Below, piece after piece: positions 1 through 64,000 of a stretch of 64,000 nucleotides of DNA (position 1 is its first letter; the number at the start of each line of letters is the position of its first letter). Below the pieces are notes generated by a model. The model searched no databases and was not told the origin of the DNA. It saw only the letters and a list, made by a program, of their open reading frames with translations. Origin of the DNA: Ascidiella aspersa (Eukaryota); assembly GCA_963924565.1 (NCBI GenBank), contig OZ004615.1, forward strand, positions 7,564,001-7,628,000. The letters run 5' to 3'. Made by a program: the position numbers and the translations under genes.

Positions 1-1
1 A

Positions 2-3000
2 AAGTGCAATGTTGGCGTCAGCACACCACGTACAACGGAGTACACTGTGACCGGGCTGCGCTCCGAGCAGACCTATGTCTTCCGCGTAGCCGCGCTTAAC
101 GGCGTCGGCCAGGGCAAGCACGAGATGGTCAACGGTAGCGTACAGCCTAAGGAGATCCTCGAAGAGCCGGACATCGTTTTGGATGCCGATATGCGCAAGA
201 ACATCGAGATCAAGGCAGGCGCCACTCTGCGTCTTGTCGCAGATATCACAGGACGACCGAAACCTTCCGTAAAGTGGACAAAACAAGGAGCTACATTGTC
301 GCGACGCGCCGATATCGACGTGACCGATTTGCGTACCACTGTTGTGGTGCCCGATTCAACGCGAGAGGACACCGGCCGATACAACCTGACCGTGTCCAAC
401 CCGAAGGGATCCAAATCGGTCAACGTCAACGTCAAGGTGCTGGACACGCCCGGACCGGTCAGCAACATCGTGGTCAAGGACGTGACCGTCGCGTCGGCTC
501 AGATCTCCTGGACACCACCGGAGCTTGACGGAGGCTCGGAAATTGTCAACTACCTAGTCGAGAAGAAAGAGGCGGACAAGAAGACCTGGTCAATTGCGAC
601 CACCGAGTGCGCAAAGACCGCCTTCCGCGTGACCAAGCTCATCGAGGGCAAGGACTACTATTTCCGCATCAAGGCTGAGAACAAGCTGGGCGTTGGAATT
701 CCAGCCGAAACCTCGAAACCTGTGCGAGCCAGGCACCCGATCACCGAACCTGGACCGGTCAACAAGCTGAAGATCGCCGACGTCACCAAGTCATCGGTCT
801 CCATGACGTGGATCAAGCCGGATCACACCGGTGGCAGCCGCATCATCGGCTACGTCATCGAGTACCAGGGCGAGGGATCCAGCAACTGGGCCGAGTACCG
901 CACTGTCAGCGACACAACGGTCACAGTGCTTAACCTGTCCAACAAAAAGTACCAGTTCCGCGTCAAGGCGCGAAACGAAGAGCTCGAGGGCCCAGCTCGC
1001 GAAACCGACATTGTCGACGTTAAAGAGCCCGCCGAGGCGCCCAAGATCACACTTCCCAAGGAGGTGAAGGCGCGCGCCGGCTCGAAGCTCTTTGTCGAGG
1101 CCAGCGTCACCGGCAAGCCACACCCGATCGCTTACTGGGTGCGCAAGGAGAACGAGTTGCAAGAAAGCGAGCGCGTTCTCATCCAGAAAACTCCGACCGG
1201 CGTAACGCTTACACTTACTAAACCCGAGAGAGCCGATAGCGGGGACTACATGCTTCGAGCCGAGAACCACCACGGCAAGAAGCAAGCCACGGTCAAGCTG
1301 GAGATCCTAGACAGGCCGACGATCCCTCGGGGTCCGGTCGAGTTTAAGGATGTCAACGTCGACACTGTGACTCTCGTTTGGGAGGCTCCGGAAGACGACG
1401 GCGGCTGCGCGATCACAAACTACATCGTGGAGCAGTCCGAGGCCGGTCACCCCGGTTTTAAGACGGTCAGCAGCACTGTTACCAGAACCACGCTACGCGT
1501 TGGCAAGCTGACCAAAGACGCCGAATACATCTTCCGCATCAAGGCAGAGAACAAGTGCGGTGTCAGCGATGTGCTGTCATCAACCTTAATCAAGACACGC
1601 TATCCATTCGACGTCCCTGGGGTGCCGCGAAACCTGCGAGTGGTTAAGATCGGCCGAGAGTCGGCGACGCTCGCATGGGAGGTGCCAGAGTCGGACGGCG
1701 GAAATCCGGTGCGCGGCTACAACGTTGAGAAGAAGGAGGTGAACAGCCTGCTCTGGACGCAGATGAACAAGCACCTGGTCAAGCGCCGCGAGATCGTCGA
1801 CAGCAGCTTGCTGGAAGGCATCGAGTACCAGTTCCGAGTACAGGCTTCCAACACAGCCGGTACGTCACCGTTCAGCGCCCCAACCCAGCCCCTTGTGGCC
1901 AGGGAGCCGTGTGACGCCCCAGGCAAGCCTGAGGTCGTCGACGTTACCAACACGACTGTTGAGCTCGGCTGGGCGGCGCCTAGGAGCGACGGAGGAACCA
2001 AAATCGCTGGCTACATCATCGAGAAGCAGAAGCTTCCCAGCGACAAGTGGACTCGCCATGTCACGACCAGAGGACCTGAGACGCAAACGGTGCTTGAAAA
2101 CCTCGAGGAGGGTGAGCGATATTGCTTCCGCGTGCTCGCCAAGACCGCGGTCGTAACATCGAACCCGTCAGAGGCTACCGAGGCCGTTTTGGTGCGCCAG
2201 GCCATCGTGGCGCCAGGAATCGCGCTTGATGTCAGCTGCAAAGATCTGCTGGAAGTCCGCGCCGGCCAAGACATCGTTGTCGAAGCGACAATCGTCGGAA
2301 AGCCGAAGCCAACAGCTGTGTGGAGCCGCGACGAGCAGCCTATTAAGAGCACAAGCGACGGAGCCATTGTGGCCGAAACGGTTCTTAACAGGTCGCGTCT
2401 GATTATTCGGTCGTGTAAGCGTTCTGATGCCGGCAACTACGTGCTGACGTTGGAGAACTCGAGTGGTACAACATCAGCCACCGCCAAGGTGCGCGTACTC
2501 GATGTACCAGGAGTGCCTCAGGGACCCGCCAAGTTCTCGACCGTGATGGCCGACCGCCTGAAGTTGACTTGGGGTGTGCCGCTCGAAGACGGCGGCGCCG
2601 CTGTCACCAACTACGTGGTCGAACGTCGCGAGACTTCGCGGCCAACTTGGGCCATGGTTAGCGGCAGCGCGCAGGGCACAGAGCTCAAGGTGGGCAAGCT
2701 TATCCAGCAGCACGAGTACGAATTCCGTATCTCGGCCGAGAACAAGTACGGTGTCGGGCAGCCGCTCGTCACCGACGCGGTGGTCGCCAAAAACCCGTAC
2801 ACGGTTCCCGGAGCACCCGAGCCGCCCGCGGTCACCAACCCGACAAAGGACGCGATGACCGTTTCCTGGAAGTCGCCGGCTGAGGACGGCGGCAAGCCAA
2901 TCAGCGGCTACTACCTGGAGAAGCGTGAAACCAAGGCGGTACAATGGTCCAAGGTGAACCGACGACCGGTTTCGGATCGCAGCATTAAAGTAACCGGGCT

Positions 3001-4162
3001 TTGCGAGGGAGTCGAGTACGAGTACCGGGTGGCCGCCGAGAACGTGGCCGGCATCGGTGCACCAAGCGCCCCGTCCGGCCCGGCCACCGCCGAGGACCCC
3101 AAGTACCCCCCGGGCCCGCCCGCGTTCCCCAAGGTAGTTGACATGACTAGGAGCAGCGTGGATTTGATCTGGGGCAAACCGGCTTACGACGGCGATAGTC
3201 CTATCACCGGCTACATCGTTGAGATGTCGAACCCGGAGAGCCCGGACAAGTTCGAGCGCGTTGCCACCACGCATATTCTGAAGCACACTGTTACAGCGCT
3301 GGGCGAAGGACGCGAGTACAAGTTCCGCGTAAAGGCAACCAACGCAGTTGGCGATTCGGAGGCGAGCGAGGTCCAGGGATCCGTGATTCCAAAGGACATT
3401 CTCGAGCCACCCGCCATCGACTTGGATGCCACCCTCACCAAGGCTTTGGTTATCAGGGCTGGAAACACAATCCGCCTTTACTGCACATTGAAAGGCAGGC
3501 CGGCGCCGCGAGTCAGCTGGGCCAAGCTGGACGGAGAGCTGTCGCTTAACAGAGTCGAAATCAAGACATCCGACTGGGACAGCTTGCTGCTCGTGCCCAA
3601 CTGCAACCGAGACGACACAGGCAAGTACATGATCACGCTTGAGAACACGAGCGGCGTCAAGTCAGCCACCGTGTCGGTGCGCGTCCAGGACACGCCAGGC
3701 GCACCAGGGCCCATTACCTTCAAGGAAGTCACCCTGGAAACGGCCGCACTGGCTTGGGAGATGCCCCTGAACGACGGCGGATCGCCAGTGACCAACTACG
3801 TGGTCGAAAAGCGCGAGTCAACGCGTAAGGCTTGGGCAACAGTCACCACCCAATGCTCCAGGACATCTTGGACCGTCAACAAGCTAGAAGCCGGCAAAAG
3901 CTACTTCTTCCGCGTGATGGCTGAGAACGAGTACGGCGTTGGCGTTCCGTACGAGACCCCGGAACCGGTCAAGGCCACTCAGGAGCCCGGCCCCGTCACG
4001 AAACTGGAAGTGGCCGAAACTACCAAGACGTCGGCCACCATTCAGTGGCAGAAGCCGACGCACGACGGAGGCAGCAGGCTTAGCGGCTACGTGGTCGAAA
4101 TCGCGCCCAAGGACACTGACGAATGGGAAACTGTGACCGAAGTGAAGCTGCTCAGTTACAAG
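2..4162 (+). CDS. TTN: Titin large exon (5' end outside window): super-repeat 1 and start of repeat 2
   Basis: Frame is open from base 2 ([16 protein letters not shown]...). Donor AAG|gtaagg at 4162/4163. Confidence 0.93.
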
Positions 4163-7100
4163 GTAAGGCTTCGTCGAGTTTACGAATTTCCCTTCGCTTT
4201 AATACGACCAGTTTTCGCTTAATTGCTTGTATTTACTACAGATTACCAACTTGACCGAAGGCAACGATTACAGCATCCGCGTCTCGGCCAAGAACGAGGC
4301 CGGCGTCGGTCAGCCACGAGAGAGGAACCTGACAGCCAAAGATCAGGTACAGAAACCAGTAAAATCGCCTTTCGCGACCAACCTAACGTTCACGAACTTA
4401 ACATTTTTCAAATATTCGTCGCAGACCGTCAGCCCTAGCTTCGACCTCAGCAGTCTCCCGACCTTGACTTTCCACGCGCGTGAAGGCACCCCGGCCAAGC
4501 TGAAGATCCCGGTCCAGGGCACCCCGCGCCCCACGGTCAAGTGGTCCAAGGACGAGGAAGACCTTAAGGAGGACACTCGCGTCTCGGTGGAAGAGACACC
4601 GATCTCGAACATCCTCATCATGAAGGAAGTGCGAAGACAGGACGCAGGTACGAAATCCTAAAGAGCTGTATACAGTGTTTAAAGCACGTTTGTAGATCTA
4701 ATATTAAGTTTCATATTTATGTAGCCTTTATTGAAGAAATGCTAACCACTTCTTTGCACAGGTAAATACACGCTGACCGCAACTAACGTGGTCGGCCAGA
4801 AAACCGCCAACATTAAGGTGCTGGTTGCCGGAAAGCCTGGACCAGTTCATGGACCTTTGGACATCAGCGACCTCACATCGGAGAGCTGTACATTGACATG
4901 GAAAGCACCGAAAGATAACGGAGGTAAAAACAAACACACACATAAAATGGAAAGCTTTAAAGATATAGTCGTCCCTCGCAACATCTTAGTATTTCACTTT
5001 AAAGATTCGCGTAACTCACACTGTTCTTTATCCAGGTTCTGACATCACCAACTACATCGTCGAGAAGCGCGACGCCAAGGCCGGAACCTGGGCCCTAGTG
5101 ACGTCATCGATTGCTCGGCCCACATGTCGGGCCGGTGGCCTGATCGGCGGCAACGAGTACACCTTCAGAGTGATGGCCGAGAACCGCTTGGGCGTTAGCT
5201 CACCACTGCTGTCCGACACCGTCGTGGCCAAGTATCCATTCGGTAAGAAACATTGTGACATTATACTCAATAAACAATATTTTGGAACAATGAAGAAATT
5301 TATTCTAAAAAGTGGAACTTCCACGCTAATATGAAACTTGCCATATTACTAAAGCAAGTGTATTAATATTTCAGAAATGCTCACTTTATTTACCTATTTG
5401 TGACATAGGTCCTCTCAAATCGCATTCAATTTACATAGTTGTCAAATCGTTATAGCCGCCCTCAGATATCAAAATCGCGCTTACAGAAAACGAAATAAAA
5501 TTAACAGGCCAATTTCTGGCAATTTTCGATCCGTCAAGCATTCACACTAATCCCTCCCCTTGATTTTACGAAGACGTTCCCTACGCGCCGGCCGCGCCCG
5601 AAGTAACCACGTGCAAACGGGACTCGATGACTGTAGAATGGAAAGCGCCGCGAAAGGACGGCGGATCTCCAGTACTTGGCTACCTGGTCGAGATCAAGGA
5701 ACGCAATTCGATATTGTGGAAGTCGCTAGGCAAGAATCACGGCACCGAGTACCGAGCCACCGGCCTGAACGAGGGCCTCGAGTACCAGTTCCGCGTCTAC
5801 GCTTTGAACCAGGCCGGACAGTCGAACGCGTCGGAACCTTCGAGCGCCAAGTTCGCGCTGGACCCAGTCGGTACGTGTCTCTCTTTATCTGCTGGCTCCT
5901 GCGAAAGGCGAAGATTTTTTTTCGGGAAAAATAAATACTATGGGAAATATTTTGTTCAGAACAGTGGCTTGTGGGCGTTGTTCGAGGCTGCAAAAATTTT
6001 CTTCCTAAACTTTTAAAGCAAAATGTCATTTGCCTTGGACAACAGATTTGTTCGAAATATTTTATTGCCCAAAATTACTTTCGTGACGTTTAATAACAGC
6101 GCAGAAATCGGTGTTCCTTACTTTAAAGCTCACCACTACTATAAAAAATCAACTGCGAAATGCTTTGAACGGGCAACAAATTTTATCGCGATTTTTTTTC
6201 CTTTTCTCAGAACCGCCATCCCAACCGATCGTGTACGATTCGACAAACGAGAGCATTTCGCTGCGATGGGAGGCGCCCAAGTTCGACGGCGGTCACAGGA
6301 TCGTGGGATACGACGTTGAACGACTCAACTTGCCAGCCAAGAACTGGATCCGATGCAACGTCGGGAAAATAAGCGGAACCGACTTCGTTGTAAGTTATAT
6401 AGACGCATTTTAACCAAATGGTCTGCGCCGTTTTGTTAGCCAAAGTGTGCTTCAAAGGCTTTCGGATAGTTCTTTATTGGATTTTGCTTTTAGGTGACGG
6501 GACTGATGCCGGGCAGTCGCTACGACTTCCGCGTGAGAGCAAAGAACACGGCCGGTTCGGTTTCTGAACCATCGCAAAACACCGGACCGATTGTGTGCAA
6601 GGAAGACTACGGTAAACGCAAAATCGTTTTTTCTATATTAAAACAAAAAATGCAACTTATTCTAAAAAAAATCTTAAGCTGGTTTGAGTTGTACAATCCG
6701 CTATACCAACGTAACATTTCCAACATTCACATCGCAGAACCCGCCGACGTGTCGCTTGACATTGCCCTTATGGACGGTCTAGTGGTCAGGGCGGGCGAGG
6801 ATGTCCAGCTGCACGCAATCACCAGCGGAAAGCCGGTGCCCAAGGTCACCTGGTCACACAAGGACAAGGAGCTGCGCGAGACTGACAGCGTCAAGATCGA
6901 GCGTTCGATCGCTCAGGCCACGCTGACCGTGAAGGACATCAAGCTGGTCAGCGGTGGCGAGTACACAGTGACCGCAGCCAACCATTACGGCTCCAAGTCG
7001 GCGACATGCAAAGTGCAGGTTCTAGGTGAGTTGTCAATATGTCAGTATCCTTTAGACAAAAGTGCTCCTACCTCTCTTTCCAAGTATACATTAGATTTGT

Positions 7101-10100
7101 TCGGTGTAATCATGGCCCAGCATAAACGTTCTAAAAACACATATATGGTTTAGTTATACAGTAAAAAGTGCAATTTATTCGTTTTTCCAAAACTCTTATT
7201 CGTTTTACTTAACCGCAAGCCTTAAATACAGCACCTCGCCACTTTCTTTAGAAACATTGTTTATTAAATTAACGTTATTTTGTAAAAAAAATAACGTTGT
7301 TTCTATTTGCTATTGCAGACAAGCCTGGCCAGGTTACCGGCCCAGTAAAGATTGTGGGCATGACTGCAAGCAAATGCAAGCTGGCCTGGGGCGCGCCTGC
7401 CGAGAATGGCGGAAGCACCATCACAAACTATGTGGTCGAAAAACGCGAGACCAGCCGCTTGCTTTGGACTTCTGTAAGTGTTATGCAAGGGCTGTGTTTG
7501 TGTGCTAACGATGTCTTAACATCTAACTTACAGATCCTTTCATAGCAATGTAGGTAGTTACAGTAGGTTGATTATAATTGAAAAGCGTCAAGGCCGATTA
7601 TAACCAATAAACCTTTGGCATGCTTACCAGTGCCTCTTTAAACGCTAAAAATACCATCTCGGGCGCTAATCTTAAGTCTTATAGCCGCCACTAAAGGACT
7701 GACGCTTATCCGCTAAGCTAGTCAAGTGTCTGGAGTATAAGCAGCAGGCCTGCGCTTAACGCAGATTGCCCCTTTCCGACTCATAAGCTTATGTGTACCA
7801 TTCGAAGGTTGGCGACGCCGGCATGCACTGCGACATCAACTGCGCCAAGCTGGTGGCGGGCAACCAGTACGTGTTCCGCGTCTCCGCTCAGAACAAGTAC
7901 GGAGTCGGGCCACCGCTCGAATCGGCCGCAGCTGTCTGCAAAAATCCATTCGGTAAGTGGAAAGCTGTTTAAAAAATTCGATGTTGAAAGCGAGTTGAAA
8001 TGGTCTACGTATAGCTATAGGATAAATATAAGCATAATGAAATAATTGAAACATATTATACTTTTTGGATTTAATTTTCATCTACAATATTGCTTTTTCT
8101 CTTTAGATGCTCCTGGCAAACCAGGAAAGCCTCAGGTCACCAAGTCGACCAAGACCACTATGACTGTGACTTGGGACCGACCAGAGTCGGACGGGGGCAG
8201 CGAAATCATCGGATACCATCTTGAACGTCATCACAAGAAGGGCCTTAAGTGGATCCGGTAAGTACTCAGCTAATAAATAAAAAAATACACAATAATTGAA
8301 AAATGCAGTGACACTTTTTTGTCAAATGTAATTCCTTATGTTTATCATGTAACCAATTGCAACTAAATGCCCCATATCTGTATTTACTATATTTTCCTCC
8401 CTATGTGTTATTTCAACCTTGTTTTTTGTCACCCAGTTGCAATCAAGAGCCGATCCGCGAAAACCGGCACCGGGTCAACGGACTCACCGAAGACTACGAG
8501 TACGAGTACCGAGTAGCGGCGGTTAACAAGGGCGGAGTCGGCCCGACGAGTGACGAGTCCGACTTCTACACGGCAAGAGACCCGATCTGTAAGTACCCGC
8601 GCTGTTTTCTTTATTCTGCATCGTATTAGTTAAAAGATATCTTTCACTTTGACAGTCGGTTAGTGGCAGACTTTTAAAATTGTATTGGCGCCTGAGCCTT
8701 CAAAAATACGGCACTACGTTAGGTTAAAGGTCGCAAGGTCGAATTTCGTCCGAGCTGTACAGACTGAATCTTCTGATTTAGTGGTACCCGGCGTCCCGAC
8801 AGCTATACTGTCTTTGTAATTATACCAGCAGACGTCACGGCTTTCTAGTTATAATTGAAACTTACGTAAGGCGGCGACGCGCAGTGGCCCTGGCGTTGGA
8901 ACGACTTGTCTTGCTGTCTCAGTTTACAGCTGGGAGGTCCATTATGTGCGAGGCAGGGAGTCCCGCGGGACCCAGATCCTCTGCGAGACGCTTTTAGCAC
9001 TAGCACACACTTATCATCGATCATTAGGAGATCTGACAGCTTTGCTTCTTGTAGTCGACAGTTGCTGTGTTGGTGCGAGTTTGCGCTTCAGTATTAAGCG
9101 CCGAATGGATCAGGTCGCTGAGTTACGAACGAACAGGTTCCAGCATAATGCCGGCAGCCGCAGCGTTAAAGAGTCGCGTACAGTGGCTACTACTTCTACC
9201 AGTTCAAAGACTGTAGTAACTACTAAAGGCGGTAGCAGTTCAAAGTCTGTAGTGACTACTAAAGGTGGGAGCAGTTCAAAGTCTGTAGTGCATACGAGAG
9301 GTGGTAGAACAAGCAGTATTCTGCGGAAATCCGGTAACGAAATCGGCGCCGATGATAATCGCGAGCTCTCGATCAGAGAAAAGAAGCGAAAGAGATGGGA
9401 CAAGGTCGTAAAGGATTCGGAAAGCAAGCTCGAAAACTTGGAAGGCGATGTTCTGGAGCACGCTTTGAGTGGCGACGACCACATCGCCGCTTTCTACAAG
9501 CGCCAGTACTCGCCCGCGCCAGCTCACTCGCGCTTTCTGAGTACGACGGACGAGTCGACGTCGCAAACTCGCTCAACTTCGCTGAGCAGAGTAGAGCGAG
9601 TTCAGGAAACACGTGAGGGCGAAAAGCGCAGCGCTTCTCTGGGAAGGGAAACGAGTAACTCGGCGACTCGTCGCGAAAAAGTGAAATACGCAGAGCCGAG
9701 CGATTTTCGCGACCTTTTTGACTCGATAAGCTCGTTGAGCGCGAGTATAGATCGCGTCGAGTCCGAGTTCAAGCAGAGAAACGATATTTTCGGGTCAGTG
9801 AAAGTGAAGAGAAGGCAAAAGCGTAAGTGAAAAAGTTATCAAGAAAATAATTATTGTTACAAAAGAAATTAGTTTAAATCAAAGTATATTGATTTTCAAA
9901 ACTGTCTTCGCCTATAGAATGCTGCTATTGAGTACTATTGCTATATTCCAGGCTAAAATAAAAATACCCGAATACGAAATTTAAAGTTTCATAACATCTA
10001 TCAGAATTGCCTATAAAACGAGTATACGAGTAGCGACGGTTTTTTTTTTTTATTTCCATAGATGCGCCCGGTGCCCCCGGAACCCCACAGGTCACCGACA

Positions 10101-13100
10101 CCACCAAGACCTCTATCAGTCTGTCCTGGGCCAAGTCGACCTACGACGGCGGCGCTCCCATTACCGGCTACTCGGTCGAAATGGCCAAGGCCGACTCGGA
10201 CGAGTACGAGTTGGTCAGCGGGCCGCGTCCGGTGCTCGGCACCGAGTACGTGGTGACGAGTCTACTCACCGACCTAAAATACAAGTAAGTAAAAAAGCTT
10301 GTTAGTATAAAAGATCTGATTTTATTGCTACAAAAATTATACGAAATTAAGCTTTATAGCAAAATGTCGCTAAACTTAGATTTACGACTGTAAGGGAAAA
10401 ATATTTCGTATTTTTACGCGTACCAACGCAGGCTTGATAGAACGTTTCACATTTCGCCTTTCTATCGTGTCGTTTTCATTTTACGGCGCCTCACTTTTTT
10501 TCAAATTTTTTAACTTAATTTTCTGTCCGTCAAGCTGAAACTCACAATCTTCTCCTCTTCAACTCAGGTTCCGTGTCCGCGCGGTCAACGAGGCCGGAAG
10601 CTCGGAGCCAAGCGAGTCCAGTGAGGCGGTCAGTCCTCTCGAGATTGTTGAGCCTCCAAGCTACGAGCTGGACGCCGACATGAAGCAGAGTCTGACCGTG
10701 AGAGCCGGAGGATCAATCCGCCTCTTCGTCACCATGAAGGGAAGACCGACTCCGGAAGCCAGCTGGACCAAGGAGGGCGGGCTCCCTCAGGATAGGACAG
10801 TTATTGACACAACGTCTTCCTACAGGTTTGTGTTCAGCGTCCTTTACAATTTAATTTATAGTTGTATTAGGATATGCAAAGATCTGCGCGCTGTAAAATT
10901 CCAGCTTTTGCTTGAAAGCGACTTAAACCATCCAAGAGATAAAAATGGGTTAAAAAACTAAATTACAGAGCAAATTATTTTACAGTAAGGTAATGACATA
11001 AATTAGATCAATACCTACAAAGATTCTATTTATGGAAAACCTTGTTCAATAATTAACACGTTGTGCTTATTTGTTGCAGCTTGCTGGTTGTGAGCAACTG
11101 CAACCGACACGACGTCGGCAAGTACGAGCTCATTCTGGAGAACCCGGCCGGATCCAAGATGGTGGCCGTCAACGTCAAGGTGCTAGACTCGCCCGGGCCG
11201 CCGCAAAACCTGGAAGTCAAGGAGGTAAATGCACACACCAATGTTTTGCAAGAAGAAATGTAGTATTTTCCCACATTTTTGTTTAGCGAACATCGCCATA
11301 AAGCGGACGTAAAATACAAAATTTAAATTTGCATGTCAGATATCTTCGCTTTTACATGATACCGTCTTTAACAAACGCTATGTCTTTCAGGTTACGAGGA
11401 ACTCCGCTTTTATTATGTGGGATCCTCCAAAGACCGACGGCGGCGCCGTCGTCTCAAACTACATCGTCGAGCGACGCCTTTCCACCAGAAAGGCCTGGAC
11501 CACTGTGTCAACAGAGGTATTAATGAAACCGCAACACTCAGTAAACAGTCACTTAAGCAATTTCAACGGTATAAATGTATAACAAAATTGGCAAATATGT
11601 ATTGCGATAGAGGCATACTGAATGGCGTTAGATTTAAAACCGTTTTTAAACTCCGATAAATAAAATTTCCCAAAAAAAAATAAAATTACTAAAAATAATT
11701 AAAATTGTCAAAAAAGATAAATATCAAAACCGCCTTATAAACGGCTTAAATCTTCCTCTTGAAAATTCTTTCCTTTGTATCCACCAGGTCCACCGAGAAT
11801 CGCACAAGATCACCGGATTAGCGGAGGGCGAGCAATACTTCTTCCGCGTCCTGGCCGAGAACAAATACGGCATTGGGGAGCCGGCCGAGACCCGTGAAGT
11901 GGCCCGTGCGTCCGAGGCGCCCGGCGCGCCCAAGAGCGTCGACGTCACCGAGTTCAGCCGGACCGCCGTGTCCTTGGCCTGGACCAAGCCCGAGACCGAC
12001 GGGGGTTCCCCGATCCTTGCCTACCTGCTCGAGATGCAGCGCGTTGGCATGGAAACGTGGGTGAACAAGGCCACCACGCAGGCGCTCAAGTAAGTTGATT
12101 TTTATAGAGAAGTAAGTTGATTTTTATAGAGTTCTAATCCTTAGTATTTTGCGACCTAAATTAAAACAGTTAAAAAAAATTTTTTATGGCCTTTATAAAA
12201 AAGTTATTTTTAATCTTTCATCTCAAATAACGAACTTTGACCTTTGCGCAGGGCCACCGTTTCGGACTTGAACGAGGGCGCCGAGTACCATTTCCGCGTG
12301 CGCGCCAAGAACGCGGTCGGCGCCGGCGAGGCCACGCAGACCCTGCACTCGGTTACCGCCAAGGATGACGTCATCAGGCCCGGCGTCGACCTGCGCGAGC
12401 TCTACATGGGAACTGTGACGGCCAAGGCCGGATCGAACCTGAAGATAAAGCTGCCGCTCCTAGGCAAACCGCTACCAACAGCCCAATGGCGTCGTAATGA
12501 AGAGAATGTTCGCGAAACGCAGCGAGTCAACACCGAAACTTGCGACGGCTTTACCACCTTGAATATAAGGGATTGTCAGCGCGGCGACGCCGGGAGCTAC
12601 GAGGTCGTGGTCAAGAACCCGGCCGGCACCAAGACCGCTAACATCAGGGTAAAATAACTGATAAAATCGGTAATAAAAAATGAAGCGTTTCCGATAAAGC
12701 ACGAGAGAACTGTGGAAGGAAATAACTTCAAAATTAACCTTTTCTTATTAAAACACAAATTAAGTTAATCATTGGAGTATAGGTAATATTTTACGTATCG
12801 ATAACTATATATTCATTTTCCACATTTTTTACTTCTGTATGGGCTTTGATATTCTTTTTAAGTTAATCATAATAAAATTAGACAAAATGCAAAATAACTA
12901 AAAGGAAATGCAGAATTTAATCCTTATAAATTCTCACCCCGAAAAGGAAACTTATGGATAAAGAGACTTGGTTCACAAAAACTCACAAAAAAAAATTTCT
13001 AACCTTTAAATGTTCCGCTTTGCAGTTGACGGTCTTCGACTGTCCAAGCGCGCCGCGCGGCCCGATTGAGTTCACCAACGTCACAGCGGATTCGCTGACG

Positions 13101-16100
13101 ATGACGTGGCTCAGTCCCGAACAGGACGGAGGAGCGCAGATCAACAACTACGCGGTGATGAAGCGCGAAAAGGAAAACGACACCTGGACAGAGGTGGCCG
13201 GGTCTGTGGCCAGAACCACCCTCAAGGTAAGGATTACATAAGGGAACTATTCAGACAAACAGAACCACTGGGTCTTAAAGCTTAACTGCTCTTTTAAGAA
13301 AGTTCGGCAACGGTTTAATGTACTTCGCTTTGTGTTATTTGACCCAGAAGCTTTACTAAATTTAAAAATTCATACCCTTTGTATACATAATTAAAAACTT
13401 GCTTCCGATTTTTTGCAGGTCGGCCGCTTGGCGAGGGACCAGGAATACTTGTTCCGCGTCTTCGCCGAGAACCGTTTCGGCCGTTCGGATCCCCTCGACT
13501 CCAAGCCGATCCTGGTGCAGTACCCCTTCAGCCGGCCCGGCGTGCCCGGACAGCCCGAGGTGGCCAAGTGCACCAGGGACACGGTGCTGCTCAAATGGGA
13601 AGCGCCGGCGTCCGACGGAGGTAAGCAACGGAAGAGTTTGGCTGCCATGTTTTGTCTACACACTTGTATAACATGATTTAAGTGTAATTCACTTGAATAA
13701 CATGATTTAGGTGTAACTTACTGTGAGAAAACATTTGGAGGTCGTGATTTGGCGGTCTTATTGATTTATTTTTTGTCTTCAGGCGACAAAGTGTTTGCCT
13801 ATCACGTCGAAAAGAAGGACAGGAATGCTATTCTTTGGACACCGGCCACAAAAGCACCAGCGAAAGACATTTCGCTCAAGGTAACATAGCCCAACATACA
13901 TAGCCCAACATACAAAACCATACAACCTTTCAAAGGCTTCAAAATCTCCGAAAACTGGCATTATGCGGCATAATTGTATTTAATATTCAATTTTTGATCG
14001 CTTTTTGTAGATTTCCGGACTTACCGAGAACCTCGAGTACCAGTTCCGCGTCTGCGCCGAAAACCAGGCTGGCGTGGGCAAGTTCTCGCGTCCGTCGGAG
14101 GGCGCAGTGTGCCGGGACAACGTGGACCGACCGGGCCGGCCCGAGGTGACCGAGGTCGGAAGGACCACAGCCACCGTGGAATGGACCAAGCCGGAATACG
14201 ACGGCGGGGCAAAGATAACTGGTCAGTGGAATTGTCGCTATCTCGTTTAAAATGCTTTAAAATACCATTATATGAGTAATTAAGCTCTTATTGATGTTTA
14301 CAAATCCATCTTGTTTAGGCTACACAATCGAACGACGTGAGCTGCCCACTGGCCGTTGGCTGAAGTGCAACTTTAGCAACGTGATCGAGACCACGTTCGC
14401 CGTGACCGGACTCACGGAAAACAGCGACTACATCTTCAGGTAAAAAGCACATTTTACTAAACACCTCCAGAAAAACGTAAAGATAAAATAAGCTTAAAGC
14501 CAGTGGAAACAGACATGCTTACGTCACAGGCATTTCCATATAGCAGTGCCCACAAAAAGACAGCCTAAGAAGTGACTTAAACTAACATGTCACCACATTC
14601 ACTTTCCAGGGTCTTTGCAAAGAACGCGAGCGGCAGCGTTTCGGAGGAGAGCGAGTCCTCGGATGCGGTGACTTGCCGCGATGAGGTGCGACCTCCGAGG
14701 GTCGAGTTCGACGCCAAGCTCCGCGATACACTCGTCGTCAAGGCGGGAGAGAGCGTAAAGCTTCTGGCAAGGATTTCAGGTAATTTTGAAGGAGTCTGGC
14801 GTAAAAATGGATAGAAATAGCAAAAACGTACTGTTGGCTGAAAATTGCATTGTAACGCTTACCAGCTTAATAACGCTAAACTTCTCACGCAGGAAAACCG
14901 CTGCCGTCCGTCCAGTGGCAGAAGGATGACGTCACGCTGGAGGAGAGCAACCTCCTCGGCGTCATCAACTCTGACGCGGACAGCCTTGTGCACATCCGTG
15001 ACGCGCGTAGGACCGACTCAGGTCAATACGCTATCAACCTGAAGAACGCAGCCGGTTCAAGGAGCCTTACTGTGAGCCTCAAGGTTCTGGACAGACCCGG
15101 GCCTCCTGAGAAGGTGGCCGCCAATGACGTCACGGCCAGCCGGGCCAAGTTGTCCTGGACGGCGCCGCGTGACGACGGTGGCAACGCAATTAGCCACTAT
15201 GTGGTCGAGAAGCGTGAGACGAGCCGCCTGGCCTGGACCCTCGTGTCCAACGAGGTTTGTTTACATTTAAATATTTAAAAAATGCAAGAATGTACAATAG
15301 TGCCAAGAGTATCTTTATTGTTTAGAATAGCCTGGGTTTTAATTAGTTATTTGTTGAAAATTCGTACAATTTTCTGGGCCTATGGTATTCCAATGCCTTT
15401 TATGACATGTGTTTCAAATTTATATTAAGCTTTTAGATAACCTTTACTTTGTTACTCGAGTTCTACCTTCAACATAATTATTCTTGAATAGCACCTTCTA
15501 AATTTTAACTCGAAAATATAATAAATCAAAAACGGGCAAAGCCTGAAATATTAATTTCGTAAACTGTAACTTAACGCATTAATTTTACCCAATAGGTCGA
15601 AGGCACCTCCCTGCGAGTCAACAACTTGCTCGAGAGCAACGAGTACGTCTTCCGCGTGATGGGCGTCAACAAGTACGGCCAGGGCGACGCCGGCGAATCG
15701 CAGCCGGTCAAGGCGGTCAACCCGTTCGTGCTGGCCGGACGCCCCGGTCAGCCCGAGATCACCAACGTGACCAGGGACTCGTGCGTGCTGACCTGGACCC
15801 GGCCCGCAAGCGACGGCGGCGCCGAAGTCACCAACTACGTATTGGAGAAACGTGAAAGGCGAGTAATTTAGGCTATTGACTTGGTGTGGAATTTGTGGGA
15901 AAACGACCAAAAAAGCAAATTCATAATCTTATCATAATCCTTGGCTTACATCCATGCTTATCTTAACTTTTTGTGTTTTAGGATTAATTCAAGTTTAAAG
16001 CTTAACAGATTCTCACTTGATTTACATTCGCTATTGGTTTATTATATCATTAGATTATAACATATGCTTATTGCTTATCTTTATGTTTTGCGTTTTTGGG

Positions 16101-19100
16101 TAAACTCGATGTAATTTAAAGCTCAACAGTAACTTACTTGTTTTGCTTTCGGCTAACTCGCTTTGCTCTTTGGTTGCGCAGAAAGGGAACTCGCTGGGTT
16201 CGCGCTACTCGCAAGAACGTGAGCGAGTGCCGCTTCCGACTCACCGGACTGCCAGAGGGCAACGAAATCGAGTTCCGAGTAGCGGCCGAGAACGCCGCCG
16301 GAACCGGAGAGCCCTCGGAACCGTCAACCTACGCTCACATCGTCGACCCGATTTACCCGCCTGGTATGTCATTATAAAACAGTTTGTGACGTAACAATGT
16401 TGTTTACTTTTAAAATGTAATATTGTTTAAATCTTCAAATGATTACCTTAAAGGTCCGCCAGCCAACTTGAAGACCACCGAGACGACGCGCAAGAGCGCC
16501 ACCCTGGCCTGGACCAAGCCGATGTACGACGGAGGCAGTGACGTCATGGGCTACGTCATCCAGTACGCTGCGGCCAAGGGCGATGACGAGGTGTCGGAAG
16601 ACGCCTGGGTGAAGTGCCCGGTGCCCGTGCGTTACTTGCTCACCGAATACACGGTGTGCGACCTGGTCGAAAACCAACAGTACAAGCTCAGGTATGTTTG
16701 GGTGTGAATTACATTTTTATTATAAATCATTAAAATCCAATTTTGAGACCTTTTTAAACTTCGTAAAAGCTTGCAAAGCTTTGCAATGTCAAGATGTCGC
16801 TTTATGGAGTCAGCTGGTCATTACTAGAAGTAGTAGAAATTTGATTAAAAAAATCGCCTTAAACCGGTCTTCATACTCTAACACTTTACAATTACAGGAT
16901 CGCTGCGGTGAACAAGGCCGGCCCCGGCGAATTCGCCCAGGTACCCGGCCTAGTTGTGGCCAAGGACCTTCTTTTGGTCCCGGACATGGACATCGACGCG
17001 AGCCTGAGGCAGGCGCTCAAGGTCAAAGCGGGCAACTCGATCCGCCTGTTCGCCACCTACCGGGGAAGTCCTGCGCCCGAGATCACGTGGCGCCTGGACG
17101 AAGGGAAACTCCCCGACGCGGCGCACGTCGACACCACTGATTCGACAACTTTGATGCTCATCGAAGATTCGACGAGGTTTGGAGATTTTTGTAATAGATA
17201 AAATACACCTATTTTCTTACAAGCATTTTCCTATCTTATATAAAAACAGCTATTTTCTTAATAAATGATAAGCACGTTTTCCTATCTTATAAAAAACAGA
17301 TATTTTCTTATTAGCACTTTTTCGTATCTTAATCTCAACACCCCGAGCTAATCCACGTCCAATTTATCCCAGGAACCACAGCGGCAAGTACGGTCTCACC
17401 CTGGAGAACAGCGCCGGGTCTAAAACAGCCACGGTCAGTGTCGTGGTGCTGGACAGTCCGTCGGCGCCGGTCAAGCTGGCCGTCAAGGACGTGACCAAGG
17501 AATCGGCGACCCTTACCTGGGAACCGCCGACCAACGACGGCGGCAGCGTGGTGAACCACTACATCGTCGAAAAGAAGGAGACCACTAAAAAGGCCTGGTC
17601 CACTGTCACGATGACATGCGTCCGAAATTCATTTAAGGTATATTTTGCAAAAAAGTTTAAACCATTAGCTCCAGTAGTTTTTAACCTTTTCAGTTTTGTA
17701 AGTCCTGTGAAAAACTTAATAGAATTGAACGAATCCATTTTACATATTAAAAAGTTATAATTAATCACCTAATGAATAAACACTTTAAAAAAATCTCAAT
17801 AATATCCATTCAAAGTAAACCCTAATATTTACAAAGTTTTTTGAGCAGTTCAAAATAGCACGTCCTTTGTCATTGCCAAAGTAACCACCGTCAAAGTAGA
17901 ATTTTAGCTTCAGGCGAAAATTGCCGATAAAATAAGTACCATTGGTTTAAACTATAACAAAAATCGACCAACTCTTTACAGGTTCTCAACCTGAACGAGG
18001 GAATGAGCTACTATTTCCGCGTGATGGCCGAGAACGAGTACGGCATCGGCGCCGCCTGCGAGACCCCGGGGGCCGTGAAGGCGTCTGAGGTTCCGAGCGC
18101 CCCTGGGCGTCTCGAGGTCACACAGACAACGTGCAACAGCGTGTCGTTGGCCTGGGCCAAGGCAGAGACGGACGGTGGCAGTAAAGTGACAGGTATGTGT
18201 CATGATCAGCATTAGCTTGAAAAACAAGTTTCAAGATTGGTTAATGGTTATGCAAATATGAAATATAATTTTTCCCTACATATTTCATAATACCTTGCCT
18301 AAAGGTATAACACACTTGTCACATGTAATTTGCCATCCAATTACAATCATTTTCCCCTATATAACCTCTTGTTATCGCACCAACAAACTAAATGCATCAC
18401 ATCTCCTCTTCCGAAGGTTACCTGATCGAATACCGCGACGCGGCTTCTGAGCAGTGGAAGCAGGCCTCTCAAGTGAAGGGCCTCTCGGGCACCGTGGGTC
18501 GCCTCTCGGAGGGCAAGGACTACTGCTTCAGGGTGAAAGCGCTTAACGAGAACGGATTGGGAGATGCGCGCGAACTGATGCAACCGGTTACAGCCAAGGA
18601 CGAGGTAAAGATGTTAAAAAAGTTTCAACTGAAATAAGTCATAATTGAAATAATTTAAGATGCTTGGTTCCAAATAAAAAGGGGAAAATTATGTTTAAAA
18701 ATCTCAATGTTTTAATTCAGGTTGAGCCAGCCGCTATCGACTTCGGCGGCCTTTCATCGTTGGTCTTCTACGCCAAGAAGGGCAGTGACGTCAAGGCCAA
18801 GGTCGCCCTGGTGGGAAAACCCCTGCCGGTTGCGCAGTGGCGACGCGACGGCGACGAACTGCGTCAGACCAGCCGCGTGAACGTGGAAGCGTTGGAAAAC
18901 TACACGATACTGACCATTAAAAGTACGCACGAAATGCCGAAACTTTAAAATTTTTGTTGGGGATAAATTATGATGTTGAACCATGCGTTCTAGATTTTAG
19001 GAAACTAAAATAAAATAACTCCTACTTAGACTGCATCGTGGAAGACGCCGGCGACTACGAGCTGACCGTGTCCAACCTGATGGGCAAAAAGACGGCCAAG

Positions 19101-22100
19101 GTCCAAGTGGTGGTCTACGATAAGCCGGGCGCGCCCAAGGGACCGGTCCGCTTCGACCAGGTCACTGCCGAATCTGTGACCTTGTCCTGGGACGAGCCGG
19201 CCTTTACCGGCGGCTGTCAGATCGCCAACTACATCGTCGAGAAGCGAGAGGCCACCAGCACTGTAAGTGTACACTACAGTTTTGGGGGGTTTGAGGCTTC
19301 ATTTTGACCATTGTTTGGCTTAGGCCATTTAAAAATTGTTGATTTAATTTAAATTTTGGGAGATTCCATCATTCTGTCAAGAAATCCTAATTATTCGATC
19401 TAAAACTCAAATCCGCCCAATTTAAGAGCGCTATGAGTCAGAATATCCTATTAAACCTTCAGACATTTTTTACCGGTCACTTACACATTTGTATTCAACT
19501 GCTAATAAAAACAACTAAAACGCCTTAATTTCAGGTCTGGACCATGGTTTCGGCAGCCTGCGCTCGCGCCACCGTCAAAGCTACAAAGCTGAGTAAAGGA
19601 ACAGAATACCTCTTCCGCATCAAGGCCGAGAACCGCTTCGGTCTGGGTCCGGTACTCACCTCAGACCCCGTGACCGCCCAGCACCCCTACAAGGCCCCAG
19701 GTGCCCCCAGCCAGCCCCAGGTGGTCCGCGTCACCAAGGACAGCGTGACCCTTCGCTGGTCGGAGCCAGTTAACGACGGCGGGTCAAGCGTAACCGGATA
19801 CCAGATGGAACACAAAGACAGAAACTCGATCCTGTGGCAGGTTCGTGTGTACTCGTACTCGCTACTCTGTTAAAATGCGTACTAATATTGCTCTAAAAAC
19901 CAAATGCGATAAATACTTATTGTTGTGCATTGGAAACTTCAAAATCTCAACTTAACTTGTTTCCTTCTGAGCAGAAAACCAACAAGATCACGATTTCGGA
20001 GACCGAGTACAGGGCGAGCGGACTCGATCAGGGACTCGAGTACGAGTTCCGCGTCTACGCGCAGAACGCGGCCGGCATGAGTAAGGCGAGTCGGAGTACC
20101 GACCTCGTACTCTGCCGCGATCCGATCGAGGCACCCGGAAGGCCGGAAGCCCTGCAGGTAAATAAATTGTATAAATTTGTAAAAAAATAATTTGTATAAA
20201 GTCGTGAAACTGCACGATATGCAACTTCAATAAAGCTGTACTTAGTTAGAATCAATTACAAATCTTAAAGGCTCTTTGCATAACCACAGTTAATGCTTTC
20301 CTAAATATTAAAAGCGTCGCATCACTTTGGTGTCCAGTCCTAATTTCTTGGAAACGAATTTCTCCTCACACTCTTGGCACGTCACAGGTCGGAAGCCGTT
20401 ACGTCACTGTCGAGTGGACCAAGCCGAGTTACGACGGCGGCAGCACACTGACCGGCTACAGCGTCGAAAAGCGCGAACTGCCGGACGGACGCTGGTCCAA
20501 GGCCAACTTCGGCAACGTGTCTGAGACGCACTTCAAGGTGGACGGACTCACCGAGGGAAGGAAATACGAGTTCCGCGTTTGCGCCAAGAACGCGATAGGT
20601 TAGTGGACTTTCTGCGACGAATAAAATATTTTAAATAGTAAAACTTGTTTCACATAATGAAAAGCCGACTTCAAATTTTGTATTTCTACTTGCTGCCTTA
20701 TAAAAAACACAATTTTAATACCATTTTTGACAACAAAATTTATTCTCTTGCTTGTAATGACACTGTTAAACAAAACTTAGAAACTTTACAGCTTCGACTT
20801 TTTCTTCTTTTCCACTTTCCACTTTTACTGAAAAATGGGTTAAAGACTGCGAAACCTAGTCGCTTTTCCATGAACTTTTACTGGACCGCCAACCATCTAC
20901 AAAACAATTGCCAGCACCAGCCTGACATAACGTTTTTAACCAGGTTCGGTGTCCGAGCCTTCCGAGCCCTCTTCGCCTGTGCTTTGCCGCGACGAGCTCG
21001 ACCCGCCCAGTCTCGAGTACGACCAGTCGCTGCGTGACACGCAAGTGGTGCGCGCAGGCGACACTGCCAAGTTCACGATCCGCATCTACGGCAAGCCGCC
21101 GCCTTCCGTGCGCTGGTGTAAGGAGGGCCGCGACATCGAGGTTTCGCCGCGGGTCAAAGTAGAGCACACGACCACATACACAACGCTGCAGATCGCAGAC
21201 ACGACAAGACGCGATACAGGTACATTTCCGATGTTTCCCCGTCTTTTCGTATTTTGGTTTCTTAAACGTACTCTTACCTGAATTTGGATTGTAAAGTTTT
21301 AAATTTCGAAAATTCAACACCCAAAAGCACCCTGATAGATTATTTCAGCTCTGGTTCTTATCAGCATATTTAAATTTGAGTTTTTTGTCTAATTTTTTTC
21401 GAATAAGGTCAGTCTTTAACTAGTGCAATGCACTTCGCCTACTAAGTTTTCATAATCTTTGGAAATTTAGCAATATAATGGCATGCATTGAGTTACAACT
21501 TTTTACATTTCCAGGACAATACACCCTGATCCTGGCCAACGACGCCGGCGAGCGTTCCATGACGCTACAACTCAAGGTCTTGGACATCCCTGGCGCGGTG
21601 CGACACCTGGCGGTCGAGGACGTGACGGCCAGTAGGTGCACAGTGACGTGGGACGCCCCCTGCGAAGACGGGGGCAGCCAGATCACCAACTACGTGGTTG
21701 AGAAGCGCGAGACGAGCCGAATCACTTGGACGCAGGTCGCCTCAGAACTGCAGACGCGCTACATCAAGATCGGCCACCTCATCAAGGACCACGAGTACAT
21801 CTTCAGGTGCGCAGAAGTTTGGAAATGCTTTTTACGGCCGAATAAATGTGTAGCGCGTAGTTTTTTTGTAATAATGGCCATCAGCTATAAATATCAATAC
21901 TAGATTTTATGTACATATACTGTAGGCAAAGATTTCGGGTTGGCAGCTGGCATTATAAAAAAAATGGAAAACAAACCTTAAATCAACTCTTTACTGAATT
22001 CTTCAAAGGTTACATACATAGCTTTAAACCTCTGGCAAAGCAAACATTAAAATACTAACCCTAACGATTTCAACCGAAAATTTGGCTTATTTGACCAAAA

Positions 22101-25100
22101 AAATCCCCACTTTCAGGGTGCGCGCCGAGAACAAGTTCGGGCTGGGTGACGTCACCGAGTCGGCGCCGGTGGTCACCAAGAACCCGTTCAAGGTGCCCGG
22201 GGCGCCCGGCAAGCCGGAGGCCACCAACGTGCACAGCAAGGGCCTGATCCTGACCTGGGCGCGACCGGAAAGCGACGGCGGCTCGGAGATTTGCAACTAC
22301 GTGGTCGAGAAGCGCGAAAAGCTCGGCGCCAAGTGGTTCCGAGTGACGTCACGCCAGATCGAGGAGTGCCGCCTGAAGGTGTCTGGTCTGCAGGAGGGAC
22401 AGGAGTACGAGTTCCAGGTAAAAAAGCCCTGATAGAAACTAGAAATCATTTTCACAATTGTCCGGAAACCCGATCACATCCCTCTTGACAGTTTTTCCAA
22501 CTTTTTCGTAATTTTTTTATGAGTTCCAGATTATGTAATTTGTTTACTTTGAAAGACTTAATACGCAGCTTTTTATCCTTCAATCTGAATTATATTGCCT
22601 GGAATTGTATTGCTTAATAACGCCCTACCACATATCTTGCCTTAGACCGAACTTACCCTGTTATTTCAAATTCAGTTTATTTTCACATTCCGAATGTCAT
22701 TTTTTTTACTTAGTTTTGCTAAAAACAGTATTTTGTCAGCGCATATCCTCACCGCCACTTATTTATTTCAGGTTATGGCCCAGAACGACGAGGGCGTCGG
22801 TCCTGCCGGCCCCTGTTCCGACTCGGTCATGGTCCGCGACCCCGTGTACGCCCCGGGCGAGCCAAGGACGCCAAAGGTTGTCGACACCACAAGGAGTTCG
22901 ATCAGCCTCGCCTGGTCGACGCCAACATACGACGGCGGAAGTTCGGTAAGTTTACAAATCAGCTATATAAAAGGCTTTTAGAGTTTTGGCTAATTGTCCG
23001 TTCAGAGATTGATAAAATTTGTTGTGCTCTCTAAATTTCAAAAGCTTTACACTGCTTCTTGTCCTTAGATCACCGGCTACAGCGTCGAAGTCCTTGCTGA
23101 AGACGCTGACGAGGAAGACTGGGTCGCTTGTACGCCAAGCTGCGGTGTTATTGGCACCCAGTACACGATCAGTGGACTTCAGAATGAGAAGGGATACAAG
23201 ATCAGGATCAAGGCGATCAACGCAGCTGGATCCGGCAACCCGGTCCAACTGCCCAGCGCCGTTCAACCCAAGGACATTCTCATTGCGCCAGAGATCGAAG
23301 TGGACGCCGACGTCGGTCAGTTTGTCACCGTCCGAGCGGGCGGCGTCATTCGCTTGTTCAGCTTGATCCGAGGTCGCCCGACTCCGACAGCCAAGTGGTC
23401 CAAGGAAAAGGGACAACTTAACGACATGGCCCAGATCGAGACCACTAGCATCTCGTCGCTCCTTGTCATCAACAACTGCTCCAGGGAAGACGCGGGACGC
23501 TACACTCTCACGCTCGAGAACTCGTCGGGCACTAAGTGCGTGTCCATCACTGTCAAGGTCCTAGACACGCCCGGGCCCGTCAAGACCCTCAAGGTGACCG
23601 AGGTCACACGCGAGCACGTCATCATCAACTGGGAGGCGCCGGAGCAGGACGGAGGAGCCGTGGTGTCCAACTACGTCATCGAGAAGCGCGAGACCACGCG
23701 AAAGGCCTACCAGGCTGTGGGCAGCACGCCGCACAGGACCAGCTTCAAGGTGACAGGGCTCACAGAAGGCGACACCTACTTCTTTAGGGTTATTGCCGAG
23801 AACGAGCACGGTCTTGGCGTGCCTTGCGAAACAACGCAGGCCACCAAGGTGTCAGAGGCTCCCAGTCTTCCGGAAAAGGTAGATGTTGAGGAGGTGACCG
23901 ACACGACTGTGACCCTCGCCTGGACGAAGCCAGAGCACGACGGCGGCAGTCCTATTACAGGCTACGTTGTCGAGCAAACGCAAAAGGGCGGATTCGAATC
24001 TTGGACGGTGGCCGGGTCTACCAAGAACACACGCTTGACTGTAGGCAAGCTGACCACCGGCAAGGATTACGTGTTCCGCATCCGTGCCCAGAACGAAACC
24101 GGCATCTCGGACGGGCGTGAGACGAGCTCTGTAAATGTTCGTGAAGTGCTCATAGCCCCGAGTGTGGACACTAGTCGACTTTTCAACAACACAGTGTCCG
24201 AAAAGGTGGGCACAAACGTGAAGGTGTCGATCCCGTTCGCCGGCAAGCCAACGCCTATTGCCTACTTCTTGCGCGATGGCGAAGAGCTGAAGCAGACCAG
24301 CCGCGTCAACTCAGAAACGAGCCAAGGCGCAGCCAAGCTTAACATCGGCGAAGTTTCGCGAAAGGACGCCGGCGATTACGACTTGGTCGTCAAGAACTCT
24401 GTTGGCACCAAGCAGATAAAACTGCACGTCACCGTCATGGAGAAGCCGTCGGCGCCGTCAGGGCCTATGGAAATTCGTGACGTCACCGCTGAGAGCGCCA
24501 CAGTGGCCTGGGAAGCCCCTGCCGAAGACGGCGGCACCCCCGTGACCCACTACACGCTCGAGAAGCTGGACAGCTCAGTGGGATGGGTGGAAGTCTCCGG
24601 ATTCGTGGTTCGAACCACGCAGAAGGTGACTCGTCTCGTCACCGGGCAAGAGTACATCTTCCGTGTGCGCGCCGCCAATAAATTCGGCCTCAGCGAGCCC
24701 CTGGACTCAGCGCCGGTGTTGGCACGTCACCCATTCAACAAGCCCGGGGCCCCAGGGGCACCGCAGATCGACCAGGTTTCGAGTGACGCTGTCGTCATCA
24801 GCTGGCAGGAGCCGGCCAACGACGGAGGCTCGCCCATCCTCGGCTACCACATCGAGCGTAAGGACCGCAACTCGATTCTCTGGGCCAAGGCTAACAGCTA
24901 CTCGGTTAAAGACAACTCTTTCCGCTGTGGCAACCTGGCTCCTGGTTTGAGCTACGAGTTCCGCGTCGCAGCCGAGAACCTGGCCGGAATCGGCAAAACG
25001 AGCAAGACTTCGGATTCTGTGATCACGCGCGATCCGATCGAGCCACCGCGCGAAGTGCACGCTTCCAAGGTGAACCGCACACGGATTACAATCAGCTGGC

Positions 25101-28100
25101 GGCGTCCCGAGTACGACGGCGGCAGTCGCATTACCGGCTACGTTGTCGAGAAGCTGGACTTGCCCGACGGGCGCTGGATGAAGTGCAACTTCAACAAGAT
25201 CCTCGACACCTCGTTCGAGGCTGACGGCCTTATCGAAGGCTCGTCCTACGAGTTCCGCGTGATCGCCCAGAACGCGATCGGCAGCGTGAGCAAGCCATCG
25301 ACATCTACTGGTGCCGTGACCGCGCGCGATCTGGTCGAACCGGCCAGCGTCGACGTGGACGCGCAGTTCCGCGACCTGGTCAACGTCAAGGCCGGCGATA
25401 GCGTCACCCTCGTGACCTACGTCAGCGGAAAGCCAGAACCAACGGTCGCCTGGGACAAGGACGGCGTCGATTTCGAGTCGAGTCCAAAGAGGTCGATCAC
25501 AAACACCGACTGCGGATCCAACGTGCTGATCAAGGACTGCAATCGCACCGACAGCGGCGTTTACACCATTAAGGTGCGCAATGCAGGCGGAGAGCGATCC
25601 ATCGGCATCAACGTTAGAGTGCTGGACACCCCAGGCCCTTGCGACAGCGTCAGGGTAAGCGGCGTCACAGCCGAGAAGTGCAACCTCTCCTGGCTAGCTC
25701 CAACTCTCAACGGCGGCGCCAAGGTGTCGACGTACAGCATCGAGAAGCGCGAGACTTCGCGATTGGCCTGGACCGTTGTGACGTCAGCTACTGAGCAGAC
25801 CTCACACAAAGTGACCGGACTGATCCGCGGCAACGAGTACGTCTTCCGCATCCGCGCCGAGAACAAGTTCGGCCCAGGCGAGCCGGTCGAGTCGCCGCCA
25901 GTCAAGGCGGTCGACCCGTACGTGGCGCCTGACGCTCCCAGCAACGTCCAAGTGACGAACGTGATGGGCTCGAGCTGCACCCTCACCTGGGAACGGCCCG
26001 AGTCGGACGGCGGCGCCGAAATCGCCGGCTACATTGTCGAACGCCGCGAGAAGAACTCGTCGCGCTGGCTGCGCGCCAATCGCCGACTCGTGTCCGACTG
26101 TCGCTTGCGAGTCAGCGAGATGAAGGAGGGCTCCGAGCAGGAGTTCCGCGTCTACGCCGAGAACCGCGCCGGCACCGGACAGGCCAGCGACTCTACCGGC
26201 TTCACTCGGATGTCGGACCCGATCTACCCGCCCGAGCAGACCGGAATCCCGCGGGTTGTGGACAGCACAAGGACGTCCGTCACTCTCAAGTGGACTCGTC
26301 CCATGTACGACGGCGGGGCAGACATCGCCGGCTACTCGGTCGAGTACGCTGAGGTATCCGAAACTTCAGACGACAGCGACGAGAGTGAGTTAAGCGAACT
26401 CACTTGGGCGAGGGCAGTCGACGCCTCGCAACTTCGCGTCACAAGCCACACGACCACAGGACTTTCCCCGGACAAGCACTACCGCTTCCGCGTGCGCGCT
26501 CACAACAGCTGCGGTGCCTCGGAGCCTTCCTTGGTACCCGCAAAGGTCACGCCCACAGAGCGACAGGAACCGCCCACTTTCGGGCCGGACGCGGATCTAC
26601 GCCGCACCTTAACAGTAAGGGCTGGAGGATCTGTGCGTCTCGCTGTACCCATTGCCGGGCGCCCGGCCCCTAGCGTCGCCTGGTCGCGTCCAAACAACGG
26701 ACTCAAGGAGCGAGCTATCATCGACACCAGCGACGCAATGACGACTTTGATTCTAGAGAACGTGACCCGGGACGACTCGGCAAAGTACACGCTGACGCTG
26801 GAGAACCAGAGCGGTTCCGTCAACGCTACCGTGCTTGTAAAGGTATTGGACAGCCCAGGGGCCCCTGGCGACCTCGAGGTTACCGGAATGACCAAGAACA
26901 CGGTGTCAGTTACCTGGAAGGCGCCAGAGAACGACGGCGGCAGCACGGTGACCAACTATATCTTGGAGCGCCGTGAAGCGACCAAGAAGTCGTGGTCGAC
27001 TGTGGAAACAGCCTGCAGCCGCACCTCGTACAAATTCAGCAAGCTCAACGAGGGATTCCTATACTACTTCCGCGTAATGGCCGAGAACGAGTACGGCGTT
27101 GGCGCGCCGGCCCAGACCAACAAGCCTCTGAAGGCTTCGGAAGAGCCTGGGCCACCGAGGTCAATCCACTGCACCGACATCACCAAGGACAGTGTCACAT
27201 TGCACTGGAGCAAACCCGATTACGACGGTGGCAGCGAGATTCTGGAGTACAGCATCGACCAGCAACTGAAGGGCTTTGACCAGTGGACCAAACTGAAGAG
27301 CGTAAAGGCCTCCACGCACACGTTCACTGTGAAGTCTCTCAACGAAAATCAACTGCTGACATTCCGCGTTTCGGCTAGGAACGACTCCGGAACCGGACTG
27401 CCGACCGAGCTGCCGGGATACGTCTTGGTTGCCACGCAAACCGCACTTCCCGACGCTGATCTTGGCGGTCTAAGCCAGAAGGTCGTCGAAGGAAAGGCAG
27501 GTAACCTTATCAAGGCTTCCATTCACATCAAAGGAAAGCCGTTCCCGAGCATAACCTGGAAATACGCCGGAGAGGAACTTCCGATGACGAGCCGAATCAA
27601 CTACGATAATGACGGTAGCGTTGCTGTGCTATCGATCAAGGACGCTGAGCTGAAAGACGCAGGCTTGTACGAGCTTGTGCTTGAGAACTGCGTCGGCACC
27701 AAGACCATTCCGGTTTCGGTTCGCGTGTTGGACAAGCCAGCACCGCCCAAGGGCCCAGTCATTTTCTCCAACGTTACTTCCGACTCGCTGGTGATCTCGT
27801 GGAGTCCGCCAGAAGCCGACGGAGGCGCCGCGGTTAATAACTACGTGGTTGACATGCGCGAAACCTCAGGCGACGCAACCGAATGGCGAATGATCTCCGG
27901 GTCAACGGCACGTACCACTCTAAAGGTAACGCGACTTACAACAGGAATGGACTACGCATTCAGGATTCGCGCCGAGAACCGATTTGGCGTTGGCAAGGCT
28001 TTGGAATCGCAAGCGGTCACCGCTCAGTTCCCCTTCAAGACACCAGGTGCTCCGGGCACACCTGAGGTCCTAGCGAACACCCGTGAGACGATGACCATCA

Positions 28101-31100
28101 AGTGGACGGCTCCGGTTAACGACGGAGGCTCCAAGATCCTTGGCTACCACGTCGAGAAGAAGGACAGAAACTCGATCCTCTGGGTCAAGTGCAGCAAGAC
28201 GCTGTTGTCCAACACCGAGTACAAGGTTACAAATCTTCAAGACGGCCTTGAGTACGAGTTCCGCGTCTACGCTGAAAACACGGCCGGCTTTGGTAAGATG
28301 AGCAAAGCCTCGGAACATGCTGTGGCACGCGATTCTGTCGATCCTCCGCGAGATCTCGAGGTGGTCGGAGTCACCCGATCCTCCGTGCATCTTCAGTGGA
28401 AGAAACCAGAGTACGACGGCGGCGCCAAGATCACTGGATACGTAATCGAGCGAGTCGAACTGCCGCAAGGTCGCTGGCTCAAGTGCAATTTCAGCAACGT
28501 GTCGGTGACCAACTTCAACGTGGAAGGCCTGACCGAAGGCAACAAGTACGAGTTCCGGGTGTCGGCCAAGAACGCGGCCGGGGCAATGAGCGCTCCTGCC
28601 ATCATGATGTCGCCCGTGCTTGTCAAGGACGAGATGCAGCCGCCTGTTATTGACATGGACTCGCGCTACTGCGACGTCGTTGTCGTGCGCGCTGGCAAGA
28701 ACATCAAGCTGGAGGCTGGCATCCGAGGCAAGCCGACGCCCACTATGACGTGGAAAAAGGAAACCGATGACGTCAAGGCCTCGCCTCGCGTCACCATCCG
28801 CAACACCGACGTTTCCGCCTGCCTCGAGATCGCCGACGCGACCAGAGAGGACACTGCAACTTACTCGCTGACTGTTCAAAACTTTGCCGGTTCGAGGTCA
28901 CTCTCCATACAGGTCAAGGTTCTTGACAAGCCTGGGCCACCGAGTGGACCAATGAAGGTGACCGGAGTCACTGCTGAGAAGTGTACTCTTCAGTGGGAAT
29001 CGCCAAAGAGGGACGGCGGTGCACCGATCACCAACTACGTGGTCGAGAAGCGCGAAACCAGTCACCTTGCCTGGGTTCTCGTCAACCCTAATGTCGAAGG
29101 AACGACTTGCAAGGTGGGCAAACTGCTCGCCGACAACGAGTACGTTTTCCGAGTGCGCGCCGAGAACAAGTACGGAGTCGGTGAGGCGCTGGAATCGGCT
29201 GAAACCCTCGCCAAGAATCCATTCACAGTTCCCAACGCCCCAGCATCCGTCGAGATCACCTCGGTTACCAGGAGCACGGCAATGCTGACCTGGACGCGTC
29301 CGAGGTCCGATGGAGGGTCCGAGATCTCCGGCTACGCGATCGAGAAGAAGCAGCGCGGAGGACTGCGATGGATTCGCGCCAACAAGCAGAGCGTCATGAA
29401 CTTGCGATTCAAGGCTTGCGAGCTGAACGAGAACCAGGAATACGAGTTCCGCGTCTGCGCCGAAAACGCAGCCGGAGCTGGCGCCTGGAGCGAGGCAACT
29501 CCTTATGTGCTCACGGAGGACCCCAAGTATCCTCCGGAGGCGCCGCTCTCGTTGCGTGTGGACGACACCACCAAGTCCTCGGTCACTCTTTCGTGGATGC
29601 CGCCGACTTTCGACGGCGGAAGCGAAGTGATGGGATACGTGGTCGAAATGAGCAAGCTGAAGAAGCGCCGCACTGTTTCGCAGTCGTCCACCTCCACCAT
29701 CGCGACCACCATCACCACGATGACGATGGATGGCGGAATCGAGGAGCAGTCGCTTCTGGACGAAGAACAAAGAGACATCCGCCGCGAGTGGCTCAAGGTT
29801 TCCGGCAAGAACATCGTCCGCGACACCGAGTACATCGTAACCGGGCTTCGCGACAACGCCGAGTACCTTTTCCGCATAGCCGCGGTCAGCAAGGTCGGAG
29901 CCGGCGATTTCGCAATGCTCCGAATGCCGGTCATTTGCGTGGATCGCCTCGAGATGCCAGAGCTCGTTATCGACGAGACAGTGCGCCGCAACGTCACAAT
30001 CAAAGCCGGCGCCATGTTGCGCCTTAACCTTGGATTCCGCGGCCGGCCAACGCCAACTATTACGTGGTCCAAGGCCGACACTCTGGCCGAAACGCTCAAG
30101 AAGAGAGTGAACGTGGACACGACGCAGTACACAACATCGCTTGTGATCAACGACGCCGATCGCTACGACGCCGGCCGTTACATGGTCACCGTCGAGAACT
30201 GCGAGGGATCAAGGGACTTTGCATACACCGTGAAGGTGCTGGACACGCCCGGGCCAGTGCTCGACCTCGACGTGGCCGAAGTGACGCGCGACTCGGCCTC
30301 TCTTAAGTGGGCGACGCCGGACAACGACGGCAGCGCCGTGATCACCAACTACGTGGTGCAGAAGCGCGAAGCGTCGCGTAAAGCCTGGGCCACAGTGTCC
30401 GCCGACTGCACCAGGAACTCCTGCAAGGTCAGCGGCCTCAACGAAGGCGATTCTTACATGTTCCGCGTGATGGCCGAGAACGCAAACGGCCTCGGCAAGC
30501 CTTGCGAGACCAAAGAGTCGACAAAGATTTCGATGCGTCCGTCCGCGCCCGGAAAGCTCCAGGTGGCTGACGTCACCAAGTCAACGATAACCTTGGCTTG
30601 GAGCAAACCCGAGCAAAACGGCGGCAGCGAGATTACAGGCTACGAGATCGACATGGTCTTGTCGGGATTCGACAACTGGCAAAAGTGTACGGCCGTCAAC
30701 GCGCTCACTGTATTGGTCAAGGGACTGGAAGAAGGACGCCAGTATCTCTTCCGCGTAAAAGCCAAGAATGACAAGGGTCTTAGTGAAGCGTCGGTTTTGG
30801 CAAGTCCGGTAATGATCCAGGACATCGTCGAAGCTCCCGAGCTCAACCTCCGCGATCTTCCTGTGGGCGGCATCCACGGCAAGGCTGGAACGACTATCAG
30901 CTTTGCGATCCCAGTAAGCGGCAAACCGCGGCCTGAGATCAAGTGGACCAAGAACGGCGAGACGCTGAAGCAGACCACTCGTGTTTCGACCGTCAGCACC
31001 CCGATCGATACTTCCATCACGATGAAGACCTGCAAGTTGGAAGACTCGGGAAGATACGAGATCACGGCCACAAACGCGTCCGGCTCAAAGACCGGCGTCG

Positions 31101-34100
31101 TACAGGTCAACATCCTCGACAAGCCGGGCAAGATCAACGACTTGAAGTTGCAGGGCGTTACTGAGAACTCTGTGAGCCTTGAGTGGCAACCACCGACGGA
31201 AGACGGCGGCTGCCAGATCAGCAATTACGCGGTGCAGATGCGTGACGTCGAGTCCGAAACCTGGGTCGACTGCTCAGCCACCGCTGTGCGCCCGCGCATC
31301 AAGGTCACCAAGCTGGTGCTAGGCAAGGAATACCAGTTCCGCGTCGCCGCTGAAAACCGCTTCGGATGCGGGGCCTACGTTGCCTCTGAGAAGGTAACTG
31401 TCAAGTTCCCATTCGGTAAGCCTGGCCAACCCGGCGTGCCACGCGTCGCTTTGGTTGCATCCGACCACGTTGTCTTGCATTGGCACGAGCCTGTCCACGA
31501 TGGAGGCAGTCCAGTGCTGGCTTACCACGTCGAGGTCAAAGACCGCAACAGCATCATGTGGCGCAAGGTGAACCGCTCCGACGTGCACGACACAACATTC
31601 AGAGTGACCGGACTTCAGTCTGGCCTCACCTACGAGTTCCGCGCTTACGCCGAGAACGCGGCGGGCTGTGGTAAGCCGAGCCAGGCCTGCGACCCGGTTG
31701 TGGCACGCGACCAGATCTCACCGCCAACCTTGGTCGAGCCGGTCGGCGTTACACGCGTGTCGGTTGACCTTGTCTGGCGCAAGCCTGAGAACGACGGCGG
31801 CGCCAAGATCACCGGATATGTTGTCGAGCGGCGTGAGCTGCCCAACGGACGCTGGCTTAAGTGTAACTTCAGCAACCTGACCGACCTGCGCTACACCGTC
31901 ACCGGACTCACAGAGGACGCAAGCTACGAGTTCCAGGTCACCGCCAAGAACGCAGCCGGCTCGGTATCGCAGCCAAGTGAGCCGAGCGAGCGTGTTACTT
32001 GCAAGGACGCCTTCACACCGCCGCGCCTCGATTTGGACCCGAGCCTACGCGACACTGTCGTGGTCAAGGCCGGCGAGTCGACCACAATCTCAGCTGCCAT
32101 ATTCGGCAAACCGCAGCCGACTGTAACTTGGTCGCGCAACGGCGTCGAGCTCGAGCATTCGCCCAAGACCGAGATTGTCGTAAACGAAGCCAGCACTGCG
32201 ATTACGATTAAGGACGCCGGTCGTGATGACAGTGGCGAGTACGTGCTGCATCTGAAGAACAGCGCTGGAAGCCGATCGATCGCCGTCAACGTGAAGGTAC
32301 TAGACCGGCCAGGAAAGCCCGTTGGCCCGCTCGCTGTCACTGAAGTCACGTCTGAGAAGTGCAGGTTGACCTGGCGCCCGCCTGCCAACAATGGCGGTGC
32401 CCCGATCATGCACTACGTGGTCGAGAAGCGCGAGACGTCCAGACTGACCTGGACCCTGGTGGCCGGCGACGTCGAAGGAGTGACCATCAAGGTGACCAGG
32501 TTGCTCAAAGGAAACGAGTACCTGTTCCGCGTTATGGCAGTCAACAAGTACGGCAACGGCGTGCCGCTCGAGTCGGTACCCGTTCTTGCCAAGGACCCAT
32601 TCGGTAGCCCTAGTGCACCTGGCCAGCCGCAGATTTCCACAGTGATGCGTAACTCTGCTGTAGTGACATGGGTTCGCCCGAGCTCAGACGGCGGCAGCGA
32701 AATCACAGGTTACCACATCGAGCGCAAGGAGCGTAATTCGGTTCGCTGGACTCGCGCCGTGCGACGAGCTGTCAGCAGCCTTCATCACAAGGTCACCGGA
32801 CTGAACGAGGGATCCGAGTACGAGTTTAGAGTGGCTGCTGAAAACGCGGCAGGCGTCGGACCCTTCTCAGAGATCAGCAGTCCTGTGCTCTGCAAGGAGC
32901 CGGTCTACCCGCCTGGCCCAGTTGGAATACCAAAGGTTGTGGACACAACACGCAAGAGCATATCGCTCGGTTGGGCTCCGCCTTCGTTCGATGGAGGCGC
33001 AGACGTTACCGGTTATCAGATCGAGGTCTGCCCCAAGGACGCAGAAGCTGAAGACTGGGTGAAGTGCACGCCGGCGACCGGCATTAAGTCCACCGAGTAC
33101 ACAGTGGCCGATCTTCAGGCCAACAAAGAGTACAAGTTCCGCGTCGCCGCCATTAACGTGGTCGGCGTTGGCGAGGCAATGCAACTGCCGGTAGCTGTCG
33201 AGACTAGCGACAGGCTCGAGGCGCCCGAGATCTCGCCCGATGGTGACTTGAGAAAGAACCTGACAGTGAAGGCGGGAAATTCGATCCGCCTTTACGTTCC
33301 AATCAGAGGCAGACCGGTGCCTAGCGTACGCTGGAGCAAGGAGGGCTCGCCGACCATCGAGCGCGCTCAACTTGACACGTCCGAGTCTGGCACTATCCTG
33401 CTGATTCCGGAATGCAACCGCGTCGACTCCGGCAAGTACACTCTTACCCTGGACAACAGCTCTGGCTCAGTGTCCGCCAGCTGCACCGTGAAGGTGCTGG
33501 ACACGCCAGGACCGCCACAAAACCTCAGCGTTAAGGATGTGAGCAAGGACTACGCCACGATCAGCTGGAGCCCACCTTCGAATGACGGAGGCTCGCACGT
33601 CACCAACTACATCGTTGAGAAGAAGGAGCGCGGACGCAAGGCCTGGTCGACCATAACGACCGGCTGTCAGCGTACTCACCTGAAGACGAACCTAGCCGAA
33701 GGACAGAGCTACCTGTTCCGCGTCATTGCCGAGAACGAGAATGGCATCGGCGAGCCTGTCGAAACCACTACGGCTGTGAAGGCCACCGAGGTACCAGGCT
33801 CACCTGAGTTCTTGGAAGTGGTCGACGTTTCAAAGTCGTCGGTCACTCTTAAGTGGTGCAAGCCCGAGGAAGACGGCGGTTCGAAGATTCTCGGCTACAC
33901 GATTGAGTCGCTAGAACGCGACCAGAACAAATGGGTTAAGCGCGCCACGGTCAAGGAGCCGCAGGCCACCGTCAGCAACCTCAAGGAAGGCCAGGAATAC
34001 GCTTTCAGGGTCGTAGCCCTCAACGACACGGGAGCCTCTGATCCGCGGGAATGCTCGTCCCTTGTTATGGTGCGCGATACATTCGTGTCTCCGTCGCTGG

Positions 34101-37100
34101 ATCTCACGCAAATCCCGCACGGCGTCGCTCACGTTAAGGTTGGTGACAACCTCGACATCGCTGTTCCGGTGACTGGCAAGCCTCAGCCGCACATTAAGTG
34201 GACAAAGGACGGCGCCAAAGTGAAGATGTCGAAGCGCGTTGATGTCGAGAGCGAAGAAGCCGGCGTTGCGCGCCTCAAGATCAAAACTATTGTTCCTGAG
34301 GACGCGGGTGAATACGAACTAGTCGCTGAAAACCAGGGAGGCAAGCGATCTGCCAAGATCAAGGTCGTCGCTTTGGATAAACCTGGCCCGGTTGAGGATC
34401 TTCAGAACTCCGACGTCACCGAGTCGTCCGTTGTCCTGAGCTGGAAGCCACCAGTGTCCGATGGCGGATCTTCGATCAGCGGTTACGTCGTCGACATGCG
34501 TACGGCCGAAGAGGCAGAATGGAAGATGGTGTCTTCCGCCATTGTGCGCACCACCTTCAAATGCACCAAGTTGAACCTCGGAAAGGAGTACACGTTCCGC
34601 GTGCGCGCCATGAACCGATTCGGACTCGGACCGGCCGAGAGCACCGATCCTGTATTGATCCAGCTGCCGTACAAGGTTCCGGGACCGCCAGGCACTTGCA
34701 CAGTGTCACATGCTTCCAAGGAAGCGATGCTGGTCAACTGGCAGGAGCCGGTCAAGGATGGCGGCAGCGCCGTTATCGGCTACCATCTTGAGCTCAAGGA
34801 CAGGAACAGCATTCTGTGGAAGAAGACGAACCGCGCCATAATTCGCAGCACGCGCTTCCGCGCAGTCAACCTCCAGGAGGGACTCGAGTACGAGTTCCGA
34901 GTTTCGGCTGAGAACGCCGCCGGAATCGGCAAACCAAGTCGCCCGTCGGAGGGAGCCTTTGCTCGCGACCCGGTCGACATTCCGCGCGAAGTCGAGGTGG
35001 CTGACATCACGAGGTCGTCTTGTTTGGTGCGCTGGAAGAAGCCAGAGTACGATGGCGGACAGAAGATCGTCGGCTACATGGTCGAGAAGCGCGACCTTCC
35101 GACCGGACGCTGGACCAGGGCGAGCTTTAACATCATCCCAGACAGCGAGTTCCTCGTGACCGGGCTGAACGGTGGCGCCGAGTACGAGTTCCGCGTCCTG
35201 GCCAAGAACGCGGCCGGCATCTTCAGTGAACCGTCGGCCAGCACCGGCGCTGTGAAGTGTGAGGACGACTTCCGTCCTCCGAGGATCTCGTTGGACGCGC
35301 ATCTCATGGATGAGGTCCGCGTGTCCGCAGGATCCACTCTGCGTCTTCACGTCGGAATATCGGGCAAGCCCGATCCGGTGGTGATTTGGTCGGTAAACGG
35401 CAAGGAGATCCGCGAGGACTTCCGCCGCCTCTTCGACAACACGTTCGACCACAGCAGCGCCATCATTAAGGACTGCGCGCGCGGCGATTCCGGCACTTAC
35501 ACCGTGATGGCGAAGAACGCCTGCGGCGAGAAATCGGCCCAGATTAAGGTATTGGTGATGGACAAGCCCGGGCCGCCTCAGGGACCAGTCCGCTTCACGC
35601 GGGTCACAGACCAGCGCGTCACATGTTCATGGGACGCTCCTCAACAAGACGGCGGCTCCAAGATCACGCACTACGTTGTGTCTAAACGCGAGACCTCGCG
35701 TCTTGCCTGGTCCATCGTCACCGAAAACGAAGAGCTGGCAACGCACACCGTTCAGCGACTGATCAAGGGCAACGAATACCAGTTCCGCATTCAGGCAGTC
35801 AACAAGTTCGGCTTGGGTGAGCCGCTTGACTCGGAGCCTGTCCTAGCCAAGAATAGCTTCACAGAGCCGAGCGCCCCAGGCATGCCGGAGGTTTCCAGCG
35901 TGTTCAGCGACAGCTGTACCGTGACGTGGAAGCGCCCGGAGACGGACGGTGGAGCCGACATCGATAGCTACGTGCTGGAGAGACGCGAACGCAAGAGCTC
36001 CCGCTGGATAAAATGCAGCAAGAAGCCGATCCGAGATTTGCGCCTCAAGGTCGCAAACCTGACCGATGGAAACGAGTACGAGTTCCGCGTAGCAGCAGAG
36101 AACGCGGCAGGCATGGGCGCCTACAGTCCCGTGTCGCTGGCTGTGGTCATGCACGACCCGATTGACGTACCAGGACCCCCGGGAAGCCCAAAAGTCCGCG
36201 ATACGACCAAGACTTCGGTGCTGCTCGGATGGAGCCCACCGGCTTACGACGGCGGTAGCTCAGTGATTGGATACTTGCTCGAGATGAAGACTGGCGAGTA
36301 TGAAGAGCCAGAGCAGCAAGAGCAAGAGGGTGATGATGAGGCGGTGTCTTCCGTTACGCATCACGACGACGATGGATGGAACGTGGTTCAGACCAACGTG
36401 CTTCACACGAGGTACGAAGTGCCGAAGCTAGATTCGAGCACCGCCTACCAGTTCCGCGTCTCAGCCATTAACAAGGGAGGCGTGGGCGAGGCGGCGTTGC
36501 TGCACGGACACGTGAAGCCCGTTGACAAGCTCGAGGCTCCCGATTACGACCTGGACACCGATCTGCGCAAAACCCTCGTGGTCAAGGCCGGCTCCACCAT
36601 CAACGTCAGCATCCCGATCAAGGGCAAGCCGACGCCGAACGTGACCTGGAAGAAGAACGACGTCAACATCAGCATGAACCCGCGTGTGCACGTGGACAAC
36701 GTCGACAATAAGACCATAATGGTGATCCAGGATTGCTGCCGCGATGACACCGGAAAGTACGTCCTGGCTCTGGAGAATTCCAGCGGCGTCGCCAACACCT
36801 TCATTAGCGTTCGCGTCTTGGACACTCCAGGTGCTCCTGGGGCGATCCGCGTCAAGAAGGTGACGCAGGAATACGCCATCATCACTTGGGACGCACCGAT
36901 GGTCGACGGCGGCTCTGACGTGTTTAACTACTACGTAGACAAGCGCGAAACCACGCACCGCGCCTGGTCGTCGGTGTCGCGCGACTGCAACAAGCTGAGC
37001 TACAAGATCGAAGGCTTAAACAAGGGAAGCAGCTACTTCTTCCGCGTTATGGCAGAGAACGAGCGCGGAGTCGGTGTTCCGGCCGAGTCGGTGGCGGTCA

Positions 37101-40100
37101 CAGCCACCGAGGTACCGCCGCCTGTTAACGACCTTCGCGTCGACGACATTACAAACAGCTCCGTGTCGCTTGTCTGGGGCAAACCGGACAGTGATGGCGG
37201 AACTCCGATTTCGTCCTACCACGTTCAGCACCTGGTCAAGGGCGCTGAGGAGTGGGAAACCACCAAGACGAGGCACACCAAGCTGGTCGTTGACCAGCTG
37301 AAGAAGGACAGCAAATACGAGCTTCGTGTTGCCGCTGAAAACGAGGCTGGATTAGGCGACTGGACCACAATCGGCCCGATCTCGGTGCGCGAACAGCTGA
37401 TCGCCCCAGAGGCTGATTTCAGCTCAATCCCTGGCCGCACGATCAACATGCGCGAGGGTGGCAACCTCAGGCTCGACATCCCAATATACGGGAAGCCGAG
37501 TCCGTCGGTGCGTTGGAGCAAGGACCGCATCCCTCTCAAGCAGGGCGATCACGTCGCCTTCGAGAGGACCAAGGACACTGCCATGCTTATGATCCGCGAC
37601 GTTCAGAAGCAGGACGCCTCGCAGTACTTCTTGCATCTTGAGAGTGCGGGTGGACGCAAGGACGCTGCCTTCACGCTGAACGTGTACGGCAACCCTGGCA
37701 AGATCAAGGGAATGATCGAGTTCCCGGAGGTGAGCGCCGAGAGCGTCGTGCTCAAGTGGACGCCGCCGGAGGACAACGGAGGATCTGAGATCACCAACTA
37801 CATCGTCGAGAAGAAGGAGACAACCAGCGACTCATGGTCGTCGGTGAACGCAAACTGCAGCCGAACCACGGTCAAGGCAACGAAGCTTCGCCCCAACTCG
37901 GAATATATCTTCCGTGTAGCGGCCGAGAACAAGTACGGCATGGGCGAGTTCACTGAGTCTATGGAAGTGGTCGCCAAGTATCCCTTCCGTGTGCCCTCAG
38001 CGCCAGGCCAGCCCGAAGTGGTCGAGATGAGCGCAGACGCAATGACTGTTCTGTGGAAGGAATGCCATTCCGACGGCGGCTCGGAGATCATGGGCTATCA
38101 CATCGAGCGCAAGGAACGCAACGCGATCCTTTGGACCAAGCAAAACCAGTCAGCTCTGCGCAGCTGTGAGTACAAGGCGACGGGTCTGATCGAAGGCCTC
38201 GAGTACCAGTTCCGAGTCTACGCCGAGAATATGGCCGGCCTCAGCAAGGCAAGCGAGGCGAGCAAGCCGGAGCGAGCGCACAATGTAGTCAGCCCGCCGT
38301 CTTGTCCAGACTGGAGCGACATTACGCGCGATACTGTTACGCTGACATGGCAAGCTCCCAAGTCGGACGGCGGCAGCAAGATCATCGGCTACAACATCGA
38401 GAAGCGCTCGGGCGAGGACGGACGCTGGCTCAAGTGCAACTACACCAACGTGCAGGAGTGCGAGTTCACCGCCACCGCGCTTAACATGGGCGAGAAGTAC
38501 CAGTTCCGCGTGATCGCTCGCAACGCCACCGGCACGGTAAGCAAGCCGTCCATACCGAGCGCCGAAATCGTGTGCCGCGACGACTTCCAGCCGCCAAACA
38601 TCCAGTTGGACGCCGATCTTTACGACGGCGTGAGCATCCGCGCCGGAGTCACACTTCGCTTGAAGGCAATCATCACCGGCAAGCCCGCTCCTCGCGTCAC
38701 GTGGACGCAGAGCGGCAAGGAAGTGATGCCGAACGCTCAGGTCGACATCAGCCAGGTCAAAAACACGCACCAGCTCGTCATCAAGGACACGACGCGACTC
38801 AACAGCGGCGAATACGTCATTTCGGCCAGAAATCCGTGCGCCACCAAGACCATGGATATCAAGGTGACAATACTGGACAAGCCAGGACCACCCCAGGGCC
38901 CGGTAAAGTTCACCTCGCTGACCGCGGAGAAGGTCACGCTGTGGTGGGCCGCGCCCAAGGACACCGGCGGCGCCACGATCGAGAACTACGTGGTCGAGAA
39001 GCGCGAGACGACGCGACTTAACTGGGCGCTGGTCGCTGCCAGCTGCGGCTCAACCAACTTGACGGTGACGCGGCTACTCAAGAACCACGAATACCAGTTC
39101 CGCGTTTCGGCCAAGAACAAGTTCGGTGTCGGCACACCGCTTCTGTCCGACGCTGTGGTGGCTAAGGTATCCTACACGGTGCCAACGCCGCCTGGCCAGC
39201 CTCAATACTCCAGCTCGAGCCCTGATTCGATCACAGTTGCCTTCACGCGCCCATTGAGCGACGGCGGCAACGAGATCATCGGCTACAACGTGGAGCGTCG
39301 CGAGAAGAAGAGCATGCGCTGGGTGCTGGCCAACAAGAAGCCGGTCACCGAGCTGCGCTGTAAGGTAACCGGCCTTAACGAGGGCGGCGAGTACGAGTTC
39401 CGCGTCACCGCCGAGAACGCGGCCGGCCAGAGCAAGCCGAGCGAGACATCGTCGCTTATCGTTTGCCGCGAGCCGATCAGTCCACCGGCGGCTCCTGGAA
39501 TCGCGCGCGTCACTGATACGTCACGCAGTACGGTGGCCCTTATGTGGACGCCGCCCACCTACGACGGCGGCAGCATCGTCACCGGTTACGTGGTGGAAGC
39601 GCGTAAGGTCCTCCCTGAAGAGCAGCAAGCCGATGGGGACGACGACTGGATGCGAATGAACCCGGAAATGATCCGCTCGTGCGAATACGTGGTTCCCAAC
39701 CTGGAGCCTGGCGCAGAATACAACTTGCGAGTGCGCGCCTCTAACGCTGGAGGCCTTGGTGAGGCGACTTCGATTTCCGGCAAAGTGATGGCAACCGACA
39801 AACTTGAGGCACCCGACTTCCAGATCGACGCCGACTTCAAGTCGCACTATGTGGTACGAGCCGGCGCTGCTTTGCGCTTGTTTGTGCTTTACCACGGACG
39901 CCCGATCCCGAATGTCACCTGGTCGAAGCCCGACGTCGAACTTCAAGATCGCGCCGAGATTCAGACGACAGGCTACAGCAGCCTGTTGCTGATCAACTCG
40001 ACAACGCGCGAGGACTCTGGAAAGTACACGCTCTCGCTGGAGAACAGCACTGGAGAGAAGCAGCTCAACATGACTGTGAAGGTACTCGACTCGCCAGGAC

Positions 40101-43100
40101 CCGTCGGTCCGATCCTCTGCAAGGAGGTGACCAGGAACTCAGTGACCCTTGCCTGGGACTCGCCACTCATCGACGGCGGCGCCATGGTCAAGAACTACGT
40201 GGTCGAGAAGCGCGAAGTATCGCGTAGAAGCTGGCAAACGGTTGCGACCAAGTGCTCGCGCACCTCGTTCAAAGTGGGCAAGCTGCAGGACGGCACCACC
40301 TACATGTTCCGCGTGCTGCCCGAGAACGAGTACGGCATCGGAGTTCCGCGGGAAACCGAGTCGCCGATTACCGTCACCGAAGTGCCCGGAATCCCTGAGC
40401 GCGTCGACATCGATGAGGTGACCAAGCGATCGGTCACGCTGAGCTGGCGTCGGCCAGAGTTTGACGGCGGCAGCCGCATCACCGCCTACGTCATAGAGGC
40501 GGCCGAGAAGAGCGCGGCCAAGTTCTCTGAGTGCGCTCGCGTCAAGGGCTCAGTGTTCCGACACACTGTCGCCAACCTGAAGGAGGGATGCGAGTACGAG
40601 TTCCGAGTTCGGGCCAAGAACGACGCGGGACTGGGCGAGGCGCGCGACGCCTTTTCGTCGGTCATCACCAAAGACGAGCAGAGTAAGTTTGACTTTCCCA
40701 ACTCTATTAATTTTTCACCTCTTACTTCCAACATGATTTTTTTTAAAACACGCGTATTTTTTAGCTAACAAAGCTGTGTTTTATTTTCAGTCATGCCTGA
40801 AGCTGACCTGAAGGGAATCTACCACAACACTGTCACGGTGAAGGCTGGAGCTCCGATCAACATCCACGTGCCAATCGTCGGCAAACCTACGCCAGCGGTG
40901 ACATGGAAAGCGAATGGTCGACCTTTGAAAGGTAACTGTCCGCCCACTTTATTACACCCTATCAATTCTGTATCGATCAGTTCCTTCTATGAAAACACCT
41001 TACCTTATTTTCCGCGATTTCAACCACTTCTCTTGCTTGCAGAAGGTGGCCGTTTCGCCATGACTACAAAGGACGGAGCCACGTCGCTCTGCATCAATAA
41101 CTCGAAGAAGACGGACGCTGGACAATACCTTCTCCACCTGGAGAACAACGTTGGAGAGAAAAGCTACAAGCTCGAAGTGGTCGTGCTTGGTAAGTTAATA
41201 CTTCCCAAAGCTTTTTAAACGACCTTAACATCGCTTTAATTCTTCTCAAATTTTACAGCCACTGTTCAATACATGCTAAGAGTGAATTAAGCCCTGAAAT
41301 GTATAACATAACAATAGAATGTCCTGGCCGTTAGTTAATTAGACTCAATGGTTTCTTAACCTGCTTGCTCTTTTGCCCAGACATGCCTTGCGCGCCCACC
41401 GGACCGATCATCTTTAGTGACGTCACCGCCGACAGCATCACGATCTCTTGGGCGCCGCCAGCGGACACGGGCGGCAGCGAGATCACAAACTACGCGGTTG
41501 ATTACCGCGAGTTCGGTCGTGCCGCCTGGCTTCATGTTACCTCGTGCACAACGCGCACCTTCGCCAAAGTGGGCAAGCTACAGCGTGGCACCGAGTACCA
41601 GTTCCGCGTCATGGCCGAGAGCAAGTACGGCGTCGGGGAGCCGCTCGTGTCGGAGATCTGCAAAGCCGAGTACCAGTACAGTAAGTTGCCTTGGTCGTTG
41701 TGTGTTTTTTTTAGCTCTGCAAACCTAGAGCAAAAGGCTGGAACACAGTTTAATGGGTTTAATAGCCGTTACAACCCAACAAGGTGTAGCTTTAATTGAA
41801 ACTCTTTACGTTGTTAAAAATTGGTCTTAGTAAAAAACTTCTTCATTACATGCAAATTAGCAACCTAGTGTTGCATTTCCTTCAATAAATCTCATATTAC
41901 ACCTAAAACGAATTAATAAATCTCGTTTTTCCTTCAGCCGTGCCAAGGCAACCTGGAACGCCCGAGATCAGTTCCGTGTCACGTGACGCAGTCTCGTTCA
42001 GCTGGAACGAGCCGACGCACGACGGTGGAAGTCCCGTGTCGGGCTACTACGTCGAGAAGAAGGAGAAGAACTCGATCTTGTGGCAACGCGACAGCGACAA
42101 GCCGACGCCCAACCGCTCGTACACCTGCAAAGGTACACTTTCAATTTGTTTGGTAGACTTCTTATTACAAACACATATCTCTTCGTGTGTGTATAAACGA
42201 ACGAATTTATTCACCCGTCGATTACTGTAAAAACACAAAACTAAATCGCCGCCTTTTCGCCTTTTTAGGACTTCTGGAAGGACTCGAGTACCAGTTCCGC
42301 GTCATCGCCGAGAACCAGGCCGGAGTCAGCAAACCTGGAGAGCCAAGTCGATCTGTTGAAGTGATCAGCGCCGTTGGACCACCCACCGACCTACACGTGG
42401 CCGACATGTCGCGCCACAGCGTCTGCTTAGAGTGGAAGAAACCGCTGGCCGACGGCGGCAGCAAAATCGCATACTACTTCATCGAAAGGCGACACGTGCC
42501 CGATGGACGCTGGCTCAAGTGCAACTTTACCAACGTAAGCGAGTCCGCGTTTGAGGTCACTGGCCTCACGCCCAACGAAGCCTACGAGTTCAGGGTGAGC
42601 GCTCGCAACGCAATCGGCACTGTCGGCCGACCAAGTGAGGTGCTGTCCGCTGTATGCAAGCCAACTTACAAGCCGCCCGGCATTGACCTGGATAGTCGTC
42701 TCATGTCCGACGTGGTTCAAGTACGCGCCGGAACAACTCTGCGCCTGGATGCTGAAACCTCCGGCAAACCGACACCGAGCGTCTTCTGGTCAAAGGGCGA
42801 CGTTGATTTAGAGGACAACGAGCATGTCACCATCGTGGCGGCGCCCACGTCAACATGCCTCGTAATCAAGGACGTGGCGCGTGAAGACACTGCTAAGTAC
42901 ACGCTGCTGCTGCGCAACGAATGCGGCGAGAAGCGAGCCACGGTTAACGTGAAGGTGCTGGACAAACCGGCAGCGCCCAATGGCCCGGTCGTCTTCAGCC
43001 GCGTGAGTGCCGAGCGCTGTAATCTCTCCTGGGAGCGACCTTCGGAGGATGGCGGCGCCGATATCACGCACTACGTGGCCGACAAGCGCGAGACTTCGCG

Positions 43101-46100
43101 AATCAGCTGGATCACGGTTCACGAGCGCTTAGAACACAGCTCTTGCACGATTCCCAACCTGATACCGAACAACGAGTACGTCTTCCGCGTCGCCGCCGTC
43201 AACAAGTACGGCCAGGGCGCCGCGCTCGAGTCCGAGCCGCTGGTCGCCAAGAACCAGTTCACGACGCCCGACGCGCCCAGTCAGGTTGAGCTGGCCGCCA
43301 CCACGCGCGACTCCATCACCGTTACTTGGACGCGGCCGGCCAGCGATGGAGGCTCGTCCATTAAAAGCTACGTGATCGAGAAGCGCGAGAAGCAAGGACA
43401 ACGCTGGATCCGCTGCAACAAGCAGCAGGAGATCACTGACCTTCGCTTCCGCGTTACCGGCCTGCGCCACAAGTCATTGGTCGAGTTTAGGGTAGCAGCT
43501 GAGAACGCAGCCGGCCTCGGCCCGTTCAGCGAACCAAGCGCCTACGGTTGCGTACAGGACCCAGTCTTCGCGCCTGCGCCTCCAGCTAACCTGCGATTTG
43601 CTGATTCGACCCGAAGCAGCATCAGTGTCGTATGGAAAGCGCCGCTCTTCGACGGCGGCAACCCGGTTGACGGGTACGTCGTTGAAGCGACCGAGTGTGT
43701 ACCCGAGCAGGAAGACAACTGGCAGAGGATGCACAAGTCCAACTACATCCAGAGCACCGAGTTTACAGTCGTCGGACTGAAGCAGGGACGAGAGTACAAC
43801 ATCAGAGTCTGGGCCATCAATTCTATCGGTAGAAGTGAAGAGCCAGCCGTGCTGAAGGAGAAGGTAGCGGCCAAGGATATCGTCGAAGAGCCGATGATTG
43901 AGTTGGACGACACTTTCCGCAAGACTGTCAGCCTTCACGCCGGAAAGCCACTGCGCTTGTACGTGTTCGTAAAGGGTCGCCCGGCACCAGCCGTGACATG
44001 GCGCAAGACCCCGTACGGTGAGGACTTGAGCTCCAAGGCTTACATAGAAACGCACGAGGCCGCCAGTCGTCTGGAGATCGAAAAAACAGACCGCTACGAC
44101 GCGGGCAAGTACACGATCGCGCTGGAGAACTCGGCGGGCAGTAAGGAGGCCACCATCAACGTGCGCGTTTACGACACACCAGGACGCCCGGGCCCGATTA
44201 TGGTCCGCGAGGTCACACGCAGCTCGGTGTCCTTCGGATGGGAGGCACCTGAGATCGACGGCGGCAGCGCGATCCGCAGCTACGTGGTCGAGAAGCGTGA
44301 AGCGACGCGACGCACCTGGAGCACGGTGACCACCAAGTGCTCCAAGATGAGCTTCAAGGTGGCCGACCTGGTCGAGGGCGTGTCCTACTTCTTCCGCGTC
44401 CTTGCCGAGAACCAATACGGCATCGGCGAAGGCCGCGAAACCGAAACGGCAATCAAGATCTCCGAGCAGCCGTCGCCGCCAGCCTCCGTTGAGGCAACGG
44501 ACGTGACCGCCAGCAGTGTTACCCTTGCTTGGGAGCGGCCCGAACAGGACGGTGGCTCGCGCATCGACGGCTACGCAGTCGAGATGATGGAGAAGGGCAC
44601 CGACAAGTGGATGACCGTTGGCAAAACCAAGGATATGCGCTTTGTTGTGAAGGGCCTCAAGGACGGCCTCGACTACTACTTCCGCGTGCGCGCCAGAAAC
44701 GACAGCGGCCTCGGCGAGCCACGAGAAATGCTCTCGTCGGTCACCGTCAAAGAACAGCTCGCGGCCCCTTCCGTCGACATGAGCAGCCTGCCGCAAAAGA
44801 CCTTGAACGTAAAGGCGGGAGCACCAATTCAGCTGAACTTGCCGATCTCCGGACGCCCGGTGCCCACTGTTCAGTGGACAAAGGACAACCAGCCGATCAA
44901 GGAGGACCTCCATCGCACCACGATCGCGACCAGTGATGCTCTCGCCTCTTTGGAGATTAGAGAGTCGACGGTGGAGGATCGCGGCGATTACCGCCTCACC
45001 TTGACGAACAGCTCCGGTTCGGTGACACAACTTATTCGAGTTGTGATCATGGACGTGCCGCAGCCCCCTCAAGGCCCGATCGAGATCGGCGAGGTCACCG
45101 CAACGTCTGTTGCCATTCAGTGGAAACAGCCGCTCTACGACGGCGGCGCAACCCTGAGCAACTACGTGGTCGAGAAGCGCGAGACGCACCGGCCCAACTG
45201 GATCACCGTCAGTGCCACTGTGACGCGCACAACCATTAAGATCACGCGCCTCAACGAAGACTCGGAGTACACGTTCCGCGTCATGGCACAGAACCGCCTC
45301 GGCGTCAGCAAGCCGCTGCTTTCCGAGGACGTGGTGGTGAAGAGCCAGTTCGGCGTCCCTGGTCCGCCAGGAACCCCGCAGATCACGACGTGCAGCAAGG
45401 ACAGCATGACCGTCATCTGGAACGAGCCAGTCAACGACGGAGGCTCCGAGATCACAGGCTACATCGTCGAGAGGAAGGAGCCAAAGGCACCGCGCTGGAT
45501 CCGGGCGACTAGGACCCCTGTGACGCAGACGCGTTACGTCAGCGCTGGATTGATCGAAGGCGTCGAGTACGTCCACCGGATCATCGCTATCAACGCAAAG
45601 GGCGAAGGAAAGCCAAGCAAGGAAACCGATACCGCCATTTGCCAGGAACCCGTTGCGCCACCTAGCGCTCCGAAGAAGCCTCGCGTCGTCGACGTCACCA
45701 AAGCGACGCTTTCCGTTGCTTGGGACAAGCCGGAGTTCGAAGGCGGCTCAAAGGTGCTGGGTTACTTCATCGAGATGCGCAAGGAAGACAGCTGGTGGGA
45801 GAAGTGCAACACCACTCCCATTCGCATCACCGAGTACACGCTCAAAGGTCTTCCAGAGGGCGGCGAATACTACCTCCGGGTGGTTGCCATGAACGCAGGT
45901 GGATGCGGGCAGCCGACCGAGATCGAGAAGCCGGTCATAATCAAGGACATGAGCGGTCCTCCGGAGCTTACCGCATCCTTCGTAGACGAAGTGGTTGCGC
46001 GCACGGGAGGAGTCGTTCGTCTTATCGTGCCGTTCAAATGCAGGCCGCTGCCTCACGTCGAGTGGAGCAAGATCAGTGGCCATGAGGCAGACCTTAGCGT

Positions 46101-49100
46101 TCGCGCAATGATCGCACTGAACCCGGAAACCGCAGAGCTGGTGATGAAGGGCGTAGACAGGAGAGACGCCGGCGAGTACAGAGCCCTGATCGTCAACAAG
46201 TTGGGCGAAAAGGAGGCCATCATTCGCGTTAAGGTAATTGGTAAGCCGGACGCGCCAGAAGGCCCGATGCAGTTCGGCGATCTGGAAGCGACCTCGGTAA
46301 AGCTGGTTTGGAAGCCTGTACTTGACGACGGTGGCAGCGCGGTAACCAACTATGCCGTGGAGCGACGCGAGGTTGGCAAGACTGCCTGGTTCACGGTCGA
46401 CTCTAAGATCAGAGGCACCCAGTGCACTGTCAAGGGTCTCACCGAAGGCAAGGAGTACTACTTCAAGGTGTACGCCGAGAACGCGTTCGGCCTTGGCGAG
46501 CCACTGCAGAACGCCGAGCCCGTGGTGCCCAAGAACCCGCTGTTCGCGCCGCAGCCGCCGCAGGTGGTCGAGATCAACGAGGTGCGCAAAGACCGCGTAT
46601 TCCTCTCATGGCCACGAAGCCGCGACGACGGCGGCTCGCGCGTTACTGGATACTTCGTCGAGAGGCGCGAAGCAGAGTCGGAGCGGTGGGTGCGCGTCAA
46701 CAAGGTGCTCACCAAGAACCTGTCCTTCACCGTTCAGGGCCTTGTAGAGAACGCCGACTACCAGTTCCGCGTGCTTGCACTTAATGATGTTGGCGAAGGC
46801 GACGCGTCCGAGCCTACCGAGATCATCACCTGCAAAGATCCATTCGACAAGCCCTCGGCACCGGAGGACATCGAAGTTCACCACGTCACCAAGGACTCTA
46901 TCACCCTGGCCTGGAGCAAGCCGGAGTTCGACGGCGGCAAGGGCATCCAGGGATACGTGATTGAGCATCGCGAGTCTGGCATGACGCTGTGGAAGCAGAG
47001 TCACGAGGACACAATCCAGGACCGCATCTACCAGATCGGCGGACTCGACCAAGGCGCCGAGTACGAGTTCCGAGTCTACTCGGTAAACGAGCAAGGAAGA
47101 TCGCGGCCGAGGATGCTGGAGTCGCCAGTCGCCACCAAGAAGGCGGCCGGAGAGAGGCCAGAGATCGTCGAACCGCTTGACACGACCATAGCGGTTAGGG
47201 GAACCACGGCAACGCTCAGTTGCAAAGTATCTGGACGCCCACTGCCTGACATCACTTGGATCCGCTTCGGCAAAGAGCTGCGCAGCGGAAGAAAGTACAA
47301 AATGTCTTCGGAGGGCCAGGTCAACTCGCTGCACGTTATAGATGCGCGCGACGAAGACGAGGGCGGCTATCACATGGTGGCGAAGAACAACGTCGGAACA
47401 CTGGACGTCGAAGGCAAGCTGATCATCGAGGGAATACCGGAGCTGGACAACGACAACATGCGCTTCAAGGAGCGCGTTACTGTCAAGAACGGCCAGACCA
47501 TGCGTATTCACGTTCCGTACAAGGGCCGACCGGCGGCGCAGGCAATCTGGACCAAGGAGGGTCGTCGCTTTGAGAAGAGCGAACGCCACGAGCTGGAGAC
47601 CACCGACAGTTACACTCATCTGCTGGTCAAGAACGCCGATCGCGCCAAGGACGCCGGCAAGTACATGGTCAAGCTAGGCAACACGCACGGCCAGAACACC
47701 TACTCGATCATGGTGGACGTGCAAGACGCCCCGTCCAAGGTCCAGGAGATCCAGGTATCGGACGTGACCCTCAACAGCATGGTGCTCTCGTGGAAGGAGC
47801 CGCAAGACAACGGCGGCGCTCCTGTATCCAACTACATCATCGAGAAGCGCGACATCGAGGAGGATCAGAACAGGTGGACCCTGGTGACCTCCAACACCGC
47901 GCAGACCTCGTTCAAGGCTGAGCGCTTGCAGGAGAAGCACGCCTATGTCTTCCGCGTCTACGCCGAGAACTGCTTCGGCGTTTCGGCGCCGCAGGAGACC
48001 GACTGCCCGACCGCAGCCAAGCCGCCGCACGATGCACCGCATCAGCCCAGCCAGCCAAAGGCAACTGGTGTTTCCAAGGAGGGCTGCATGCTTAACTGGA
48101 AACAGCCAAAACAGGAAGGCGCCGGTCGCGTGTCCAATTACGTGGTACAGCGACGAGACAAGCGCCGTCCTAGGTGGATGCGAATCAACGCCGACACATT
48201 AACCCAGTCGGTGTACGAAGTGGTCGGCCTGGTCGAGGGCGTCGCCTACGAGTTCCGCGTCATCGCTGAGAACTCGGCCGGCGCCTCCGAGCCTTCCGAG
48301 GTTTCAGAGCAGGTCGTGCCGAAGGACGACATCCGAGTGAGCGCGCCTAAGTTCGTGGAGAGTATCCGCGACATGGTGGTGCGACCAAACCAGAACGTGA
48401 CCTTCGCTTGCAAGATCTCCGGACAACCGAAGCCGATCGTCAAGTGGTACAAGGGCGGACGCGAGATCTCAGGCTGTCCCAAGTACCAGATGCACGAGGG
48501 CAAGGGCAACCACTACTCGTTAGTGATATCGGACGTGACAAGCGCCGACGAGATGCCCTACACCGTTCGGGCCACCAACCAGGGCGGCTCAATCTCGACC
48601 ACTGTCCAGTTGGACGTGCAGTTGCCCGCGCAGGTCAATTTGCCCAAGTACATGATGTCCGAGGCCACGGTGTGCAAGGTTCACGAAGTGGTCAGCATCA
48701 AGGTGCCGATCCAAGGCAAACCGACGCCCGATGTGACCTGGACCAAGGCCGGAAAGGTGGTCAGCCAAGACGGACACCGACAGCTCATCACAACACCGTC
48801 GTTCACGTCGATGACCATCACCAACGCAAGCAGGTCCGATTCAGGATTTTACAACATAACGGTCAAGAACCGCTTCGGCAGCAACCAAGCCACAGTTGAG
48901 CTTCTAGTCGGCGATGTTCCATCTCGGCCGGAGCGCCTTGAAGTATCCGATGTTACGCGGGATTCAGTCGATCTGTCATGGAAGGAGCCTTCAGATGACG
49001 GCGGAAAGCCAATCTTGAAGTACATCATCGAGAGGTGCACCGCTTCCAGTGAACGCTGGATGAAGGTGTCTTCCTCCAGCACCGCGCACTACACTGTGTG

Positions 49101-52100
49101 CAACCTGTCGGGAAAGACAAGCTACCAGTTCCGCGTTCGCGCTGAGAACGAGTACGGACAAAGCAAGCCGTCGGAAGCGTCGCACTCCGTTACAACCAAG
49201 GAGGACCGACTGATGGCCGGCAACTACGACGACATGGTCGACGCCACCGAAAAGTTTGTTCCTTGCGACGCTGAGATCTGCAAGTCGAACGTTTTGGACA
49301 AATATCAGATCATGGAGGAATTGGGACGCGGAACGTTCGGAGTCGTGCACAGAGCAAGGGAGATCCTCACCGGGAAGACCTTTGCCGTGAAGATCTGTCG
49401 CTTCGCCGAAGAGGCTGACAAGGCTCCGGTTCATCGGGAGGTCGAGATCATGAGGACTCTCCAGCATCCGCGAGTCCTTCAGCTCCACGAAGTCTTTGAC
49501 GTCAAGGGAGAGACATCCCTGGTGGTGCAGTTCGTGTCCGGAGGCGACCTCCTTGAACGAGTTACTTCATCAGCCTTCGAACTGACGGAGAATATGTGCG
49601 TCTACCTGCTGAAGCAGGTTGTAGAGGCGCTGGCCTATGTCCATTCGCAGAACGTCGCCCATTTGGACCTGAAGCCCGAAAACCTGCTCTTTGTCACGCG
49701 CAAGAGCAAGAAGATCAAGCTGATCGACTTCGGAGTTTCGCGTCGCCTTAAGACAGGAGAAGGTAATTGTTCAACCTAACACTTGTAACATCAAATTAGG
49801 CTTATTTCCAATTTATTTTGTTAAAATGAAAGCCTTTCACGCAGTTTTTGTATGCATATATTGTAACATGCTGCTTTTGCTCAACAGGTCTCCGTATCGC
49901 GTTTGGAACACCTGAGTTCTGCGCGCCCGAGGTGGTGCAGAACGACACGGTGGGATGCCCGACCGACATGTGGTCCCTGGGCGTCCTGGCCTACATCTTG
50001 CTTACCGGAGTTTCGCCCTTCCACGGCGAGAACGATAGCGAAACGCTAAAGAACATCGCCGAGGCCGAGTGGACTTTCGACCGCGAGGAGTTTGCGCTGA
50101 TCTCAGAGGACGCGTTGGACTTCATCGACAGGTAAGAGATCCTACTGAAAATAAATACGACCCTGTAAAATAGATTTTAAAAATTCACAAAGAAATCGAT
50201 AGGAGTAAAACTCTAAATACAATGTGCCACCGTACACCCGACGCTGTAACTGAACTTATCAACTCTTTCAGACTGCTCGTGAAAGAGAAGAGCCAGCGCA
50301 TGACCGCCGACGACTGTCTCCAGCACCCATGGATGCGGACCCTGCATCCGGAGGTTGATGAGGACCTTATCGAGAGGCGCTCCTTGCTGATCCAGACCAC
50401 GCAGCACAGGAAGTTCTACCAGAACATCAAGAAGCAGGACCTCTCGACCGTGATCGTGTCCTTGGGAAGATACGCCGCTGGGGGAGCCATGCGCTCGCTC
50501 AAGGGCAAATCTGTGGCCAAGGTCAAGGTCCAGTCGGTGGACATGACGCCGCAGCTGATGCCCATGCACCACGTGTTCGTCAAAGAGGGAGACGATGCCA
50601 AGGTCGTTTGCAGAATCAAGGAAGCCGAACACACGGAAACAGTTTCATGGTAAGTTAACTATAGAATTGTTTAACCAGGCTTTACATGTGTGAAATGATT
50701 AAATTACTTCTCATTCGCATTAACTGAAGATAACACAAGCTCGTATCGAAACGTCTTAATAATCAAGATGACGTCGATCTACTCGAATTTTTTGGCTTTG
50801 CAATTCATTATCAAGCTTTTTTATGCATAGGTAACAGATAAAAATCGAAAATTTACAAATACCTCTATAAATAACACAAACTTGTGGCTTCAGGTACAAG
50901 GACAACATCAAGCTGGAAGAAGGCGACAAGTACGAATTCGCTTACGACCAGCACACTTGCGCCACCTCGCTCTACGTCAAGGGCGTGACGAGGTCGGACG
51001 ACGGCAGCTACAAGTGCAAGGTGGAGAACGCGTTCGGCATCAACTCGCAACAATGCGAGCTCTGCGTCGAGCTAAAGACAAGGTACGCGTTCGAGTTAAA
51101 TACGCTTTGGATAAACCATGTTTTTAAAATCCCATTGTGTTTGATTCAAGCATATAATCCTGAAAATTGAGGTGGAAAGGGTTCGAAAACAAACAATGGT
51201 ATTCGCGCTGATGTTCTGTAACCCTTTTTCCTTTCTCTTCGCAGAGAATGGACGCGCACGCGCCGCAGCATCTACATGCTCAAGCACAAGAAGCGCGGCA
51301 AGCGATCAGGAGCTGCCGACATCTCGCGAATCGTCAAGTCACCGCCCGAGTTTACACTTCCGCTCTACAACAGGACCGTTTACGTCGGCGAGTCGGCCAC
51401 TTTCACCATCACCGGTAAGCAGAGAAAACGAGATACGCGACAAAACTGGCTTCAAACTTATACTAATTTCACGAATGGAAAAATAACTTCGGTGTACAAA
51501 ACATATAGTACACCGAAAGCGATCGCTAACTTTCGGTGTGCTATTGAGTAAGCCGTAATCTTTGGTCAAAACGCGCGTTCAGAAGTACTATTTTAAAGTG
51601 GTTTAACACACATGTGTGTGTATCTTTCCTGCAAAACATATACTATTAAATGTAAAGTTTCACACTAATTGTCAATACACGCCGTTTAAATTCATAACGA
51701 AAATTTTGCTCCTCGCGCAGTCACCGTTCATCCGTCGCCGGACATCACGTGGTTCCACAACGGGCAGCGGGTGAAGAACGACGACGATCGCTACGTCGTC
51801 ACCAAGGAGAAGGGACTCTACACGCTTGAGATCAAAAAATGCGAGATCGACTTCGGAGGCGAAGTGACGGTCACCGCCAAGAACCCGTACGGCGAGGACG
51901 AGTGCAAGGCAAGCCTGGTGGTTCAGCCGCGTCCGGTCAAGGAGGATCTTAGTGTCCGGCCTATGTTCCGGAGGTTGCTGGCAAACCAGGAGGTGGACGA
52001 AGGCGAGAACGCGCGCTTCGACATCCGCGTCACCGGCTTCCCGAAACCTATCGTCGAATGGTGAGCAAAACAACTTATGTTTCAATTATGTAGTCGCTTA

Positions 52101-55100
52101 ATCGTTCGCCAAGTTGTACTAGACCTTTATTTAGTCGCTAGTTTTAACACGAGCTATCGCCGTTTTTCAGGGAGAAGGATGGCAAGCCGCTGCGTGCCGA
52201 CCATCACCACGACATTGAGTGGGAGGATAAGCACTCGTGCTATATGCTGGTGCGCGACACCTTCCAGCAGGACAGCGGCCAGTACAAGGTGACCGCCAGG
52301 AACTCTGCCGGCACCGCCAGTTGCCAGGCAACGCTGCTGGTCCAGCCGCTCGCCTACAGGAAGAGGAAGAAGTAAGTAATCCCTTAAGCACATAAAGAGG
52401 CTTAATATGGATTTTCCCCAAATAAAAAGCTAGTCCTGACTTTTCATTTTTAAGTTGCCCTAAACTTAATAACTTTATTTTAATTAAACAAAGTTTTTGA
52501 AATACTCGATTTTTTTCGCAGTTTGCTTTTTCAACTTGTTCCAACTTAACCTAACGCTGTTTTTATAACTCTAGGCCACAACCGGACGCAGATCTCTTCG
52601 CTCGCGAGAAGGCTTACCAGATCGCCGACAAGCTTTCGCTGCTCCAAGGCGACGCCGTTGACGTTAGGATGAACGCTTCTGCCAAGGAGGCTCTCGTCAG
52701 CGCATCCACGCAGAGCTCCTACTTCCGTCAGCCGGTCACCGATGACGAGTCCACCACCAAGGAGGAGCGACGAAGAGCCAAAGAGCGAGAGCTGAACCTC
52801 CGGATGCCTTATGACGTCCCGGAGCCGATCCAGCGCTCCGAGAAGACGCTCAAGGAGGACTCGGCGGTGAAGAACTTTGTGCCTCTAAGCGACTTCAAGT
52901 GGTACAAGAAGGTGCAGCAGTCGAACGAGGCCTATCATCCGACCGATATTACTCGCGACGAGAGACGCAGCAGGAGACTGAAGAGACAGTTCGTTCCGGA
53001 TGTTCACTACATTGTTCCGGACAAGAGATACGGATCAACTACAAAGTAAGCACACTTACAAACAAAAGCTTACAAACAAAAGACATCAGTGGTTCCCAAC
53101 CTATGTGCCATTTCTATTTCTCAAGGGCACCGAGAGATATTTGAGAATATTAGGGGGTGCCACAATCTATTAATTATTGCCGAGGGGTGCCGCTAGCCAT
53201 AAAAGGCTCAGAAACACTGGCCAACACAGTTGCGCCCTAAAACACTGGGTTACCAAACAGCGTTCAATGTTGAAATAAATATCTCTTCTAAATTGGACAA
53301 TATTTAAGTTTATCTTACTTTGCTTCAGGCGTGAGATGCAGATGCGCACCATCGACGACATCCTGGTGGACGACTACTCCGCTCATCGAGATCGCAGCGT
53401 CTCATCGGACGCCGAGATCGAGGTCAGGCAGAGAAAGCGATCCTTCACTCCGACGAAGAGACGCATGAGTCCGAGAGCATTCAGGGCGCCGAAGTGGCAG
53501 CAATACTACAAACCAATGGCAGACGATGATGAGGTGAATATATTTCCGTAACTGATTATAAAATTACTCTTCAAGCAAGTAGACCATGCTGAAATTGGCA
53601 AAAACCTGTTTGTGTAATTCAACTTAGAGGTTAGCTAGCCTTTATTGTCTTACTTTCTCATAATATATATTATTTATGTAATCTAACGCTTTATTCACAA
53701 CGCTCAGGTCCTACGCCCAGTCGGAGACTACCTGGACAGCGTTCAGGCTCAGGAATACATCCAGGAGATGGAGTCTTCCCAAGGAGTCGAGGATCACAGC
53801 CACGGCCTGAAGAGCTACGCCGACCTCTTGCGCGAACAGCACGTGCAGATGCACTCCTCCGGCGTTCAGAGCGACGGCGCCGACGCGGGCGAGAAGTACT
53901 CGTACCGACCGGTGAAAATACCGAAGAAGGTCGACGCTTCGCCTTCGCTCGCTTCGCTCAGGCAAAGGCACGAGGATGCTCTGAAGAAGAAGAAGTATTC
54001 AACGTAAGTAGATTAAATAGCGTTTTTTGAGTTTTTTTTAATCTTAATCGACTTCAAATGAAGCTATTCTTATCTCGCTAATCTATATTTTGGTGTACCT
54101 TAAATCTATTCCTGTTGGTTAACGACGAATATTTAACGTCGTAATTTTCTCCAACAGACAAGAAGAGGAATACATTCGTCCCGGATCCGACGACGAGCTC
54201 CTTCGGCCGATCTCGCTTGACACGTGGAAGTACGAGAACGTCCAGCGTGACGTCACCGCAACCAGTAGGCGCACGAGAGCAAGGATCCCGTCTTGCTCCG
54301 AGAGCGACGGCGAGTCGGAGTACCAGAGGAAGCGCAGAGAGCGTGAGAGGCGCAGACAGGAGGATCACTCCTTGGAAGTCGAGGAGGAATACTCTCTTGC
54401 GAAATCTCACAAGCAAAAAAAGACAAGGAAGGCGATCTTGGACGAAGAGCCGGATTACATGCAGAGACTCAAGAGGAGAAAGTAAGTGTTCATTGAAATT
54501 TTGTTTGGCGCAATTTTAACAAGGAGAGATATAAAGAAAGGATTGCTTCTTTGTGCTTGTGACAAACACCAACCAACATCTTGCTTTTCTCTTCCAAGGT
54601 CCTTCGAGTACGAGGAGCTGATGCGACCCATCACTGAGGTCGTGCTCCCGCGCAGGAGGAGGAGAAGACCGGTGTCCACGTCCTCATCTTCGTCTTCATC
54701 GGAAAGCAGCGATGACGAGGTGTACCGCCGGCAACAGCGGCAGCTGAGAAAGTCGCGCAAAACAAGGTAAAGATTTAAAGAATTCACGGAAAAGTACAAT
54801 TTGTCACACTCAGTTATTGACTTTCAGTTTGTAAATAGAACTTTGCAAATCTTGATAACTGTAAGGTTCGTGTTGTTTTCCTCATAAATCTCGCCCTAAT
54901 TTAAACGATCCTCTCCCCTCTTTACAGAAGGCGCTACGACGAGTACGAAGAGGACCTCTCCTCCGGCATCGAGTTCACCAGCTCCAAGTACAAAGAGGCA
55001 TCGGCGTCCTCCACTTCCTATGGAGGCGTCGGAGTCCACTCCACCGACTACGCCCCTTCGTTCCAACTCCGGATGCGCTCTCACGTAGTTCCGGAGGGTA

Positions 55101-58100
55101 TGAGCAGCAAGCTGAGCGCGTACGTTCGTGGACGCCCGGAGCCGAAGATCACCTGGTACCGCAACGGCACCGAGCTGTCGTCCGGCGGCAGCAAGCATCA
55201 CATCAGCAACATCGGAGGTAAGAGATCGCACAGATGGAAATAGCATCTTTGTATTGGAGCTCAGTCATTAATACTTTTTAACTGTGAATCTCATAGCACA
55301 AAAGCAAATATAATTGACGCCAATACAAACATATTACTTAAAAAAAATGTGACTATTACTAATCTTCTCCACTGCTCAGCAAATCCGCCTTGAATACAAC
55401 GCAAACATAAAATACAACAACAAGTCCTAACTTTATCCTATAATTCCTCAACAGGCGTCACCTCTCTCGAGATCTCGCGCTGCCACGAGGGCGACAGCGG
55501 CACTTACAGGTGTTCGGCCAGGAACTCGATGGGCGAGACGTCCGACTACGCGACCCTAGAGGTCACCGGGTCAGAGTTCGAGTCGAGTGCGTCCAAGCGT
55601 CGCGCCGACGACTTTCACCAGAGTATGGAACGCATCGACGCGCGGACATCCCTTATGAGGTAGGTTTCGCGCTTAAGATGGACGAGATGTACATGCCTTG
55701 TTTCCTGATTGGATCTGGAAATTGTAGGGCAATAATAGAAAAGTGTATTTCTCTAACTTGGAATCGCAAAGTTAACATTTAGTTGTTTGAAATGTTAAAT
55801 CGATCTGGCAAGTTTCAAAGCGGCGGGTTCCAAGCCCATATTAAACAAAACAATCGTTAATTACCTCGATAAAGACAGAGTAAAATCTTAATACTGTACT
55901 TTCAGTAGTAGCGAGTTCAACCCAATTTTATCAAATTACCAGTCAATCCTTCACAAAATACGATTTTTCCTCCAAACATTTCGCTAACCTATGCCTTCTC
56001 TGTTCACCAGGGGCCACAACCACCAGCATCACATCGACCAGGTCACCGAGCGCGATTACATGTCGCGAGCATCGGCCGTTACCGACGCCAGGTCGGTGTC
56101 GCGCACCTCGGCCTACAGCGAGTTCGGCGTTGACGGCCGACTGAGTCGAGCAACGCCGTCGTCGCTCGCCGGGGCGCCCTACTTCGTCATCCAGCCAAAG
56201 AACCAGTACGTGATGGAGGGCGACTGCGCGCGCTTTACGACCCAGTGCGACGGCAAACCGTCACCGAAAGGTACGAGGAACTTTAATTTATTTGGTCGAT
56301 AAATGCATTTTTTTTATATGAGAAAGGGTAACTTTAGCGCGTCGCTTTAAATTCAATGTGTCAAGTTGCATCTGTTATTTAATCCATTTTATTTAATATC
56401 GGCTATAATTGAAAATTTAAACGCAGCACGAGGATTTTAGTTGCCTTAATATTTAAAGTTACCTAAAATTATAGATTACGCTCGGAAAATTGCATGCGAA
56501 ACTCAAAATAAAGACAGTTACTTTCATATAATCGGTGTCAATTCTATCCAATCTCGTCTTTAATTGCGAATCTTAACGTAACACGAGGATTTTAACTGCC
56601 TTATTATTCATTTTTTACATATCATTTAAATATGCCTTAAATTGGCCAAATGACATTTGTGCTCTTGGATATTCCGCGCCGATCTCAAAATTAACATAAT
56701 TTTTTTGGAAATCGCAGTGTCCTGGTACCACGACGACCGTCTGATCCGCGACAACGACAAGTACTCGCTGGGCGCGTCCCGCGGAAAGCGAACGCTCGAG
56801 ATCCGCAACTGCAACGTTGCAGACGTTGGCACGTACAAGTGCGTGGCCGAATCGAGCAAGGGGAGCGCCGAGTCCGAGTTCAGTCTCGACGTGACGTCAC
56901 GACGACGACCAGTGACGTCATCAGCGTCGGCGTCCACCCCGGCGCCGCTCAAGATGGGTCGGCAGTCGCGCGGTCCGACCGTGGTCGGTCAGCTGCACAT
57001 CGAGTTGAGATTGGACGGTACTGTACATTTGGAATGCAGTGCTTCGAACCCGGACGAAGTGAGCCGCGTCATGTGGAGAAAGGACTCGGTGCCTATTCGG
57101 TAAGTTGGAGATATTCTGAAAGAAATTTGTGGCGTTTCTTACTGCAGTCTATAGCCATTTTCGAAACAAATATAATTGAAATATCCCTTATTGCATTAAA
57201 AGCATCATTGAAAACTATGCAAAAAGCCCTAATTAAACGCTACCCTCCAAAATACCTTTTACGTTTACTTTAAAACACATAAATATTGTTAATTTTTCAA
57301 ACCTGTCCGACCATATTTTAAAGAGGTTAAGATGTACTGTGCTTTAACGAAGATCGCTCGACTAAATACCAACACTTTCATTTCAGGACTTCCGTAGAGC
57401 GAATCAGCGAGAAGCAGAGCGGACCCTCGTACTCCCTGATCCTTCGCGATCTCAAAGAAGAGGACGCGGGAACCTATGAGTGCGAATTCATCGGAGCGAG
57501 CGGCGTGTCTTCCACCACGAGGTGCACGATGTCGCGCGACTCTTGCGCCAGCATGCGGAAGAAGGTGTCCAAGCTGGCCGGCCGCTCGAGGTCGGTGGCG
57601 AGCGAATCTTCGTCGCCGATGAGCGGCCTGATGCAGCACATGGAGCGATCGCTGGAGCAGACCTCCCAGATCACGTCGTACTCTTCCGAGTCCCGTGCAT
57701 CTTCCACATCCACAAGAGGTATGTATTATCTGGTTTAGTCTTTGTTCTATATGACAGTACCCGAAGTTTAAAATTCCTTTGGTTAAACAACCCTCAACAA
57801 TGCCTTGCAAATGTATACAGGATAAGTTAAGGAATACAAATTGGTTGCCTGCAAATTTCTTGCTGAAAGTTGACAGAATGAAAATTTACTGCTTATTCCA
57901 CATTTAGCCCTTTTGTTTACCAATCACTCATTTCGCTTTACAATTCTAACGTTAATAATCTCATTACAGCTTGTGCTACCAAGATCGAGGCCTTGCCTGC
58001 TACGGTGAGCGTCAGCAACGGCAAAGTGCTCACCTTGACCACCGCGCTGTCCGGTCAAGGCCCGTGTGTGGCCGTTTGGTTCCACAACGGAATGACCCTC

Positions 58101-58265
58101 AACGACGGGGACGATAGTGGGCGCATTCGCCTGGAAAGCACCGACACCTCGACCACTCTGACCATCCTGGGCGCCAAGTCCACCGACGCCGGCAAATACC
58201 GCCTGGAGGTGGCCAGCCCTAAGGGATCTGATTCTGCCACCACGCGCGTAACTGTTGTTGCGTAA
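2..58265 (+). CDS. TTN: Titin (connectin), 5'-partial, 65 exons: A-band C-zone, P-zone, titin kinase, M-band
   Basis: Continuous Ig-Fn-Fn-Ig-Fn-Fn-Fn-Ig-Fn-Fn-Fn super-repeats (DGGS-I-Y-VEKRE and YEFRV-AEN motifs), then Ig-Ig-Fn-Fn-Ig-Ig-Fn, a kinase with NYD linker and VAKVKV tail, and M-band Igs ending KIEALP...GSDSAT. Hand-assigned splice sites give consistent phases and 43,605 coding nt ending at TAA 58263-58265. Confidence 0.95.
4242..8588 (+). CDS. TTN: Titin, 12 small exons encoding super-repeat 2 domains 3-10
   Basis: Exons 4242-4346, 4425-4647, 4762-4923, 5036-5242, 5574-5870, 6211-6389, 6494-6611, 6738-7025, 7319-7473, 7808-7952, 8107-8257, 8437-8588. All GT-AG, phases compatible, Fn3/Ig motifs continuous across junctions. 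Confidence 0.88.
8831..8932 (+). promoter_or_regulatory. Possible internal promoter elements upstream of the intronic exon
   Basis: CRE-like GACGTCAC 8831-8838, TATA-like TTATAAT 8849-8855, palindrome CTTACGTAAG 8861-8870, E-box CAGCTG 8927-8932. Motif matches only. Confidence 0.3.
9105..9822 (+). CDS. Candidate alternative titin exon in an intron, encoding a unique Ser/Thr/Arg/Lys-rich peptide (alternative first, cassette or terminal exon)
   Basis: Frame open 8859-9830 with ATG at 9105. Donor C|gtaagt at 9822/9823 is phase 1, matching acceptor 10061. In-frame phase-1 acceptors end at 8922 and 9054. Base composition is exon-like. Confidence 0.65.
9201..9308 (+). repeat. 3 x 36-nt coding tandem repeat ([12 protein letters not shown] / [12 protein letters not shown] / [12 protein letters not shown])
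   Basis: Units 9201-9236, 9237-9272, 9273-9308. Three of the four differences between units 1 and 2 are synonymous third-position changes. Confidence 0.9.
10062..16691 (+). CDS. TTN: Titin, 16 small exons: repeat 2 domain 11 and super-repeat 3
   Basis: Exons 10062-10284, 10568-10825, 11080-11224, 11391-11516, 11788-12089, 12252-12648, 13026-13226, 13419-13620, 13783-13880, 14011-14221, 14319-14439, 14610-14779, 14893-15254, 15596-15858, 16182-16363, 16454-16691. Confidence 0.88.
12088..12131 (+). repeat. 22-bp tandem duplication covering a splice donor
   Basis: AAGTAAGTTGATTTTTATAGAG occurs twice in tandem. Confidence 0.9.
13661..13718 (+). repeat. Intronic 29-bp tandem duplication
   Basis: CACTTGTATAACATGATTTAAGTGTAATT followed by CACTTGAATAACATGATTTAGGTGTAACT. 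Confidence 0.85.
16898..22945 (+). CDS. TTN: Titin, 13 small exons: end of repeat 3 and super-repeat 4
   Basis: Exons 16898-17176, 17373-17637, 17982-18192, 18417-18604, 18721-18922, 19030-19262, 19535-19840, 19975-20157, 20388-20598, 20944-21219, 21515-21806, 22117-22417, 22772-22945. Confidence 0.88.
17222..17331 (+). repeat. Intronic degenerate tandem repeat (unit about 45-50 bp)
   Basis: AGCA..TTTTCCTATCTTATA.AAAAACAG.TATTTTCTTA twice, plus a partial third copy. Confidence 0.75.
23069..40682 (+). CDS. TTN: Titin giant exon (17,614 nt): repeat 4 domain 11 through repeat 10 domain 3
   Basis: Acceptor ccttag|ATC at 23068/23069. Uninterrupted frame (ORF track 23300-40768). Donor CAGA|gtaagt at 40682/40683. 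Confidence 0.94.
40791..42132 (+). CDS. TTN: Titin, 4 small exons in super-repeat 10
   Basis: Exons 40791-40931, 41043-41189, 41381-41680, 41938-42132. GT-AG with phase-1 junctions. Confidence 0.88.
42269..49762 (+). CDS. TTN: Titin large exon (7,494 nt): end of repeat 10, repeat 11, P-zone (A164-A170-like) and kinase up to just past DFG
   Basis: Acceptor ttttag|GA at 42268/42269 and donor GAAG|gtaatt at 49762/49763. Contains the P-zone signatures [16 protein letters not shown] and [10 protein letters not shown]. Confidence 0.94.
49303..50545 (+). other. TTN: Titin kinase domain plus C-terminal regulatory tail (3 exons)
   Basis: GRGTFG, FAVK (49381-49392), [14 protein letters not shown] (from 49660), DFG (49726-49734), [18 protein letters not shown], then HRKFY...[17 protein letters not shown]. 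Confidence 0.95.
49888..58265 (+). CDS. TTN: Titin, 17 terminal exons: kinase C-lobe, M1-M6-like Igs with insertions, M10-like Ig and stop
   Basis: Exons 49888-50131, 50272-50649, 50894-51082, 51245-51414, 51721-52060, 52171-52371, 52575-53045, 53329-53533, 53708-54003, 54158-54481, 54599-54766, 54928-55217, 55455-55659, 56011-56270, 56718-57099, 57387-57718, 57970-58265. Motifs PEFTLPLYN (M2), [10 protein letters not shown] (M3), [10 protein letters not shown] (is2), LRMRSH and [10 protein letters not shown] (M4), KIEALP (M10). Confidence 0.88.
53087..53219. mobile_element. Degenerate short hAT/Charlie-like MITE remnant in an intron
   Basis: Left end CAGTGGTTCCCAACCT, right end AGGCTCAGAAACACTG (12/16 inverted match), internal GGGGTGCC twice. 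No intact TSD. Confidence 0.5.
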
Positions 58266-59800
58266 GGAAACGAACTTTTGAACTGAACTAAACCGGACTT
58301 TTGTCTGACTTATTGTACATAGTGTATTTTTTGTAGCGTTTGTTGTTTTTTGCAGCCGCATGTTCGAAGTCGCCGTTTTAGCCAATCTTATTATTATAAT
58401 TTAAATTAAACATCAAAAATAACTAATTTCGGAGATGGCTAGCCGGTTGAAATGCGCCCTCGGACATTTGGCTATTTGTACAGCGGATTGTATATAGTTA
58501 TGCCGTGAAATATTCGATGCCTTTCGACAGCCATCACCTGAAGTGCCTACTTGCCAAAATCACTGCTATATATCTAAGACAGTCTGAACCGGCATGTCCC
58601 CAATGTATGTTTGACTTCTCTCTTGTTTTACTCGTACCCTTTTTTGCGCGCCCGGCCCGGGAGTATTGTCGAAGTTATGAACTTCGCGTGATTGCTGAAA
58701 GCTTTCATGATGAAAAGCTCAGCCGTGAATTGTGCCCGCCTTCGCCTTTCGAGCGTTCGGTGTGTGGCAGCCTGACTTTTCCGCAGCCTTCTGGCGATTG
58801 AAAATGCGTTCGTGCTGTTAATGCACTTGCGAAAGCCGAGTCGTGCACATCGCTTTGCTTCTGGAGAGAAACGCGGCGAGGTGTACGTTCTTCGGCCAAT
58901 TGTTAATGTGAAATGACTTTTTATCAAGAATTCGCTTTCTCCCTATGTGCCGAAGGTGCCAATATGAGCAATGTTTTTTAAAATCGCTGTTATTTATACA
59001 ATCAATGTTACTAAACGATGAGTATTCATTATCCATTTTTCGTGAATTTAAACTGGTACTCAAACTGTTAAAAGCGTGTTATTATTGTATAACAACAATA
59101 TGCAATCTAGATACTTTTGTATTATTCTTCCATTGAGTCATGAAATGTACTCGCCTTTATTTTATGATAATTGAGTTCTACTTGCCAAGGCACTTTTACC
59201 GTGGTTTATTGAACTATATATCTTGCTTGTGTCCGTCTATCGTGAGATGTCCGCCCGGGTTCGCCCTTGTTACATTGATGTCCGCACGCGTGGTGTGACG
59301 TCACAATGACCCCTCACCAATCCTCGCAATTCGTGACGTCACTGGTGCAAACGACACGTGATAGCATTGCCACGAACCCTTTCTTTGTTTTAGCACCTGG
59401 TAGATGTGTATTCAAGTCACGACAACTGAATTTGTTTTTGTACATACCAAATTTTTTCACCCGCCATTTGCATGAACGAGTTTCACGCTTTACACTGTCG
59501 TAAAGCCTTATCTTCAAATACAATTCGACAAGCACTGCAGTTATCTGGTGTAAATATTTTAAACCTTAGACAGCGTAGTTTGCTATCCTAAAATGAAATG
59601 AAAACAGTTTTTCAGAAAGGCAGTTGATCAATGTGAGGAAATTAACTGTTAGGGTCACGAACAGCCTACAAACAGCAAAGTAGTTGTTCCAAAACTGTTT
59701 AAAATCATGGGCCATTTCTCTTTAGAGCATTGAGCTTTATGTTCTCTTTTCCTACTTGGCAAACAGAAACATGACAACAATAAAAAATAATCCATTTAAA
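58266..59800 (+). other. Probable titin 3'UTR; end uncertain
   Basis: Follows the stop codon. ATTAAA at 58405-58410, and the first AATAAA I noticed is at 59779-59784. Confidence 0.4.
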
Positions 59801-59891
59801 AGTAATATTATTGTGTCCAAAGTCGTCACAGACTAACCGCCTTTGCACAACAGACTAACAACGTCTGGTGTGCCCAGGGTTGAGTTACACG

Positions 59892-60863
59892 TAGGGATGT
59901 TCAAAGTAGAATCCCAAGGTATTCTAGAATAATAGGTTTCGAATCTAGAATAACGAATCCAGAATAGCGAATCCAGTATATTTTTATGAAATTATTTAAC
60001 CTCGATTTTGTTTGGGGAAGGGATTAATCTTAATCTACCCTACAGGGCCCACAATCACAGCAATAAATCGCCCAAACAATTTTCTAACATGTCTACATTA
60101 TAATAAAAAAACTCTCTCATATGTTTAACATTCTTAACAACTGTCATCTAAAGCCGTTCTGTAAACTGCAATATGTCAACTGTCCAGGTTGTGTCCAAAA
60201 CTTATATTTTTGCCAATAGTGAGAAAATGCAACACTGCACACAGAAGTCTTAAGCAATTTGGTCCTGAATTTGAAAGCATTGTTAAGTCTTATTGCTTCT
60301 TTTTTTACTAACATGATCTGTTATGCAGTCAAATTATGTACTGCAAAGAATACAAAGTTATTATTGACATAACGAATTCTTGACAATTACGTTGTGCATA
60401 ACTGCATAACTTCCCTGAATATTGGCCTAAAGTTGACCTTAAGTAACCCCATAGCGCATTTTGTGGACGGCCAGCACGTTTTGCAACGCTATATTACTTT
60501 TGCAACTTAACGCATTTAGGGAAATTGCGAACTCCACACCGGACATTACAAGTTGATCGCTCGCCCAATAACGCTTGATTGACACTTAATTATTAGACGA
60601 ACGTTATCGCGAGACGCGGTAATTGGTCGCCCGAAAAAACGCTGACACTGCACTACCAGGTTACATTTAAAGCAAGCACTATAAATTGGTCGCCGCGGCG
60701 ACAGGCCAACTTACCACACGCGTTTGTACAATTAGGCGCAACAATCGGCGGTACAACATTAAATTATATCGGTTCCAATTACCCGAAATAAACGGCAGAA
60801 TTGGATTCGAATCTCATCTGGATTCGAATCCAAGGATTCGATATTCTACTTTAAGCATCCCTA
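59892..60863. mobile_element. Non-autonomous hAT-type DNA transposon (MITE)
   Basis: TIR TAGGGATGTTCAAAGTAGAAT versus reverse-complemented right end TAGGGATGCTTAAAGTAGAAT (19/21). Perfect 8-bp TSD GTTACACG at 59884-59891 and 60864-60871. Subterminal CGAATC repeats. Confidence 0.88.
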
Positions 60864-61174
60864 GTTACACGTTTCGCTTTTTCACTCTTAAGTACGTTTG
60901 TGGTTTATCGAAATGCAGTTAATTGTAAACGAGTTGGTGTAAAAATTTGAGTCATTCCACAGAACAGCTTAAAGCCAAACTTATAGGCTGATAGTCAACA
61001 AACGAGTACTCGATGCATATTACATCGACGACAAATTATTTTTAGACGTTTGTATCTTTCGCTGCATTTTCGTAGGGCATCTGTCAATATGTTGCAAATA
61101 TGTTTTAATATTTATACTAACTATTTACGGTACTATCTATACCGGTACCTAAATACTTTACTGAAACTTTAAAT

Positions 61175-61635
61175 CAGGGAGTCGAACCGTTTGACTCTTC
61201 CGGTTCAGGTTCGGTTCGGGTTCAAAGACTTTTTCAGAATCCGGTTCAGTTACGGTTTCGGTTTCGAGCAATTTAAAAGCTCCGGTTCAGCTCCGGTTCG
61301 ACCTTATTTCAAATCGGTTCATAAAGTTCCGGTTTGGATACAATACAAGTTGCGTTAAATCTAAAAAAGTGCGTGTCAATAAATGTAGAGTAATCTTTGA
61401 ATTTCTAGGCACATAATCTAAGATTCTAAGTTACGTGACGTATTAAAAAACAGCAACTCAATATTAAATATTGAATATGTAAAATAAAACAATCAAAGCT
61501 TGTTAATTAATATTTAGATTTATTGAAAAATTTGACATGGCATAACTTGACTTTGTAAAGTACAAGTTGTGACGTCATGCTGTAGTAAACCGCTTTTGTT
61601 CATACAATTTCGGTTTCGGTTCGTTCGGCTCCCTG
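61175..61635. mobile_element. Non-autonomous hAT-type MITE
   Basis: TIR CAGGGAGTCGAAC / CAGGGAGCCGAAC (12/13). Perfect 8-bp TSD CTTTAAAT at 61167-61174 and 61636-61643. Many subterminal CGGTTC repeats. Confidence 0.88.
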
Positions 61636-62110
61636 CTTTAAATACATTAGTCACCTCAAAGTGGGTCTCCTAGTAGGCCTTAGCGTAATTTCTCCAAGTA
61701 GGCCTTAGCGTACATTTAAATAGTTTTGAGGGGTTAATGTAATGATATTATAAATATTGGTGTTTTGCGTCGACGCCCATAATCACCTTAACAGAGATTT
61801 TGTTTTAACGCTTATATAAGCACTTTATGATCGATAACATAATCATGAGCCGTGACGCAATCGTAACCTATGTCTCCTCCAGTTTACTGACAGCGCGGGA
61901 AATAGTAATTGTGCTCCTGTTTGTTGTTTATTATTGTTTTTGCCAACCTTTTCTTGTTAAAATTAGCAAATCACTAATGGTCAAACTTTTTTCAGGTCTG
62001 TGGTTGACAAACAACTGTGTTTGTCTTATCTTCATGCTTATTTTAGGCCAACTGCTATTAAATACTTAAAGCTTTAAAGTAACTGTTTTATTTATCGCTG
62101 TATACTAGGA

Positions 62111-63474
62111 TAGGGCTACCATATTTTCAGCACCAAAAAGAGGACATTTTTAGCCGCCAAGTAAAACGAAAGTAGAATTGTTACATTTTAGTTTGATGAT
62201 ATTTTACATTTCCTTGGTAGTTACAGGCAAAAGTTACGAAAACAAAGCAAAAGTTACAAAAACAACCAATCAAAATTATTTTTCAGCTTTAGCCCATGAA
62301 TACTTTGTGGTTCCCTTAACGTTTACCCATAGGAAATGATCATTTTGAACGAGATCGTGAAATTGTTTATACAAATTATCATTGAAATTTAAAGACTAAG
62401 AAAGAAAAATGAAATTATTTCCTGAAAACTACCTGTATGCTATAGAGTAGCCAGGTTGGAAAGTTTGGCCTGCGCGGGGGATTTATCCCCCGCGCAGTAG
62501 TACTTTCAACCGCGGTCACAGCCGCGCATTTTATAGAAAATGTGTTCAGCCGCGCAAATCTAGCTCGAGCAAACGCGCAAAACTTCAGCCGCGTAAACTT
62601 CTATGAAAACTTAACAAGCACAAAAAAAAATTGGCGTGCCGCATACCGAAGCTGCATAACATTTTTTAACGCTAGTATATAAGACGTATATAATATAATG
62701 CATCATATAGAATCCCCTGCGAAACGCTAAAAACGCACAGTTCGGCGTTTTGGTCACGCATCGGTGGATAATGGTCACGTGCATAGTGACGTCAAATTAG
62801 GCAATATCGAGTAATATTGCATATTAAATGCTATACTATTCAACTTTTTAAATATTTACCTGCGCACTGCGCCCGCACACCAACCAAAAATTGCGCAGTG
62901 ATTCAAGTATTCTATTAACGCTGTAAGTTTAATGTAAATTCGCAATTTACAACTTTCGGTAGCCTGATGGTTTATTTTCAGCCGCGCAAGTTCAAGTCGA
63001 AATTTTATTTTCAGCTGCGCATTTTTTCAGCTGCAAAACATCTCCCCCGCGCAATATCCAAAGTTTCCAATCTGGTAGAGTAGACTAACTGGACAAGCTT
63101 CTGTAAAAAATAAGATCATAGCCTATCATACAGTAAAACTGATAGTAGGCTATAGGCTACAAAACTCACACCTTTGCTTTAATAATGGGCCTTTCTAAAT
63201 GTGAGGTCCTGTTGCAAATTTTCTGGCGCAATATTTGCAATGCCAATCAAGAAGGTAGGGCAATTTGTTGAAAAACCTTTTCTAAACCAGCAATTCATTA
63301 TGTTTTATGGCTACAGTAATTTTTTGGAAATAAATACAACGTCTCGCCTAAAAGTCTTGTTGAAAGTTTAAGCTACTATCTCGAAATGTGAAATTAGAGG
63401 ACATTTAGGCACTATTGAGCATCCTCGGAGGATAATTCACTTTTTATGAGAAAAGAGGATATATGGTAGGCTTA
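62111..63474. mobile_element. Older non-autonomous hAT element (Blackjack-like termini) hosting a nested MITE
   Basis: TIR TAGGGCTACCATAT / TAAGCCTACCATAT (12/14). TSD TACTAGGA (62103-62110) / TACTAGGG (63475-63482). AAAAGAGGA motif near both ends. Confidence 0.72.
62451..63075. mobile_element. Nested hAT-type MITE
   Basis: TIR CCAGGTTGGAAAGTTTGG / CCAGATTGGAAACTTTGG (16/18). Perfect 8-bp TSD TAGAGTAG at 62443-62450 and 63076-63083. Internal CAGCCGCGCA repeats. Confidence 0.86.
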
Positions 63475-64000
63475 TACTAGGGTTCCTTTTGTTTCCAGAT
63501 TTTTTTACTCCCAAGAAAAATGGGATTGAAAAATGAAAATTCCCGTGAATCCCGACGAAATTTCAGTGTTCCTAATTAAGTCATTATGATGCTTAAAAAT
63601 ACTTTATATTAGCTCTAAACATTCAATTAAGCTCATCTATGTCTGTATCAATTGCTTCTGCAATCTTAACAGACCTTCGCATATTAAAGGCTGCACCCTT
63701 ATTTGTTTTTATTTAGAAAACAAGCGCATGGAGGCGCATTTTTATTGGTAAACTATATTTAATAAGTTTTTCTGACTGGTAAACGCAAATAAACCAACTC
63801 AGGCAACAACTTTAATAGGTTTGGTAATATTTTTTTTATTTATATTAGTCAATAATCAAACGTCTTTAAAGTTTTGCTAGATGTACATTTCTAGTTTTGT
63901 AAACTTTTTAAAAGGGTTTAGTTGAATTGTGAAGCTACCAACAATGAGCCAAAATAAAATGAGTAGGCAAAGAAAAACGTCAACTGGGATCCCGACAAGC

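What the first reader, a model, noticed from the sequence alone, without database searches (positions are those of the whole stretch)
8859..9830. Hidden non-modular coding exon inside a titin A-band intron: candidate internal-start, cassette or terminal isoform
Seen: intron 8589-10061 is 1,473 nt, while the other introns are about 80-450 nt and AT-rich. It holds a stop-free frame of about 970 nt with exon-like composition that encodes no Ig or Fn3 domain ([12 protein letters not shown]...KKRKRW...[23 protein letters not shown]...KVKRRQK). It ends in a consensus donor C|GTAAGT (9822/9823) in phase 1, which is what the next titin acceptor at 10061 needs. Two in-frame phase-1 acceptors precede it, ending at 8922 and at 9054; the second has a CTGAC branch-like motif and a pyrimidine tract. 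Inference, three models. (a) Alternative first exon from ATG 9105, giving 239 new residues fused to repeat 2 domain 11 through M10, 12,659 aa by my exon sum, with no Z-disc or I-band. (b) A 768- or 900-nt cassette inserting a disordered segment into the regular C-zone. (c) A terminal exon read to TGA 9830 with AATAAA at 9957. Established: vertebrate titin has an internal-promoter isoform (Cronos) and a terminal novex-3 exon, but both lie well upstream of this position, so this exon is neither.
Basis: partly seen in the sequence, partly recalled or inferred. Interest (0 to 1): 0.88.

Follow-up and report, generated by a model that had tools for sequence, protein, structure and literature searches.

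The report
Orphan coding exon inside titin intron
The longest intron in the thick-filament part of a sea-squirt titin gene holds a real, single-copy open reading frame with no known relatives and with splice signals that fit the titin frame, but no RNA data could be obtained, so how it is used is not known.

Summary
Intron 8589-10061 is 1,473 nt; the 63 other introns in my exon model are 78-447 nt. It contains a 323-codon open frame (8859-9827, ATG 9105, TGA 9828-9830). No dinucleotide shuffle out of 2,000 reached that length, and the other two frames carry 14-21 stops. The frame ends on AGC|GTAAGT (9822/9823) in phase 1, which matches the Fn3 exon at 10062. In-phase acceptors end at 8922 and 9054.

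The block is single-copy in the 308-Mb genome. It has no Pfam, PDB, Rfam or transposon match, and no relative among 1.84 billion representative proteins. GC3 is 0.55, close to ordinary genes here (median 0.48) and well below titin exons (median 0.78). A single-sequence fold gives two confident long helices in an otherwise disordered, basic, Ser-rich chain.

My best reading (about 0.5) is a lineage-restricted alternative exon joined to titin through the 9822 donor. Within that, I lean towards an internal 5' exon giving a titin of about 12,660 aa that runs from the C-zone to the M-band. A cassette exon, a terminal exon or nested gene, and a relic all remain open.

Expression and conservation are therefore untested.

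The parts
8437..8588 (+). Upstream titin exon (C-terminal half of an Fn3 domain). Donor TCT|GTAAGT at 8588/8589, phase 1.
   Evidence: Exon model; Pfam fn3 E=2.8e-6.
8589..9054 (+). Upstream part of the long intron. It is unusually GC-rich (0.46-0.47, against a maximum of 0.43 in 63 other introns) and shows no codon periodicity. It could be an upstream intron, or a promoter/outron/5'UTR. It holds a CRE-like GACGTCAC at 8831-8838 followed by TATAAT at 8850-8855.
   Evidence: (z=0.8 for 8859-9104). The motif pair is weak evidence: 2 found against 0.37 expected.
8921..8922 (+). Candidate acceptor AG (exon would start at 8923). In phase with the open frame and with the phase-1 donor at 8588. Gives a 900-nt cassette.
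   Evidence: PWM 8.2 bits: 13th percentile of real acceptors and top 2.2% of all AG. Chosen by the exon-finding run.
9033..9054 (+). Branch-like CTGAC (9033-9037), pyrimidine tract (9040-9052) and acceptor AG (9053-9054). The exon would start at 9055, in phase, giving a 768-nt cassette. It could also serve as a spliced-leader acceptor 50 nt before the ATG, with no other ATG in between.
   Evidence: Sequence. PWM 4.5 bits: 3rd percentile of real acceptors and top 5% of all AG.
9105..9827 (+). Open frame from its only ATG: 241 codons to TGA 9828-9830, or 239 full codons plus one base if spliced at 9822. The product is basic (net +16) and 17% Ser. It has no known domain and no known relative.
9198..9305 (+). 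In-frame 36-nt tandem repeat, three units, each encoding a 12-residue Ser/Thr/Lys/Gly-rich unit. Differences between units split 5 synonymous to 5 non-synonymous.
   Evidence: pN/pS 0.35, P=0.09.
9348..9509 (+). Predicted long helix, residues 82-135 (pLDDT up to 96). It includes the basic KKRKR cluster at 9381-9395, which resembles a nuclear localisation signal.
   Evidence: single-sequence AlphaFold2. The NLS resemblance is inference only.
9696..9794 (+). Predicted second helix, residues 198-230 (pLDDT 94-96).
9822..9830 (+). Donor AGC|GTAAGT (exon end 9822, phase 1), overlapped by the in-frame stop TGA 9828-9830.
   Evidence: GTAAGT occurs 20 times on the sense strand of the gene: 17 at model donors, this one, and 2 others. 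It occurs 0 times in 24.9 kb of giant exons.
9823..10061 (+). AT-rich stretch (GC 0.28) of 239 nt that looks like a normal intron of this gene. AATAAA at 9957-9962. Ends in the strong acceptor at 10061 (14.9 bits).
   Evidence: AATAAA occurs about once per 529 nt in other introns, so it is not evidence in itself.
10062..10284 (+). Next titin exon (N-terminal part of an Fn3 domain), entered in phase 1.
   Evidence: Exon model; Pfam fn3 E=1.1e-9.

Best explanation
The block about 8640-9830 is a real, lineage-restricted protein-coding exon sitting in the intron between two Fn3 domains of C-zone titin. Its product is joined to titin through the phase-1 donor at 9822/9823, which splices to the Fn3 exon at 10062.

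Most likely it is an alternative 5' exon. In that case transcription starts in the GC-rich stretch 8640-9054, or a spliced leader is added at the acceptor ending at 9054. Translation starts at ATG 9105. A 239-residue head (basic, Ser-rich, mostly disordered, with two long helices) is then fused to the rest of titin. The result would be about 12,660 aa running from the C-zone to the M-band, without Z-disc, I-band or D-zone.

Shown here: the frame, its uniqueness in the genome, the splice-signal geometry and phases, and the composition breaks. Inferred: that it is transcribed, that the donor is used, and where the transcript starts.
For: The frame is far beyond chance. Synonymous codon choice leans towards host-preferred codons compared with the composition null (z=+3.7).

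The open frame closes within the donor consensus itself, and GC drops from 0.52 to 0.28 exactly there. Apart from this one, 17 of the 19 GTAAGT sites on the gene's sense strand are donors. There are none in 24.9 kb of giant exons, against 14 on the antisense strand. The donor phase matches the next exon. If the exon is used, the flanking introns become 334 or 466 nt and 239 nt, which are close to normal sizes.

For an internal start specifically: the segment 8589-8922 has higher GC than any of the 63 other introns. The pre-ATG part of the frame shows no codon preference or periodicity. ATG 9105 is the first ATG after the 9054 acceptor. Codon usage fits a lower-expression regime than bulk titin. 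A CRE-like motif plus TATAAT lies at 8831-8855 (weak).

Against: No relative was found in any database, so there is no evidence of conservation.

The donor PWM score is only 4.6 bits (3rd percentile of real donors) because of the exon-side AGC. The acceptors are also weak. ATG 9105 has C at position -3.

GC3 of 0.55 is far from that of titin exons, including the non-modular M-band exons (0.71-0.83). That fits an independent gene equally well. The promoter motifs are close to chance level. The frame-+2 control in the codon test also gave z=2.8, so the codon signal is modest.
Confidence: 0.5

Rival explanations
1. Cassette exon. The 8588 donor splices to 9055 (768 nt) or 8923 (900 nt), and 9822 splices to 10062. 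This inserts 256 or 300 disordered basic residues between two Fn3 domains of the C-zone in a minority of full-length titin transcripts. This reading shares the donor with the best explanation; about 0.2 of that explanation's 0.5 confidence belongs to it.
For: Both acceptors and the donor are phase 1, and both lengths are multiples of 3. The exon-finding run includes 8923-9822 with a gain of about 99 bits over the masked run. The weak sites fit an alternatively included exon. The frame stays open 82 codons upstream of the ATG.
Against: The upstream 'intron' 8589-8922 has higher GC than any real intron. There is no codon preference upstream of 9105. All three frames are open for at least 70 codons around 8780-9100, so openness there carries little weight. 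A 256-300-residue insert would break the regular C-zone domain pattern (established titin knowledge; inference).
Confidence: 0.2
2. The frame is read to TGA 9830 and the transcript ends after AATAAA 9957. Either this is an independent nested gene, with its own promoter or a spliced leader added at 9055, encoding a 241-residue basic helix-bearing protein. Or it is a terminal exon that truncates titin in the C-zone.
For: There is a complete ATG-to-stop frame with AATAAA 127 nt downstream. Codon usage matches ordinary genes of this genome: GC3 0.55, against 0.36-0.67 and median 0.48 in 16 kinase-domain exons. The upstream segment is GC-rich. A KKRKR cluster and two long helices suit a small soluble protein (inference).
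Against: A consensus GTAAGT overlapping the stop and in the right phase is unlikely by coincidence: roughly 0.3-3% from the decoy rates. Any transcript that runs on to 10062 should be spliced there. AATAAA is expected by chance in about a third of stretches of this length. No such protein exists in the protein collections.
Confidence: 0.28
3. A non-functional or decaying frame. It would be a recently acquired or recently abandoned piece of coding DNA whose frame has not yet been broken, and it is normally spliced out with the intron.
For: No relatives were found. Splice-site scores are weak. Codon bias is low, and the constraint signal among repeat units is not significant (P=0.09).
Against: A 323-codon frame with 16-21 stops in the other frames. 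Codon preference above the composition null. A consensus donor retained on a strand where GTAAGT outside donors is depleted. No parent copy elsewhere in the genome.
Confidence: 0.17
4. Transposon, retrocopy or viral insertion.
For: The block has a composition unlike the surrounding intron, and an A-rich stretch follows the stop.
Against: It is single-copy by DNA and by protein search of the whole genome. There is no Pfam domain. No convincing target-site duplication or terminal repeats were found. There is no clean poly(A) tail.
Confidence: 0.03

Closest known systems
Cronos, the internal-promoter C-terminal titin isoform of vertebrates (Zou et al. 2015, PMC4720518)
   Same: [quoted passage not shown]
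   Different: Cronos starts at the distal I-band. Its initiator Met lies only 12 residues upstream of the exon, as an exon extension, and it is conserved from fish to man. Here the start would lie inside the C-zone, with a separate 239-residue non-modular head exon and no detectable conservation. No transcript has been shown.
Novex-3, the alternative terminal exon of vertebrate titin (my own knowledge; mentioned in PMC4720518)
   Same: A large non-modular exon with its own stop, which could end the protein early.
   Different: Novex-3 lies in the I-band and gives a Z-disc-to-I-band protein of about 700 kDa. There is no sequence similarity to this frame. Here a consensus donor overlaps the stop.
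Non-modular unique sequences of titin (the M-band insertions in this same gene, for example exons 52575-53045 and 54158-54481)
   Same: Ser/Arg/Lys/Glu-rich coding sequence without domains, flanked by phase-compatible introns.
   Different: Those exons share titin's strong codon bias (GC3 0.71-0.83, titin-like z of -0.8 to -2.3). The candidate does not (GC3 0.55, z=-8.2).
Same-strand nested or operon-type genes resolved by spliced-leader trans-splicing in tunicates
   Same: An unpaired-looking acceptor a short distance before an ATG, inside a larger transcription unit.
   Different: The candidate lies inside an intron downstream of a cis donor, which would compete for the acceptor. It also ends in a donor rather than only in a poly(A) signal. 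No spliced-leader reads were examined.

Membership tests
Cronos-type internal-start titin isoform | Transcription start (or 5' end) inside a titin intron | not testable with these tools
There are only weak motif hints at 8831-8855.
Cronos-type internal-start titin isoform | In-frame ATG continuous with downstream titin exons | tested here: met
   ATG 9105 is open to the donor at 9822 in phase 1, and the next exon at 10062 is entered in phase 1. The sum is 12,660 aa.
Cronos-type internal-start titin isoform | [quoted passage not shown] | tested here: not met
   The site lies between two Fn3 domains, about 12,400 residues before the C-terminus and therefore inside the C-zone. No homologue was found.
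Novex-3-type terminal exon | Acceptor, own stop codon and poly(A) signal | tested here: inconclusive
   Acceptors at 8922 and 9054, TGA 9830 and AATAAA 9957 are all present. However, AATAAA is at chance level and a consensus donor overlaps the stop.
Novex-3-type terminal exon | Sequence similarity to novex-3 or I-band position | tested here: not met
   No hit in 1.84 billion representatives or in the PDB. The position is in the C-zone.
Cassette exon of titin | Symmetric phases and a length divisible by 3 | tested here: met
   Phase 1-1; 768 or 900 nt.
Cassette exon of titin | Inclusion junctions in RNA | not testable with these tools
Transposon / retrocopy | Multiple copies or a parent gene in the genome; mobile-element domains; target-site duplication | tested here: not met
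   One place by DNA. By protein there were only low-complexity matches at E>0.2. No Pfam hit. No flanking repeat beyond chance.
Ig/Fn3 modular titin exon | Encodes an Ig (I-set) or Fn3 domain | tested here: not met
   No Pfam family at E<=1 for 9105-9827 or 8859-9827. The flanking exons do match fn3 and I-set.

The most novel reading that the evidence does not exclude
A tunicate has independently evolved a Cronos-like, N-terminally truncated titin that begins inside the C-zone. It would carry an orphan 239-residue head (basic, helix-bearing, otherwise disordered) encoded by its own intronic exon. The 5' end might be made by spliced-leader addition at an intronic acceptor (9054) of the titin pre-mRNA itself, rather than by a separate promoter.
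Probability: 0.27. Interest if true: 0.8.

Novelty: new variant of a known kind. Interest (0 to 1): 0.55.

Why it matters
A-band titin is regarded as the invariant, purely modular 'ruler' part of the molecule. No non-modular coding exon, internal start or early end has been described inside the C-zone.

If this exon is expressed, it would show that the ruler region can carry lineage-specific isoform diversity in the sister group of vertebrates. Depending on the model, that could be a truncated titin covering only part of the thick filament, a looped-out insert, or a gene nested in the titin pre-mRNA. It would also be a clean example of a new exon arising in a phase-1 intron of a modular gene.

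If it is not expressed, it is a curiosity: a long intact orphan frame awaiting decay.

Tried and rejected
Expression, junctions, and 5' and 3' ends are all untested.

Homology searches were all blank:
- Pfam
- the word-indexed protein collection (it covers only 133-422 aa candidates)
- full HMMER against 1.84 billion representatives
- ESM Atlas
- PDB sequences (one chance hit at E=0.98)
- JGI metagenome contigs
- Rfam for a hosted RNA

No tunicate genome other than the window's own can be reached with these tools, so the orthologous-intron test was not possible.

Transposon or retrocopy: rejected.

AATAAA 9957 as support for a terminal exon: rejected as uninformative, since it occurs about once per 529 nt in other introns.

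Openness of the frame upstream of the ATG as support for a longer exon: given little weight, because all three frames are open for at least 70 codons there.

Technical failures of mine:
- Searches used wrong coordinates or frames.
- crashed.
- One search used too low an intron penalty and filled introns with micro-exons.
- Only the model is used.

That model's codon term was trained on titin against AT-rich introns. Its choice of 8923-9822 as an exon mostly reflects GC content and is not independent evidence.

Full report
WHAT IS THERE. The window is G000:C9:7564001-7628000 of a 308.6-Mb, 75-contig genome. I built my own exon model for the window. Its codon term was trained on the two giant exons, and its splice-site matrices were trained on the window's introns with this locus left out. 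The model gives 65 titin exons, among them exons of 17,614 nt and 7,494 nt. It gives 63 introns of 78-447 nt (median 191) with GC 0.23-0.43. The intron between the Fn3 exon ending at 8588 and the Fn3 exon starting at 10062 (Pfam fn3) is 1,473 nt, more than three times the next longest.

THE FRAME. Inside that intron, the frame 8859-9827 is open for 323 codons and closes at TGA 9828-9830. Its only ATG is at 9105. None of 2,000 dinucleotide-preserving shuffles of the intron gave an open stretch this long in any of six frames (mean 99, maximum 262). The compositional probability is about 1e-7, and the other two sense frames carry 16 and 21 stops.

WHAT IT IS NOT. It is not a repeat. A DNA search of the whole genome finds only this place. 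A six-frame protein search finds only low-complexity Ser/Thr-rich matches at E>0.2 on another chromosome. There are no flanking duplications or terminal repeats beyond chance. It encodes no Ig, Fn3 or any other Pfam domain. It hosts no Rfam RNA. It has no relative in the word-indexed protein collection, in a full HMMER pass over 1.84 billion representative proteins, in PDB sequences, in the ESM Atlas or in JGI metagenome contigs. On present data it is an orphan.

CODING SIGNAL. Titin exons in this window have GC3 with a median of 0.78. That includes the non-modular M-band exons, at 0.71-0.83. The candidate has GC3 of 0.55 (0.50 in the first half, 0.62 in the second).

In a synonymous-codon test, its codon choice is shifted towards the host-preferred codons compared with its own base composition (z=+3.7). 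It is very far from titin-like (z=-8.2). Real titin exons, modular or not, sit at -0.6 to -2.3. One wrong-frame control also gave z=2.8, so this signal is modest. The segment 8859-9104, upstream of the ATG, shows no preference (z=0.8) and no third-position periodicity.

Sixteen intron-free kinase-domain exons taken from across the genome have GC3 of 0.36-0.67, median 0.48. The candidate is therefore coded like an ordinary gene of this genome, not like the highly biased titin message.

The three in-frame 36-nt repeat units differ by 5 synonymous and 5 non-synonymous changes (pN/pS 0.35, P=0.09). This is suggestive of constraint but not significant.

A single-sequence AlphaFold2 model gives two confident long helices, residues 82-135 and 198-230, with pLDDT up to 96. 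The rest is disordered. The chain is basic (net +16), 17% Ser, and carries a KKRKR cluster.

SPLICE GEOMETRY. The frame closes inside the donor consensus itself (AGC|GTAAGTGA), and GC falls from 0.52 to 0.28 at exactly that point. The 239 nt that follow look like a normal intron of this gene and end in one of its strongest acceptors (14.9 bits).

On my matrix the donor scores only 4.6 bits (3rd percentile of real donors, top 6% of all GT) because of the exon-side AGC. The intron-side hexamer, however, is the consensus. GTAAGT occurs 20 times on the sense strand across the gene. Of these, 17 are model donors, one is this site and 2 are other intronic sites. It never occurs in 24.9 kb of giant exons, and it occurs 14 times on the antisense strand. 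Non-donor GTAAGT is thus depleted on the transcribed strand. A copy sitting in the correct phase within three codons of the end of a 323-codon frame is unlikely to be coincidence; I estimate roughly 0.3-3% from those decoy rates. By comparison, 28% of real exons in the model run out of open frame within two codons of their donor.

The in-phase acceptors score 8.2 bits (ending 8922) and 4.5 bits (ending 9054). These are the 13th and 3rd percentiles of real acceptors. Using the exon would turn one aberrant 1,473-nt intron into introns of 334 or 466 nt and 239 nt, close to the gene's normal range.

WHICH MODEL. Because the block lies in the titin pre-mRNA, a consensus 5' splice site followed by a typical intron and a strong acceptor should be recognised whenever it is part of a transcript. 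That is why I give about 0.5 to the reading that the exon is joined to titin at 9822>10062.

Within that reading I lean towards a 5' exon (about 0.3) over a cassette (about 0.2), for these reasons:
- The stretch 8589-8922 has GC 0.46, above every one of the 63 other introns. The cassette model does not explain this.
- The codon signal is absent upstream of 9105.
- ATG 9105 is the first ATG after the 9054 acceptor.
- A CRE-like GACGTCAC lies at 8831 and is followed by TATAAT at 8850. The octamer is otherwise almost wholly exonic in this window, where it encodes Asp-Val-Thr. The motif pair occurs twice against 0.37 expected, so this is weak.

If so, the 9054 acceptor could be a trans-splice site.

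The main rival (0.28) reads the frame to TGA 9830 as a nested gene or a terminal exon. The ordinary-gene codon usage and the complete ATG-to-stop frame fit this rival. The donor coincidence argues against it, and AATAAA 9957 carries no weight because it occurs about once per 529 nt in other introns. A decaying relic (0.17) cannot be excluded without RNA or related genomes.

WHAT COULD NOT BE DONE. No other tunicate genome is reachable here, so the orthologous intron could not be compared.

COMPARISON WITH KNOWN ISOFORMS. Cronos (PMC4720518) is an intronic start at the distal I-band. Its Met lies 12 residues upstream of the exon, and it is conserved across vertebrates. Novex-3 is an I-band terminal exon. 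The present exon shares the logic of one or the other but fails the position and homology tests for both. It is best classed as a possible new variant of titin isoform diversity, in a region (the C-zone) where none is known.

VERDICT.

Noticed in passing
window 59295-59342: Two full palindromic CRE-type decamers (GTGACGTCAC) lie 38 nt apart, about 1 kb downstream of the titin stop codon (58263-58265). They could belong to the promoter of the next gene or to a 3' control element.
   Followed up: no
window, whole: GACGTCAC occurs 32 times against 2.4 expected. By comparison with my exon coordinates, nearly all copies lie inside titin exons, where the octamer encodes Asp-Val-Thr. The copy at 8831 appears to be the only one inside an intron of the gene.
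   Followed up: partly
window 23069-40682, 42269-49762 and 2-4162: There are giant exons of 17,614 nt, 7,494 nt and at least 4,161 nt. The first is close in size to the 17,106-bp giant exon of human titin quoted in PMC12198301. The stretch between 4242 and 22945 is instead cut into 44 small exons, not counting the candidate exon 8923-9822.
   Followed up: partly
window 1-58300, both strands: GTAAGT outside donors is depleted on the sense strand of the gene: 2 non-donor copies (3 if this site is counted), against 14 copies on the antisense strand. This suggests selection against cryptic donors in the very long titin pre-mRNA.
   Followed up: partly
window 16185/16186: The model acceptor for exon 16186-16363 scores -2.8 bits, by far the worst in the gene. 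The true acceptor may be the CAG ending at 16181, which an earlier run chose. The exon boundary here is uncertain.
   Followed up: no
G000:C5:29129050-29131069 (loci L003-L009): A run of open frames on chromosome piece C5 gives weak matches (E 0.26-3.7) to the candidate's Ser/Thr/Lys repeat region. It looks like a Ser/Thr-rich tandem-repeat (mucin-like) coding region and is probably unrelated.
   Followed up: no
G000:C3:32.6-37.9 Mb and C2:2.4-3.1 Mb: There are large clusters of partial protein-kinase-domain matches (profile positions about 44-257). Many carry one in-frame TAA. These suggest expanded tandem kinase or pseudokinase gene families, or introns at a fixed position.
   Followed up: no

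Follow-up and report, generated by a model that had tools for sequence, protein, structure and literature searches.

For decades it has been debated whether titin kinase ever phosphorylates a target, and the locus described here raises the question for a titin outside the vertebrates: is its kinase likely to be active, and what would this say about the kinase of the chordate ancestor? The window, i.e. the whole 64,000-nt stretch of genomic DNA that was analysed, had been read in an earlier note as carrying a vertebrate-type titin with a canonical kinase. Judging from its sequence, we consider it probable that the gene is a tunicate titin with the vertebrate A-band layout, whose kinase is likely active and predicted to be inhibited by its tail, the chordate ancestor having had a competent kinase that was changed separately in different chordate lineages. 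The genome contained a GH6 match above the Pfam cut-off beside the GT2 cellulose synthase motifs FDAD, TED and QRSRW, a combination that identifies the host as a tunicate; to our knowledge, the cellulose synthase-GH6 fusion occurs, among animals, in tunicates only.

Domain architecture of the titin gene

The domains were located with profiles of Ig and Fn3 whose source proteins lay outside the window (Table 1). The C-zone super-repeats had the order Ig-Fn-Fn-Ig-Fn-Fn-Fn-Ig-Fn-Fn-Fn, and their count of 11 was obtained after correcting merged domains that are split by exons. They were followed by a P-zone whose three best PDB matches all came from titin (2NZI, for instance, with E 5e-91), and the P-zone, the kinase and the M-line Ig domains appeared in the order of chordate titin/connectin. 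Moreover, six 7-domain D-zone repeats were found just upstream of the window (contig C9 of genome G000, loci L016-L020), and about 25 Ig matches in the 50 kb upstream of it. The vertebrate titin A-band is described as 6x7 + 11x11 super-repeats followed by the P-zone (PMC12981300), and the domain count of the window titin, 6x7 + 11x11 + P-zone, is exactly the vertebrate one. This agrees with the earlier note, and the gene is supported as a vertebrate-type titin orthologue. As cited in PMC12198301, a vertebrate-like A-band was described by Ohtsuka et al. (2011) in amphioxus connectin and by Hanashima et al. (2012) in Ciona connectin/titin; the window very likely holds the orthologue of the latter from a different tunicate.

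Table 1. Features of the titin gene in the window, with positions counted from the first nucleotide of the window
Feature	Position	Strand	Evidence or remark
Titin C-zone, many exons	167..47127	+	11 complete 11-domain super-repeats; Ig and Fn3 profiles
P-zone, Ig-Ig-Fn-Fn-Ig-Ig-Fn (A164-A170 equivalent)	47158..49191	+	Ig/Fn3 profiles; PDB
N-terminal linker (NL)	49192..49302	+	NYD anchor at 49222-49230
Protein kinase, three exons	49303..50545	+	
Kinase part in exon A	49303..49762	+	Gly loop, β3 A-V-K, αC Glu, catalytic loop
GRGTFG (Gly loop)	49324..49341	+	
AVK (β3)	49384..49392	+	
REVEIM	49435..49452	+	αC Glu
HLDLKPEN	49660..49683	+	
DFG	49726..49734	+	
Intron 1	49763..49887	+	125 nt, GT-AG; absent from X3 contig; L032 intron at identical position
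Kinase exon B	49888..50131	+	P+1 loop, αF to αH
GTPEFCAPE (P+1 loop)	49905..49931	+	Cys at 49920-49922
Intron 2	50132..50271	+	140 nt, GT-AG; absent from X3 contig; L032 intron at identical position
Kinase domain end (exon C start)	50272..50332	+	motif and tail alignments
C-terminal regulatory tail (CRD)	50333..50530	+	helix R1, position -2, R-7x-R, strand βR1; tail motif end at 50530
QHRKFY (helix R1)	50402..50419	+	
Leu at CRD position -2	50462..50464	+	
R-7x-R	50468..50494	+	
M-line Ig domains	50550 (approximate)..58259	+	7 detected, with unique inserts; Ig profiles

Active site, linker and tail of the kinase

The kinase reads without stops when its two introns are removed, and both exon A (E 3e-39) and exon B (E 2e-15) matched Pfam Pkinase. 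The introns had gone unmentioned in the earlier note, as had the weight of the G-T and of the catalytic-loop Lys. Four runs were aligned on positions 48900-50660, and a spliced contig was found in one of them (X3, library type unrecorded), which was 5.7 kb long and skipped both introns exactly. In a sample of about 6% of the raw RNA run X5, where depth was very low, four reads fell on the kinase region and none crossed a junction, and an earlier read mapping over 9.5 kb of the window gave no splice joints. A total of 13 differences were listed in other runs over the kinase region, seven of them coding, and six of these seven were synonymous (P about 0.0008 if neutral). Compared with the metagenome locus L032, pS was 0.88 and pN 0.15, and no dN/dS is given because such a pS is saturated.

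The canonical elements GxGxxG, small-x-K, αC Glu, HxDxKxxN, DFG and G-T...APE were all present, and every string quoted in the earlier note lay in one spliced, stop-free frame. The αC Glu was assigned to the first Glu of REVE, since it was identical in 12 of 12 compared rows and the second was variable. In PDB alignments, M34, R129, E147 and Y170 of human titin kinase correspond to Ala, Lys, Asp and Cys of the window kinase, and the human T-A to its G-T; the Y170 assignment is in 1TKI chain numbering, counted from the alignment. The human motifs given in the earlier note (M-A-K, HFDIRPEN, EFG and TAPEYYAPE) agreed with these alignments. The vertebrate titin kinases (1TKI, 4JNW, 6YGN and medaka TKb 9QJ2) thus differ from the window kinase in β3 (Met versus Ala), at the DFG (E-x-G), in the catalytic loop (Arg versus Lys) and in the P+1 loop (T-A versus G-T, Tyr170 versus Cys), and of the vertebrate pseudokinase signature neither the bulky θ-x-K nor the E-x-G was found. 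The human residue opposite this Cys is the second Tyr of the P+1 loop. The position of the Cys stands as the earlier note had given it, but the release from a Tyr170 block that the note had read into it does not follow, as a missing Tyr says little: the P+1 Tyr is mostly mammalian, with a frequency of 96.4% in mammals, and was missing from all fish TKb pseudokinases (PMC12862963).

Since all canonical catalytic residues are present, the window titin kinase is likely an active Ser/Thr kinase, and we rate its catalytic competence as somewhat more probable than the account as a whole. Twitchin kinase activity was reported to be abolished by A34M and by D147E singly, but not by A34V (PMC4042850). 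However, intact motifs are no guarantee of catalysis, as human titin kinase could not be reverted, E147D alone staying inactive and the M34A/R129K/E147D variants being insoluble (PMC4042850). Between the window, L032 and two further ascidian-type rows (P0001 and P0058), 93 of 153 columns were invariant, among them G44, G46, G49, V51, A64, K66, E82, H156, D158, K160, N163 and DFG. Such invariance and the purifying selection fit a scaffold too, and catalytic positions are structurally conserved anyway.

In a PDB comparison of exon C, the human titin entry 6YGN scored E 1e-21 and the medaka TKb entry 9QJ2 E 2e-10, compared with 0.09 for Aplysia twitchin 1KOB, so the tail is of the titin type, as the earlier note had held. 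On the other hand, the NYD linker, which had also been taken as a titin-type mark, is not diagnostic of titin, since C. elegans twitchin has NYD too, both in the PDB alignments and according to PMC12862963; both the linker YD motif and the tail R-7x-R are present in the window and common to twitchin. In medaka TKb, residues E43, S116 and R170 of the kinase bind the YD motif (PMC12862963), and PDB alignments placed all three partners in the window kinase. Overall, the window shares with vertebrate titin kinase its site next to the P-zone in a titin whose C-zone is 11x11, the NYD linker and a CRD tail with R-7x-R and strand βR1. It differs from it in helix R1, where [R/K]H[R/K]RYY is replaced by QHRKFY (RHRKFH in L032) and the central H-R alone is kept, and at CRD position -2. 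The residue at this position, two places before R-7x-R, is described as plugging the ATP pocket and co-varying with β3: it is small in pseudokinase TK with its β3 Met, and Leu or Ile in active relatives, where it pairs with the β3 Ala of active twitchin, TTN-1 and projectin kinases (PMC12862963). Both the window and L032 have Leu at this position rather than the small residue of the vertebrate signature, and pair it with β3 Ala, i.e. the active-type pairing. Furthermore, the second tail Arg, which in fish TKb replaces the P+1 Tyr on the catalytic Asp (PMC12862963), is present in the window. Twitchin kinases (C. elegans 1KOA/3UTO and Aplysia 1KOB), which are active and tail-inhibited, share with the window the canonical motifs, the YD linker, a large hydrophobic residue at position -2 and no P+1 Tyr, but differ in their tail sequence and in their host, which has Ig-Fn-Fn cores instead of chordate super-repeats.

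Related kinases and alternative explanations

Kinase domains from a chosen subset of 252 stored proteins were used for a first tree of 40 rows, and a second one of 22 rows included three MLCK-family composites from the same genome as the window. Neither contained a vertebrate kinase, and the stored fish and bird titin fragments carry no kinase domain. In the first tree, the window grouped with L032, P0001 and P0058 at 97/94, the group of P0007 joined them at 99/98, and the amphioxus row, a long branch, joined the tunicate rows weakly (80/84). In the second tree, the titin-type group was obtained at 100/98 and the amphioxus position was without support. In these trees, which hold no vertebrate kinase, the window kinase falls with the titin-type rows and not with MLCK or twitchin (99/98 and 100/98). 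The link of the window to vertebrates rests on the tail and the architecture, because the kinase core scores twitchin and human titin about equally (154 vs. 152 bits for exon A and 88 vs. 82 for exon B), as would be expected if the vertebrate kinase domain is the derived one.

Among the ascidian-type relatives, L032 was 73% identical to the window over 396 residues, shared its two introns and was canonical throughout, the sole change in its catalytic loop being Asp for Glu before the Asn. Another metagenome locus, L033, was nearly identical to L032, and 51 of the 53 metagenome loci were distant kinases that were left out. P0001 and P0058 were canonical up to intron 1, which is their end point, the P+1 loop and the tail lying beyond. 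These four ascidian-type rows were 67-78% identical, and the listed catalytic positions were canonical in all of them. A second tunicate-like group, consisting of P0007, P0202, P0209 and their cluster members, had Val in β3, Thr for Glu, Tyr for His in two of the three representatives, and Arg or Lys for the Gly of G-T; it shared with vertebrates short stretches near β3 and after DFG that the window does not have. Since it is in register with the window repeats and sister to the ascidian-type rows (99/98), this group is likely a second tunicate lineage. A single-sequence fold of P0007 reached a pLDDT of 30.6 and was set aside, and atlas searches returned generic kinase clusters only.

The amphioxus row, P0055, is a 'titin-like' protein of Branchiostoma lanceolatum with four 11-domain repeats, a P-zone, a kinase (residues about 5112-5370) and 10 Ig domains. 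In this one gene model of one species, the kinase had Thr for the β3 Lys, His for the catalytic Asp, Ser for the Asn, Arg for the catalytic-loop Lys and no G-T, and retained the Ala and the DFG. By motif, it would be dead, mostly through residues other than those altered in vertebrates, and it is apparently a previously unreported pseudokinase. The proposal of the earlier note that inactivation is specific to vertebrates therefore fails, P0055 being without the β3 Lys, the catalytic Asp and the Asn. Its companion, a competent kinase in the chordate ancestor, fared better: the hemichordate titin-like row P0023 and the insect twitchin P0056 were canonical, and together with the ascidian-type rows they make competence the parsimonious choice, so the chordate ancestor probably had a competent titin kinase and catalytic residues were probably lost independently in vertebrates and the lancelet. 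The catalytic-loop Arg is common to amphioxus and vertebrates, which could point to an earlier change. The lamprey titin kinase already has MAK and EFG, in a list without tunicates or amphioxus (PMC4042850 supplement), which likely places the vertebrate change later than the split from tunicates. Taking the pattern further, the chances appear evenly balanced that ascidian-type tunicates have the only fully intact, stretch-gated titin kinase among the sampled chordates, with a tail like the human one and a true substrate close to the M-band, catalysis having been lost at least twice and in different ways, on the vertebrate stem and in amphioxus, and eroding in the second tunicate lineage.

In 2014, titin-like kinases were proposed to be active in invertebrates and pseudokinases in vertebrates, with protostomes only on the invertebrate side (PMC4042850). 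The sequence set of PMC12862963 was pruned to vertebrates, and tunicates or amphioxus are not mentioned in its text or in two supplement files; the tree of PMC12198301 includes connectin kinases, that of amphioxus among them, and its five supplement files were without catalytic terms. Neither a statement on the catalytic state of a tunicate or amphioxus titin kinase nor the chordate pattern was found in the literature searched, and Hanashima 2012 and Ohtsuka 2011 may bear on this point.

The near-equal core scores raise the question of whether the gene is a twitchin/projectin-like paralogue, for which a canonical kinase would simply be expected: twitchin was the top PDB match for exon A and outranked titin for exon B, and the end Ig-Ig-Fn-Fn-Ig-Ig-Fn-kinase is common to twitchin-like proteins. 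This reading is largely refuted by the exact super-repeat count, and we give it almost no credence. The 11-domain repeats were absent from the named twitchin-like rows and numbered four in the amphioxus titin, the tail matches titin only, and a search of 308.6 Mb in 75 contigs found no second titin-grade kinase, and hence no other titin-grade locus with a degenerate kinase, the two matches at E<=1e-20 including one other that was 33% identical. A secondary regain, in which the ancestor was compromised and the ascidian site was restored from a paralogue of the MLCK family, whether by gene conversion or by replacement of the domain, would account for the deviations of amphioxus, vertebrates and the P0007 group alike, for the Arg common to amphioxus and vertebrates and for the short stretches shared by the P0007 group and vertebrates; MLCK-family genes do lie on titin's own contig. 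Nevertheless, a comparison made segment by segment gave no signal of gene conversion from these paralogues, as no kinase segment was unusually near the four of them (rough composites of tblastn pieces), with per-segment identities of 27-61% for the window kinase and 27-60% for the hemichordate titin-like row. The tree also keeps the window with titin-type rows (100/98), and the amphioxus (K, D, N) and vertebrate (A, DFG) deviations lie at different residues, which makes regain improbable.

A greater part of the doubt belongs to a kinase that looks canonical but is silent, because of an over-tight tail or altered docking, and serves as a mechanosensing scaffold like vertebrate TK. The tail, the linker and its partner residues are titin-like, loss was tolerated in other chordate lineages, tail-less TK is hard to produce, and a DFG-type Asp occurs in 20 of the 452 TKs from fish and mammals, each of them fish isoform a (PMC12862963). 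Against such a scaffold, the listed catalytic positions remained canonical together in four of four ascidian-type rows only 67-78% identical, motifs drift visibly where function was lost, and the Leu at position -2 fits the active-type pairing. Silence is therefore judged unlikely, though less so than the two readings above, and a competent, tail-inhibited kinase is preferred.

Proposed regulation and further observations of the locus

If the kinase is competent, a mechanism can be proposed by analogy with titin and twitchin kinases of known structure. The NYD linker would clamp the hinge between the lobes, helix R2 would plug the ATP pocket with its Leu packed on the β3 Ala, and the catalytic Asp would be bound by the second Arg of R-7x-R, no Tyr being used. 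Being of the non-RD type (HLD), the kinase would not depend on phosphorylation of its activation loop. The two flanking tails would thus keep the kinase off until sarcomere tension pulled them away and released it, an opening by tension having been proposed for titin and twitchin kinases (PMC12862963). The best guess for a substrate, taken from twitchin, would be a thick-filament target near the M-band or the kinase itself. The kinase activity of twitchin acts as a brake on muscle activity in C. elegans (PMC5469603), and a similar role for the window kinase would be a guess. In the history proposed, a kinase competent in the chordate ancestor would have undergone A>M, K>R, D>E and GT>TA in vertebrates after the tunicate split, amphioxus would have lost K, D and N separately, and the second tunicate-like group would have partly drifted.

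An orthologue that naturally combines an intact active site with a tail like that of human titin would offer a scaffold for testing the stretch-activation model and for adding the vertebrate substitutions singly. The ancestral substrate could be sought as well, genetic tools being established for tunicates. The vertebrate change likely falls on the stem that leads from the tunicate split to the lamprey, and loss was probably repeated; if true, repeated loss within chordates would replace the vertebrate-versus-invertebrate dichotomy.

Other observations concerned the C-zone and its surroundings. Tunicate-type C-zone fragments mapped in register to the window repeats (167-47127), while those of fish, bird and amphioxus (P0053, P0061, P0081, P0084, P0141, P0052 and P0055) were out of register, for which reason a tree of C-zone repeats matched by position and including vertebrates was abandoned; saturation or lineage-specific homogenisation may have acted despite the conserved count of 11. 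Within an intron of C-zone repeat 2, an open stretch of 768 nt (9055-9822, forward strand) is flanked by AG and GT in the phase of the neighbouring exons and splices in frame without stops. It is rich in S/T/K/R, has three 36-nt repeats and an in-frame ATG at 9105, gave no Pfam match, and is a candidate for a cassette exon or, in a short A-band isoform, for an alternative first exon. High-copy repeats appeared in M-line introns at about 50700-50820 and 53100-53220, with bin depths in run X1 of 91,218 and 6,493 compared to about 127.

Among the stored proteins, P0074, P0075 and P0076 are twitchin-like giants with degenerate kinase motifs, the first from the acanthocephalan Pomphorhynchus laevis, and catalysis may have been lost in the twitchin-like family more often than reported. 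Finally, three more MLCK-family kinase domains were found on contig C9, 130-290 kb from titin (L021-L027, at about 7.75-7.77 Mb and 7.90 Mb). Two of them look canonical, and the third, which has an altered DFG and sits after Ig domains, may belong to an obscurin/SPEG-like gene as its second kinase.
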